Shown one piece after another: positions 1-64,000 of a DNA stretch of 64,000 bases. The first letter of the stretch is position 1, and each line of letters starts with the position of its first letter. Location: contig CM074518.1 of assembly GCA_037379345.1 (NCBI GenBank), positions 18,786,001 through 18,850,000 on the forward strand. The letters are read 5' to 3'. The translations under genes were made by a program, and so were the position numbers. The notes beneath the pieces were generated by a model that was not told where the DNA came from, ran no database searches, and was given only the letters and a program-made list of their open reading frames with translations. The DNA comes from Perna viridis. Its lineage: Eukaryota.

Positions 1-778
1 ATTAGTAGTAAGAATAGGTGATACATTTCAATTTTCAAGTTTGTTTTTATTTAATTAAACTTAAAATGGTTTGAACATTTTTATTACGAATTTTAATTGT
101 TTTTCTCCAAGTAAGTCTGGATATCCAGTTTTGCATTTGGGAGTTATTTAATAAGTTTTGTACATTAATCAACTTACAATGTGAAAAAAGGAAGTCGTCT
201 GATTGACCGCTGTAACGTGCATATGGTCGTGATGGCGCAAACATTCGGATGAGTATATAGGTATCATAAAAAATCTATTTGTGTCGCGTTTATTACTAAT
301 TTCAGAATAGATTTAATAAAATTGAGACACGTCTGTGATTTCTCGAGACAAATGTTGCATCATACGTAACGCTAGAATCTTGGTTCAATTGATTACTCTT
401 TTATGTTCTTATAGACCGAAAATAATTGTCATTCATCAATTCATAACATATGAATATACGATCAGTAAAAATCACCCGAATTAAATTAACCTTTTTTTCA
501 ACAACGGCGCTAATTATAAGGTTACTTTCAACTATTTATCCTTATTTCATGAAATTAATTGCAGAATCATTTCATATTTATAACATTATTCTGTTGAACT
601 GCTCATTATCTGAAGCACCTGAGACTACACAAATTTAATGTACGATTATTGCTTATTTTATCAATAAATACATATGTTGAAATAAGGTAATTTGTTCACT
701 TCCTTATTCGTAAAATGGTTTATCTTGAAAGAAATTCTAACGTTTTGCTTCAACGTTTTGCTACGTTTTGCTTGTTAA

Positions 779-1197
779 TTTGCTACAAGATTGAAATCAT
801 CCTAACAAAAGTTTTAAGGTTGTCATCATGAACTGGTGAATTGTTACGGTGTATCCATCTGCGCCAAGAAAACTGATTTGTTCAACGTGTCATAGTTTTC
901 CTTCCCTGTTTCGTCTACCATGGACTTGACTTTTTATTAGCAACTCGGCAGGTGTTTCTAGAAAACCAGAGGACGATTACCCTATCGGTGCACTTGGTCC
1001 ATGCTCCCAGTTTTTAGTGTCCGAGTTGCTCATTTGCTTTCGTTACTTTTTATGTATGATTTTAGTTACTTAATGTTCTTTGTTGTGTATGTCTGTTTTC
1101 CATGTCTGGTCTTTGTCCCTGGATTACATTCTTTTGATTACCGCTATAACTTTGTTTCCTTTGATTTCGCTTTGCAAGTTTTATTAAAAGAATGAAC
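779..1197 (+). mobile_element. Penelope-like retroelement (PLE) 3' fragment: degenerate ORF C-terminus plus 3' UTR
   Basis: Translates as ATRLKSS*QKF*GCHHELVNCYGVSICAKKTDLFNVS* (stop 893-895), resembling the 'LKSSL.KFYGRHH.LV..YG.S' C-terminus of the abundant mollusc PLE-type RT ORFs. The following UTR recurs many times in this window. Confidence 0.65.
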
Positions 1198-1834
1198 AGT
1201 AGATACTGAATTTCGCTCTGATTTGCACTGATCGACAAGTGACAAGGAGGATAACTCTGACTCATACATAGAAGATGTATAACATTTCAGTCAACAAAAA
1301 CATTAAACTGACGTTGAGTATAAATCTGGCTGGTTACTAAATGGATAGGTTTAAATATCCAAATTAGAGTCATTGTCACTAAGCACATTTGCCGCTTCTA
1401 CTGTATAACCGTCTATTCACAGTATAAGTCAATATCTACCCTTTAGAATAGGAATGGTTTTGTGAAATACTATTTTGCTAACGTGACTATTGGATATTCT
1501 TTTTATTTTACATGAAATGAAATGATGCATAAGATTATTTCCCCTTGTAATAAAAGAGTTTAAAATATAATTTGACTATGTTGTTAATTGTTGTTAATGA
1601 GTAGTATCGACCAAAATCTACTCCCTCTTTTAGCCTAAATTACATGTGTGGTATACATTTTTCCCAAAGGCTGCAGGCCAACAATGTCTCTTTCTGTAAG
1701 TTCAAAAGATAACTGTTCTAGTCTTAATGTGTTAAGGAGCTTTTCATTAAGTTTGAGCCGAAGAAGCCAACATATCAAATAAATGCTGCATGTATATACC
1801 AATAGCTCTGGAAATATCGTTCGAGGTTTACTAA

Positions 1835-1995
1835 TGTTGTGAATATTGCGGGAAAAGAATGTAATTGTAACCATGGTCGACATCAGTGACGGCGACGTCG
1901 TCATAACATAAAAATGGAGATCGAAACGTAAACGTAAAAACTATACACGCTGTTTTTCTTGTCTTAACACGATCATCGCTATATCCCCGAAAAAA
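1835..1995 (+). repeat. Putative 5' LTR of the Bel/Pao element
   Basis: Starts TGTTGTGAATATTGCGGGAAA. The first 33 nt match 5445-5477 (28/33 identical). Ends just before a PBS-like TGGTGCCATGACCG. Confidence 0.65.
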
Positions 1996-1996
1996 G

Positions 1997-2010
1997 TGGT
2001 GCCATGACCG
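1997..2010 (+). other. Primer-binding site, probably tRNA-His
   Basis: TGGTGCCATGACCG resembles the complement of the tRNA-His 3' end (TGGTGCCGTGACTCGG) and lies between the LTR and the gag start. Confidence 0.55.
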
Positions 2011-5000
2011 TCGGCAAATTGGGCGGATAACAAGAGTGCCGTAACGAGATTATTACGGAAATTCGACGAAGCGAAGGAGGACCAAACATTTGACAGAGAA
2101 GATTTGTTAGTTGCTTATAAGAACCTGAAAGAGGACACAAAGTTTTTAGAAAAACTGAATATTGGAGATAACGGAAGCAGAAGACGTTGAAACAGAAATC
2201 GTCGACAAAGATGAATATTTTAACAATCTAGAAACTAAAGTTAGACATATTCAAAACTTTTTTGAATTGATGAAAACTCTACACCCCATTCAAACATCAC
2301 CCAATCTTCCATCGAAATTTTGAATGTTTAGAGCCCCCAGTTTGTCCCTTCTGCACATCCGACGAGTGAAGGTATAACTCACCATAACATGTACGACAAT
2401 CATCCGACGAGTGAAGGTACAACCTATCAGAACATGTACGCCCGTGATCCCAATGATCCACAATCGTCGTCTCAGAGATACATGTATTCCGCATCGGAAA
2501 CCAGTAGAAAAATGCCACATAGTACAATAAGTAATCACAGACTACCGAATTTATCTTCGCCTACTTTTAATGGAGGCATCTTAGACTGGCAGATGTTTTG
2601 GGACTCGTATGAGTCAGCAGTTCATTGCAACCAACGTTGAAAAGTTCAACTACTTGAAATCTCAGTTGCAAGGCGAAGCGCTGTATACGATTACAGCATT
2701 TTCACTTAAAAATGGCAATTACATGGAAGTCATCATTGTATTAAAGGAACGATATGGGCAACTACACAAAATAACAGACTCGTATTTAAAAGCACTGCTA
2801 GAATTCCCATCACCAATGAATACAGTTACAAGTCTACGATCATTTTATGCTAAGTACGAGGCATACATTAGAGGTTTACAATCACTACGTCAAGCCGAAG
2901 ATTCCTATGGAACACTGTTAGTGCCAATAATCATAAAGAAGTTACAATTTGAAGATCGTGGAAATTTTGCAACGGAACATAGTTCTACAAGTTGGAAGCT
3001 GAGTGAGTTAAGAAGATGTATTGAAAGAGATACACATCATGGAAGTTGGATGAGGATAACAATTGAATTTGACTGACACTCAATACACAACCACGTCTAA
3101 ATTTCACACAGGAGCTAAGTCACAACGAAACAACGCGAAGTTCCAACGAAGACACATTACAGAGAAACCGTGTGTATACTGTAAAAAATGCATGCACCAA
3201 CAAATTGTACCAAGGTATGTGATCCTAAAGTTATCCATAGTTAAGCGCAACAACCTCTGCTTTAACTGCTTAGGAAATCACCATGCCAATGATTGCAAAT
3301 CAAAAAGCACCTGCCGCCATTGTAGTAGAAGGCATAATTCCAATATATGTAATGGTACAAGAAACTCGTCGACAGTTGAGTCAAACACCAATGAAAACAT
3401 GAAAGACAAAAAAGTCACACTACTAACACTGTACCAGCATCAGTTAACGTAGTAAATGACAACGAGATTGTTGAGAAAGAAGATGACACTTCAATGCTTC
3501 ATACCGCACGGGAAAAAAAAATCCAATGTTCTCCTGAAAACTTCCGTCACGCAAGTTTGGTGTGAAACAAGATGCATAGATTCAAACCTACCTGTGTTCG
3601 GAAAAGATAACACAAATATTCAAGAGCCACGACAAGCTACCATTTACATTGAAACAGAGGCTAAACGGAAAATCCCGATTGACGTATTATACCATCGATA
3701 GCAGTTCCAAAATCACATTCGACAAGTCAATGGAAACATGGCATATTTGCGAGGGTTGCAACTGGCCCATCCAACAACTGAAGATGATACGTTCGAAATT
3801 TCAGTATTAATTGGAGCCGATTATTACTGGAACTTTGTAAAAGATGAAGTAATCAGAGGAAAGGGGCCGACTGCAGAGAAATCGAAGTTAGGCGATCTAC
3901 TCTTTGGACCAATACGACAAAAAAGATGAACTCAAACGATCCTAATTCATCGAACATACTAAACGTAGTAGTATCACACAAGACTGAAGAATTCGACCTA
4001 CAGAAATTTTGGAACCTTGAATCTCTTGGCATAGATACATCAGCAAAAGCGGAAAGAGAAAGTAGTTATTTACAAGAATGACATGAGTAATCCATTGAAT
4101 TTAGATAAAACCGCTATTACGCAAAATTACCATGGAAACAAGAATGTGACGAGTTGTCAACCAACTACAATGTAACTAGAAAGAGTACGGAAAATGTAAT
4201 AAGAAGGCTGCGTAAGGATCCAGATATGTTAAAGAAATACGGTGAAACTCTTCAAGAGCAAGAGCGCCGCGGATTTATCGAGAAATTAAGTGGAGAGACA
4301 AATTTGACAGAGAACAAAATACACTATATTTCGCATCATCCGGTATTCAAGAAAGACTCTAGTACAACCTCAATAAGAATACTGTACGACTGTATCTTAA
4401 AGATATCATCAGAGCATCTCAGTCTCAATGACTGCCTCATGACTACACCACCAATGCTTAATGACTTATCAAAAAGATTCAGATTAAATCGTTTCGCTAT
4501 CACCACTGATATTGAAAAAGTCGTATCAGAAACTATTACGATTCACATCATATGTTTTAAGGTTATTGACATTTTAAAACAGACAAAAAAGCATAAAATA
4601 AAGGCCAGTTGAAACCGAATAAGCTAAAATTCAGCTAAAATATGGATACGTGATACTCAAGCTATACACTTTTCACAGGACACTGATACCAAACACTGAG
4701 GAATAAAGGAAGATCGCGCAATTCATTACCGAGAATTCGGCAACTACGGCTATATCTCGACGACAGAAATCTTATTAGATGTGGCGGATGAATACATAAT
4801 TCACCGTTGCCAGACACAACTAAATATCCGTACATTCTTCCCTACAACCACACTTTGACGAAACTTATTGTTATAGACGCACTTGAAAGAACCTGCCATT
4901 CAGGAACAAACTATACAGTAACTCAAGTCCGACAAGTTTTGGATACCAGCACTTAGTCAGTTCGTAAAGAAAACACTTCAGAAGTGTGTAACTTGTAAAT

Positions 5001-5444
5001 TTATCCACAAACGCACGCCGTGGTTTGGAGGATGGTGGGAAAGACCCATAGAAGTAGCGAAGGTTTAAATAAAGTATAAGGAAAATCACTAATTGATTTA
5101 GACAGTATACATACTATTGTTACAGAGGTCAGTCATAAACGACCGACCTTTAACTACCGTTTCATCAGACCCAGATGACTTCGAGTCGTTGACTGCAGCA
5201 CATTTGCTATATGTAGGTACAATATGCGTACTCCTATACCCGAGTATAAATGATGTAGATTTACAATACATGGAAACTGATGAGAAAATCAAACTTTGGA
5301 CTCGAAGGAAGTAGGAGACTCATTGTGATTTGCTAAGTTTCAAAATGTGGTGAAGTTTTATTTAGTTCAGAGAAACAATTTTCTTATTTTGAATTTTTTA
5401 AATTTTATTCTAAGCTGAAGGTTTACTTTTCGAGTCCCTAAAAA

Positions 5445-5477
5445 TGTCATGAATATTGCGGGAAATTAACGTAATTG
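5445..5477 (+). repeat. Truncated 3' LTR stub
   Basis: TGTCATGAATATTGCGGGAAATTAACGTAATTG, 5 mismatches against 1835-1867; similarity is lost afterwards. Confidence 0.65.
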
Positions 5478-7414
5478 GAATATTTTTCAGTTCATTTTAA
5501 CACTATATTAGCTCAATGTAAATCATAAGTCTATTGTATCGGAAGTATACAATTTTAAAGATAGAAAGTATATAACATCATATGACAACTAGCTGCATGC
5601 AGTCCCGAAAAACAAAAATTCAAAAAGATTTAAAGAGTACGTAGAACGCATTTTCTGCTACGAAAGTATAATCTTTGTGAGTTCAGAGAACATTTTTGGG
5701 TTATTTGCGACAAACAATTAATTATTCTAATTATTAGAAATTAGTTAATAACTTCTGTTCATATAAATGTTTTTTTCGTCGACGGAATGATCAGTAACCT
5801 CAAAGAAATTGAAGTTTAAAATATTTTTGACGTTACAGAGAAACGCCCAGAGTTAAAATACATTTTTACAGAATGTACGGACCAATAGTGATAGCCGATG
5901 AGAATTAAAGAAGAATCAATAAAGCGACAATTGAGATACATCAATCTCTAAGTACATGACAAGAACGTAAAACATGAAACAAAGACATTCTACAAATAGA
6001 AGATGTATAGAAACAAAAGAGAAATAAAATAGATCATAACACAAAAAACTCAATTATTAGCAATATGAAATGGGACGTAGACCAGGTTCCTCGGAAGGAT
6101 AACAATATTGTGACCCACTAGCGACCCATGTAACATTGCGAATACAATCTGGTTAGAGTCTAGCTACAATAATTGAGCTCCCGACAGTCTTCCATAAGAG
6201 AAAGAGTCACAAAGGGATCCCATTAAGAACAACGGATCGACTCACTTGAGCGATATAATTTAATTAAACTTACTATGAAGATATAGTAAGTAGTAAGAAA
6301 AAAATGGAAATTTACCGAAATAAATCAATTAAATTAATATGATCAAACATCTTTAATGAGACTAAATAAACTCATTTGTATGAGCACTTGAACATTTGAT
6401 CTAGAAGTTGATACAACATAGCAATAAATCGTGCAAGTGAAAGATGAAAAAGTGTTTCGTTTGTCTGTTTTAGCGTTTAAGAATGTTTGTTGCTCTATTT
6501 AAGACTAGCAAGGATTTCAATGGGCGTGAAATCTTTTTAATATTGATGGGTAAGTGAGTTTGACTTTGAGATATGAGCATTATAAATTTTTGCGGGTAAA
6601 GGATTTCTCTTGATATTCTATAGGATTTGTCTTAATAGGTTTGATCTATTAAAAATTCTGAAGAAAAAACACATTTACCTCTCAAAAAGATTTTAAAGTG
6701 AGTTTGATGAAGTTATGAAGAGAAAAGTTATCAAGGCTACGAAATTGATAAAACCAGAAGAGTCCGAAAATCTGACAAGGATTATTGAACATATGCTTCA
6801 AACATCTTTAATGCTAAAAGTTTGTTTTGATGCAATGTTCATCTAAATCTAAGAAGTCCTTTTGATAAATTATTCATGCATAAATCTATTTCATTATCAT
6901 TCTATCGCTATCAAAATAAATCTGAGTTGATATTATATAATTCGTTCATAATAATTCTCCAAACGAAAATTATGACTGCTAAAGTACCATGTTCTCAAAA
7001 GCTGATTGACAGACAAACAGAGTCGTAATTTATGCTATTATCAAAATTGAGTTCTTGTATTATTATTTTCACTGTTATTAAAAATATGAACGATAGATAA
7101 TACCGTTGCATCATATATCAGTATTAATTATAATCATAACATACAAAACGTTTCGATTTTGACACCTGTGTTAGAAATCTTTCAATATCTTATAACCATA
7201 ATAATTTGTAAACAGTTAGCTTTATAAATGTAACACGTGTGGTTTATTTGAAGATTCTTGTTAAAACTGTTATCTAATGACATCTAATGACAACTGGCTT
7301 TTTCTGGTTTTTTTTATCTAACTATATTACTAATGTAACACGTGGTGCTTTACATAAGTCAAATTAATTAGCGAAAAACGCCAATACAACATTGTGATCA
7401 TATATGAATATTGC

Positions 7415-7915
7415 AAGAGTAATCGAAAGAACCAAGATTCTAGCATAAATCAAAAGAATTCAAGGACAAAGACCAGACAAGGAAAACAGACACAGACAAC
7501 AAAAAACTTAAAATAACCGGAATAATACGTACAAAGAAACAAAAGTAAATGAACAACTCGGACTCCACTAAAAACTGGAAGCAAGGAACAGGTGTATCGG
7601 TAGATGAGGCGTCCTCTACTTTTCTAGAAACACCCGTCGACTTACTCATAAAAAGTCAAGTCACGGGTAGACAAAAGAGGTATGGAACACTATTATGCGT
7701 TTCACGAATTGATTCTCATGATGCAGATTGATACACCGTAACGAGTCCTTGATGACGACCAGAAAACTTCTGAAGTGATGATCTCAATCTTATAGCAACA
7801 TAACCCTGTTCCAGAAGCCTTATTGTAAAAAATCTAGAGCGGTGCAAAAAGTCTGCATAGTTAAAACAAGATACGACATAACGTGCGAATTGTGATATGA
7901 AAAGCTGAAGGCCTG
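7415..7915 (-). mobile_element. PLE 3' fragment (ORF C-terminus + UTR)
   Basis: Minus strand encodes FISQFARYVVSCFNYADFLHRSRFFTIRLLEQGYVAIRLRSSLQKFSGRH, then the same UTR as 895-1197, ending ...GATTACTCTT. Confidence 0.7.
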
Positions 7916-8205
7916 TTGCCGTAAACTATAGCTAGGTCATATATGAAGACTTCTAGTTCAAGTAATATTAAGTCTTATGATTCAAAAGGACATTCTTCTA
8001 CGATGAATTATTTGCAATAATTGTTAAGTTTTTTTTTCTGTAGCCTTTATTGGTAAAAAAAAAATTATAGCTATGCCTGCCCTTTTTAGAGTTTATTTTT
8101 TAACTGCATTGCCTATATGTGCTGATAATTTGCTTACTTTCTTTACCTGAACTGTTTTAGTGCGAATTTGTTTATTATTGAAATGCATCTTTGAGTATAA
8201 TTACA

Positions 8206-11200
8206 TCAATGACAGCTACAGTTTTCTGTATACTCATTGCTTATATTCGATGAAGGTTGTTCAATCTCAACGAAAGTAACCGATTTCTCTGTTGTACAAA
8301 ACGATATCCGCTTTTTCACGTCATTGTTAATTGCACTGTTTTCTTCATTGTTTCCGCACTCCGATGTTTCTGTGCATTTTTTTGATGACACTATATTTTT
8401 CAGCACTTCAGCAAGAAGAATTATGAAGGCAAAACTTATACCAACTGCAAGTGAATAAAAACCAATCTGAATGTCCAGTAACGAAATAGTTTTTGCTGTG
8501 GTCATGGTACTATCGCCACATGATTCTGATTTCGGCCAGACTTGTGACATCCATAGTTCTATTAGTCCACTTTCTAAAACTGCAATGACCCTACAATATA
8601 GAAATGACATTATCTTGAAATCAACTACCTGTAAAATCATAACATTTTCTATGATGTCAAAAATAGGTTACTTTCACTTAGTACATCATTCATATATTCA
8701 TGCTTTTTACACCAATTGGTTGATTTGCTTAAATGTGAGTTTTCGTACCACGATAATGCATTTTTAGCTAAGTTCTACAAATTGTCAGTGCTTGTTTGAT
8801 TTGTTTTAGTCGGAAGATAAATAAATAGATACAGTTATATTACATTTTGAATACATGTAGGTTTGAATAATCTATATCAAATAAAACGATTTTGATAATT
8901 ATATTCCCAGTGCATGGATCATACGAGCAACTCAAAATGATAATTTCATAACAAAGACAAGAGATGTGTGCAGAAACTATTGACATTTTTTAGACAGTGT
9001 TACGAAAAGGCGATGTTGTTTTATGTTCCTTCACTACTATCTTAATGTAGAATTCTATATACCTGTCCGAAAAAACCTTAAGGAATGGAGAGTTCTCTGG
9101 CAGACCAATTGCATATGTAGAGAATATATCCGTATGAATAGTTTCTAGGTCACAACTTCTTGCTGCCGCAAATTCTAATGGAACATTATCCCAAATAAAA
9201 GCGTAATTTCCCTCTAAAGCTTTCCCAACTTGATGATTTATATTATCGTTCAAAACAGAGGTATCTGATTTGTTAAAATTTACAACACCTTGCCAAAATG
9301 CCTTTCTTTCTGGTACATCTGTGTTCTAAAAGTGATGAAAACGGAATTAGTAAGTGTATTCACAATGTAAGCGAGAAGAAAAAACACGACAGATGGTGGA
9401 TTTCTTATTACTCATTTGTGTGTAGAATTTCAAAGAATCCTTTTGTATAAGTTTTGATCTCTAATATAGTTACGGAATCTTTTTAATGGACTAAATTAAA
9501 CTTCACTTCCAAGTAATTTTAGCGGCAGTAGAAGAATTAAAATCTGCTGCTACTAGCTTTTGAAACAATTAGTTCGAATGTGAATATAAGATATAAAACT
9601 ATTGACATAAACAAAATGTACCTACAGAAAATATTGTCTCATAAAAAGATGCCCCTGCTGTACCCCATTTGTAAACATCTTGGGCAACCAGTCCTTCAAG
9701 GTCTTGGAAAGGCAGAGTTTCCTTGGTTATTGCCAGTGATGCAACAAAGTTGCCACTGTACGACGCCACTGTCACAATACAGAAGATCCACCAACAGCTG
9801 AGAAGTGTTCTACCTGAGGATGACTTAGCAATATGCTCACCACCTAGATTATAAAATATAAAACGTCTGCTTCAGAAGCATGTTTTGCATTTTATTACGT
9901 TAATAAGATTAGAAAAACACTATACAAACTTTGAATAGACTCAAATACAAAACGCACAAAGAGCTTTTACAGTTGTATTGACCTAAGCAGAAGCCATGGT
10001 ATACCGAAGTTGTTTGCTAATACAGACATAACCCTGATGGCTATATCGACCAGAGTATTTCTTAATGAAATAGCTTTTGAAGTTTTAAAATATAATTCAC
10101 GATGAAGCCTAACAAACACAATTATCGGATTTCTAAGCATTTCTTGTGAACATCATTTACCGTTTGATTGTTTAACCAATATTCATCAATAGTTTTGCCT
10201 GTCATTATGAATGACAGTAATTGAATTGATGAAGCCTCAGATAAATCTTTAATTTCCTAAGTTTAATAGACGCTATGAAATAAGCTATATATTTACTTTT
10301 ATGTGAGAAGGTAGGAGGCAAAGTGTTTTCTTTTCCTTTATATGAGTAGTTATAATTGCTATCTTTGGACGTAAAGATTTTAATTATTGAGCCCTCCCTT
10401 TTTGCATAAACAAGATACTTGTTCTTCACTGTTTCTAGGTAGAAAAAAGTGGGAATCATGAAAATAACAGTATCTCATAGTCTTATGGAAAGTAGAACCG
10501 GTTCACTTGTTCAATGGAGAAGAAATAGTGTCAAACAACTGCAGAATACTATTTTTTGAAGTCATATTTCAGGTTCGTTTTTGGAAACCAATACAAAATA
10601 TGAGATTCAGAAGAAGCAACACCATTTAGAAATGGATTTTCTTTATTATCAACAAGTAAACTCTGTAATTGCTTATCCCAACTGATGTAGGGGCCTGATT
10701 TGATGTTATAAATTGACATATTGTCGTTTCTAATAATCATACCATGAGTTAACAAAGAACCGTAGATATACCAGAAAGAATCTGAGAAGTGATGAAGACC
10801 GCGTATTTTTTCTCTTCTTATTTTCCTGTAGTACGGATTGTTTTTTTCAAATATAAACAGTAGAAATGAAATAACTGGTAATGAAATTCCTATGCACAAG
10901 AACACTGTCGGGCTGAAAGGATCCAGAAGTTTTCTCCATCTTCCACTTTGAGAATCAGGCTTTTTTATTATCATAGAAGAAACTTCGTAGTAATACGGAT
11001 GAGTGAAATCCATAACAGTTTCACGTTGTGATGAAACCGTGAGGGCTGTAGCCACTATATCTACTTCCTTTCGCTGCAGCTGACCAACCATACCATTCCA
11101 TACATTGTCAGAAATTTCCGCTCCCCAACTATTATCTGGAGGTCCAATCAATTGGTATCTACATTTTCATAAAACAATAAATAAATTGTTCAACGGATAT

Positions 11201-14094
11201 TATCTCCTCAATATGAATTACACTCATTAATAATTGTGAAACACAAAACAAAATAGTATGTAAATGCTTAATATTTTAATAATTAAATTCACAATTTTTG
11301 ATTTAATGGTACTTTTAAGATTTTTTAAGTTTAAAAAGAAAGTATGTCTTTTTATGATTAAAAAATGTTGAAATTACATTTATACCTACGTAAAGTTAAG
11401 TCCACCTGCTAATTGTTGAAGTAGCTGTATTGCAATTCCACTGTAAGTATTTGTTTTGTTGTCATAGTCAACAAATGGATAAGACTGTAAAACAAGAATC
11501 AAGAAAGACCAATTCAGATTAAGATTAATGATGTTCATATTAAAAAAATTACAAGAAAGTAACAGAAATGTCAAAGTATGGAATAAATAAGGATAACAAC
11601 AAAATTACCGAACACATATTATAATATTTATCTTCAAACATAGTAATTCATGCCCAATACAAAGACTTTATCTTATGGTATGTTTTCAACACATGAAATG
11701 TTGGCAATAAACATATAATAAGATATATTAGAAGAAAACAAATATTTGAAGAATCAGGCCAATATGTTTTTATCTTTACAAATGACGATCCCTCATTAAT
11801 AAAAAAAAACACCGCGAAGGTTTAATGACGAAGCTACTTCCGATACTGTATACATTGATTATATTAGATATGCAAATGATCCTTTTTTGTTCTTTAAGTA
11901 CAGACACCGGTGTGAATAAACATTACACTTTTCATATCGTTATGATGGTAAATTGTAGTTAAACTAATCATATTTTGTTTCTATTGTTAAAAAAAAAATA
12001 ATTAAAGAAAGGTGTGTGACTGGCGCATGTTTGACTTTTAGTTTCTTGTAGCAACGAAACTATAATGGTTTTAAAACTACACACCATTGTCAAGAAAAAC
12101 ATCAATGACATTACTATAAATATACAATGTAAAAGTATCGATAACCATTCGAGAACAACACAAGAACTATGCATAAGTGATATAAAAAGTAAAATGTTAT
12201 CCGAACTTACTAACATTAGCGTCATTTGATGGACACATTTTCAGCTAAAGGTTGTGTAGATACTTACTGATATCGTACTAACAATAAGCCTTCTCCCGTT
12301 AAATCCAAACTTCGTATTGGGATATATATTTTGATGATGTATGATTTGTCCTTCCAAAGTAATATATCCTACAATGGACAAGTCTCTACACCTCCCTTCA
12401 CATTGTACCCATAATAATGTTTCAATCGGTATCCATGTCAGATTGCCTTGCTTGAAAATTAGAGTATATGAAATTTACTTCATCTTTCGCGTTTACATTA
12501 TATTGTAAATGATATAAGTAGAATGGACTCTCTATTCATACTAAAGACTGTTCAATGATTTTGTACACGTGCGGTATCAAGAAAGCAATAAAAAATAATA
12601 ATAAAAAATATCATGGCTGGATTTCAGGTTCTCTCTTACAAAATTGATTTAATCCAAGGTGTCTGATATTTCCTAATGTTGCATTCAGTGGCAGTCCTTG
12701 AATCTATTTTCAACTTTTTAAAGTGGCTAATTTTAAGTAAAGCAACACAGAACTTTTTGTTTTGCCGCTAACTCTTTTTACTTACAAGACGTTTATGAAG
12801 GCGTTACAAAGATTATGAGCTTTATCTTACTCGAAGAGGCAACAAAAAAATCACACATTGCTAATAAAAGAAACATTATTGCATCATAAGTGAGAGACAC
12901 AAGGCAATGACACGTTCCAAAATAGTTTCACACAATTGTACATGAACAATAATAGCCTGTTAAATACAATTTTAACAAAACTTTACTTTGGGTAAAAAGC
13001 GTACCTGACATAAGGACGTTCCATTCATGGAATATTTAATGACAGCTACATTGTCAAATTCTATCTTGCTGATATCAAGATCACCAGCCTCTTTGGATAA
13101 CACTCCTACAAGCCATTTAGATGTATGGAGTAATGATTGTCTCCAAACAAATTGACGGTCATAGTTAAATGGCTGAAAGGAAAGTTTACAAATAGCAAAT
13201 GCAACGAATAAGATTAAATCAAGTAAATTTGAAGAATTTCTGTTTAATCAAGCCATTTGATACAAATGATATTATCATATGTATCATATGTGAAAGGGAA
13301 CGATTATATAAAAAGTAATACTTGGATAGCAACTAGATAGTGAAAATAGATATATATATAAAGAGCAAGAAATACCAAATGAGCAACCCGGACTAAAAAC
13401 TGGAACATGGACCGGATGCACTAATAAGAAAGCGTCCGCTGATTTTCTAGAAACACCCTTCGCGAGTTGCTCCTATAATATTAATTTCGGGGTAGACGAA
13501 AGAGGAAAGGAAAATTATGATACGAGGAACAAATTGGTTCTAATGGAACGGATGGATAATTCATAATGATCCATGTGTTCACGATGTCAATCATAAAACG
13601 TTTGTCTTTTAGCATATTACGCATTTTTAAGTCCGCAAAATTTTGGCACGCTCGGACATAACGTATGAGTTATGATATGAAAAATCCATACGCAGATGCT
13701 AAAGTGATGTTGCCACAGATGAAAGGGAAAGTTGACGATATGAAACGATCCATTAGTGCGTTTGTTGTATAGTTTAGTACGGAATTTTTCCTTTCCTTTT
13801 TTTGATTTCGTAGAGAAAGCCAAGAAATGTGGCTGAAGAAGTAGAGTTTGTAGCATCCTTTTTCGCAAGTTTTTCTGGGTAGGCGCGATGCATAAAATTC
13901 CCGAAACCATGATTGTATAAAGACAAAACTTCATCTATAGTCTGGAACTAAGACTAAAGGGTCAAGCTCAATAGTGTTCTTTCTATTGGATTGGATCAGT
14001 TTTAGGTATAATACCACTATTAAGGGGAATCATTCGCAAGAACGTACCAGGAAGTAGTCCGTAAAAAACAAAGTAGAAAGCAATCGGGTCTTTA

Positions 14095-14152
<58 letters not shown>

Positions 14153-17100
14153 CTATATATAAAAATATTTTGTATATTGGTATTACTCCTATAACAAGAA
14201 ATGTGCAAAAAACATAAAAACCCATAAAAAATTTTTTTTCTGCAGAAGTTTTGTTGATTAACATCTCTTAACAACATTTCATGTCATTTTTCCTTTTAAA
14301 GGTCTTGTATCTCAGGCTGAATTTGGAGGGGATCTCGGAGCAGCAAGGGCCCCTGAGATGCAGTGCATGGGGCCCATCAGAATGTGGATATGCCCTAATA
14401 CTCATCAACCTTGTCCCAACTATGGGTTGTAGAATGGTGCCAATAAGTACATATAGCCAATTTTCAAATTTGGGCTGTATTTTCAATTTTTCGCTTTTTG
14501 TCTTCATTAAAGGTCTGAATATGACTTTTTTTTTATTAGAAATGATGCATATTCGTATTGAAAGGTTATTTTTGTTGTTTCCTTTGGCTGACCTAAATAA
14601 GTAGAAAATTTGTTTTCGTAATCTGTGGAACTGTGCAAGTTGCTAATACACTAAGCCTAGTTTAATAAAAATCAAGATTTTTTTTTCTGTAAAAAGTTTG
14701 CATTCTGATTAGATTCTGCATCCCAGCCGTTCTCTTAAATGAATGTTACCAAGAAAATAAGTTTAGGTGTAACTTTGTGTAGTTAAAGATAACAAATTTC
14801 ACTTTTTGCGAGGGTTAAAAGAATATTTTCCTGATGACGTTTGACTTTATATATAGCATGATTGGTATATTTTTTTTTACTAAAATGGTTCCTTAGAATA
14901 ATAAAAAAAAAAAACAAACAATTTTGATAATTTGACGCCATTGCATGAATCCGTTATTAGTCCATAAAGGTGAGAAAAAAAAGGAAAAGTAATCCTTTTT
15001 TATACACATTTTATGAATTTGAACAAACCAACAACAGTTTTAACCTCTTGCATGTTTTGGGGGATTTTCATGTCTTGGTCAAAAAAGGGGTAGGTATGTA
15101 AATTTCAGGATTTTTTTTCAAGGAATTTGTCATCATTTTTACCCTCTTTTCAATTGATTTGCATTAAAAACCAAAAAAGTTAACACCAACTTCTTGTGTT
15201 TAGGACCACTAAATAGATCAGAACTAGTTTTTAAGCCTATTTGAGAAAAAATATTTTGCTATAAAATTTGTACTGGAGTCAGAAATCTGGGGTTACTTGA
15301 AACAAAACATCAAAATATAATGAATCTATATATCACTGTGAGATAATCTGTAAGAAAAAACAAGTGCAACTCAAATCTGAAGATTAAAGGACATCAGTCG
15401 CCTGCACATATCAGAATGTAGTGCGCAAAAAACATATTTCCTAGAATGAGTGAAATATGTTTGTGATTTAGCCAGTATAAGAAAACTTGGTATCATCTGA
15501 AAGTCTAACGTGCCAGGTACACACTAAATACAAGTTTTTTAACTTTTATGTAAAAAATATTTTTAGAGCCAAGATTTTAAATCTTTTGATTTGTCAAATT
15601 TCCAAAAATAAGAACTATTTTTAGCACCTGTCTACTTTCACTTCATCGTTCTTTCTTAGAAGCCATGAAAGGTATGCTGCAATATTCATGAGAGAGTCTT
15701 TAAAAGGTCTCATCTATAATAAAAACCTGTTAAACTTCATTTTAACACAATTTCCAAAAAGTAGAGAGTTTGCAAATAGTTTAAATGAACATAGAAACCA
15801 ATAGGGCCTGAAATATTGGTATTATATTTATAAAGTATACCTCATAAAAGTGAAAAATTATCAAATAGTTGTAAAGCATATTTTGTTCTCATAGGAATGC
15901 CGACCGTCTTTTGAGGAGCAAAGACGTAAAATCTTTTGGTCGGAATTATAACTGTACATAGAAAATAGTTTAAATAGTTAAAAAAAAACAGTCTTCGATT
16001 GATTCCAATAATAATCTAGTATTGAAAGTTTCAAGAAGAACTTTTGAATTCTTCGAATGTTTTTAATTGACACCACATGAGTAACAAGTGTCGTGGTAGG
16101 ACTGAAGGCCATCTTTAAGTATGGAGAATTATAGTACAAAAAGAGGCTAGACAGTACATTTTCAGATCTAACTATGACGGATAGTGTGTAAAGATCACAA
16201 AATGTTTTTTTTTTTTTTTTTTATATAATTCGTACTAAGCATTTAAAACAACAAATCCACAGCATATATGCGTAAGGATGTGATACAGATTTTAATGTAC
16301 TTTCAAGATATGACCATTTTGACGCATTCGTATTTACAAATGTGTTTACAATGTTATAACATAATGGTATCGGAAACGTTAAAGGAATTAGCTTTTTGGT
16401 ATAAGGAGCTGTCATTAATACTAGCAAGCATCTGCAAGTGGTTTCAATAATTGCCTTACATAAATCATCATTTTTTTTTCTCTCTATTGTTGAGAATATT
16501 TTTGTAAGTGCAAAAAAGCGGCTGCTTAACAATCAAAACAAACTTTATAAACAATTTATCATTACATGAGGGTGAGTGTATAATTTCGAAACTTAAATAT
16601 CAAAATTAAACACCGTTACCTGCCTCATAAAAGAATCAAATGCCTCTAAACTGCAAAGAACAATAAAATTCAGTCCTTCGGCTTTCTTATTAGGTACATT
16701 TGAAAGGTCATCAATAAGGTCAGAGGTCATATTTTCCATCTTGTACATCACTGTATATGTTCCTATCGTAGACAGATTTTGTTGTAGTTCCATTGCGCGC
16801 GGCTCTAAAAGGGAAGATAAATAACAAAATTAAATCTTATTTGATCAATCAATGAACAATCCATTCTTATGTGTTGGATCTGCTGGAGTAAACGTAAAAA
16901 AATGATTTTTAAAAAATGTTTGGTCGATACGGGTTGAATTGTAATGAATAAATGCTTCTTGATTCTTTCTTTTCTGCTTTCTTCCTCTTTCCCTCCCTCT
17001 CTCTTTTCGACACTTTCCTCACAGTAATGATTTTTCAAAGAATATGTTTAGGCCATCTGAATCATGTCTCGTGATGTCAATTAATTTCAAAATTGGCAGT

Positions 17101-20100
17101 TGCTTTCGGAAACCTTAATTTCGTTTACATATTTTTGTTTCCCTTTGTTTTATGGACGCAATGCATCTATTTTGGTTATTCAACCAAGTGGGGTGGTGTG
17201 TATATCATTTAATTGACATTGTAATTGTACCATTAGTAATTGCATAATTACGATTATAATCTTAAATGTTCGCAAAGCCAACGTAAAACTGTTTGCATAA
17301 TGTACGACACAAGCATTAAATAATTGAAGTCTCCTAGCCATGGTAATAACACACTCGCGTAAATATATCTATGAACTGTTTAGAGTATTTGAACATATAT
17401 ATCAATATACTCAATCAATGCACTTCTGTGCCAGACAGATAGCCTTGTAATTATATAAGAAAGATGGCCTAGAAACAAGCTTATAACTATAAGACACTAC
17501 TTGAACTTTAAAACAAAAAGTATAAAAACCAAGAAAAACAAGCACAGACTCTTCAACATCATCTTGAAGTATGGATCAGTAGTCCAGTGTCTTTTTTTCA
17601 CTCATCTGATTCAATCATTTTAATTCGGTCTGAAATAGATTGATATCATTTGGACTTGATAGAGCCAAATGAAAATAGCATATTAAGTTAAAAGTATTTT
17701 AGCATGATGGTGTGCAGAAATAATGTTCACCTTCAATTTCTCTTCAATAACCAATAACCCGATGAGTAAATCGTATATCAGTCACCTATAAATAACTCTA
17801 ATTGGTTAGGTTATTTTCATCAATAAGGATGCAATGTAATAGCAACAAAACTGGAACGGGTTTATGCCTATCTTACATTAGCCCAAAAACAGTCGAAGTT
17901 TCACTCGGAAAGAAGATATAAATAAAAATGAAAAAGTGTCAAATTATAATGCGAACAAATTTATTATTTATGGCTTATGGTTCTTGCTTGTTGTCTAAAT
18001 AACATGTTCTTTCCGTTTCCCTTTCTTTGTTTTTATCTCTTGATAAAATCTATTATACCGCTATTGGAAAACGTGAAACATGAACTAAACATTTTCCGGT
18101 GTAATTAATGGAAGCGATGATCAATTCCTAAAACTAAAAATAATTAGAAATGTTATAATGTAATACATCTTAAATGGTAAATCAGAATTCATTTAGCAGG
18201 GGTTGACATTAAACTAATTAAATTTAATGAGCTTGAATGAAAAGTTTACAAAATCGAATTTCTCAAGGTCATGACATTGAAGCACGTTGGTATCTTGATA
18301 TCATGCTATTGTAACAGTTTACATATGTCGGCAGGATCATAGTCGATAAATTTCTATAGAAATGCTTTCCAATAATTAAACTGTCATAAAACAGTAAAAT
18401 TATCCAATAAATTGTGAAAAATGATTGTGCTTATGATGAATTGTTAGCTATGCATAGTATACAGGATAACAATGGTAATATGCAAAGGTGTAAACTGTTA
18501 GATGGACGATGTAATTAGCGTATGTTCGGAATTGTTTTAGTTTTTTTTTTTTTGCTGTGTTAACAAAAAAATGCAAAACATTTTGTGAACTTTAAAACTG
18601 GTGGTATAATATAGTAAACAGATAACCAATACTTCTTTTTCTGCATCTCTATCTGACAACCATATAAATGACACGACCAGTCTTGTCGTGCGGGTTTTCG
18701 AATTTCCGGGTATGACCAGCTCTATTTCCGCATATATTCAAACGATTTTTTTTTAATTTCCCAAAACACTGTCGCTAATTTTTAAATGTACCCACTCTGG
18801 TTTTATATAACTGAAAGAGGAAAATTATGACACGTTTAACAAATCAATTTTCATAGTGCAGATGGATACACTGTAACGATCCACGATTTCACGGTGACGA
18901 TAACTTAACAATATATCTCTGTTTAAGAATTTTTGCCATATAAATGGGAAAAATTATGAAATAAAGCTTCTCTAAATTATTATTAAGATTGTGCCTTGAT
19001 AGGTATTGTCCACACGTCAAGGATCATTAGTATAAATAAATGAGTCTCGAGTCATATACTTGTAATTATTCTGAGTTTAATGGTGGTTTTATGTGTTGCA
19101 ACACTACGTTTTTGCTAAAATCTGCTTATATATATATATGGTCAATTATCTTTATATCAATTGTCAAAAGCAAATCTACAATAAAAATATTTATATAGTT
19201 TCTTCATAGAAAAGCTATGTTTCCGGATGATGAAATGTTTTAACTATTTTGACACTAGATTCCGTTGTACACGAAGTATAAATTTTCTTTAGTTCCTTAG
19301 AGAAATGAATATCTTACACTTTCTAAAGTCTAGTCTTTCAATATCTCCAAAAGTAAAATATAAACAAATATGGAGCCTTCATATAGTAAAAGCGTTAAAA
19401 CTAACTTATGTCTGAAATTTGAACGTATTACATAACTGACTGAGTATACAATAAACCGATTATATAATTCAAAGGTTTTATTAAATTCAATCGTCAGTCT
19501 TTTTTTTTTTTTATGTTTTTTTTTGCAGATAAAATGCATAGACATATAAAATTGATTGTCATGATTGGACTATATCATAATTCTGTGTTGAATGTTTATA
19601 ATATACTGAATTTGAATGCATATAAAGACAATATAAAAAACTATATATCGTTCAAAATGATATAGAATAAAATGTTCAAATAAAGATTATCATATGAAGT
19701 ACGATAACATTTCACATATCCTTTCTTTCATCTGTATTGTTGCTTGTCGATATCTTTGGCAATGAATGATTTTTAAAGGGCCATTTTCATGAACTATTAT
19801 TTAAGACAAAATAATGTAGGTTAGTATTGTGAAAAGCTTTTGGCACATATTTATCTGCAGTTGATAATAATTTAATATAATAAGATATATTTTTTAAAAA
19901 AATAACAAAGTTCAGCTTTTTAAAGAAAATTGACAGCAAAATTGCTCTTTTCTTTTGTCAAAATATTCTATTACATTAGGTTAGGTGCCTACATGATGTG
20001 ATTGAACCATCATCAAATTGCTCCATATAGTTGTCTTAATAAAATACAATAGACAGATATTTGCAAATTCTGTTTCTACGTCGCACGTTCCATACTCCAA

Positions 20101-21071
20101 CATGATTTGAAAAATCGTGTTTTGCCTGGGTCCAACAGATTAAATTTCGATATGCTGTACACGTGTTTCAAGGAATAACCTCTTATCAGCAGCATTAAAA
20201 TCAAATATATAGAAGGATGTAAAAATTCGAAGATTATTTGTATACAAGAAATTGGCAAAACAAATATATATATAAATATATATATGATTTTTCGACGATG
20301 TATAAAAAAGAAAAGTCTGATTTATTGTTTATAGAATGTAAAAAAGAATAGAACGCGAACATAAAAAGCTAATTTGGAGCCGTTAATTTGTACAGTTCTG
20401 TTTGAATAACTGAGTAAATGTGCAATTATAAATTATAAATAGGATTTTTGTATATCTGTCCAATTACCTTCATATCAGCAATGTTTTGTTGTATTTCAAG
20501 ACATCCCTGTATAAGAACATTTAATTTTGCATTTTTTCTTCCCATTAAATAATAATAAGTTTACGTATATGTCACTGTTTTCGAAATTTAAAAAAACTGA
20601 AAGATTAAATTGAGTAGAGATGATATTGGAAACAGGGAATGTGTAAATAAGACAACCAATCTACAAAATTATTTTCGGGATTCGGAAAAGGGCATGTGGC
20701 CTATAGACCTGAAATAATATAGCGGGTAGTTTTCGCGGAGTACTAATTTTGGTGTATTTAAGCGGTCTGTCTAAAATCGTGAAAATAATTCCCGCAATAT
20801 ACTTAATCTGGGTTTAAGTACTATCTGCATCACTAAGCATTCATTTGCCAATATAAGAAACGACGTTTTTTTTCCTTTTTGCCTAAAATTCGTCAAATCA
20901 TAAAACCGCCAATGTAACCTAGGATAAGGTATGTGAATTAATAAATAAATACTTTCTTCAAATTACTAAACATGTAAAAATATATCAATTTAACTTACCC
21001 GAACATGTATCATAAATAACTATCACTGAAGTCCACTTTAGGTGAGCAATCAAAGCTAGCATGGGTAACAT
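8206..21071 (-). CDS. Ionotropic glutamate receptor-like / ionotropic receptor (IR) family channel, 9 coding exons, ~661 aa (5' end uncertain)
   Basis: Exons (minus): 21071-20999, 16804-16620, 13172-13005, 12450-12268, 11484-11390, 11158-10743, 9843-9626, 9325-9063, 8590-8206. All are GT-AG and the phases chain into one open 1986-nt frame. Motifs: WNGMVGQLQRKEVDIVATALTVSSQRETVMDFT (S1), M1 LLDPFSPTVF, pore FWYIYGSLLTHGG, M3 WWIFCIVTVASYSGNFVASL, S2 YAFIWD / YAIGLPENSP, LESGLIELW, M4 IQIGFYSLAVGISFAFIILLAE. Confidence 0.9.
13365..13790 (-). mobile_element. PLE 3' fragment inside an IR intron
   Basis: TKLYNKR..SFHIVNFPF..ASAYGFFIS.LIRYVRAC (frameshifted YDKRDDF..IVNFPF..AYG..ISQLIRY motif), followed by the shared UTR. 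Confidence 0.7.
14099..14150. repeat. (AT)n microsatellite, ~26 units
   Basis: Read directly. Confidence 0.97.
18815..18900 (-). mobile_element. Short PLE fragment spanning the ORF stop
   Basis: Reverse complement matches ~825-905 (CGTTACAGTGTATCCATCTGCAC..ATTGATTTGTTAAACGTGTCATAATTTTCC). Confidence 0.6.
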
Positions 21072-21446
21072 TGTTATTGAAATGTTCAAATAAAAAGTCA
21101 CTCGTTACCAGCTGTGATTAGATCTACAACTTTAAAGCACTGTTCGGTAAATTTTAATCGTCTTTCTTTTTTCATTATCAAACCTCCTCATATTAATTTA
21201 CAACAGCCGCTCAGTATCTCCCTTTAGATTTAATCATTGTTAATTATTAGTGAAGGTTTGAGAGTAGTATTTATCATGAGTTATCTCTAAATATCACCGA
21301 TGCAATCAATGACAATGAAATTAAAAACTCAAGTTCCAAGCATGGATCAGACAAGAAAATTATATCCACAATCAATATTACAATTGTATTATAATGATCT
21401 TCGATGAATTCCTAGGGTCCTAAATTCTCTTTTGTCAATAGTTTAT

Positions 21447-21967
21447 GATTGATTGATTGATTGTTGGGGTTTAACGTCCGAGCAGCAATATTTCAGCTAT
21501 ATTCAGACGATGGACATGAAATGGATGACAAAATGAACATGAAATGATGATGAAATGAAAAATGGATGGGACACAAGGGCATCAAGGTCGACAAATTTAG
21601 ATTGCCACTAGAAAAAGGGAGGGATGGGTATGGCCGGGCAATTTAGCCTCCTGTGGCGGAGCGCAAAGATTCCTACTCCTATCGAACACCACAGCAGGGT
21701 TCTTTAACGTGCAAGGAACGTGTCATCTTTCCCAACACGGTGCACCACTATGGTTTGTGGTCAGGTTTTCTGTAATATAGCCTGACAACCCCAGCATGTC
21801 ACACGCCAGGGGTACCCCATTCCACCACCTGGGGCACACATCCCAGTTGCTCTGTGGGCAGAGCGCCTAGCCCCCGGCTATGTTTCTGAGCACTAATTAG
21901 TCGCCTTTTACGACAAGCTTAGCGCTGCTGCAGGCGTATTCTTTTGACACCCGGACCTGCACGGGGC
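21447..21967 (-). mobile_element. SINE-like non-autonomous retroposon (RTE-type 5' motif, (TCAA)n tail) with 14-bp TSD
   Basis: Perfect direct repeat TGTCAATAGTTTAT at 21433-21446 and 21968-21981. The minus strand starts GCCCCGTGCAGGTCCGGG.., contains GCTTGTCGTAAAAGGCGACTAA (motif typical of RTE-clade 5' ends) and ends in CAATCAATCAATCAATC. Confidence 0.8.
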
Positions 21968-22504
21968 TGTCAATAGTTTATAGAACTTAAAATTTTCTAA
22001 GGTCGCAATAGCATGATTATCTTCATTTATGTTTGCATCAGTAAGTTTGGGCTTTGATTTGCCTTCAATTCTAAATAGTTATCTGCGCTACCCTTGTATA
22101 TGGCATCGAAGTAAATCTAGGTCGCTCACATTTCTCTTTAAAAGCTGAAACGGTAAACATGGATGGGTATATTTGTCTCTTTTGGATATTCTTTTTTGTA
22201 AAAAAAACCCTGAAAATTACAATGTTACAAGCTTGGTTCAAGTGAAACATGTCCTTCAGGTTGCTTGAGCAAGTGCTGTTTCAATATAGATTAAGCCGTC
22301 TGACCCGACAGTGTGGATGGATCGGTATTGAAATGTTTTGATATTTATGGAAAGTTCAACCTAAATTGTGTTAGTACTACTACTTATTTCTAGATGCAGT
22401 GCGACTTTAAGTTATTCACTAAATTTTAGTAGAGCATGCTCACCTTTTAAACAGAAATCTGCTTAGAAAAAAATAATACAGAAGTATTTTTGTCATTCTC
22501 TAGT

Positions 22505-22685
22505 CAGACATGTGGTATTCGTAAATTGTAATTGTAATCAGGTGTAATCGATTACATTTTTGCATGTAATTAGATGTAATCAGGAAATATTAGAAATATG
22601 ATTACTTGGATTTTAATTTGATTGATTACAGGACCAAAATGGACAGTAATTATGATAAATTTTGATTACTTTTTGTTACATTCTG
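22505..22685. repeat. GTAATC/GATTAC-rich subterminal region of a MITE-like repeat
   Basis: Dense GTAAT/GATTAC motifs in both orientations, typical of hAT-type MITE ends; termini not resolved. Confidence 0.4.
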
Positions 22686-23366
22686 AATATTTGGGGAAAG
22701 AGATTCTTTTGGCATCTGATCTAGTATTTCTCTGCTAAAGGGTGGCATATGGATCTTTTCCCTTTTTTAACACCATTTACTAAAATTGATAATGTATGCT
22801 GGCTGCATATAGAATTATAATGAAAATATCATTTCTGAATCATTTACTTTTTACACTTCATACTTGCACTGTCAATGAAGTATGGTAAAAAGGTGTGAAA
22901 TTAAAGTATTATCAGTTACATGCACTAAATAAACAAATGCTGGTTAAATTTATATCTTAGCCTGGCGCTTCAACATCTTGTAGCGTGTTGATCATTGATT
23001 TCATGAACAAACATGATTAAAATTTTCACCGTTAATCATGCTGAAATTAATCCATTGGAAAATGGGTGAGATCTTTCCAATTATGTTTGTAAACTTTATT
23101 AGTGTTTGTCATTCTGTCACCAGATCATAAAGACACATTTGTTGTTTTTTTTTAGTTAGAATGGAAGGTCCAAGCAAAGGAAAATGCAAAATATGCATAC
23201 CGGGCAATACAAAAACCATATCCAAACCTTTAATTAATTGTTAACATTTTTTCGTTGTACATGTACATACATTTTGAAAGTATGCTGACTTTATTATCCA
23301 TCTCAAAAGTGCTCTTATTTCTATAGAATGTTTCATTTAACACATACCAATAAAGTTTGAATATAT

Positions 23367-23525
23367 AGAATCTACAACAATAATGAGTTGATTATGGAAT
23401 TTCTCACATCGAGTGAAATACATTTTATAGTTTTGATCGCGAGGCTTGCCGAGCTATTCAAACTATAAAATTTATTTCACGAGATGTGAGAAATGCATAT
23501 TCAACAAGCTTTGAGTGTAGATTCT
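23367..23525. repeat. ~160-bp imperfect palindrome (non-autonomous Crypton-like / foldback repeat)
   Basis: Arms AGAATCTACA..TTTCTCACATC..GTGAAATA.ATTTTATAGTTT and AAACTATAAAAT.TATTTCAC..GATGTGAGAAA..TGTAGATTCT around the centre GCGAGGCTTGCCGAGC. Confidence 0.7.
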
Positions 23526-24310
23526 GTTTCTCTAATTCCCTAAAAACGTCAAAAATACCTAAAAATGAAAAGCGCGCGAAAAGTTATGATTTCGATTCGT
23601 AGGAATCATGTTGGCGTCACACAAACGCAAACATTTCAAACAAAAGAAACCAGACGATTTCAAAGATTTTTTCACCTCAAGTCTTCCCGAGTCCCTTCAT
23701 GATTCTTATTCAAGAAAAGAATACACCACAGTCACCCCATTTTACTGAAATATAACTACAATGGCAATCGAGGCGATTCAAGATGGAGTCCAAGACAATC
23801 GATTTCTAAGCCGATCGAACTCTGAGAACAAAAAAGTCACTAGTGATGAGAACATTTTTTCCACACCGGTCAAGTGGTATGAAAATTGAAGCAAAATTAG
23901 ACAAATGTGGTTTTTTCATTGTGTAGTATTATGTTTTACTTTTTGACACCTCATAAAGTAGTAACATTGTTTTTTAACTCAGTTTTAAAATGAGATGGTT
24001 CTGTTCTTCTTAAACAACATTGTCCACTTTACCAAACAGAAAACAATTCTGTCACTAAAATTCCTAATTAAGACAAGGAATCGGTGTGAATTGGAATGTT
24101 GAAAAAGAGTCAACAGTCTTGTGATTAAGTGACATGTATAGAGAAATCAACGGAACCAGGATCATAACGTTAGAAACGGCATATCCTCACGTAAGGCGGA
24201 GTAGATTTCGTATTGGCTTGGTTAAGACTGAAGTCTAAAATTGTTTCGTTGAAAATGTAACAGATATTAAAAATAAATTTAGATTTTTATTATCTCGGCG
24301 TGTAAGAAAA

Positions 24311-24440
24311 ATAAAGAAAACCAAGATTCTAGCAGAAATCAAAAGAATGTAATCCAGGGATAAAGACCAGACATGGAAAACAGACAACAAAGGACAAGAA
24401 CATCAAATTGCCAAGATAATACATGCAAAGTAACAACTAA
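24311..24440 (-). mobile_element. PLE 3' UTR fragment
   Basis: AACCAAGATTCTAGCAGAAATCAAAAGAATGTAATCCAGGGATAAAGACCAGACATGGAAAACAGACA is the reverse complement of the 1090-1150 consensus. Confidence 0.7.
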
Positions 24441-24596
24441 AATTGTATCATACTAGTTTCGAATGACTTTTACACTGTATGTACATATTGCCTCATGCCA
24501 TTTTGTATAAGGTAAGTACCCCTGTATCATATAAATACAATTACCTAAGCGTTGTCTATCAGAAAAAAATAGCCTCAAACCGGTCGACTAGTTTGA

Positions 24597-24801
24597 AAGA
24601 GTAATCAAGGGAACCAAGGTTATAGCGGTAATCAAAAGAATGTAATCATGGGACAAAGACCAGACAAGGAAAAACAGACATACACAACAAAGAACATAAA
24701 GTAACTAAAATCATACATACAAAGTAAGACAATCAAATGAGCAACTCGGACTCCACTAAAAACTGGGAGCATGGACCAAGTGCACCGGTAGGGTAAGCGT
24801 T
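24597..24801 (-). mobile_element. PLE 3' UTR fragment (well conserved copy)
   Basis: Near-identical reverse complement of 975-1152, extending to the terminus ...GGTTCCCTTGATTACTCTT. Confidence 0.8.
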
Positions 24802-25380
24802 CATCGAATAATAAATTTCAAACAGAGAAAAAACTACTGGTTCTATCAATATTGTGGAAAATATTATGTGGTACTATTACTAATATTAAAACTGATGATT
24901 TAGAATTATTGAGTTTAAACAATGAATACATATCTACATGGCAACACAATATTCTGCTTTTAAGTTTACGTTAATGACCAATTAAAATTAAACATTGATG
25001 ATTTTATTTCTGACCAATACATGACGAAATGAAAATGCTTTCGTTCGATCAATTTTAACAGTTGTGCAGATAAATAAGCCGAAGAGCACAATGGTTGTCA
25101 ATAACATAATTCATTGATGAAGATAATAAAATATGGCTTGTTTAATGATTATTTAATCTGACCAACTTTCCGATTAAGCGGGAGTAAATATTTTGGTTGG
25201 GTTTCTAGAAACGACCCAATTTAGAGAAATCAATTTTAATTATGTTTCTACAATATGTATATGTTTTGGTTGCTGAAATGTCACTCCTTTCATTTTAAAG
25301 GATAAACAGTCATTCTTTCTCATATGAAACATAAATAAAACGAACAAAGTTTGCGTTGGTAATAATTAAACATAGGAATG

Positions 25381-28300
25381 TCATATTGACAGGGCATCTA
25401 AAGCTTCTTCGGGTATACCTCGAACATTAGACCCATAGTGCATTTCTATAGTTGTGTGGGCTTGCTCTGGATTGTAAAGTGCAAAAACTGGCCATAAAGG
25501 CTCCGTATTTTCAGAACAAACCAAGTTTACAAAATTAGCAATGACCTGCCTCGATTGCAAGTCAATGATAATCCAATGTCTCCTAGATGTATCTAACAAG
25601 CAACCAAAATCAAGTCTTGAATATGACCGAATGGGTGATGGTATTCGATCAGCGAACGGCATGTGATTCAGCATTTGACCATTGTGCCAACCATGTAGGC
25701 ACACACGTCCGCAGAGGTGACACCCACCGCCACTGACCACCCATGCAAATTGACTTCTATCATTCCGGAATCCTGCATCAATAGCATCATAACGAGCAAG
25801 ACCGAATTCGAACAATACATTCCTCCGTATTAGTTTCAGAATCTTATATTTTACGGTTATTTCCCAATAAAAAAGTCCAGGTCTTCGGAAGGATCTTGTC
25901 CCTAACGTTCCTGGATATAAACGGAGTCGTCTTGTACTATGGTCTCCTGGAGAAGACCCATAAATTGATTTGATAGCTTTTAGACCTATTTCAAGACTAT
26001 CACGTGACACGTCAATTGAAGGATGAGATACAGCAGCATCGAATGCAATGTTTATGCCTGCAAAAAAAAACAATAATAAACTTGAAACTAAACAGGTCAA
26101 AGATATTAGGAGTAAAAACTATGTATGTCAAACCTTCAGTAGTGCCTGACATACTTTTTCCAAATTTTAATTTATATCTGGATTTATGTTAAACGGGACA
26201 AGGAATCGGTAGCCTTTTTTTCTAAATCCTCAATTAATCTTTCATAAAATGGCTCTTTTATAAGATTTCCTATTTTCTAAATTGTACAACGCTAATGCAT
26301 GGATGTAAATATCAAAAATAGAAAAAGAATATCATATTTGATTTCCATTCTAAACCATTGCATGAAGACCACATATACATATTTATATGTAATACCCACC
26401 TTTTGAATCCAGCGTTATTACCACTTTTATTGTAATGGAAAAACTAAGGCATAGTACGGGACATTATGTAGTTTCAAAAGAGTAGATAATCAGTGAAATG
26501 ATTTTATCGACATTCGAAATTGCATGTATACATCAAACATATATCAGCTATCCCGGTAATGTCATGATATGTAGCATACTTAATCTATGCCGTGCATTTA
26601 TTTAATCATTCCGAAGTTATGGTCATATGATGACAGACCAACGACAACACGAATGTTTAACGTAGATTGCAATTTCTCTCTTTTCACTGGTTTTATTCGT
26701 TTCCATGAAAAGGAGTTTTTACTCTTAATTTTTTAAACACGATAGAACACTCTTAACAACTAATGCACAATAGCTGTAATAGGATGTTTATTCTAACAGT
26801 CTTAAAGGACACACTACAATTTATGAATAGAAGTTATCGGTTTTGGATATGTCTAAACCGACACTGTCAGATAATAACTATATCATGACGAATAAAATGT
26901 TATTTATTTACAAGTTATTTGTCTTGGATAGATTGACACATTCAGGAAAAACACATTGATAAAGATTACCACAAAAATAAAATCGTTTCGAGGCAGATTT
27001 AAGATTAAAAGTGGGTAATGCGACAACTGACCTTGACCTTTGACCAATGATATTTGACATTAATAAATATTCAAAATCAATACGTATGTGCAATGTGTAT
27101 TCAAAATGTTTTAAGTGATATTCTGTAATAGTGCTAAGAAATGTGTTACGGAAAGAAAGATCAAAAGAACGCATGGTGGTGAAAATAACAGTTTTTCAAA
27201 CATGAGATAAAAAATGTTTCATCGAATATGGTGACTTTGTAGCATTGAAAACAATATGTTAAAATACGAAAAGTATATACTTAATACGTACAATTAACAT
27301 CATCGTAAAGAAGCCTTCTTTCTGTTATTGTGTGATGTTCTTTGCTCCTATAATCTGATTAACATAAACAAAAATTTATACGGTGTAATCATTTATTGTA
27401 TATGATTTAAAGAGCAGTTTCTTGGTCATAAAATTGAAAAAATCTGAGGATATTCCGAACTTTTTGATGATGTAATATCATGTTATTTTGATTTTTGGTT
27501 CTTGTTTCGTGTAAGAGGACTTCAGTTTATTAAACAATTAGTTTATTTTCCCATTCAATTAAATTGATGATATGTTAATATTTACAGATTATTAAACATT
27601 TCCTCAAATTTTTACTTCGTTATAATGATAGTGAAGTAAATGCCTGGTCATAGGAATTATCAACAACAGAATTTATCAACACTTCCTATCACAACAGTGT
27701 ACGAGATTCACACAAAACTATATATGAAACAGAAAACAAAACAGAAACAGAAACAGATATGCATCATTTTCAGCAACAAAAACAATCCAAAGTATCAAAA
27801 CTAAAGGAAAATTTAAAAACAACAAAGTCCTTAGAAATGGTCAAAACATGAAAACGGAAACAAAGATGGTTCACATAAACAATGTAGCACACAGAATAAA
27901 ATACCATTTTACAAAAAGGTTGATAATAAAAAAGGACAGCACAATCATTCTGTTCATCTTAAATAGCGGTCTTTGTTAGAATCATGCAATTTATGTAATA
28001 TTTGATACACCACTAAAAAGTCTACATATTTTTATTTTTGTTATTAAGTTGCTTTATAGGTCTATATGAAATGTATAATTATTCATTTCAATATGTTTGC
28101 TCTTAGGAAATAATTGTATTTTAGTGTCATTTACAGAGTTGTCTCCCTTAATTTTGATTTCTACAGTACATTCTGTATAATTGTCACCTAAAAACAAGGG
28201 TTATCTAAAAAGTAATATGTTAATTTCGTTTTTCTATAACATTTAAAACAAATATCAAATTTTGCAAGATTGTTATCTGGAGTGATACTAAGTGATATTT

Positions 28301-31300
28301 TATAAAACAAAATATTACGGAAACGAGAGTATTATATTTGATTTACACTTCAAAAGTAAACCCCTTTCATTGATATGTCAATAATCAAAACATTAGAATG
28401 AAACTGTGCCCTATGATCCTACAAAAAGTTGTCATTACGACCAAAACTATATGCTTCATCACTCTATCTAAAAAGGAAAGGTCCATAAAAGTCTCCAGGT
28501 CACGTACATCAGTCGTTTAAGAAATGTTATACGCCTTCAAAAGAACTGATTTGTATCGCCATCCAGAAACATGTTTCACAATCATGAAAATGCTCATATT
28601 TAAACATTTACATACCGGTTGAAACAACTTGAGATCTTGCAGGCGGGATGGGTACATCTTGCTGCACTGATTCATCTGTATAAATGGCAACCATTAAAAG
28701 ACAAAAACATATTTACAAAACATGCTTATTAGGTGTAAATGATTGTTTCACATGAATTCTCTATAGGCTTTACGAAATTTGTCAATAAATGGAATCCAAA
28801 ATAATCTATTAAAGATATAACATTCTGTTACAAAAATAAAAGTTAAAGCTCCTCTGTGACATCAAGAGAAAATGAAACATATATTACTAATTAGCTCAAA
28901 CAATTCAATCAGTGTCACATGATATCTTCTTAATATAGCTACAATGTTTTTCAAATACAAATTCTAAGTTCAAAATGGTTAATTGATTTTTTTTCTCCTG
29001 AAGGCATAGAATGTGGAAGACTTTATGAAAACGGTGTGATAATTAATTCAAGTACGGTGTAAATGTACTTTACTCAATCCTAAAGCATGAGTAGAATATA
29101 TTTGTGTAAATATGGGTAATTCGATTAGCATACAGAAACTTTCTATTTGATTAACATGATGTATTATTTTCAGATTGTTTGAATGAATGTTTTATTCTTT
29201 CATTCTACAGTGGACTAACTTTAGTATTTTTTTAATTGTTTCAGATGAAAAGTTAAAAAGGATACGTTAGCATGAAGTAATATCAGATTTCTCAATATAA
29301 TGACGTCGCGTTAAATATTCCACGCCACTTTTTAACTTCTTTTGAAAACAAAAACAAAACACGTATTATGTCTACCTCCCTTACCTACGTTTAAGTCTTG
29401 ATCAAGCATTTCTATCGTTTTATCGTGCATGCGCTAAATCCATGTACGACATTATTGAAATATGTTGAAGTGATAAAATAAGATTCATTTAACCTTTTAT
29501 TCCATTCACCATTTTCATTACACCAAATTGTCGATAGTTTCACACCATTGAGCGTTTTACTAAAAACTGTACTCCTTCGAAGAAAATTGTTATCGCCTAT
29601 ACACCTTTCATTATTCCAATAAACATTAAAGCAAATCATATAATTCTCTATCAGTCCACATAAACACACCCTAACAATTGTACTAATTTGCTTTCGAAAG
29701 TGAAAACTTATTCTTTGAGGTAAACTTAACTCCTCTAGATCAATAGGGTTTCACTTACCTAAAACGCTCAGTCGAGATGGTGGCTTTGTAAAAGCATACC
29801 CTATGAAAAATTGTACGTACTGTATTTCAACTATACAACATATAGATATTGTCAAAATTAATTTTTCTGTACTCATAAAAATGTCCAATAGTTTATTTCC
29901 CTGTAAATGGTAATTCAAAACACATATCATCGAACTTTAACACTTATTTTTTTCTATATTAGAAACGCGATTACTTTCAGTTTTGTTAACGGTCCCACAA
30001 AGTGACAATTATAATCTAATATTTTCAAAGGCTTTGGTATTTTAGACCGGTATACCATAGCTGAAATAAGAGAACAGAAGCTTGGTATTTATGGTTTACC
30101 AGAATGAAAGACTGAAACAACTTCAGAGAACAGGGAATAAAAGTATATGTTCCTTGTTAAGTGTGTGTCTGTTTTCCCGGGCTACTCCTTATCTTGTCTT
30201 TTGATTTCCTCTTGAATATCGGTTCCCTTTATTTGTCTTTGTATTTTGACTCCTATTTCAACATTACTTCATGACTCCATTATATCAACAAAAGATGACA
30301 ATTTAGTGATACCGTTAATCATTTTTCAATGCATGAACTTCTAAATTTTGAAATTTCTATTTAAATATAATTTACCTCTTGATGTTCTGGACACGTCTCT
30401 ATATAATATATCATCTATAGATTAAAGAAAATTACGTAGGATTTGCCTTTTAATTATTTTAATGTATTTTGTCCAACAAATTCGAAAATTATAACATTGA
30501 TATGGCCCAAAATGTTCTTATTTGGACTCAATAAAAATCTATTGTATATTGAGAAGACGTTTATTGGATTTTGAGTAATAAATGTAAAATGTCCGGTTTT
30601 ATTTAACAATATTGCGCATGCGGGAGTAAATTCAATAGAATGTCATATCGTTTAATATTGTTACTGGATATTATAGACATGGCTTGGAGGAAGAAAATTT
30701 ACCGCAGTACATGTAAAATATTTCAAAGTTGTCGGACCTGATTTGCTTTTAAAAGATGTTTTGCAGATACAACAATATATTTATGAGGATAAAATAACAA
30801 CTACTTTGCAAATATATTGGTGAATGCCTTTTCGTAAAAATAACAATTTTAGTGACAATTTTATGATATTTCAAATTCTTGATACTACGGGTGTTTGCTA
30901 GCAAAATTAAAAAAAAAAAAAGCTATTTTTAGTGAGTGTGTTATACATTAACTTTTACTCATGTCGAATTCAACATTGACTCCAACATTGGTTTTTGAAC
31001 TAAATACCCAAAGAGAAACCATTACCTTACCTGACTTGGCTGATCTAGATGACATTAAACTTAACATCCTTGGGGAATTCATTGTACTCAGTTGTCCTGT
31101 AGGAAAATACAACAAAAATAAATCTAAGATGTAAATGATTGTTTAGCTATTGGTTCGGGGTTTTTATTTATTTCTGTATCAGTGTTATACTTTTGTTTGT
31201 TATGTGTTTAATTTCAATTACTGTCATAATTTTCATTACACTGTTTTTATTTTTTTTAAATAGCTATCATTTTAAAAATCATGATTATTGTCCATTTCCC

Positions 31301-34300
31301 TAACGTTCTGTATATCGCTCACCGACCTGTTGTCATTCTAGACAGGCTTCTTGATGGCAAATTTCCTGAAACATTAAATGATGAAATGTAAACAGAAAAA
31401 AATCTACATGAAAAATGAACCTTAAAATCATTGCCGTTACATGGTAACTACCTTATTATGTGAACACATGAATAATAATAAAGTAAAAAGTATTTCACTG
31501 GTAAATGGAACTAAATACAAATAAAATGCAAACAATACGTGATATAATAAAGAAAGAAGGTATATATAAACACTCGAACATTGACTATATTGTCTTGTTT
31601 TAATACCAATTGTAGAGACGCCATATCGTCTGGAAAGTTCTTAATATTAAACAAATCTTTATAAAAGTCTACAGGTTTACTTTTACATTTAAACGTAAGA
31701 GTACCATGAAACACTAAACCATTAATTTTGATTTACTTGAGTAAAGTCGTTATTTCATAATACTAGTTTGAAGAAAAATAATCTGTATTATTGAAAAATT
31801 TAATACTGTAGTACGCTAATAATCATACCATTACAATTGAGTTGATAAAATGAAATTGAAAAGATACAATTAAAGCAATTATTTAAATAAAATCTCGGGG
31901 GGAAAAGATGGCTATTAACAAACTTTCAGAATGCTAAACAGAAATTAATAGGTACAACACAATGAATGATTACTCTTCACAAAAGCTTTTACTTAGTCAC
32001 ATTTTTGTGCAAGACCTGTTCACAAGTTAACATTATTCTAGCAAAAAAAATCAATAAATTTTATTCCTTTCTTCTGCAATGGATTGCCCAAAACTGTAAT
32101 AATTATTTAAATACAAACATAACGTCATGATCATTTCCAGACGCATTTCGGGTTGTTTGGATGACAAAAATATATGAATATAGATCATGTATCTTATTTA
32201 CTGATATATTTACCTGACAAAAGTGGCGGTGAAGTCTTAAATGAATGTTTTCCTGCATTAAAAAGAAGGGAGAAAATGAGAAAAAATGAAATAAAATAGA
32301 TGCTTTGACACAGTGTGTCGGGAATCCTGATCTTGCACCTAGGCTCTTGTCGGGTTTTGCTCACTTGCATTGCAATGGGTGCCGCTTGCGAAGCAGGACA
32401 TGCTTACCTTTCCGGAGCACTAAATATCACTTACGATTTTATTTTATTTTATTTTATTTTTTTATTTTTTTTTTTTTTTTGGGGGGGGGGGGGTTAGCTC
32501 ATTATGCTTTTGTTTTAGTTTTTGTGCGATGTCTTGTATCCCAGTCTTTAGTTTTTATAAATGTTATTGCATTTAATTCTGTTTGCTTCATTGTGTGTGG
32601 AGATCGACTCTGTTTTCATGTCAAGGCCATTATTAGTCCTTCAGTATCTTTTCAGATATTTATACACGAATTATTAGAAAGAGATCAAATTCTTACAGTA
32701 AACTTAAGAAAACAACAGCATTAAGACTACACATGATAAATATCTTCAATAAAATTTGAATTGCATGTTTGAACATGACACATAAGTCATCTTGATCATG
32801 TTTGTGTCTACAAACTATTTATGTATATGTACATTTTTGGATTTTCATAAAATATTACAGCTAAGGTAATCACTTAAACATACTTACGTTTATTGTAAGA
32901 GTACTGTCCGAGGGCATTAAACTTATACCCCGCTGTGTTTATACATTCCCCGTTTACCAGTATATGCGCAACGTATTTACCAGGCTTTTGAGCTTCGAAT
33001 AAGACTTTGTACGTTCCATCTTTGTCAGTGTAATCTTCGGCATGTGGTCTTATGATATCATTATCAGGGTCTAATATCTCAACAGATATGTCTGCAGTGG
33101 CTGTAAATATGCTTAATTACTTTTGTTACTTTGTATGTATTAATTTGGTTATGTTATGTTCTTTGTTGTGATTTTCTGTTTTCCATGTCTGATCTTTGTC
33201 CCTAGATTACATTCTTTTGATTTTCGCTAGAATCTTGATTCCCTTGATTATTCATTCAATGAATGAATATTTTGAATGAAATAATAGTTCTTCTCATGTC
33301 TTAGAAATACCATTACCTAGTTAATAGATAAATGATGTTTTTCTCTATGTATTTAATCATGCTTAAACTATGAGTAAGGTCTTGTAGAGTAAACATAACG
33401 AAATTATGTGCAAAATCCTTCATTTGTTATCACTTAACAATTTAAGTAGTAGTCTTTGTAAGAATCATGCAAATTCTGTAATATATGTGATACACCCCAA
33501 AAAGGCCATGTATGTTTATTTTGTAGCTAATTAGTTGCTTTATAGGTCTATATAATCAAATGTATAATTATTAATTCCAATCTGTCTGCTCTTAGGAGTT
33601 AATTCTCATTGTACATTCAAAAGTTTCTATTGTATTGTAGTGTCGTTTACAGACTCATCGCTCTTAATGTTGAATTCTACAGTACATTCTATACATTCTA
33701 TAAAGCACGGATTATATGAAAAGACACATATTAATTTCTGTTAGCTATTGCATTTTAAACAAAACATAAAATGTGAAAATATGTAGGCTTTCCAACCATG
33801 AATCACATTTTGCATGATTTTTACCTAGAGTACTACTTAAAACGCTTTTGCCATTGCATTGAAAAATCGGTGTATCATTCAGCAGTTTTGCGCATATATA
33901 TTAATATATACTAGCAGTTGGACTTGCCATAATAAACTGGATTACGATCTTTACTGAACAATCGTATAATTAGTTGGTCTTACCATCATATACAGGAATG
34001 AGATCTTTACTGAACAATCGTATAGTTAAAACTACTTTCTCCTCATCCACTGCTGTATCACTAGGAACTACGACTGTATTTGATATGCAAATTTTTGACG
34101 ACCCAGAAACTCTGTGAGCTGTTGGTACGTATACTTTTGGAGGTTGAAACGTTTGTGAAGATTCCTGTGATTGTTTATCCATACTTGGTGGTACAGATAG
34201 TCTTTCGCTTGATATGCTCAGTTGTCGAACATATGACTAAAATATTAAGTTATCAAAATAATGAAACAGTGTAACAATTACTGCTTGTTCAAAGTAAGTG

Positions 34301-34612
34301 GTGATGAAGATCAGAATGTACAACTGTTATTGTTAATATGTGATTATCATTTCCTTGTTAGTTTACTAATTTTAATATCATGCAAAACAAATTATAAGAT
34401 TACAGTTTTAACAATATATGATGACGTGCAATTGTTGGTATTTCTGATACATTTTCATTTAAATGTTAACTGATGCTTTTGTAACATTTGATTTTTTTTC
34501 ATATCCTTACCTTATACATACAGTCAGACTTTTATCCTTACCTTATACATACAGTCAGACTTTTATCCTTACCTTATACATACAGTCAGACTTTTATCCT
34601 TACCTTATACAT
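25381..34612 (-). CDS. TRIM-derived filamin + B30.2/SPRY-like protein lacking RING/B-box/coiled coil (gene A), ~487 aa
   Basis: Exons (minus): putative MYK 34612-34604; 34236-33984; filamin exon 33100-32888 (ISVEILDPDNDIIRPHAEDYTDKDGTYKVLFEAQKPGKYVAHILVNGECIN); micro-exons 32252-32214, 31365-31327, 31096-31031, 30414-30376, 29800-29759, 29411-29385, 28675-28616; SPRY-like exon 26057-25381 (FDAAVSHPSIDVSRD..GLFYWEITV..FGCLLD..PLWPVFALYN). The chain is open. The alternative start is ATG 34182. The filamin and SPRY exons are clearly homologous to genes B and C. Confidence 0.8.
27964..28290 (+). repeat. Interspersed repeat, copy 1 (copy 2 at 33447-33837)
   Basis: Shared blocks GTCTTTGT.AGAATCATGCAA, GTTGCTTTATAGGTCTATAT, GCTCTTAGGA, TTCTACAGTACATTCT in the same order and orientation. 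Confidence 0.75.
32345..32600 (+). mobile_element. PLE-associated 3' UTR fragment (related subfamily)
   Basis: GAAGCAGGACATGCTTACCTTTCCGGAGCAC is a variant of the GAAAACCAGAGGACGATTACCCTATCGGTGCAC core at 961-993. Confidence 0.5.
33118..33254 (+). mobile_element. PLE 3' UTR fragment
   Basis: CTGTTTTCCATGTCTGATCTTTGTCCCTAGATTACATTCTTTTGATT..CCCTTGATTA matches the consensus. Confidence 0.75.
33447..33837 (+). repeat. Interspersed repeat, copy 2 (copy 1 at 27964-28290)
   Basis: Same shared sequence blocks as copy 1. Confidence 0.75.
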
Positions 34613-34627
34613 ACAGTCAGACTTTTA
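34502..34627. repeat. Perfect 31-bp tandem repeat x4 (TATCCTTACCTTATACATACAGTCAGACTTT)
   Basis: Four identical units starting at 34502, 34533, 34564 and 34595. Confidence 0.97.
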
Positions 34628-35102
34628 CATTGATCTCATTAAATAGACTTTCAATGTAAATATGTGTGCTCAAAGTCAAAATCTTTGAGTAAGGTGACGT
34701 CCGTACTCTGAAAATCGATGAAGAATCATTAAAAATTGTCATAGGGATAAACTAGATTTATCCAACGTTTCTTTAAGTTAGATCGTCTCATTGTACAGAG
34801 TATCTTTTTTGTCATCTAGTCATATAGAAAATTCAATTTAACTGCATGAGCAAATTCTGTTTCGAAAGATTAAACATGTTGTTTGTAAATGATTTGAAAA
34901 GTTTTTGCCTTGCAACTATAACAAACACTTGTCCGTCGAAAGTCTCGTGGTAGACCGTGACTGTTCGACTCAAGCTAGCCTTGAGTCAAACAAATGTTCG
35001 GTGGCGTGTCGATCCCTTGTTTTCTTTTTTTAAATGTGTAAAAATGTAATGCAAGTGTTTTTTTTATATATTCATAAATGTTTTATATAAAAATAAATGA
35101 TT

Positions 35103-35173
35103 GTGTCTGGTCTTTGTCCCTGGATTACATTCTTTTGATTACCGCTATAACCTAGGTTCCCTTGATTATTCTT
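35103..35173 (+). mobile_element. PLE 3' terminal fragment
   Basis: TGTCTGGTCTTTGTCCCTGGATTACATTCTTTTGATTACCGCTATAAC is identical to 1103-1150. Confidence 0.8.
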
Positions 35174-36287
35174 CCTTATACATTTTGTATAAAATTTTAA
35201 TAGAAATCATTAACATCAAGACTCAATTACTAATTATACATTCGATTACCTATATTTTCTTCAAATTAAAGTAATAAAGTTTGTTATCCAACATCATCTA
35301 TTGTGAAAATAAGGATTTTTTTGTTTTTGAATTAACATTAGGTTTGATCTACCTTAGTTATAACATCTGATAAATTAAGCGTATACGAATATTGTGTAAA
35401 CTAAACGTCGTTGAAAGCGGACACGCATAAAAATGCATTACTCATCATCGTCGAAAACAAAATCGGGTACATCTTTGGCATTGGCGGTGTACCTATATCT
35501 GAGTCAGTATTTTTTTTCACGTTTTCAAAAATGTTTTCCTACCTAGCAATCGTTGTATTAATCTCCATTTGTAAGGTTTCTTAAAAGAACAACAAGAAAC
35601 TTTAAACCTTATAGTTATAGACAATAACATTTGTCACTTACACTCTTAACGTCTTTTGGATTAAGAACCCATGGTTATACAGTTAACGATTCTTTTCATT
35701 TATTGTATAGCAAAGTAATGGTAACATGGAATATTACCCACAAAATCAAGAAACGCTTGAATTACGTCAGGTTATTATAATGTTAAAAGCCCATGTATTA
35801 GGAACATTGAGATGTCAGGAAAAGGTTGAAACCAAGTGTTGGCAAACATTTATTTAGCAATAGTCTCGTTGTAAGTATATTTCTTATTATACATATTTAT
35901 TTTTTTAGTAACCGTTTTCATAACATGGTGTTAATTTTTTAATTGTATTTTGCAAAAAAAAAATACCTCAAGCAAACGGTTATCGTGTTCGTTATCAGAT
36001 ATCATATTATTCGGGTATCGATATAGCTATTACAAGATCTAGTGTTTGAATTTATTCAGGTAGTATTGAAATTCTTGAGATGAATACAACGATTTAAAGA
36101 TGTTTTGAAAAACCTCAAATAATGACTTAAGATTAAAGTACGTCTTTACTTCATAATTTTATATGCAACTTTAGGAAATGTATCTAGTATAAAGTGTCTT
36201 ACATGTATGTGTAAGTAAATTTCATCAACTGTAGTGAGAAATCTTTAAAATTTCGCTTTTCAGAGTTTTCAAGAGTATAATTCCAAG

Positions 36288-39200
36288 ATGTCAACAGCGA
36301 CGTACCACCCGGTGATGACACAACCTCTCCGTGTACCAAGCAAGTCCTCGATTCGTCCACAGATTGAGCACGTACGGCAAAAATTTTTAGAATGTTACGT
36401 TTGCAACGAAGAATTTGATGACGTTGAACATATTCCAAGAGTTCTTCCATGTCTTCATTGCGTATGTGAAGGATGTCTCGAGACAATGAAAACACGTGAC
36501 TCTGTCGTCTGCCCAGAGTGTAACGAATCACACACCATTCCTAATGGTAACATAAAAACCTTCCACAAGGACGGATGTCGGGGATATCTAACAAAATATC
36601 TAAAGGTGCAGACAGATGAAGCAGCTATTGCATGTGATGAATGCACCAATAAAAGACGCGGAACGCATCGCTGTAAAGAATGCTCCCAATTTCTTTGTAA
36701 CGATTGTACAGATGCACACTTGAAGACAAAAGTTACAAAGAAGCACGAGATTACCAATGTAAACGACCTCAAAGAATGCACGATTGAAGAATTTCAGTCC
36801 GTCCAACAATGTACAGTAAAAGGTCATGAAGGCCAGGGCTTTACGTATTACTGTGTTTCTAATTCCTGTGATAAGCCTGTGTGTGCCCTTTGTGCAGTTG
36901 AGTTTCACCCTGATTCCAAAAATCACAAATTACGAACACTGACAGACGTTTATGCAGAAACCAAAAGAACTATTGATAGTCTGGTATCGGAAGTGAAGCA
37001 CAAACAGTTAACGGCAGACAGCGCGATAAATAACGTTGATGATATTATAACAAATCTAGACAGTGTTAAAGAAAGATTGACTGAAGATATCGATATGGCT
37101 TTCGAAAAATGTCAGAAAATGCTCGATGAGAGGAAAGAAGAAGTGATGAATGAGCTGTTAACCGCTGTCAGTATGAAGAAAAAACGACTTCAAGATCAAC
37201 TGAGTACTTTAAACTTCCATAAAGGAAACCTTGATGATTCCAATGAATTTGCAATTTGTTCTTATACATATGCATCACCTACAGAATTCATGAATGTTAA
37301 ACATCAAATTATTGATCGATTGCAAGACCTGAATTCCCGCCAACTTGATACGATTCCACATGATAATGCTGATGTACAGGTGACGCTATCATTGCTCATG
37401 CTAAAACAAAATAGAAAATAGCATTGCAACATTATGCAATTATAGCAATTGAGCTGGAACGATCTTTATTAGAAAAGGATTACACGTACTTTGATCATTG
37501 CGTTGATTACGATACAAAAGATGCAATTTACTTTTGCATTTTAGCTTAAATTGTACGTCTAAAGGCCCAAACAAACAGAAATGACACAAAAAATCATGTT
37601 TATATAAAACGTACAAATAAAATTACCAAGTGAATTTACACTTGTAGTTAGATCATTGACATAGAGTAAGTAATAAACGAATTTTGCAACCATTTAATAC
37701 ACTAACAAGTATTTCTCTCTCTTTCATTGCAGTTCAATAAGAAAAACATGAATGAAGACTTCAAGCTCTTTACGGAAAGAGTCGGAAAAATATCGACGTC
37801 CTCTCCACATTCGTTGAACGCCAGTGTGACTGTGAATGACATACCGGTGGATGTTGAAGACGTTCCCATTACTATCCATGTAAACGGTGTCGAGAACGCT
37901 GCTTCAGCAGAAGGTTTTAAGTGATATTATATTTGTTAAGAGTAGTATATTCGTATACCTAACTAAATAACATTAAACTTTCATTCAACCATTTCCAACA
38001 ATCATTTAGTTACGTTAAAAAATAATACGATCAAGATCATGCTTTTAACGGCTTGGATATCAAGTAATATTTACCTGCCACCTGTTACTTTTCGTAAATT
38101 TACTTACAGAATTGCGATGATTTTCAATTATGCTGTACATTTACACGACTTAATTTTGCAGGTAGCGTTGATATGAAAGTAGAAATCAGAGATCCAGATG
38201 GAAGAATACACCGACCAACAGTGGAAGACTTTACCAAGAAACAAGGTTGCTACAAAGTCTACTTCTTAACTTCAAAGCTTGGAAGACACAAGGCTACTAT
38301 ATTGGTAAATGGTGAAAGTATCAATGCAGAGGGGTATAAATTTCACGTTTTACCACATGGAACCGGTAGACAGTCGGCTACTCACAGTAAGTTTTATTAG
38401 AAGCTCTTTGTCAAACATCTTGTTCCTATTGTTATGATACATTCATATAACACATTTTCAATTCACTTAGTCATTTGACTATGGTTTAGGTTTGCCGTAG
38501 CTTTTTGTTTGACAAATTTTGAGAATGAATAATTAGCATACATATCGTCAAACAATAGAAATCCGCAAACAAACCACAGCCTAGAACAATAAGACAAAGT
38601 GGTCATACACAACACAAACGTATTTTTAGAAAGTACATACAGAAACGACTGTCTATGAAAAATGTGAGCCGTTTATTTTATTTTTATTTTTTTTATAACA
38701 CTTCGGAACATCTTAGTGTCGTGTGAAGAATTGTCAGCATAGGTAAACATTAACATGTAGCCAATCACCATCTAGAAAAAAAATTGGTAAATGGCCGCTA
38801 TTAAAGAAAAACGAACTAGTTTTATTTCCAAACTTTTGTACATACATCATTGCTATTTTCAAATATACGAAAATTTTCTCTACGTTGACGGGGAAAATTA
38901 CTACATTAATTTTATTAATTGCTATGAAATTATTCCTGTATAAATAAGAAACCAAGTGAGTGTATGCATGATGTTTCATATCACTTATTCTACCAGGAAT
39001 TCCAGGATTAATACCTATATTGCTTTTAAGGGCCAACACGAGTTCATTCGCCACCTAATGTGACACACGGGATTGCAATATCTCCGACTAATTCAGGTAG
39101 AATAAATAATATATTTACATAATTACAATCAAGGTAAAAACAATTGAGGTTTTACATGCCACTGTATCAATCATATAATGGAAAATGTTCTTCTAATCCT

Positions 39201-40606
39201 ACCATTGAAATTCAATTTTAAAACTGATGTTTTGATAAAAACACCAGACAAATTCTATATATATTGCGATGCATTACTGATTGGAATATATGAATACCAT
39301 ATGCACACTGTGCTTAGATATTAGCCTGAATTAAAATATAAGCAATTTGCGTTGACCAATAATAACATTTCAATCCTTTGGTTTAAACATCATTTTCTTA
39401 TAAATGATTCACGGCTAGGTTTTACCAAAGAAATACAAACAAAATATTAGATATACGTGCATTGTAGATGTAACAATCGTTGGACGAATAACTCCGAGAG
39501 ATATTATGCATGGTGATGTCAACTGTAAGTAAACTCCATTGTGTTGAAATGTTCCTCTTCCTGTATGAGAGTTTGGTACTTATTATTATGTCATTCCATA
39601 AGTGCACAACGTTATCAAGGCTAATTTGTAAAGACGATTTTAAACTTTTATAGTTGTTGTCATATTTATTTGCAACTATGTTATTTTTAAAGAAAATAGT
39701 TCTTTCAAAATCGATTGTGTGAACAGTTTTAAAAATGATATACAAAAATGAAGCGTGGATAAAAGTAATATTGATTATTATGTGGGCAAGAGCTATATAA
39801 CATTTGAATATTTTGTATTGGGACAGCATCATACATAATAATTTTGAATTACAAATCTAGATTCAAAATTGCATTTCTAAAAAAAGTAAACATATCTGCA
39901 GATATTTTGAATTTCAATAGGTGTTGACATGTCATTTGATGCGTCTATTGCGCATGCCAGTGTCGACATATCTCCGGATGGCAAGCTTATGAAGATGAGA
40001 CCCCTGCGTCAACGCAACGATTTAAGATTCCGGGAATCAGAGGCCAGAGGTCGAAGGTTAAAGAACTACAAAGGAACGATTGCTACGAAGTCGTTTAACA
40101 AGGCCGGTCTGATATACTGGGAATGTGTGGTTCAGTACAAAGTTCTGCGTCTTATACGTCAGACCATGCTATTTGAAATGGGCTTGGCCAGACATGAGTA
40201 TGTTGACAAACACTACACTGTTGATGGATATCCCTACGCATGGGCAATAAGTGCCAGGGGATGTCATATTTGCGGCAAAGTCTGTCTACAAACATGGCAC
40301 AATGGTCAGCTAATGACCCATAACCCACTGTCCAATCGCACTGTGACGCCACCAAATATTGTCGTAAGACTTCATTACGGATTCCTCCTAGATGCAACTA
40401 AACGCCATTGGATAATTGTAGATCTGAAAACAAAGAAGGTCATTTTTCACTTTAAGAATTTGGTTATGTCAGAAATGTCCGACCCTCTGTTCCCTGTATT
40501 TGCCATTTACAATCCAGAACAGGTACAGGTTTCTATGGAACTACTCTCTGGTATGAACATAGCCAGTGTGCCCGAGGAAGCATTGGACGCTTTGGTTCTA
40601 ACATAA
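36288..40606 (+). CDS. TRIM E3 ubiquitin ligase-like protein: RING-Bbox1-Bbox2-coiled coil-filamin-B30.2/SPRY-like (gene B), ~768 aa
   Basis: Exons 36288-37379, 37733-37913, 38162-38386, 39031-39096, 39468-39524, 39921-40606 (2307 nt, phases consistent). C3HC4 RING CYVC..PCLHCVCEGC..CPEC; B-box1 CDEC..CKEC..LCNDCTDAH; B-box2 CTVKGH..C..CDKPVCALC..H..H; helical coiled coil; filamin VEIRDPDG..YKVYFLTSKLGRHKATILVNG; SPRY-like FDASIAH..GLIYWECVV..YGFLLD..PLFPVF. Confidence 0.9.
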
Positions 40607-40888
40607 GCATTGTCAAAATACGAAGTCAATAAGAAGTGAAAGCTATAAAAAAAGTCCAACTTTGCATACATGTATGTATGAAATATAAATATGATAACTT
40701 TGATGGTGTTCTATAAATTTTTTACCACCATCTGATTACAACGTTGTCTGAAGAAAGCAAAGAAAAAACTTCTATCGACTGAACCAGTTGAATCGTTACT
40801 TGCCTTATGAATATGTATATTAGTATATTCATTAATATTACATGAGATTCTCATTACATTTTAGATTCGGGTTGCATCTTCAGCCCAT

Positions 40889-40929
40889 GAACAGATGTTA
40901 TATAGAAACTCTCTATATAACATCTGTTC
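40889..40929. repeat. Perfect hairpin, 18-bp stem, 5-nt loop
   Basis: GAACAGATGTTATATAGA-AACTC-TCTATATAACATCTGTTC. Confidence 0.95.
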
Positions 40930-41554
40930 GTCGGTATTCATGTGAAAACTTATTTCATTGGTTATTTAGTGTTGTAATCATTTTGACTTAGTGTTTGGTT
41001 TGTGTGTAACAACATCATAAACACATTTGTCATGTAACGTGTGTATTTTCAGTATTGTAACAACTACATCTTCATACCCGGTTTCATCAAATAGACTTAA
41101 AATTGTGTTGTTAAAGACGGATAATAGTTTAAACTTCCACGAAAACTGAAAAAAAATATCATTGGACTGTATCACAATGCAAAACATGAAGAAGTATATT
41201 TTCAGATTTCATTTCAAGATAAAGAGCTGCTTTCAGTGACAGTTATATTTTGTAATAAAAAAAACTACGATAGCATTTTATATCTTAAGTATTTTTTTAA
41301 CTTTTGTGGCGCCTGGGCCAGGATTATATGGGCAATCAAAACAAGAAATATACTGAGATGACGGCTAGACCAAGAAAACTGACGAACAGATGAAATAATA
41401 ACCAAAATAACAAGCATATAGAAAAAAATGAGCAACAGTGATTACGCTCAAAACTTAAAGAATGGACCAGACGCACCAGTATGATACACGTATACAAAAA
41501 GCGGTAAACTATACAAAAATAAAAACACTTATATACAAATTCGTCGTCATGTAA

Positions 41555-42440
41555 TACGGGGCGCCGAATGGGACTTGATCTTTTTGTAATCAAAATCAGT
41601 TTTGGATCACAAAAGTCAATTCTGTGTCACAAAATTCAATTTTGTGAAATAAAATCCAATTTAGTGAGACAAAATTCAAATCTGTGTCACAAAATTCAAA
41701 TCTGTGTCACAAAAGTCAATTCAATAGACACGTTCTATTTCGGATTTTCATCTCGCCCGACCTGTTCCACTCAACCGAATTTCTTGTCATACATCAACAG
41801 AATCGGAATGAAATAAGGAATTTATCTGTGTCTGGCAAAAAAATCGTGTTGGATAATGGAACAATCTAATCTTTCGCAGACTTCGACAGATTAACAAATT
41901 TCACCGCACAACACATTTCTGATATGATATTCTTGGCTAGTCTGACATTTCATTTTTTTTCAGCAAAATTTGGGACAAATACATTAATACAAATTATTTT
42001 GTCAAATTTTAACAAATTTGGTTGCGATTAACAGGTCGGGAAGGCATTTTATAGTTGAGTTGAAAAATGTCAGGAAATGATCACGTGATTCACCAGGAGA
42101 AATACCAATAAATCGAAAGAAGAAAAATCGCGTATTTTAAAATCTGATTTTATCAAACAAATATCTCATTGAAAACGTATAATAGCAATTTTATTTATTT
42201 CAAAATAGTTTTACTGTAGGATGCAACTTAAAAGATTTTTTTTTAATATCACTTAATACGGCCTTGACCGTCCTGCGTTGCTCGAAGTAATCGGAAACCT
42301 GCGTTTACTCTATCTAATGAGCAACATTCTTACAAAATCGTGATGCATATTCAAAGGATTCTGTAAATTAATTTGCATACAAAATTGACTTTTGTGACAA
42401 AATTCAATTTTGTCTTATAAAATTGAATTTTGTGACACAT
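41555..42440. mobile_element. MITE-like non-autonomous DNA element with ~20-bp subterminal tandem repeats in inverted orientation
   Basis: The left end TACGGGGCGCCGAATGGGAC is followed by repeated (AAAATTCAAATCTGTGTCAC)-like units (41590-41722). Inverted units (AATTGACTTTTGTGAC, AATTGAATTTTGTGACAC) lie at 42380-42440. The right terminus is truncated. Confidence 0.6.
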
Positions 42441-42542
42441 GTAAAACAGTGATATAGACGCTCAGTATTTCTCATTGCATTCTCTTGATATATTTAGTAT
42501 AACCTGGAATCAGATTAATTGAGTCTGGTTGTTCTAGAGTCA

Positions 42543-42715
42543 AAGAGTAATTAAAGGAACCAAGATCCCAGCGGAAATTAATAGAAAATATTCCAAGGAA
42601 AAAGACTAGACTAGATGGAAAACAGACACGAAACAAAAACATGAAATAACACGAAAAAAACCATACAAACAGACGACAGAAAACGAGCAACCCGGACTCC
42701 ATTAAAAGCTGGGAG
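42543..42715 (-). mobile_element. PLE 3' UTR fragment (diverged)
   Basis: AAGAGTAATTAAAGGAACCAAGA...GAGCAACCCGGACTCCATTAAAAGCTGGGAG matches the consensus. Confidence 0.65.
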
Positions 42716-45698
42716 GTCTTTTTTTAATGTGTGAATAAGCAAACAAATAAAATTATCCTCCAGTAAGTAAACATTCACATCGCAGAGGCATGACATATGA
42801 AAAATATATCAATATTACCATATAATTAAATCGAGATAACGATATATTGTTTTTTTTATATTTCCCCGTTGGGCTTCTGTATACATATGCTAATGTTAAT
42901 GCACATAACTTATTGACAATGAGCTTTGTTTGGTTCATATAACATCTGTATCAACCTGTTCTGCATGAACGCAAAAAAAAGTAGATATCAGTGGTCATCT
43001 GCACATCCACAACAACAACAACAAACGGAAGTATAGTATTCTCCTGCATGATTAATTCAATAAACTTTTTAAGGTAGTATCTCAGAACCAAAGAGGTCGA
43101 AATAAAGCATAAGGGATTGTAAAAGTTCATGTGACGTCACGTACAAAGTTGACAACAACTGTAAAGTGTGCTTAGACGCCGCGCACAAAGTTGACGACAG
43201 CTGTAAATTGTGCTGTACCAAGTAGCTTGGTGAACTCGTGTTAAAAATATTTTTGAAACAGAACATTTCGTTTTTGATAAAAGAGCAAGTACATTTTGTA
43301 TTAGTTATTTTATTCCACAACTCATTATGTTATCAATATTAATATCCATTGAATATGAAAATAGCAGACAGAAAGCTTTAAATAGTATCGTGAAACTTGT
43401 AACAATAAAAATGTTTTAATACATCGCTTTCTTCAGATTTCTCCCATATATAGATTTTTCAACAGGCGAGTCCAAAGTTATCGGAATGAATTCGACTGAA
43501 CAAAGAATTAAAATTGCAGAAAAGAAAAGAACAAAAAGTTCTTACCAATAAAAAATAAACCAATTGAAAACGAGAAAATAATTAAGAGTATACGCGCTCT
43601 TTAGAAAATTTTATTTCAAGTCCCTATACCAGAATAGAGCACCCTTGACATTTTTTTTGTGAAAATCAGCCTATCCAACAAAGTTAGGCGCTATCCAGGT
43701 TTATTGCCCATGTGTATGCCCTTCTAATTTCGAGTATAGGTTCCTACAATGCGAAAATCTAGTAAATAACTTTTTCTGTTGAAATAAATAAAGTTCTTTT
43801 GAACTTTGATAAAATGTTGCAAGGAAGATGGAACAAAGGTTATCTGCCATGCAGTAGGACACAACATTGCTGTTCTTCGGCTACTCACTAAAAAATAATT
43901 CATTTGCTACTGACAATGTCATGTTGAGATGAAAAAAGTCTGTTTCAATCATGTATGCAATTTCGAAAAAAAAAAAATCTATTGGAAAAGAAAATTGCGC
44001 GTTATCTGTGACAGTCCACTGTTCCTTAATTTTCATGAACTTGTTGATGTAACATTATGCACGCCATCAGTCAATATGCACCAACTTAAGATGTGCTTTA
44101 ATCGCGATAGTGCCGGACTTTGTAGACGAGGAATTGGAGATTAAGTAGCAAGGAAGCGTGTTTTTTTTTATCGTAAAGAAACACACCAAAGCATGCGACA
44201 TGTTTGAATATTTTAAACAATTACTTGACTATTTCCCGCCCATCAATTTAGGGCCTACTAGTAGTTAAAACGATTAAAAACTTTTGGTCACCAATTTATC
44301 AATTATGCATTGTGTTGTAATGTTGCAATCTACGCTTTCTCAGGAAACTGTAAATGCACACACAGAGCATTGTGAAATCCATAGAAATCTAGTCTTCTTA
44401 TTTCCAAAAAAAAAGTTTCTAAACTTGTGACAATTTTACATAGATTCGCTATTTGAAAGTATGATGGGAAACGACTTAAGCATTATCACAGAGCATTTTA
44501 TTGTTATTTGACTCATACGTTCCAGAAGTTCCTCGTGATTACTCGAAATTCAAACTTAGTGACGATGGAATAGTTCATATTGACGATTCCTTCCATAGAA
44601 ATATAATGTACTGCCTCGACGAGTGGAAGGTCGACTAATATTTTGATAATGGTTAACAATTTTTTTTCTTGTCTGTATTTAATTGAAAGGAGAGTTAAAG
44701 GCGTTCCATACTCTTGCTTCGAATAAGGAAGTTTTAGAAAAGAAGTACCTTTAAAACAATAGCATTTAAAAATTTCCCCCGCAATAGCTGAATACTTAAA
44801 AATACATATTCATATATGGAAAATTAAGGTATACAAAAAATAAATCAACAAATAACCCTTCTCAATAACATGTAATCTTAAGAAAAATCATTCAGGAAAA
44901 CGGAGGAAAAAATAATAAAAACGAATTCTTCATTTATAAAGACATGTAGTGAAAAGTTATTAAGATATTTGAAACCTGATTGTTTACATACGAATGATCT
45001 ACAATCGTTAAATGAAAGGTGATATCACTTGTTTTTTTTCAAGTTTATTGTGGTTCACAATCCATGTGTATGCAGTTGGTGGTTTTTTAAACATTTCTAA
45101 AGCATTAATACTGCTATATGTAATTTTACCCTAATATGTATGCTCGACAAGGTTTTGCCTATCTAATTTGAAGTGTTTGAAATGCAACACCGTTGCTAAC
45201 ATGAAATCGTTTGAATACACAGAGTTCTATTTATTCTCAGTTTTGACGTAGATATGTAAGTAAAACTTTCGATTATGTATTCTGCGAAAAAATGATAATC
45301 GAAAATTCAATCAGGAATTTCGACATTTCAGTTTAGATATTTTTATATACCCTGTCTTAAAGTCTCACTTTGGTTCTGGCTTAATGTTGTATTTTACATG
45401 CTCTTGCATCGCTTCAATCTGTTTGTGCTCTGCGGATGGGTCTGCGTCCTCTTATTTGTCTTCCAGTCAATATATCTATGGGTTTATCAAACATGACTTA
45501 AGCCGTCGTACTTATAACAAAAAGATGAGTTCGATTGCACTATTAGATTAAGCTATCGCTAAAGAAATCAGCTTGATTTTTTTATCTTTTAATCTTAATT
45601 ATCGTCATTTCTAAGTTCACCTGCATAGCGTTCGAGGAAAAAATGTGAGAAAAAGCGTTAATGATATATATTGCATTTTTTTAGAGCATACTATCAAC

Positions 45699-48600
45699 AT
45701 GAGTACGGCAACTTACCATTCTGTAATGACAGAAACTGTCGGAGCACTGAGTCAGACTTCGGTAAACCAGCAAACAGAACCTCTCCGAGCTGAAAGCCAG
45801 GCTTCAGCTAACCAACAAACGGAACCTGTCCGAGAACGAAAGCCGCAGACAGAAACTTTGCGGATATCAAGTAAGACATCGATCAACCAGCAACATGATC
45901 TGGTCCAACAAAAGTTTTTAGAATGTTACGTCTGTAAAGAAAACTTTGACGACTATGACCATATTCCGCGAATTCTTCCATGTCTTCACTGCGTTTGTGA
46001 AGAATGTCTCGAGAAAATAAAAACGCAAGATTCTGTCGATTGTCAAGAGTGCAATGAATCACACTCTATACCAAATGGTAACATAAATTTTTTTCAAAAA
46101 GACGGCTGTCGGGAACATCTCATCAAGTATCTTAATGTTCAGACCGACGATTCAGCAATTACATGTGACGAATGTACTAAAAGAAAAAAAGGAACTCATC
46201 GTTGTAAAGAGTGCTCCCAGTTTCTCTGTAAAGACTGTACAGATGCACACAGGAGGACAAAGGTTACCAAGAAGCACGAAATCACCACTGTTAAAGATCT
46301 AAAAGAATGCGCTGTTGAGGAATTTTTGTCCGTGCAATGCTGTACAGTAGCAGGACACGAAGATCACGCATACGCATACTATTGTATCTCCGACTCGTGT
46401 AACAAGCCAGTTTGCCCTCTCTGTGCTGTAGAATTTCACCCCGAATCTAAAAATCACAAGTTACAGAAACTTACAGATGCTTATACTGAAACTAAAAGAA
46501 ATGTTGATTATCTAGTGTCGCAACTAAAACATAAACAATTAACAGCAGACGATACACTAACAATCGTCGAGAATATCATATCGAAACTTGACATTGTACA
46601 GGAGAAGTTGACTGAAGATATTGATATCGCCTTCGACAGATGCCAAAAGAAGATAGACAAACGTAGAGAAGAAATCAAGAATGAATTGCTAGATGTCATT
46701 AGTATGAAGAAGAAGCGACTTCAGGATCAAATGAATGTTTTGAACGTCCTTAAAAGAAATCTGGAAGATTCAAGCGAATATGTTGCTTGTTCGTCTACTT
46801 ATGCATCACCTTCAGAGTTCATGAATCTTAAGGACCAAATTATTGAGAGATTGGAGGACCTTAATTATCAACAGGTTGATACAAATCCACATGACAATGC
46901 TGATGTGGAGGTAACAAGAGTTTAAACAATACATACTGAATATTACATGCAAAAATGACCAGTATCATATGCCAACTCGTCCTGAGACTCCTCATATCAC
47001 CCCAATTGCCACCGACCAGAGTGATGATATAGATCGAGAATTGATTTAGCATGTGATACAGATTTTGCCTTGTTCATTATATCAACTATTTCAACTATAC
47101 TTCAATTGTGTTCCGAGAAAGAGTGCCATATAGAGTATGCTATATTGGTATAAGGGTGTGATATAGGATATGCTATATAGTTATAAGGGTGTGATTAAGG
47201 GTAAAAATATAGGGTTTAAACAAGGATCGCTTCTCATGCATATACAAAAAAACTGTTATATATGATATCGGTTGAAAATATAGGTTTGCAGAAATTTGAA
47301 CTCATAAAATTTCGAAAAAATACTCGAAGGAAGAAATAATTTATTTTTATTTTATCTTGGAGATTTAATATTCAAATTATATTTCTGTCACCCACTAATA
47401 TTGGAATCGAGTTTTAACACATAAACTATGCAGATAAGTAAGAGCATGTATAATACAAGATATAAATATAAATGACTAAAATAATTGAATTTGAACTCCG
47501 TATTTTATTCGTCAAAACTTTCCATTCTTTGTTTCACTCAAGCTAGATATATCTCATTTCAGCTGCAACGAAACAACATGGACGAAGACTTCGAACATTT
47601 TTCGGATAATATTGGAAAGATTCGGGCGTCATCACCAAATGTTCCAACCAATCTAGAGAATGTTCCAATGGCTATTCATCTTTATAATATTGAGAACGGT
47701 CAAAAAGAAGGTATTCAAGCCCTATGATTAGCTTCACTTAAACCTTTAACTGTGTTACTTATATGAAGGAGAACAATATTATTCATTCATTTTATTGCTC
47801 TAATTTACACTTAATTAAGTACATGAGTGTGTTTATTAAATTAGCATTTTGATAGATCTTAACAGAAACCCAACGGAAACTTTGTTTGAACATATTTTAT
47901 TGTTCATCCATCCTTGTTTATGAACAATAAAATATGTTTAAACTAACACACACACAGTCAACACTTAAAGACTATATATTTTACAGGTGACACTGGCATT
48001 CAAGTAGAAATACAAGATCAAGACGGAAAGGTGCACCGTCCAGCAGTTGAGGCCTACGACAACAAACAGGAGTGTTATAAAACCTACTTCAAGTCTCCAA
48101 ACCTAGGGGGTCAGAAGGCCACTATCTTGGTCAATAGTGAAAGCATAAATGCAGAGGGATATCGATTCGACGTTAAATCGCGCGGTAGCAGTAAACATTC
48201 GGTTATTTATAGTAGGTATCCTCCACATGACGCCTTTCTTTGGTTTTGTACTTTCTACAGTGTCCGTCATAGTTATTGTATTTGATAAGATCCAAGACTC
48301 GGTTCGAGACTTAGTATTAAGGACAATATGTTTACATACATCAGTGCTAAGAAACTGTTTATATGAGCTAATTCATTAATTAAGTTGTACTTTGGGAAAA
48401 GAAATTCTATCTGCATTAGATGTACAAAAAACCCTGCTTTTTGAGTGTAATTAAATGGCCATAAAAGATTCAAGGGCTTGTTGTTAAGATGTCACTTCTT
48501 ACAAAGACTCATCGAACACTTCAACAGTGGAGAAGTACATGTGTTGTCCTTAGAAAACATCAAGAACTTGTGTTATTGGTCAACCTGATTCCATACATGT

Positions 48601-50201
48601 ATTTCATTACATTTTTCAAAAGAATCGTATAATTCAGTTGAAAATAATGCCATTTCTAAAACCCTAGTATTAAATCAAGCGCTTAGTGTGTTGTGCTTCT
48701 GTACCTATCGTCAGAGCGATGGTGCCATCATTGCATAGAAAACTATACCTTGAATTCGTTTTTTTTCGAAAATGAGATATATGTATTCAACCAGAATGGT
48801 AGCTGCTATCACGGCGGTCTCTGTAACGCTAATTCGACACTATGTGTTATACCTTTAATGATTTATAAGATTGTGTTTGATACAATTTCTTGTAGATGTA
48901 ACAATTGCCGGAACACAAGCTCCAAGGGACATCACGCATGGCGATGTTAACTGTAAGTTCACATTGTCTTACACAATGTATGTGGTTTTATTTTTGGCGC
49001 GCCCATTCATATATAATGTGGGTTCACATGGGCATTGTAGGAAAGTTAAACATGTTTGAGTCCTTGGTACAGTCATTGTTCCAGGGAAAGGGTTCTGGGG
49101 ATTGGACCACTACTCCTTGTTGAGAAAAAAAGTTTGCTTAAAATCAGGGCAAAAATTGGCAAACAATAAGCTGGAACCCTGGTAGTTCAACCTAGATTTC
49201 TTGTAATGATTCAAACATATGATAAAAGATTATGACATTGCATTGTTCCATATCAGTCCTTGTATCAACTCCCCGCCCATATCAACTCTCGAGCAGATTT
49301 CTTTCGGCTTGACATGCATTGAAGTATCGTGTTGATACACGGGGAGATAAGGAAAATCAATAATTTAATCTATAAATATCAACTGATTTCAGTTCAAATC
49401 GCATGCGTTCTATATGTTATCGCATGGGCTTTGGCCAAAAAAGCATGACATGAACAGTGTCACAAAATTATCTAGTCAGTTGTTTTAACCGCCATCTTCC
49501 TATGCCTCTTTACAGGTGTCGACATTTCATTTGATGCTTCTATTGCGCATGCCTTTATAGAGATATCTCCGGATGGTAAAATGATGAAGATGAAGCCCAA
49601 TCGCCAAGGCAATGATTTTAGCGTCCGGGAACTGGACCCTAGAGTCCGAACATTCAAGAACTACAAAGGAACAATTGCTACAAAGTCGTTTAACAAGACT
49701 GGACTAATCTACTGGGAAGCAGTAGTTCAGTACAGAATTTTGTCGTTTATTCGCCAGACAATGTTATTTGAAATGGGGTTGGCTAGGTTTGAGTATATCG
49801 ACAAACATCATACTGTAGATAGATACCCTTACGCGTGGGCAATAAGTGCCAGAGGCTGTGATAATTGTGGAAAAGTTTGTCTTCAGACATGGCATAATAG
49901 TCAACTTATGACCCATTACCCACTTTCAAAACGCATTGCAACTTCTCCAAGTTCAGTAGTCCGACAGCATTTTGGATTCCTTCTAGATACGACAAAACGC
50001 CATTGGATAATCGTAGATTTGAAGACAAAGAAGGTCATTTTTCATTTTAAGAATTTGGTGATGTCCGATATGGCCGACCCTCTGTATCCTGTCTTTGCGA
50101 TTTACAATCCAGAGCTAGTGCAGGTTTCTATAAATTTACTCTCTGGCATGAACATAGTCAGCGTTCCTCAGGAAGCCTTAGATGCATTAGTTACTACATG
50201 A
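45699..50201 (+). CDS. TRIM E3 ubiquitin ligase-like protein, tandem paralogue of gene B (gene C), ~775 aa
   Basis: Exons 45699-46910, 47563-47710, 47987-48211, 48896-48952, 49516-50201 (2328 nt, phases consistent). Intact RING and two B-boxes. The filamin (225 nt), micro-exon (57 nt) and SPRY (686 nt) exons have the same lengths as in gene B. Confidence 0.9.
47889..47938. repeat. Perfect inverted repeat, 19-bp arms, 12-nt loop, in intron 2 of gene C
   Basis: AACATATTTTATTGTTCAT-CCATCCTTGTTT-ATGAACAATAAAATATGTT. Confidence 0.95.
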
Positions 50202-51246
50202 GTACCGTTGCAAAATTTGAAGGCTGCTGCAGGCAACTATCTTTTCAAATCTAATTGATTTCGATGTTTTTGTGCATTTGGTTCTCTCTCTCTCTCTCTT
50301 TTTTCAAACCAATTTGTTAAAATGTGCCTGTTATCAAGTTTGATAGCTGGTATTAATTTATTGAGAGTTCCTCTCAGCTTTTTTCCAATAGTTATTTTAA
50401 TGATCTAGGTTGGCGATTTCCGAAGTCGTGGTGTTTTGTGGGTGTTTTTGTTTTCATGGCATAACACTTATTTCTCAATATGAATGTATTTATATTTCAA
50501 AATTAAAATTCCACAAAGAAGATAAGATGGTTTGATATTTCATTAATTTATTAATTGTGCTCCCATAAATTCAAAATTACTCAATATCATAATGGAGAAG
50601 GTGCATTAAATAATCAATTTCACAAGAAGGGTGACAACATCATGATCAATGACGTTTTTCTACACAATCAGTGCGAACTTAGTGTTACCGAACAAGACAA
50701 AATTCTCAGCAGTTTTTGGTTAAATTACCTATAATTGTGGAAACACAAAACATTAATTTCTCCTAATATTTATATATATTTTACTATGTTTTGAGCATTT
50801 TGAAATGTTATTGCAGTGATTTTTCGACCATATTCACGGCGTATTGCCCATTCACTTTTAAATACTGTCAATGGTAGCTAAACACAACTTTTCCGACTAT
50901 GCCGTATTATGTATTTATGTATTAATGTTCAAATGTCCTGAAATTTCAGTACAGTGGTAGCCATTTTTATTGGTGTCCATTAGAAAGAATGGTGTAGATA
51001 AAACGAAATTGGTTAATCAGTAGTAAAACAATACAGAAGATAGTGAAAATGAAAGGAATTAAATACACATAAAACGAAGAAGACTCTAACTAAAAAACAA
51101 CTGCGTCAAGTTCAAGATGAAAGTAAAAAGATACAGGGTAAAATATTTTGAAAATCCACCGTCTATTGTCTGTTAGTCAGAAACAGAAATCAATAAGATC
51201 TGGATATCGGAAATAAAACTTTTTATGCCGCGTATTTTTAATAACC

Positions 51247-51470
51247 TTAGTCCAAAAGCCTGTCTCTCAGGCAACCACGGCGCATAAAGAATTCAGTACA
51301 GTGGCTACTATTTCCTTTACAACTGAGAAATATAAACATCATATACAGGGGAAGCTGGTTATTACTGCATAAGAAAGGGAAATTTATGATTTTAAAATCA
51401 AAATCGTCTCGTTTATTTCTGTAATGAGATGCCGTCAAATTTGATGGAATATCTAACAAAAAATAGAAAT
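51247..51470 (-). mobile_element. PLE RT/thumb-region fragment
   Basis: NKRDDFDFKIINFPFLCSN..., same motif family as 13365-13790 and 7415-7915. Confidence 0.7.
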
Positions 51471-52203
51471 GAAAATTTACGATACCAAATGCGATGAAAT
51501 CGTTCCCATTGGGTGTATTGATAAGAATATTTTTTTCTTGTCCCACCTTTCTTTCTTTCTTTTTTTTTCTTTTTTGGTTTGTATTTGTTTATTTTTTTAT
51601 AAACACGAATGATATAATTTGTTAAGTACACATACATGTATCTTATGGTTTGGCTACGCTGTTTCAGTGCGGACTTTATGCTGAAATAATGTTATTGGTT
51701 GTTTAGTAGTTATATATTCGTGGCGTGTTTAAAAATCTTACAGTTAAAATCTTATTCAAAGAGAAGTAACCCCCATTTTAATTGACATGACTCGGTGCTT
51801 TCATACTCCAGCAATGCTAGTGGTTGTCTGGCAAGCTATTTTCTTACTTGGCGCCATTGAGGATCGTATTTCTCTTACGTTGTAGGGGTAAGAGCTTTCA
51901 TAGCAATTAAGCTCTATTTATGATGAGAATGTCCCTTATCTTTATAAAGATACTCATTGCCCAAAGATAATTTATTTGTAAAAAAATGACGTTTGAACAT
52001 TTAAAGTCTACCACACTGAAGCGGTCCACATAACGAATGAAACAGGAACAAAATTGTTCCCATTTTTTGCAAGGAATGGACGTTGTTTATAATTATTCAG
52101 TTAATTCGGTAATATAAAAATTTCGGAGAAGCTTGTTGAATTTACACAGATTATTTACCACTATCAATTCGGCAAAGAAACGTATCTATATAATATAGTA
52201 TAC

Positions 52204-52240
<37 letters not shown>

Positions 52241-54900
52241 TTCTCTTTTATTTAAACAGCATATTTAGTCCGTGGACTAGTTTACAATATGGTCCTGTAT
52301 ATATATATGTACATAGTATACAACATAAAAAATAAAATGTAATTAAAAGTAACACAATAAAATAAATGACAAAATAACTACACATTATAATATATTAGAT
52401 ATTAGTAACATTTCTAAAATAATTTTCTAGATATGTTTTTGAAACTATCAGTAACTGTTATACAATTTCTAATATTTGTTTGCATATTGTTCCATAATAA
52501 TCTACCTGATATGATGAACTATCGTTTAAAATATAACTGATACAAGCAGCCTTTTGTAATATAAATAATTTATTTACATTGTTTACACTTTTTGAATTGG
52601 ACAATAACTAAAATGTGGGAAAACAATAGAGTTGTATACTTTAAGTAGAGCTTCGGAAGACATAAAACTTCTAAGACCATTAACATAAACCAATTATCTT
52701 TAAAATTTTATTAGTAAAAATATCAATATGATAAAATCCAGATAAATTACAATAAATATAAACACCGGAAAGTTTAGAATTTTCGACAGTTTCTAGTAGA
52801 ATATTATCTATGTTAATACATATTTTTCTACATTTAGATAGCTTCTGCTTAGTGCCTATAAGCATGCTCTCAGCCTTCTTTAGATTCATTGTAAGTTTGT
52901 TATACTCCATCCATTAATAGACTTTATAATATCTTATTTCAATTTTCTCTCAATTACATTTACACATTTATCAGCAACATCTTTCGATGTGTCAACAACA
53001 TACATAGTTGCATGTGAATGAAATAATCGCTGATAAATAATATAAAACAACAACGGTCCAAGGATAGATCCTTGAGGAACACATATAGTATTACATCTTG
53101 GCTCTGATAAAACACCATTCCACCCAACACATTGCTCTGTCAGACAAATATGTATCAAAACATTTCAAACTATTTTCACAAACACCAAACATTTAAACTT
53201 TATGCAACAATACAATATGGTTAACCGTATCAAACGCTTCACTCAGGTCTATAAATAAAATTTGAACACTTCTGTATTTTTAAGTCAACAATCAATTTAA
53301 CTGTTTAAAAGAGTCTCATATGAGTGCTTCGTTCTAAGACCAGATTGACAATTTCTAATTGATTTATTAGTTTATTAGATAAATATTCATAAAAAGTATT
53401 GAATACATGTCTTTCTATTTATTTTACTGATAACAGCTGATTGAGACTGGTCGGAAGTTATATACAATGTGCTCATCTCCAGATTTAAAAATAGGATTTA
53501 TCCTTGCTATCTTCCAGTCCTTTTCAACAATACAACTTTCTATTGAAAAATTCACTTGGCATTTTCGGTAATTTGACAGAAATATTATGTAAACCAGTAG
53601 CTTTTGATGTAGACCTACTATGTATTTCTTTATTCACAAGAGTTTCAGACATACTTAGAGTAACAAACGAGTTTGGTTCCATAAGTTGCTTTACATCAGG
53701 CAGAGATTTACCAAAGTTTATCCCAACATTATTGACCAATGTTACAAAATTACTCATTAAAAACATTTGTAGTTTCATCATTTACCATTTAATTCCAAGT
53801 AAGAAGAACTAACAAATTTTGATTTTGATGGTATAAATTGTTTTAATCGATTCCACATATTTTGGTTTCAATGATGATTGGTCAATGGTTTCGTCCATAA
53901 ATGTCCTTTTCGCTTCCCTGACTTTGGATACAACAATGTTACATGCTCTCTTATATAATGCTCAATCAACATCCGAGTTCGATTTAATTCAATGCTTTGG
54001 CATGTAAGTAGTCTCGTTGATGCATACACATGTAGCTGAGAAAATGTCATTATTAATCCAGTTCTCTAAGTCGACATTAATACTTCTCTCCTTGTATGGT
54101 AAATGCTTATCTGTACCATAACAATAAATTTATCCTTAAATGTTGACCACGTGTGATAGACATAATTTATAGCTTTATGGATTCCCAGATTACATAAAGA
54201 ATATCCTCAATAACTAAAGCTGCATTTAGATGTTTGTAGTCTCTATACTTTATACTTTTTTTTTTGTTTTCTGCATGGGGTCGCATTTCATTTTTTTACG
54301 AATAACATAAGTTAGATGCAATCCTACAACGTAAAAGGTTTGAATTCCGTTCCTCCATACCCCTACCAAGTCAGAAAATGGCTTGCAAGAGAACTATAGC
54401 GTTGCTGGAGTCAAGTTAAATGGTGGTCACTGATGCCAAGTGATATAACACCAGTATAGAAGTTTCCTTCATTCGTTACATACATACTATTAATGCGCAC
54501 GATTGGTTCATTATGCTATTCATTTTGCTATCCTTCAATTGATCAACGTTGAAGTCCCCAATTATGATAGTATATCTATTCTGGTTGCCAGTTCTTCGGC
54601 AAAACTTTCGAACTCATAATACCATTGAATGGTTGAGTCTGATGGTCTGTAGACAACTCCAAGTTGAATAGTTGGTGAATTAAGTTGTTTGATATCAAGC
54701 GATAGTAATTCCAAATTATGGTGTAATATATGTTACATTTTACACAGTCCACTTTTCTTGAATGTAGAGAAGAACACCATGCCTATTTCTGTCTCGTCGG
54801 TCGTTAAATCCTATAACCTTTAATCTTGATTTCAGAATCATAAATACTATTTTCAAGTTTGCTTTCAGTTATTCCAAGGAAATCATTCAGTAGTTGATCA
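52204..54900 (-). mobile_element. Degenerate CR1/L2 (Jockey-group) LINE ORF2: APE endonuclease + reverse transcriptase, with (TTA)n tail
   Basis: Minus-strand remnants: LGITESKL..RRDRNRHG..LLYI, GVVYRP, DFNVD (APE, 54540-54880); QSGLR..HS.ET, IDLSEAFDTVNH, VPQGSILGPLLF, KAESMLIG (RT, 52680-53350). (AAT)n at 52204-52238 marks the 3' tail. Many stops and frameshifts. Confidence 0.85.
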
Positions 54901-56494
54901 GTCTATTGGTCTAAGAGTAATCAAGGGAACCAAGGTTCAGGTATATTTATATTTAAATTATACCTACAGTGTATCTAGACACATCAAATGGTGTTTTAAA
55001 GTTCAAAAAAAGATATTCGGGGAGATGGTGGGGGGGGGGGGGGCGTGTAGATTTTTTGTTTTTAGCTACGCCATTAAGTGTCCTCTAGGAACGCCTATTA
55101 GTACAAGTAGGTGTACTTGATTGGTAGGTAGGTAGGTAGGTAGGTACTAGGTAGGTAAGTTCGGAATTATCATATATATATATATATTCATCAAGTTGCT
55201 AGTTATGTCTGATATTGGTACCTTGATATAACGGTCATTTAAGGTCAAAATAACGTATTTTGGTGTCTTCCATTTTGATGCTTCAGTATATTTTTTTCGA
55301 GATATTTCATACGAAAGAAAATTTCTCATATTTACTCAAACACGATTATAGGCTAAAAACCACTAATTCCACTTTCCATAGGCTTCTATGCTAATTTCAC
55401 AATATTCAATGGCTTCTCTGGACTTTACCTTAACTTTAACCTGCAGAGGACTATATATCAGCATGATTCTACATATGTCAGCTCACAATCCTCAGAATGG
55501 CATGTGGGGTTAGCAGACTTGCAGTGCAGTACTGGTCACCGGAAGTGAAGTGTCTATAAATAGCATGGGAAATCCCAGTGTTTTCACAAGATAGGGGTAT
55601 ATTTAAAAATCATTATGGAGATTAGGCTTCACATCACAAGAAGCAAAATGCACCTATAAAATGTACAGAAATGTTTTTCCTTTCAGAAACTGTTTAATTT
55701 TTTTAAATAAGATGAGAACTTTTTTCACAGCACTATGAGGAACAGGGGTAATTTCTGCGTAGGACTATTTTTGCGTACGTTCCAAATGCTCATTGGTTGA
55801 ATTGGTGGTCTGTAACCTATAAGGGATTTTTCGTATTATAGGTGTATACCATGTGTCTTGTATGGTTTTGTCCAAAATTTCATGTCAAAAGCAGGGTATG
55901 TAAGTCTCGTCACGTGACTCCGTTGTTTTACGAGATTGGGTCCTAGTCTACCATTCAATTACAGTTTTACACTATAAAAAATGTTAAGAAAAGCAGAAAA
56001 TAGAAGATCTTGCATTGTAATGCAGCGTTTTGAGAACCCGGAAGTAAACAATAAGATGCAGATCGGTCGTGGGATTTCGATACGTTATACACCGGAAATT
56101 CCGAAATTGAAAATGAAACTAGGACGAGACTTACAAACCCTATTTAGAACCAGTTCAACAGAACTTTTTTTTTATTCGCTACTGGAAAGACTGACCAGTG
56201 TATCATGAGTTTCGTGTGTGTTGTTCGAACCATGTTTTTTTCTTGGTTTTGTTTTGTTTTGTTTTGTTTTTTTTATAGTGCAGTTTAGGCACTTTAAAAA
56301 TCCTTGACCGAGTCGAAGGCTAGCTAATGTAATAATATGCAAATATTTATATCCAGTATATTATTTTAATTTTCTTGTTAAACCGGCAATGCGTTATATG
56401 TGCATTAATAATAATAAATCATGCTATTAATAAATTAGTTTAAAGCAATATACAAAATGTATTTCACGTGACTATTGTGCTATTATGTGAAATT

Positions 56495-56529
<35 letters not shown>

Positions 56530-56698
56530 GCATACACACCAAATCAAGCATCAATTAATGATTCGAATATAATGTCAGCAAGATGACCTATATAGACAGG
56601 TTTCCTGGATCGAGTGACAGTCGAACTTAATCGCTTGCTCAATTATTCCATGTATTCTTTCGTTCATAAACTAGGACTTCGGTACTGTGGTTATTAAA

Positions 56699-56928
56699 CA
56701 GTGGCGGATCCAGGGGGCGGCCCCCTTTAGAAAATTGCAATTTTTAAAAATTGTTGACAAATTGTTCAAGATATCCTCAGAATGCAAGATTTGAGGTTTA
56801 ATATTTCAAACTTTTCTTGGGGAGCATGTCCCCAAACTCCACTAGCAAATTCGTGATGCTCACTGATGATCCTATCCAGAATTTTTTTTGACCCCCCCCC
56901 CCCTTATCTAAAACTGGATCCATCAATG
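56699..56928. mobile_element. MITE with CAGTGGCGGATCCAG-type terminal inverted repeats
   Basis: Left end CAGTGGCGGATCCAG, right end CTGGATCCATCAATG (degenerate inverse); no TSD recognisable. Confidence 0.6.
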
Positions 56929-57299
56929 TCAAAATGTGACAACTTGATAACTTAATTTACTGACTATGCCTGTTTTGTATGTGCAGTCTCTATGCTTTGT
57001 ATGTATTGTGCATGTGATATATATGTTCATTCGGTTAAAAGTTCATCAGCTTTAATATCTAATATCTTGTCTGATATTCTCTGTACCGAAGCTAAATTAA
57101 CTTTCCGTATTCGTACGCAGGTCAACCAAGACATGTTAATATATACATACAGAAACCCGTTAGAAACGCGTTTTTTTTTTATCAGATATGATGAACTGGG
57201 ATAACATCAATCACTAACAGCAATAGTCGCTAAACCGGTCAATTTGGGATGGGTAAAAACTCTAACATGATTGTTTGGCGCAAAATGCAAATTCCTTTA

Positions 57300-57913
57300 A
57301 TAGTCATGGGCTTTCATTGGATGATATTTTGGCCGATTTACTACACAGGTTTCTATGACGTCATGGATTGAGAACCGTAAATAAAATATTTATACTGAAT
57401 CCGAATACACAGTTTCGAATTCTGTTTTATCGTTTGTATTGTAGATTTAGATAAGAAGGTATGTAATTAATTAGAACGTATAATCAATAGTTACTGTATT
57501 AGGAACAATGTTCCTTAAAAAAATAAGCGTAGATTATCGTCCAAGAAAGCACTAAAGCTTAAATCATTTTGTCGGAAGTCATATATTTTGCCCTCACGTC
57601 TCATCAACATGAATTCGACTTGATCCCCCGAAAGCACGACGGAATGAATTAATGAAAATGGCTACATTGAGACATATTTTCGGGGAAGAGAACTACACGA
57701 TTTTACTTTTTAACTTTTTATGACAAGGGGGAAACTTATAGACTGATTATTTTTGTGATCAAAGGCATACTTTCTGCTTCTAAAGGATTAATAAACACGT
57801 TCGATATCAATGTATCGACAACAACAATCTGATCTTCTTTGTTGAAGTCACTGACAGTACTGAGCACGTATATCATCTAGTGCTCGAGTTACTGGATTTT
57901 ATGATAAGGGAAG
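57300..57913 (+). promoter_or_regulatory. Probable HIPK promoter and 5' non-coding exon
   Basis: Full CRE TGACGTCA 57356-57363, ETS-like CGGAAGT 57573-57579, YY1-like AAAATGGCT 57655-57663, locally more CpG, and a strong donor GGGAAG|GTAAGA after 57913, upstream of the HIPK acceptor at 61390. Confidence 0.5.
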
Positions 57914-60900
57914 GTAAGAAATAGTTTTCGTATCGTTGTTGTTCATTTCCTCGGTCATCAAGGAACATATGGCAAGAAAAACATGGAAAATGTGCGGTTA
58001 GTTTCCGCCTTGTTTATCGGGGTCACATTACAAGTCAAGGTTACATTCGTCATGTTTACGTTAATGGTAACCTGTCTGAGGCTTAACATACGATAAACAA
58101 ACAACAGTTTTAATGATTTCAAACTACAGTTTTATCTTTTTTTAACGAAATATAATTTGAACATTATAAAATTCAATGTTTTTGTAAAGAAAAATAATAT
58201 ACTATGCAAGAATTGTATGTTCTGCATTTCCTTAAATTTCTCTATGGAGTTTACACAGCATTAATGCATCAGTTTCATTGTACTATTAATCATTTAGGAT
58301 GGTACTGCACTTAACAAACATGTATATGTTTCAGTTTCTATTCAAACCTATGTGTACATGTACATTTATATATAGCGTTCACCCAGAAATGCGTAATCCA
58401 TACCGATACCAAAGTCCCCTTACCAAAATCACTGTATTGTCATTTTTTGTATTATTAATAGGAATTTTATACAGAAAATGCTCTATAGTTATGAATGATG
58501 TTTTGAATCAATTGAAGTTAAAACTAATTAAAAACTTTTCAAAATCAGTCAGTTTCATGTTTTCAAAAGTCCTAAAATGTGTAACCAGAAGTTACCGTAC
58601 AAAACAATTATTAACCATTTCTCACTTTCCAATCCGAATTTTATGTTTTTTCTTAAAACATTTGAAGGTTAAAACTTCACTTTAAGACTTCGGATACATG
58701 TACATGTAGGTTTTGAAAAATTAGGTATTGTTTTAAAAACGAAATGAGTTTGAATTCTACAACGTATTGTAGCACTAATTCCCATACTAGCAAAGAATGT
58801 AAAAGAAAGTCAGTCATGGGACTGGCTGGTTAGATTGTCCAGTCAGTCCCTCAGATATTTAGCCAGTCCCACTCATTTTCGTAAATTTACTGTTAGCAAA
58901 TTAAAATTCTTTAATGACTTTATGGTATGCCAAGTTGCTTTTCATTTTGTTGTATTGACTTAGTTGTGGAGTTTTTTCTCAATCTGTTTTCAGAAATGGC
59001 AATTAATACAGGTTTATTTATTTCCCATTTTGCATGTGATTAGTTTAGTAACTTTAGTTTGTATCATTATAAGTATCTGAATATCAATAGTTTTATTTTA
59101 ACATAATCATTCTTTAACAGCATATTTTTTAATCCATGAAAAGTGTTCTGCTTCAGTCTGCTCAAAGTCAAATTCATCACCACTGTCCATTTCCCCATTT
59201 CCTGCTAAATCGTAGCTCTTGATTTTTTTCTGTTTTTGTGATCTAACGTTAAGATCACAAAAAAAAAAGTTTGAGCTGTGTTTTGCAGCTATTTTCCTAT
59301 GATCATTATCATCTTTTATAAGCATTGTATTATTAGTCTGAACATATGACAGTTGCTTGGCCGTATGCCAGGAACGGCACTGGTAAAGTGTTGAATAGGC
59401 CACATTAGCACGATGTCAATGTAGTCCTCTCTAAAATTAGGTAGGCACACGACTATTGGTCCACTGTTGATGTTGAACCCTGATGATTTTGGTATTTGTA
59501 TCTGTATGGAACCAGTATACAATGTAGTTATTGTGTACAAAATGTATATGCACACAAGGGTGAACTGGTGTCAGGTCAGAGGAGTTTTGATTGGTCTGGC
59601 TTTTAGAGGAAGAAAATCCTATATTTTATGCTAGAATACAGTTGAAGCCCCTCATGTAGATACAGTGTACATTTAACATGTACAGATGAAGGTGTAGGGA
59701 ACCCTTGGCATGTAGATGTCTCGATGCCATAGTGGTATGGCCTCATGGTTATAAGTCCAGCATTTTTATTACAGAGCCACCTGGCCTCAACTGTCTGCAT
59801 GTATGTTTGAAATGTTTCATTTGCTCAAGCTGCTTTTTCTTAGGAAATGAAATATGCTGTCAGTAATACTTACATTTGTACATGACATATACATGTACTT
59901 GCTGATGAAAACTACACATGTACTTTTTGATGCACTTTTATGGTACATGTACGGTATGTACTATGTTCATTTGAATATCAGATGCCCTCTATTGTTCACA
60001 CTGCACACAATAACTCAAAAATGCTACCACCACTTTTTGTCAAATTTAGATTAATTCTATTGATGTGAGCTCCTTTTTGATTTTTATAAATTTAATTGTT
60101 TTTTTTTTTTTTTTTTTTTTTTTTGAGATGGGACTTCATTCATACAAAAATGATATGATTTATGTTTTTGGACTGCAATGTAAAACCATAAAATCCTTGA
60201 CTTTTTTCAAGTCAATAAAACTTTGTTGAATTGTTTATTTTTAATGCTTTTTAAAATTTTTTTGCAAATTTCTTATTTTAGAATTTCATGTTATGGGGCC
60301 TTAATCATAAACAGTTTTTATGAAAATTAAATTATTTGTTTGGTTTTTATATATTTTTTCGTCAAATAAATGTATTTAATCACAATAAAAAATCAGAGCT
60401 GTATCAAGCCTGAATTTTGCGTCCATATTCGTCCAAACCATTCAGGGTTCAATCTCTGTGGATGTATCAATTCATTTTATTGACCAGTTCATAAGTGTGC
60501 TGCATGAACTTTACATCTTTACAATCTATTTACTTGGAAAAGGAACCCTGTGGTTGCATATGAAAGTCTGGTGTAATTGGATGTTACATCATACATGTAC
60601 AATGTATATTTTGCCTGGTGTTGCTTTGATCATCAAATATTGAAGTGTTTCCCTATATGTTCATGTGTATATACATATTTTTTTTATTTCTAACTTATAA
60701 GAGTATCACTGTTCTCTTCTTTGAGTTTTTTTAAGTGTCTGTATTCTAAAAATGCAAACTGAAAACTTTAGATGCCCTAGATTACATGATAAATACAAAA
60801 AAGGGGGAAAATTGCTGCAGTACATTCTTCTGTAGAAACACTAGTTTTCTTCCTTAAGATTGTTCTTGTCGTGAAAAATGACTGACACACTTTTTCTGAA

Positions 60901-61395
60901 TCATTGTCTGAATTTTATTTTTTAAATGTACAAGTACCTCATTTATTTTATTTGTAATTTTGAAGGCTTTAGATTTATAGTACTGGATTTTCTGTACATG
61001 TAGGTCAAAAAGTTAGTGTGAGTCTGGATATACTGTACATGTACTACCCATTATTTATATGTACATGTATAAAATACATTTAAAAAAGTAACATACAAGT
61101 ATATACTGGTTGTCAGTGGCCAATTACTGTTTTGGATTTATCACTTAAGACAGCATTTTGTTACTCATCGTGTACAAAATTGTCACATTACCATGTAAGC
61201 CACTTTATGCTGACTACATTGTATTTTATGATATACAAAATGGAAATATTTTCCTAATTCAAATCTTTAAGTCTTCCCAATGGTTTTTTAGTTTCTTCAT
61301 ATTAACTTTTGTCTACATGTACATGTGTACATGTTGTTTCACTTTCATAATAAAAGTCCTTTTCATTACTTGTTTTGTCATTCTTTCCAGACTAA

Positions 61396-62454
<1,059 letters not shown>

Positions 62455-64000
62455 TGAAGGTTATTAAATACACTGTATCAGATAATACAAAAATGGAAAT
62501 GTAGGCACTGGTTTATATTGTAAGAAACTTGCTGAAATATGAAATGTTCAACTGAACATCAGAGATAAAAAAAGACACATTTTAGAAATAATGAATTTCA
62601 ACTTGTAAGCTCATTTGTGTGAAGCACTGAGATCAGCAGGAGAAAATGTGAACTAAAAGTAAAGATACTATGGAAATACATGTAATAACTTTTTCAACTA
62701 AATGTTCTTAAGACTTGTTCCTGTACACTGTACACATAGTGCCAAGGAATTACAGTCAATGTAAACAGAAGAGCATGACTTCAATGTTTTTTTTTAAGGA
62801 AAAATTTCTCATTAACTGCTTTTTAAAAGAAACAAAAATCAAAGATCCATTGTCATTAAAAGTGAACTTTTCTTATAATTTTGTATATTAGCATTTATTT
62901 AAAGACTTGCTTGACATTGTTTAGGCATTTTATAAACTGAAGCACATTTGTACAGTGTACAGTAAAATGTCACAATTTTTCATATACAGTACATGTAATA
63001 ATGTTTCACTCTAGCATGATATTTGGATCATTTTTTTATTTTTATTTTTTTTTGGGTGGGTGGGTGGGGGGGGGCACCAGAAATCTAACATTTTGAGAAA
63101 TTTGTCCCTAGACTGTTAAGGCAAGTTTTTTTACTTCAGTCATCCATTTGATATTTTCCATTTATATGACATACATGTAAATTACTACCCTGAAACTATA
63201 GTGCACATCCACGTATTTCTTGTAATGTGAACTTTTTTCTTAAAAGGTTCATTTTCTTGAAAGCAAAGTCAAACAGTCTACAAAATGCATTGGATACATG
63301 TATTTTTTTTTTTTCAACGCAGTCGGTATAGTTCCACTTTTTACCCTTTGACTTTAAAGACGCTCTTCCATAGAAACGCACATCACCTGATAAAAATTTG
63401 GTTTCCTGATTGGCGAAATACTGAAAACTTAGTGGCATTGGGGAAAAAACTGTATCAGAAGTTGAAATTGCCTGCCATGTCTTATTTCCTGAAGAAAATT
63501 ATGGGTAAAAAGAACAGATTTTGCTGCGATGAATATCTTTTTTTAAAGATAGTACTTGTTATTTCCTTCCATGGTTTTTCGTTTTTAAAATAGGATAGAC
63601 CATTAGCTTTTTTGTGCATGCTATTCCAGAAATTTACACTAGTGTACATGTACATGGATTTGCTTTGTCTCCTCTTGTCTTGTTTATATTACATGCAATT
63701 TATTTAAATGCATAGTGAATAGTGCCAGAGCTGTCATAAATATTATGTCTTGAAGCCAGTATTAAGCTTTGTCAATTTGCCTTTGTGTGCAATATTAACT
63801 ATGCCTTTCAGGTTCTGAACACTGAATAATTAAAATTGAATGTGCATATTGTTATATAGGGGAGGCAAGTTGTTATGGTACAAATGTATGTTTTCCAATT
63901 TAAAAACAAATAATTTTACTGGTCTATAAAATCATTCATTCTTCATGTCAACAGATGAATTTAAATTAATAAAGAATTGATTATTTTCAAGGGCCATTTA

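What the first reader, a model, noticed from the sequence alone, without database searches (positions are those of the whole stretch)
25381..40606. 'Headless' filamin-SPRY paralogue head-to-head with a full TRIM ligase: possible decoy/partner pair
Seen: gene A (minus) has homologues of the linker, filamin and SPRY exons of gene B. No RING/B-box/coiled-coil exon exists on the minus strand anywhere upstream in the window (up to 64 kb), yet its exon chain is fully open with intact splice sites. Its 5' end lies ~1.7 kb from the ATG of gene B, in divergent orientation. Inference: a catalytically inert substrate-binding module co-regulated with an active E3 could be a decoy, competitor or sensor, analogous in layout to head-to-head paired immune receptors.
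Basis: partly seen in the sequence, partly recalled or inferred. Interest (0 to 1): 0.8.

Follow-up and report, generated by a model that had tools for sequence, protein, structure and literature searches.

The report
Conserved RING-less filamin-SPRY gene beside TRIM
A mussel gene that keeps only the target-binding half (filamin plus PRY/SPRY) of its neighbouring TRIM ubiquitin ligase is really transcribed, spliced, under purifying selection and kept head-to-head with that ligase in Mytilus too, but whether it acts as a decoy for the ligase remains untested.

Summary
Gene A (minus strand, 25381-34717) is an 11-exon gene. Spliced transcript contigs from four independent studies start at about 34717 and join 34604 to 34236 and 33984 to 33100. 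Exon 1 carries three in-frame stops before its ATG, so no RING/B-box/coiled-coil can be translated onto it. No such exon lies on that strand within about 2 Mb.

The last exon gives no Pfam hit but folds (pLDDT 91.5) as a PRY/SPRY domain.

Orthologues are headless too: a 480-aa 'uncharacterized protein' of Mytilus edulis, and 452/438-aa transcript-derived proteins of another species. In M. edulis and M. coruscus the same head-to-head pairing with the TRIM is kept.

Gene A forms its own clade, sister to B/C. It is the derived copy, with pN 0.04-0.18 against saturated synonymous sites.

So it is an old, functional, non-catalytic paralogue born by inverted partial duplication. The decoy/partner reading is neither shown nor excluded. 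A's putative binding loops differ from B's and are conserved within the A clade, which argues against simple mimicry.

This is a new variant of a known kind (truncated TRIM relatives) and of moderate interest. Other first-stage notes on this window already covered parts of the locus.

The parts
34604..34717 (-). Gene A exon 1. It holds the 5'UTR with in-frame stops at 34678, 34672 and 34627, a 4-codon uORF, and the first ATG of the long ORF at 34612-34610 (3 codons), followed by a GTAAGG donor.
   Evidence: Contig pieces 34604-34717 in runs X1, X2 and X7, and 34604-34709 in X8, each joined to 34236. Frames and stops.
34502..34627 (.). Perfect 31-bp tandem repeat, 4.1 copies. The first copy (in transcript sense) is the end of exon 1 with the ATG and donor. 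The three further copies lie in intron 1.
   Evidence: Transcripts use the first copy only.
33984..34236 (-). Gene A exon 2 (253 nt, phase 0 to phase 1). It encodes the unique N-terminal tail, a second ATG at 34182 with A at -3 and G at +4, and the first strands of the filamin-type Ig domain.
   Evidence: Contig pieces in four runs. Homology to P0085 residues 33-78.
32888..33100 (-). Gene A exon 3: the second half of the filamin/ABP280 repeat.
   Evidence: Contig pieces in four runs. Pfam PF00630 E 1.4e-5, 26.3 bits (cut-off 26.9). 57% aa identity to gene B's filamin exon.
32214..32252 (-). Micro-exon m1 (39 nt, phase 1-1).
   Evidence: Splice sites. Depth in that bin is somewhat above what 39 nt would give. 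Matches the P0085/P0077 linker.
31327..31365 (-). Micro-exon m2 (39 nt, phase 1-1).
   Evidence: Depth equals contig depth x 39/200 in X1, X7 and X8..
31031..31096 (-). Micro-exon m3 (66 nt, phase 1-1).
   Evidence: Depth fits 65-66 nt in X7 and X8. tblastn of P0085 and P0077.
30376..30414 (-). Micro-exon m4 (39 nt, phase 1-1). Predicted.
   Evidence: Splice sites and open frame. Residue-level match to the P0085 linker. Outside the stretch laid with reads.
29759..29800 (-). Micro-exon m5 (42 nt, phase 1-1). Predicted. Its counterpart is a cassette exon in another species.
   Evidence: P0077 and P0079 differ by exactly this 14-residue unit.
28616..28675 (-). Micro-exon m6 (60 nt, phase 1-1). 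Predicted.
   Evidence: Match to the P0085 linker.
27292..27354 (-). Micro-exon m7 (63 nt, phase 1-1). Predicted. Homologous to gene B's small exon at 39467-39526.
   Evidence: BLASTP of P0085 244-256 against P0086 527-539.
25381..26057 (-). Gene A last coding exon: the PRY/SPRY (B30.2) domain plus the stop codon. The 3'UTR continues to about 25000.
   Evidence: AF2 pLDDT 91.5. Foldseek finds TRIM25, TRIM65 and BTN3A1 PRY/SPRY at E about 1e-10. 14 likely RNA runs from four studies hold 61-94% of its words.
34718..35800 (.). Region of about 1.08 kb between the 5' ends of genes A and B: a candidate bidirectional promoter. It contains a dispersed ~70-nt repeat at 35104-35173.
   Evidence: No detectable sequence conservation with the Mytilus intergenic regions.
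35801..35870 (+). Gene B non-coding first exon, spliced (GT..AG) to 36264.
   Evidence: Joint 35870>36264 in all four runs.
36264..37379 (+). [quoted passage not shown]
   Evidence: Pfam RING E 2e-5 and B-box E 1.5e-4. 78% aa identity to M. coruscus 'TRIM2_3' residues 1-364. Donor site.
37733..38386 (+). Gene B exons 37733-37913 (or -37920) and 38162 (or 38166)-38386: the linker and filamin repeat.
39467..40606 (+). Gene B small linker exon (39467-39526) and its PRY/SPRY exon (about 39920-40606).
45849..50198 (+). Gene C, a tandem full-length paralogue of B (68% aa in the RBCC exon, 78% in PRY/SPRY). It has no headless partner.

Best explanation
Gene A is a genuine, expressed, long-conserved protein-coding gene.

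Origin (inferred from the tree and layout). In an ancestor of these mussels the 3' part of a B-type TRIM gene, from its intron 1 onward, was duplicated in inverted orientation. The RBCC exon was replaced by a short new first exon in the same intron phase.

Product (shown, with one inference). The protein has about 480-499 residues:
- a disordered N-terminal tail;
- one filamin-type Ig domain;
- a disordered Ser/Arg/Leu-rich linker of about 115 residues, built from seven phase-1 micro-exons;
- a PRY/SPRY (B30.2) domain.
It has no RING, so it cannot recruit an E2. It has no B-box or coiled-coil, so it cannot join a TRIM dimer in the canonical way (inference from family knowledge).

Mechanism (inferred). 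It most likely works as a stand-alone, non-catalytic binding or adaptor protein. Its PRY/SPRY surface changed after the duplication and has been kept since, so it probably has its own ligand or its own variant of a ligand. The head-to-head position about 1.1 kb from TRIM B may give shared transcriptional control. A functional link to B (competition for related targets, or handing over targets) is possible but not shown.
For: Transcription and splicing:
- Contigs of 1.8-1.95 kb from three runs (X1, X7, X8) and a 726-nt contig from X2 (four runs, four studies) show exon 1 joined to exon 2 and exon 2 to exon 3. All four contigs end within about 14 nt of 34717.
- Exon 1 has in-frame stops at 34678, 34672 and 34627.
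- The assembly holds a single copy of the last exon, so these contigs do not come from a retrocopy.

Gene model: complete GT-AG chain and a 499-codon ORF.

Domains:
- PRY/SPRY by fold.
- Filamin: Pfam near threshold.
- Model of the M. edulis orthologue: residues 36-135 all-beta with block-mean pLDDT mostly 82-91; residues 136-249 below 50; residues 250-480 PRY/SPRY.

Headless orthologues:
- P0085, 480 aa, Mytilus edulis.
- P0077 and P0079, from a transcript contig with an in-frame stop directly before the ATG.

Synteny: the head-to-head pair is kept in M. edulis (1,165 bp between the two genes) and in M. coruscus.

Tree: the A clade has 100/100 support and is sister to the B/C clade (98/92). 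A full-length TRIM (P0004) sits outside both. At 17 clade-diagnostic sites that outgroup agrees with B at 11 and with A at 2.

Selection: for A against its orthologues pN is 0.044, 0.18 and 0.20, with pS about 0.8-0.86 (saturated). For the filamin exon dN/dS is 0.075.

Intron 1 is phase 0 in both A and B.
Against: - No protein-level evidence exists, and no ligand is known.
- The runs are only guessed to be RNA, although GT-AG joints without a retrocopy make DNA origin very unlikely.
- Micro-exons m4-m7 lie outside the stretch laid with reads and rest on homology.
- Which ATG is used (34612, weak context; 34182, strong context) is unknown.
- Long conservation of the pair could reflect simple linkage of two close genes rather than shared regulation.
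- A's distinct binding loops do not exclude competition for a shared multi-site target.
Confidence: 0.75

Rival explanations
1. Decoy, competitor or partner of TRIM B. A and B are driven by one bidirectional promoter. A's ligase-free filamin-PRY/SPRY module either competes with B (and C) for the same target or binds B and tunes it.
For: The head-to-head layout, with about 1.08 kb between the 5' ends, is conserved in two Mytilus species. Both transcripts are present in all four runs laid, with a contig-depth ratio B/A of 1.5-2.2 (weak, because the runs were picked for holding A). A keeps both target-binding domains of B.
Against: A lacks the coiled-coil through which TRIMs pair. A and B share only 45-50% identity in PRY/SPRY. 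The differences cluster in loop regions and are fixed within each clade. The A stem branch is long (0.49 against 0.12), which points to a change of function.
Confidence: 0.2
2. Transcribed relic: a partial duplicate that is expressed from the neighbour's promoter but has no protein function.
For: It originated as a partial duplication. Perfect 31-bp and 56-bp tandem duplications at two of its donor sites show a locus in flux.
Against: The 499-codon ORF is intact across 11 exons. Non-synonymous divergence is 4-20% against saturated synonymous sites in three species comparisons. Headless orthologues with intact ORFs exist in other genera.
Confidence: 0.03
3. Mis-modelled TRIM: the true gene A has an RBCC exon elsewhere (far upstream, trans-spliced, or lost in a mis-assembly).
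For: Apart from gene A, each locus of this C-terminal domain family in the genome has an RBCC exon nearby. One RBCC exon on contig 2 is followed by two such C-terminal exons.
Against: Four contigs end at the same place. There are three in-frame stops in exon 1. The window has no N. No minus-strand RBCC exon lies within about 2 Mb. NCBI's M. edulis annotation and a transcript of another species independently give the same headless model.
Confidence: 0.02

Closest known systems
TRIM (RBCC) E3 ligases with a filamin repeat, as named by annotators: 'TRIM2_3' of Mytilus coruscus (P0086), the orthologue of the neighbouring gene B
   Same: A's filamin repeat and PRY/SPRY exon are homologous to those of the TRIM (32% and 53% identity between the Mytilus pair). 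The exon phases are the same.
   Different: A has no RING, B-box or coiled-coil. It has five extra linker micro-exons and a new first exon. Vertebrate TRIM2/3 carry NHL repeats after the filamin repeat (own knowledge), whereas this family carries PRY/SPRY.
'Incomplete' TRIM-like genes of vertebrates (Sardiello et al. 2008, PMC2533329)
   Same: Members of the wider TRIM family that have lost part of the tripartite motif.
   Different: That paper's TRIM-like set keeps the B-box together with either RING or coiled-coil. Gene A keeps none of the three.
RBCC-poor relatives of TRIMs that keep the C-terminal module, such as FSD1/FSD1L (FN3-SPRY) and TRIM16L (recalled from own knowledge; a TRIM16L PRY-SPRY structure, 6sjh, is among the fold hits)
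   Same: A TRIM-derived target-binding module encoded as a gene of its own, without ligase activity.
   Different: Different domain set (filamin Ig rather than FN3/COS). No coiled-coil at all. Lineage-restricted to mussels. Kept head-to-head with the parent-type TRIM. No sequence orthology was tested.
Head-to-head paired plant NLR immune receptors with an integrated decoy
   Same: Divergent orientation of two related genes with a short shared upstream region.
   Different: There the pair is known to interact physically and one member carries a decoy domain. Here neither interaction nor decoy behaviour nor any immune role has been tested.

Membership tests
TRIM / RBCC E3 ligase (gene A) | RING finger | tested here: not met
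   No RING in any gene A exon. There is no RBCC match on the minus strand. The transcript starts at about 34717 and has in-frame stops.
TRIM / RBCC E3 ligase (gene A) | B-box zinc finger(s) | tested here: not met
   As for RING: the Pfam scans of the headless orthologues P0077 and P0079 hit only Filamin.
TRIM / RBCC E3 ligase (gene A) | Coiled-coil following the B-box | tested here: not met
   Homology to the TRIM starts at TRIM residue 391, after the coiled-coil. The N-terminal 35 residues of the orthologue are modelled as disordered.
TRIM / RBCC E3 ligase (gene B) | [quoted passage not shown] | tested here: met
   RING E 2e-5 and B-box E 1.5e-4, each just under Pfam's own cut-off. The B-box and RING (zf-C3HC4) hits pass Pfam's cut-offs in the homologue P0004. 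78% identical to the annotated M. coruscus TRIM. Ligase activity itself was not tested.
PRY/SPRY (B30.2) domain | Bent beta-sandwich fold of PRY plus SPRY | tested here: met
   AF2 model with pLDDT 91.5 and pTM 0.88. Top Foldseek hits are the PRY/SPRY domains of TRIM25, TRIM65, BTN3A1, TRIM21 and pyrin, at probability 1.00 and E down to 8e-11.
PRY/SPRY (B30.2) domain | Sequence match to Pfam PF00622 / PF13765 | tested here: not met
   No hit at E <= 0.1 for the A, B or C exons. More distant homologues show only weak SPRY/PRY hits over the aligned region.
Filamin/ABP280 repeat (PF00630) | Sequence match and Ig-like all-beta fold | tested here: inconclusive
   Gene A exon 3 scores 26.3 bits against a cut-off of 26.9; P0077 scores 25.2 bits. 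The homologous domain passes the cut-off in P0004 and P0015. The orthologue model has eight strands at residues 36-135 with high pLDDT. No separate fold search of this domain was run.
Paired head-to-head receptor/decoy system | Divergent orientation conserved across species | tested here: met
   Window, M. edulis L018 and M. coruscus L019.
Paired head-to-head receptor/decoy system | Co-regulation, and physical or competitive interaction between the two products | not tested
   Only four runs could be laid, all chosen for holding A. No complex prediction was sent, because the report does not claim binding.

The most novel reading that the evidence does not exclude
A TRIM ligase and its ligase-free paralogue form a conserved, bidirectionally transcribed functional unit in mussels. 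The headless filamin-PRY/SPRY protein gates, competes with or senses for the E3, and its alternatively spliced micro-exon linker tunes that relation. This would be an animal counterpart of paired sensor/executor genes.
Probability: 0.15. Interest if true: 0.75.

Novelty: new variant of a known kind. Interest (0 to 1): 0.45.

Why it matters
Truncated TRIM relatives are usually dismissed as debris of fast-evolving clusters. This one has lost the whole tripartite motif, yet it is transcribed, strongly constrained, and has stayed head-to-head with a parent-type ligase across mussel genera. That gives a clean natural case for asking what a TRIM target-binding module does without its ligase, and whether gene order reflects shared control. 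It also corrects annotation: the Mytilus orthologue is only an 'uncharacterized protein'. It also documents an RBCC-filamin-PRY/SPRY domain combination that, from my own knowledge, has no counterpart among human TRIM classes.

Tried and rejected
- Pfam on the C-terminal exons gave nothing, so the domain had to be identified by fold.
- The word-based protein search with the exon alone found only two fragments, because of its length window. The headless full-length orthologues came from cluster members and a second search with P0077.
- blastn of the A-B intergenic region against the two Mytilus intergenic regions found no conserved block.
- Rfam on 32800-36300 found nothing.
- Paper searches found no work on this family in mussels and none naming the run or assembly accessions.
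- The outgroup genome locus (L014) has no A-like exon within 10 kb on either side of its TRIM. This is compatible with the state before the duplication, but 10 kb is too short to prove it.
- The many 'joints' between 33140-33213 and 35104-35133 are artefacts of a dispersed repeat present at both places, not splicing.
- An early impression that A evolves more slowly than B (90% against 65% in one species) was dropped. The B-like fragment P0003 groups with gene C rather than with B, and against Mytilus the two genes diverge at similar rates.
- Contig depth was not used as expression evidence.
- Complex prediction was not sent, because the report does not claim that A and B bind.
- The joined spliced model of gene A was never sent to a search or folding tool. 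Searches used single exons by reference or natural proteins returned by the tools. The joined ORF was only counted locally.
Full report
**What is in the window.** The window has no N and is 32.6% G+C. It is G000:C8:18786001-18850000 of a 723-Mb assembly.

tblastn with gene B's exons shows three related genes:
- Gene B, plus strand, ATG at 36288, last exon ending at 40606.
- Gene C, plus strand, 45849-50198. It is 68% identical to B in the first exon and 78% in the last.
- Gene A, minus strand, with only a filamin exon (33089-32910, 57% to B) and a C-terminal exon (26049-25384, 45% to B).

The first exons of B and C carry RING and B-box matches. In the window, and in the assembly out to about 2.1 Mb on this chromosome, no RING/B-box/coiled-coil exon lies on gene A's strand. 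The C-terminal domain family has ten loci in the genome. Apart from gene A, each has an RBCC exon nearby; one RBCC exon on contig 2 is followed by two C-terminal exons.

**Transcripts.**
- Fourteen runs with transcriptome-sized contig sets, from four studies, hold 61-94% of the words of gene A's last exon and 3'UTR.
- Contigs of four such runs, one per study, were laid on 31001-37000.
- In each run one contig covers 34604-34717 (34604-34709 in X8), then 33984-34236, then 32887-33100, and runs on downstream. The contigs are 1955, 1906 and 1842 nt in three runs and 726 nt in the fourth.
- All four end within about 14 nt of 34717.
- The last base of the third piece is ambiguous with the first base of the next exon. 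The true donor is the GTAAGT at 32887, so exon 3 is 33100-32888.
- The contig depths in the bins at 31201-31400 and 31001-31200 equal what 39-nt and 65-66-nt exons would give. These match micro-exons at 31365-31327 and 31096-31031. A 39-nt exon at 32252-32214 fits less exactly.
- The runs are only guessed to be RNA. However, GT-AG joints, together with a single genomic copy of the exon, leave RNA as the only reasonable source.
- Gene B has a non-coding first exon at 35801-35870, spliced to 36264. The two 5' ends are therefore about 1.08 kb apart, and the two ATGs 1,676 bp apart.

**Gene model.**
- Eleven exons with GT-AG borders give a 499-codon ORF.
- Exon 1 has in-frame stops at 34678, 34672 and 34627 and a 4-codon uORF. 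The ATG at 34612 follows, then two more codons and the donor.
- A second ATG at 34182 has a strong context. It corresponds to the start of the orthologous ORF in another species.
- Whatever lies upstream, nothing can be translated onto the filamin frame.
- Introns 1 of A and B are both phase 0, as expected if A's new exon 1 replaced the RBCC exon.
- Micro-exons m4-m7 lie outside the stretch I could lay and rest on splice sites and homology.
- I did not send the joined model to any search or fold tool. Searches were exon by exon by reference, or used natural proteins returned by the tools.

**Domains.**
- Pfam finds nothing in the C-terminal exons of A, B or C.
- An AlphaFold model of A's exon with 26 relatives has pLDDT 91.5. 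Its best PDB matches are PRY/SPRY domains of TRIM25, TRIM65, BTN3A1, TRIM21 and pyrin.
- The filamin match is just under Pfam's cut-off in A (26.3 against 26.9 bits) and above it in relatives.
- A model of the Mytilus edulis orthologue shows a disordered tail (residues 1-35), an eight-strand all-beta domain (36-135), a disordered linker (136-249) and PRY/SPRY (250-480).
- In gene A the linker is 116 residues and rich in Ser, Arg and Leu.

**Relatives.**
- An exhaustive HMMER search finds only 68 representative proteins with this C-terminal domain. Most of the long ones are RBCC-filamin-PRY/SPRY proteins of 600-890 residues.
- Gene A's exon has close counterparts at 89% (P0001) and 69% (P0002) identity on short genomic contigs. 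Both keep the same phase-1 acceptor.
- The P0002 cluster also holds P0077 (452 aa) and P0079 (438 aa). P0077 comes from a 1.7-kb transcript contig with an in-frame stop directly before its ATG. The two differ by exactly one 14-residue micro-exon.
- A search with P0077 finds P0085, a 480-aa 'uncharacterized protein [Mytilus edulis]', and P0086, 'TRIM2_3 [Mytilus coruscus]', which is gene B's orthologue.
- P0085 has the same seven linker micro-exons, unit for unit.
- Compared with the TRIM, homology starts at TRIM residue 391, after the coiled-coil. The TRIM has only two linker exons, which correspond to m1 and m7.
- From the closeness to Mytilus, the genome size and at least 15 large contigs, I infer that the window comes from a mytilid mussel. 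I did not establish the species.

**Synteny.** In M. edulis the headless gene and the 764-aa TRIM lie head-to-head, 1,165 bp apart. In M. coruscus the TRIM again has a filamin-bearing gene on the opposite strand directly upstream. In the genome that carries the outgroup TRIM P0004, no A-like exon lies within 10 kb on either side.

**Evolution.**
- In a maximum-likelihood tree of the C-terminal domain, the four A-type sequences form a clade (100/100). It is sister to the B/C clade, with the split supported at 98/92, and P0004 lies outside both.
- The A stem is four times longer than the B/C stem (0.49 against 0.12).
- At 17 sites fixed differently in the two clades, the outgroup agrees with B at 11 and with A at 2. 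A is therefore the derived copy.
- Non-synonymous divergence of A from its orthologues is 0.044, 0.18 and 0.20, while synonymous sites are saturated (pS about 0.8-0.86). The filamin exon gives dN/dS 0.075.
- B shows similar constraint.
- The clade-specific differences cluster in the low-confidence PRY segment and in loops between strands, and they are conserved within the A clade.

**Reading.**
- Shown: gene A is a real, spliced, conserved gene without any part of the tripartite motif, and it is kept head-to-head with a full TRIM.
- Inferred: it arose by inverted partial duplication, changed its binding surface, and acts as a non-catalytic binding or adaptor protein.
Orientation and conservation are compatible with it. 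The lack of a coiled-coil and the divergent, clade-conserved loops speak against simple mimicry. I could not test co-expression (one reads call, four runs chosen for holding A) or binding.
- The pseudogene and mis-model alternatives are effectively excluded.

**Comparison with known kinds.** Gene A fails all three defining features of a TRIM. It also fails the B-box-based definition of 'TRIM-like' genes in Sardiello et al. 2008. It resembles, in principle only, RBCC-poor TRIM relatives that keep a C-terminal module (FSD1 and TRIM16L; own knowledge). The full-text searches found no paper on this family in mussels. Earlier first-stage notes on the same window cover the micro-exons, the 31-bp repeat and the three-gene cluster.

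Noticed in passing
window 34502-34627: Perfect 31-bp tandem repeat (4.1 copies, 100% match). Each unit holds the ATG, two more codons and a GTAAGG donor. Transcripts use only the first unit, and the other three sit in intron 1 as unused potential donors. Contig depth in 34401-34600 is not fully explained and may come from multi-placement.
   Followed up: partly
window 33916-34028: 56-bp tandem duplication (84% match) that copies the end of exon 2 with its donor. The second copy has GC where the used donor has GT.
   Followed up: partly
window 35104-35173 and 33186-33253: A dispersed ~70-nt repeat with at least 764 candidate copies in the genome and very high summed contig depth in the four runs laid. 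It causes false 'joints' between the two places. A MITE-like unit with 38-nt inverted ends lies at 33441-33841.
   Followed up: partly
P0077 against P0079 (locus L016): In another species the orthologue has two transcript forms that differ by exactly one 14-residue (42-nt) phase-1 micro-exon. This is the counterpart of window 29800-29759, so the linker is alternatively spliced.
   Followed up: partly
window 45849-50198: Gene C, a tandem full-length copy of B, has no headless partner upstream. On the tree it groups with a fragment from another species (P0003), so the B/C duplication predates that split.
   Followed up: partly
G000:C2:32188179-32203228: One RBCC exon followed by two C-terminal PRY/SPRY exons on the same strand. 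A 1258-aa relative (P0005) has two such domains. This probably matches the double-B30.2 TRIM noted earlier in this scan.
   Followed up: no
window 10549-11151 (-), 61405-62457 (+), 2609-3076 (+): Unrelated coding pieces: an ionotropic glutamate receptor exon, a protein kinase exon and a DUF1759 retroelement fragment.
   Followed up: no
P0071 against window 25384-26100: An ENA contig, probably of the same species, carries a near-identical last exon with three residue changes within about ten residues of the PRY segment and an indel in the intron. This may be allelic variation.
   Followed up: no

Follow-up and report, generated by a model that had tools for sequence, protein, structure and literature searches.

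Short symmetric exons in the linker of a TRIM-derived filamin and PRY-SPRY gene of Perna viridis

Three related genes and their domains

The window analyzed, a 64,000-nucleotide stretch of Perna viridis contig CM074518.1, contained three related genes (Table 1). Genes A and B were arranged head-to-head, with start codons approximately 1.7 kb apart, and gene C followed as a tandem paralog of B. RING and B-box matches were obtained with Pfam for B and C, several of them equal to the curated cut-offs or slightly below them, and the coiled coil was judged by position and alignment only. Orthologs of both genes carry TRIM45-, TRIM71- or TRIM2/3-like labels, and the Mytilus counterpart of B was 764 aa long in all six named records and in one Logan record. 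The linker exons that the first-pass annotation had described for B (66 and 57 nt) and C (57 nt) fit open gene models and, judged from the uniform length of the B records, look constant. An exon resembling the 66-nt exon of B was sought in both linker introns of C, where the best scores (17 and 24) were unconvincing.

Table 1. Positions of the exons and genes within the window.
Feature	Position	Strand	Description
Gene A, probable end of exon 1	34502..34627	-	31-nt unit, 4.1 identical tandem copies
Gene A, exon 2	33984..34236	-	253 nt, phase 0-1; first half of the filamin domain, preceded by an N-terminal stretch; internal Met codon at 34182
Gene A, filamin exon	32888..33100	-	213 nt, phase 1-1; Pfam Filamin, E = 8e-6
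E1	32214..32252	-	39 nt, phase 1-1; constant in relatives; 8/13 identical; in 10/11 records
E2	31327..31365	-	39 nt, phase 1-1; constant in relatives; 10/13 identical in Mytilus; in 10/11 records
E3	31031..31096	-	66 nt, phase 1-1; constant; 16/22 identical in Mytilus; in 11/11 records
E4	30376..30414	-	39 nt, phase 1-1; optional in relatives; in 8/11 records
E5	29759..29800	-	42 nt, phase 1-1; optional in one lineage; in 10/11 records
Candidate E6	29385..29411	-	27 nt, phase 1-1; in 0/11 ortholog records
E7	28616..28675	-	60 nt, phase 1-1; constant, faster evolving; 8-11 identities in Mytilus; in 11/11 records
E8	27292..27354	-	63 nt, phase 1-1; in 11/11 records; ancestral exon, not in the earlier list
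Gene A, last exon	25381..26057	-	PRY-SPRY (B30.2)-fold domain; Foldseek on ortholog model
Gene B	36288..40606	+	Intact RING-B-box-coiled-coil-filamin-SPRY paralog, 768 aa model
Gene B, linker exon	39031..39096	+	66 nt, phase 1-1; 19-aa equivalent in Mytilus B
Gene B, last linker exon	39468..39524	+	57 nt, phase 1-1; E8 homolog
Gene C	45699..50201	+	Tandem paralog of B, 775 aa model; one 57-nt linker exon (48896-48952)

In each copy of the 31-nt unit at the 5′ end of gene A, a start codon was followed by two more codons (M-Y-K) and then by a strong donor; the 5′-most ATG lay at 34612. The Mytilus orthologs start with M-Y-R, and splicing of the unit to exon 2 yielded an open frame of 499 aa without E6; the sequence thus suggests that this is probably the end of exon 1. 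Exon 2 shared 34-38 identities with orthologs across 52-65 aligned residues, and the filamin exon was identical to that of Mytilus at 62 of 71 residues. The N-terminus was polar and charged by inspection, and the domains were of cytosolic type.

The lack of a RING, B-boxes and coiled coil in gene A had gone unremarked in the first-pass annotation. The tripartite exon of B and C gave no tblastn match on the gene A side at E≤1, the tripartite region was absent from the aligned gene A orthologs (438-544 aa), and Pfam reported only Filamin for ortholog P0001. By its sequence, gene A is TRIM-derived rather than a TRIM.

The C-terminal SPRY domain proposed earlier was upheld by fold, although Pfam missed it: no family was matched by the last exons of genes A, B and C at E≤0.1, and a PDB sequence search with the last-exon domain returned nothing below E=2.2. 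The AlphaFold model of an ortholog consisted of a filamin domain, a disordered linker of approximately 110 residues and a PRY-SPRY fold. Foldseek matched this model to the PRY-SPRY domains of TRIM65, TRIM25 and butyrophilin (E 3.6e-10 to 9e-9, probability 1.00, 14-19% identity), with a target TM of about 0.7 for single-domain targets, and Atlas SPRY clusters were matched at 0.93. On the predicted model, the domain is a divergent member of the PRY-SPRY (B30.2) family with a beta-sandwich fold.

In a tree of 21 SPRY domains, gene A sequences formed a clade of seven rows (100/100) on a long stem (0.57). Together with the mytilid B and C rows they made up a clade of 12 (98/97), outside which the oyster, Solemya and heterodont rows fell. 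In six Mytilus assemblies, A and B records had consecutive accessions and equal contig sizes. The combination of filamin and PRY-SPRY is not known as a vertebrate TRIM class. No description of a bivalve filamin and PRY-SPRY TRIM family, or of its ligase-less mytilid offshoot, was found in the literature searched (judged by titles and abstract starts), and both appear undescribed.

Linker exons and the doubtful E6

Between the filamin and SPRY exons of gene A, the first-pass annotation had listed seven AG-GT exons of 39, 39, 66, 39, 42, 27 and 60 nt, and all seven peptides mapped to the minus strand, in phase 1-1 and stop-free. The list was incomplete, as it had overlooked an eighth phase 1-1 exon, E8, which was homologous to the 57-nt exon of gene B (protein p=0.0005) and to that of gene C. 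The last residues of E8 start the first strand of the PRY-SPRY domain (strand 249-251 in the predicted ortholog model). The filamin exon and E1-E8 were phase 1-1 throughout, a run of at least three successive symmetric exons, every exon was frame-neutral, and the spliced linker frame was open. Six internal introns were all phase 1, for which the chance probability was 2e-4 to 2e-3 under an assumed phase-1 share of 0.25-0.35. The term "micro-exons" used for the array held only for the doubtful E6, one of eight linker exons, under the 36-bp limit given in the available part of PMC8293314; the others, at 39-66 nt, are short exons.

The scoring matrix for splice sites was derived from 20 acceptor and 19 donor sites of this window, with 54,829 control bases as the null. 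No null candidate scored as well as E1-E3, and three equaled E4 (14.0). The weakest acceptor among the conserved exons was that of E5 (2.5), and E8, a real exon, scored within chance (45 null candidates). Most conserved linker exons had ordinary pyrimidine-rich acceptors, and a TGC apart from the acceptor itself accompanied only E6 and E7.

Candidate E6 combined an acceptor score of -3.4 with a donor score of 8.2, and its total was matched by 110 null candidates, which corresponds to 13.7 by chance over the 6.8 kb of the linker region. Its peptide matched none of the 11 long ortholog records (shuffle p 0.18-0.32) and by anchor was absent from all of them; in Mytilus, E5 was joined directly to E7. 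Because no ortholog record carries it and its acceptor is poor, the sequence indicates that E6 is probably spurious, a chance AG-GT stretch or at most a rare lineage-specific microexon, and the earlier claim of a real exon was left unsupported. Dismissal by score alone calls for caution, as the donor was strong (only four null candidates equaled both E6 sub-scores) and the real E8 likewise lay within chance. A search for ortholog DNA among metagenome contigs, run twice, gave 93 and 78 pattern matches, none of which was confirmed.

We would give little credence to the reading that E6 is a genuine eMIC-type microexon, specific to its lineage, confined to neurons and overlooked by whole-animal annotations, although it is compatible with our preferred explanation of the locus. 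Its length, strong donor, weak acceptor and TGC 18 nt upstream fit the very weak 3′ splice sites and UGC motifs described for eMIC-dependent fly exons in the available portion of PMC8797185. However, the same portion reports longer pyrimidine tracts and long AG exclusion zones, whereas only 38% of the bases upstream of E6 were pyrimidines and another AG lay 22 nt upstream; the absence from all 11 records and the roughly 14 equally good candidates expected by chance also weigh against it. Compared more generally with the neural eMIC/SRRM4 microexons of that source, as far as it was available, the gene A array resembles them in its short frame-preserving exons, with E6 in their size range, but the conserved linker exons are longer and most of their acceptors are pyrimidine-rich.

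Conservation and skipping in relatives

Comparison of exon number among species had been proposed earlier, and six of the seven listed exons (E1-E5 and E7) had Mytilus counterparts, while E6 had none. E1-E5 matched the linker in all six Mytilus records carrying the whole set and in one Logan record, with shuffle p values of 0.001-0.002 for E1-E4; E7 gave 0.001-0.063 across Mytilus-type records. The Mytilus lengths of E1-E5, E7 and E8 were the same: 13, 13, 22, 13, 14, 19-20 and 21 residues. Identity to orthologs was 62-77% for E1-E5 and 71-73% for the SPRY domain, and the S-P-R tripeptide in E3 was kept in all orthologs. Conservation at the level of the SPRY domain points to motifs rather than a passive tether, and a linker that merely tunes length is at odds with the exact lengths and SPRY-level identity of E1-E5.

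The description of the linker as Ser/Arg-rich was borne out by composition (S 21, T 9, R 12, K 5 and P 9 among 115 residues) and by an excess of SR/RS dipeptides (10 observed against 4.4 expected, p=0.004). Disorder was predicted only, with pLDDT<50 across residues 137-247 of the M. edulis ortholog AlphaFold model and confident flanking domains. An RS-repeat domain was considered and rejected, the longest run being one dipeptide.

Exon presence was scored in 11 long ortholog records, 10 of which had the filamin exon. These 10 held three exon sets, which were nested, and seven carried the full set; three is a lower bound, as protein records undercount isoforms. E4 was absent from M. trossulus isoform X2 and from two Logan records, and M. 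trossulus X1 minus the 13 aa of E4 equaled X2 with no differences. E5 was absent from Logan ORF P0164 and present in P0162, with four other differences over 438 aa. Both ORFs must be spliced, because their contigs (1,340 and 1,682 nt) are too short for introns; a further Logan ORF, from a contig of 1,928 nt, carried all of E1-E5, E7 and E8. The four other differing residues may mark P0162 and P0164 as alleles or sister species rather than isoforms, and E4, which neither Logan record of their lineage contains, may have been lost there rather than skipped. A M. galloprovincialis prediction (P0005) without the filamin exon, E1 and E2 was treated as a presumed gene-model error.

In-frame skipping, as earlier proposed, was thus seen in relatives (E4, or E4 with E5), while free combinatorics was not, with three sets in 10 records against the 128 envisaged. 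Since relatives omit only the two middle exons, the linker is best described as modestly spliced. All of this evidence comes from relatives approximately 70% identical, none from Perna viridis itself, and we infer from them that E4 and E5 may be skipped in this species as well.

It is rather unlikely that all real linker exons are constitutive here, with one working length, and that the shorter forms of relatives reflect low-level noise or lineage-specific loss. The full set in seven of the 10 filamin-exon records, the single protein sequences listed for M. edulis and M. californianus, the good splice sites of E4 (14.0, three null candidates), and conservation of E4 and E5 as high as that of constant exons would agree with it. 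Against it, M. trossulus has a distinct isoform record for the E4 skip, a second lineage also lacks E4, and of two near-twin Logan ORFs only one contains E5, whose acceptor is the weakest of the conserved exons (2.5).

Very improbable is the opposite extreme, in which each exon is an independent cassette in an array built by exon duplication, giving up to 128 linkers that tune SPRY reach and phosphorylation. Every exon is frame-neutral, some skipping exists in relatives, three exons are 39 nt long, E2 and E4 show a weak DNA likeness (p=0.0035, uncorrected), and the label isoform X14 on a distant family member in M. edulis indicates that the domain family can be richly spliced. However, only three nested sets occurred in 10 records, E3, E7 and E8 were never missing, E8 starts a folded domain, and E6 is unsupported. 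Exon-to-exon homology was examined for 28 pairs in DNA and protein (56 tests, threshold about 0.0009); the best values were p=0.0035 (DNA) and 0.012 (protein), and no pair survived correction, leaving the proposed duplication unsupported. Exons of 13 residues that were duplicated long ago could have diverged past detection.

Origin of the linker and comparison with known systems

The explanation that we regard as probable as a whole is that gene A carries an ordinary, modestly spliced symmetric-exon linker in a ligase-less TRIM duplicate. Gene A would be a mytilid-specific inverted duplicate of a bivalve RING-B-box-coiled-coil-filamin-PRY-SPRY TRIM gene, and loss of the large tripartite exon would have left a two-domain filamin and PRY-SPRY protein without a ligase module. 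The protein would most likely act as a cytosolic adaptor or decoy, co-regulated with the head-to-head gene B. Starting from one or two exons, as C and B have (19-41 codons), the linker may have expanded to seven (116 codons) as short exons were added within a phase-1 intron of the ancestral gene. Such an intron would tolerate only phase 1-1 exons with a length divisible by 3; the symmetry is then a by-product and no proof that each exon is skipped. E1-E3, E7 and E8 would behave as constant, and the central block, E4 or sometimes E4 with E5, would be optional, giving a few isoforms 13-27 residues shorter, each without basic, Ser/Thr-bearing motifs that may be phosphorylated.

Distinctly unlikely, in our judgment, is a larger role for gene A, peculiar to mussels, in which a protein without a ligase module regulates the divergently transcribed TRIM parent. 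The two genes would share a promoter, A would compete for targets through its own PRY-SPRY domain, and inclusion of the conserved Ser/Arg motif exons E4 and E5 (perhaps also a neural E6) would switch A according to tissue or challenge, with more forms than databases record. On the preferred explanation of a modestly spliced linker, the splicing itself is ordinary, as animals commonly have symmetric disorder-coding exons that include a few cassettes. Side by side in the window, the three paralogs offer a tidy case for the study of exon gain, with one linker exon in C, two in B and seven in A, the gene that lost its ligase module.

Genes B and C share the RING, B-boxes, coiled-coil region and filamin domain of TRIM subgroup VII and TRIM45-like proteins, subgroup VII being filamin plus NHL in the available part of PMC9427271. 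Genes A, B and C all end in a PRY-SPRY fold, as do TRIM25, TRIM65 and TRIM21, and the mussel genes differ from these TRIMs in combining it with filamin. In human RING-less TRIMs only the RING is gone, whereas gene A is without the whole tripartite motif.

Like the micro-exon genes (MEGs) of Schistosoma, gene A has an array of short symmetric exons whose omission preserves the frame. In the available part of PMC8293314, MEG exons are ≤36 bp and make up most of the gene, and the proteins carry signal peptides and evolve fast. Unlike these, the real exons of gene A are 39-66 nt long, account for about a quarter of the coding length and are conserved, the identity of E1-E5 at the level of the SPRY domain arguing against fast evolution of the MEG type; the protein has cytosolic-type domains, and few forms were seen. 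Series of adjacent symmetric exons that encode disorder and undergo cassette splicing are a known pattern (Schad, Kalmar and Tompa 2013, PMC3632108, in its available part). Gene A agrees with that description in its at least three same-phase exons, predicted disorder between ordered domains and some alternative inclusion (in relatives). The available text stresses internal tandem duplication, whereas the exons of gene A are without detectable mutual homology and keep domain-level identity between genera.

Layout and domain content of the locus

The window was AT-rich animal DNA (28-39% GC) with three related genes, A, B and C, whose spliced models were all open and whose closest proteins were from Mytilus (71% in the gene A last exon), pointing to a mytilid mussel that probably belongs to another genus. 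Gene A, which is ligase-less, and gene B, a full TRIM, lay head-to-head, with the probable gene A start ca. 1.7 kb from that of gene B (34612 on the minus and 36288 on the plus strand), and a common promoter is possible. Their records had consecutive accessions on same-size contigs in six Mytilus assemblies, where the adjacency appears to have been kept. Gene C, a tandem paralog of gene B (79% in SPRY), had a longer N-terminus, lacked the 66-nt linker exon, and in the SPRY-domain tree clustered with gene B, separately from the Mytilus sequences of B.

An AlphaFold run on the M. edulis gene A ortholog with a 64-sequence alignment gave confident filamin and C-terminal domains with disorder at residues 137-247; the first strand of the C-terminal domain began inside E8, the last linker exon. 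Foldseek matched this domain to the PRY-SPRY of TRIM65, TRIM25 and butyrophilins (E about 4e-10), and Atlas agreed on the fold; Pfam and PDB sequence searches did not recognise it. Pfam had no model for the SPRY-fold domain of any of the three genes. Its segment G-C-H-x-C-G-x-x-C-x-x-x-W-H-N-G, invariant in 17 aligned sequences, is possibly a metal site atypical of vertebrate PRY-SPRY domains.

No RING, B-box or coiled-coil exon was found in gene A or its orthologs, and gene A did not have the tripartite arrangement of TRIMs as set out in PMC9427271. In a tree of 21 SPRY domains, the gene A clade fell on a long stem inside the mytilid group with B and C. Gene A was most likely produced by inverted duplication of the B/C ancestor, with the ligase module lost and exons added inside a phase-1 intron. 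The A/B/C family was not found in the largely open-access literature searched; there may be surveys of bivalve TRIMs that include gene tables.

Linker exons of gene A

All seven small exons (E1-E7) that the first-pass annotation had placed between the filamin and SPRY exons were present (7/7), AG to GT, phase 1-1 and stop-free. When every AG-GT candidate in that interval was aligned to the M. edulis ortholog linker, six of them (E1-E5 and E7) were recovered, an eighth exon that had been missed (E8; 63 nt, phase 1-1) was revealed, and E6 was not among the best 26 rows. A splice matrix was trained on 20 acceptors and 19 donors from the window itself, with 54,829 control bases as null. E1-E3 outscored all null candidates, and E4, E7, E5, E8 and E6 were equalled by 3, 2, 19, 45 and 110, respectively. 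This small matrix is insufficient alone for rejecting an exon, because E8, a real exon, scored within chance, and the E6 donor is strong. That E6 is a rare neural microexon is doubtful: it showed only in part the features of eMIC microexons described in PMC8797185, and it occurred in 0/11 long ortholog records.

Those records came from three protein clusters of orthologs (13, 13 and 3 members), counting the 11 long enough to span the linker and leaving out 18 fragments of 86-240 aa. E1, E2 and E5 were present in 10/11 and E4 in 8/11. RefSeq isoforms generally rest on RNA evidence; M. trossulus X1 less 13 residues was exactly X2. Two ORFs of one other lineage, from Logan contigs, lacked E4, one of them also E5; they differed at 4 further positions. 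The Logan ORFs are spliced, since their contigs of 1.3-1.9 kb are too short for the introns. M. galloprovincialis X1 had 3 additional residues at the E7/E8 joint, and an older prediction from that species without the filamin exon, E1 and E2 was read, without proof, as a model error.

The proposed in-frame skipping agreed with the absence of E4, or of E4 and E5, in relatives and did not extend to E3, E7 and E8, present in 11/11. The 10 records with the filamin exon showed three nested exon sets (full in 7, minus E4 in 2, minus E4 and E5 in 1), a floor drawn from relatives and not from Perna viridis itself, in place of up to 128 free combinations. Free combinatorics, to which symmetric phases would lend themselves, is therefore very unlikely. 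Six internal introns were all in phase 1, with a chance of 2e-4 to 2e-3 under an assumed phase-1 share; only frame-neutral exons can be gained in a phase-1 intron, which would account for this uniformity without making each exon a cassette. The predominance of the full set would suit fully constitutive splicing, which the records lacking E4 render unlikely. Gene A probably encodes an adaptor or decoy whose disordered linker bears motifs and is fixed for the most part, with a central block that is optional.

Conservation, composition and known counterparts

Against six Mytilus-type records, E1-E5 kept their lengths (E4 absent in one) and were 62-77% identical, on a par with the SPRY exon at 71-73%; E7 and E8 were below this. 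Such conservation of length and identity is not expected of a passive spacer, suggesting a motif function for E1-E5. The 115 linker residues included 30 Ser/Thr, 17 Arg/Lys and 9 Pro, and the description of a Ser/Arg-rich linker held for SR/RS dipeptides (10 vs 4.4 expected, p=0.004), without any RS repeat across the 115 residues. An S-P-R tripeptide in E3, kept in all orthologs, fits proline-directed kinases. The suggested exon duplication found no support, as none of 28 exon pairs within gene A was significantly similar after correction (best p=0.0035); E8 matched the gene B 57-nt exon (p=0.0005). Overall, the initial observation was largely real (six of seven exons, with one more overlooked) and its interpretation overstated.

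The gene A linker is of a known kind: an instance, minus the duplication signature, of the symmetric-exon disordered linkers in PMC3632108. It differed in exon size from schistosome micro-exon genes, as PMC8293314 defines them. A distant M. edulis relative (P0055; 1258 aa, labelled isoform X14) had two SPRY-like stretches along with long linkers of low complexity, and is a better candidate than gene A for rich linker splicing.

Gene A start and repeats

Every copy of a 31-nt tandem repeat held a start codon and a donor. Gene A probably starts within this repeat, which probably multiplies both its start codon and its first donor; with splicing from a downstream donor, the upstream ATGs would hit stops after 5-8 codons, giving short upstream ORFs.

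Features of the locus and its surroundings
Feature	Position	Strand	Remark
Gene A	~34.6 to 25.4 kb	-	
Gene B	36.3-40.6 kb	+	
Gene C	45.7-50.2 kb (45699-50201)	+	
E8	27354-27292	-	
SPRY-fold domains with invariant segment	25381-26057, 39921-40606, 49516-50201		genes A, B, C
Tandem repeat	34502-34627	-	31 nt, perfect, 4.1 copies; probable gene A start
Gene A intron repeat	27959-28252, 33442-33763		~330 nt in common, 72% identical, same orientation
Dispersed repeat	0.8-1.2, 7.4-7.8, 24.3-24.8, 33.1-33.3, 35.1 kb		several copies
Bel/Pao-type gag-pol-like broken ORFs	2300-4612	+	retrotransposon; judged by eye
Ionotropic (glutamate-type) receptor-like exons	8206-11166	-	by eye from ORF translations
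Large exon with HIPK-like protein kinase start	61396-62457	+	judged by eye

In a close relative of gene A exon 2 from Logan (P0109), the N-terminal stretch that precedes the filamin domain carried an internal duplication of ~20 residues.
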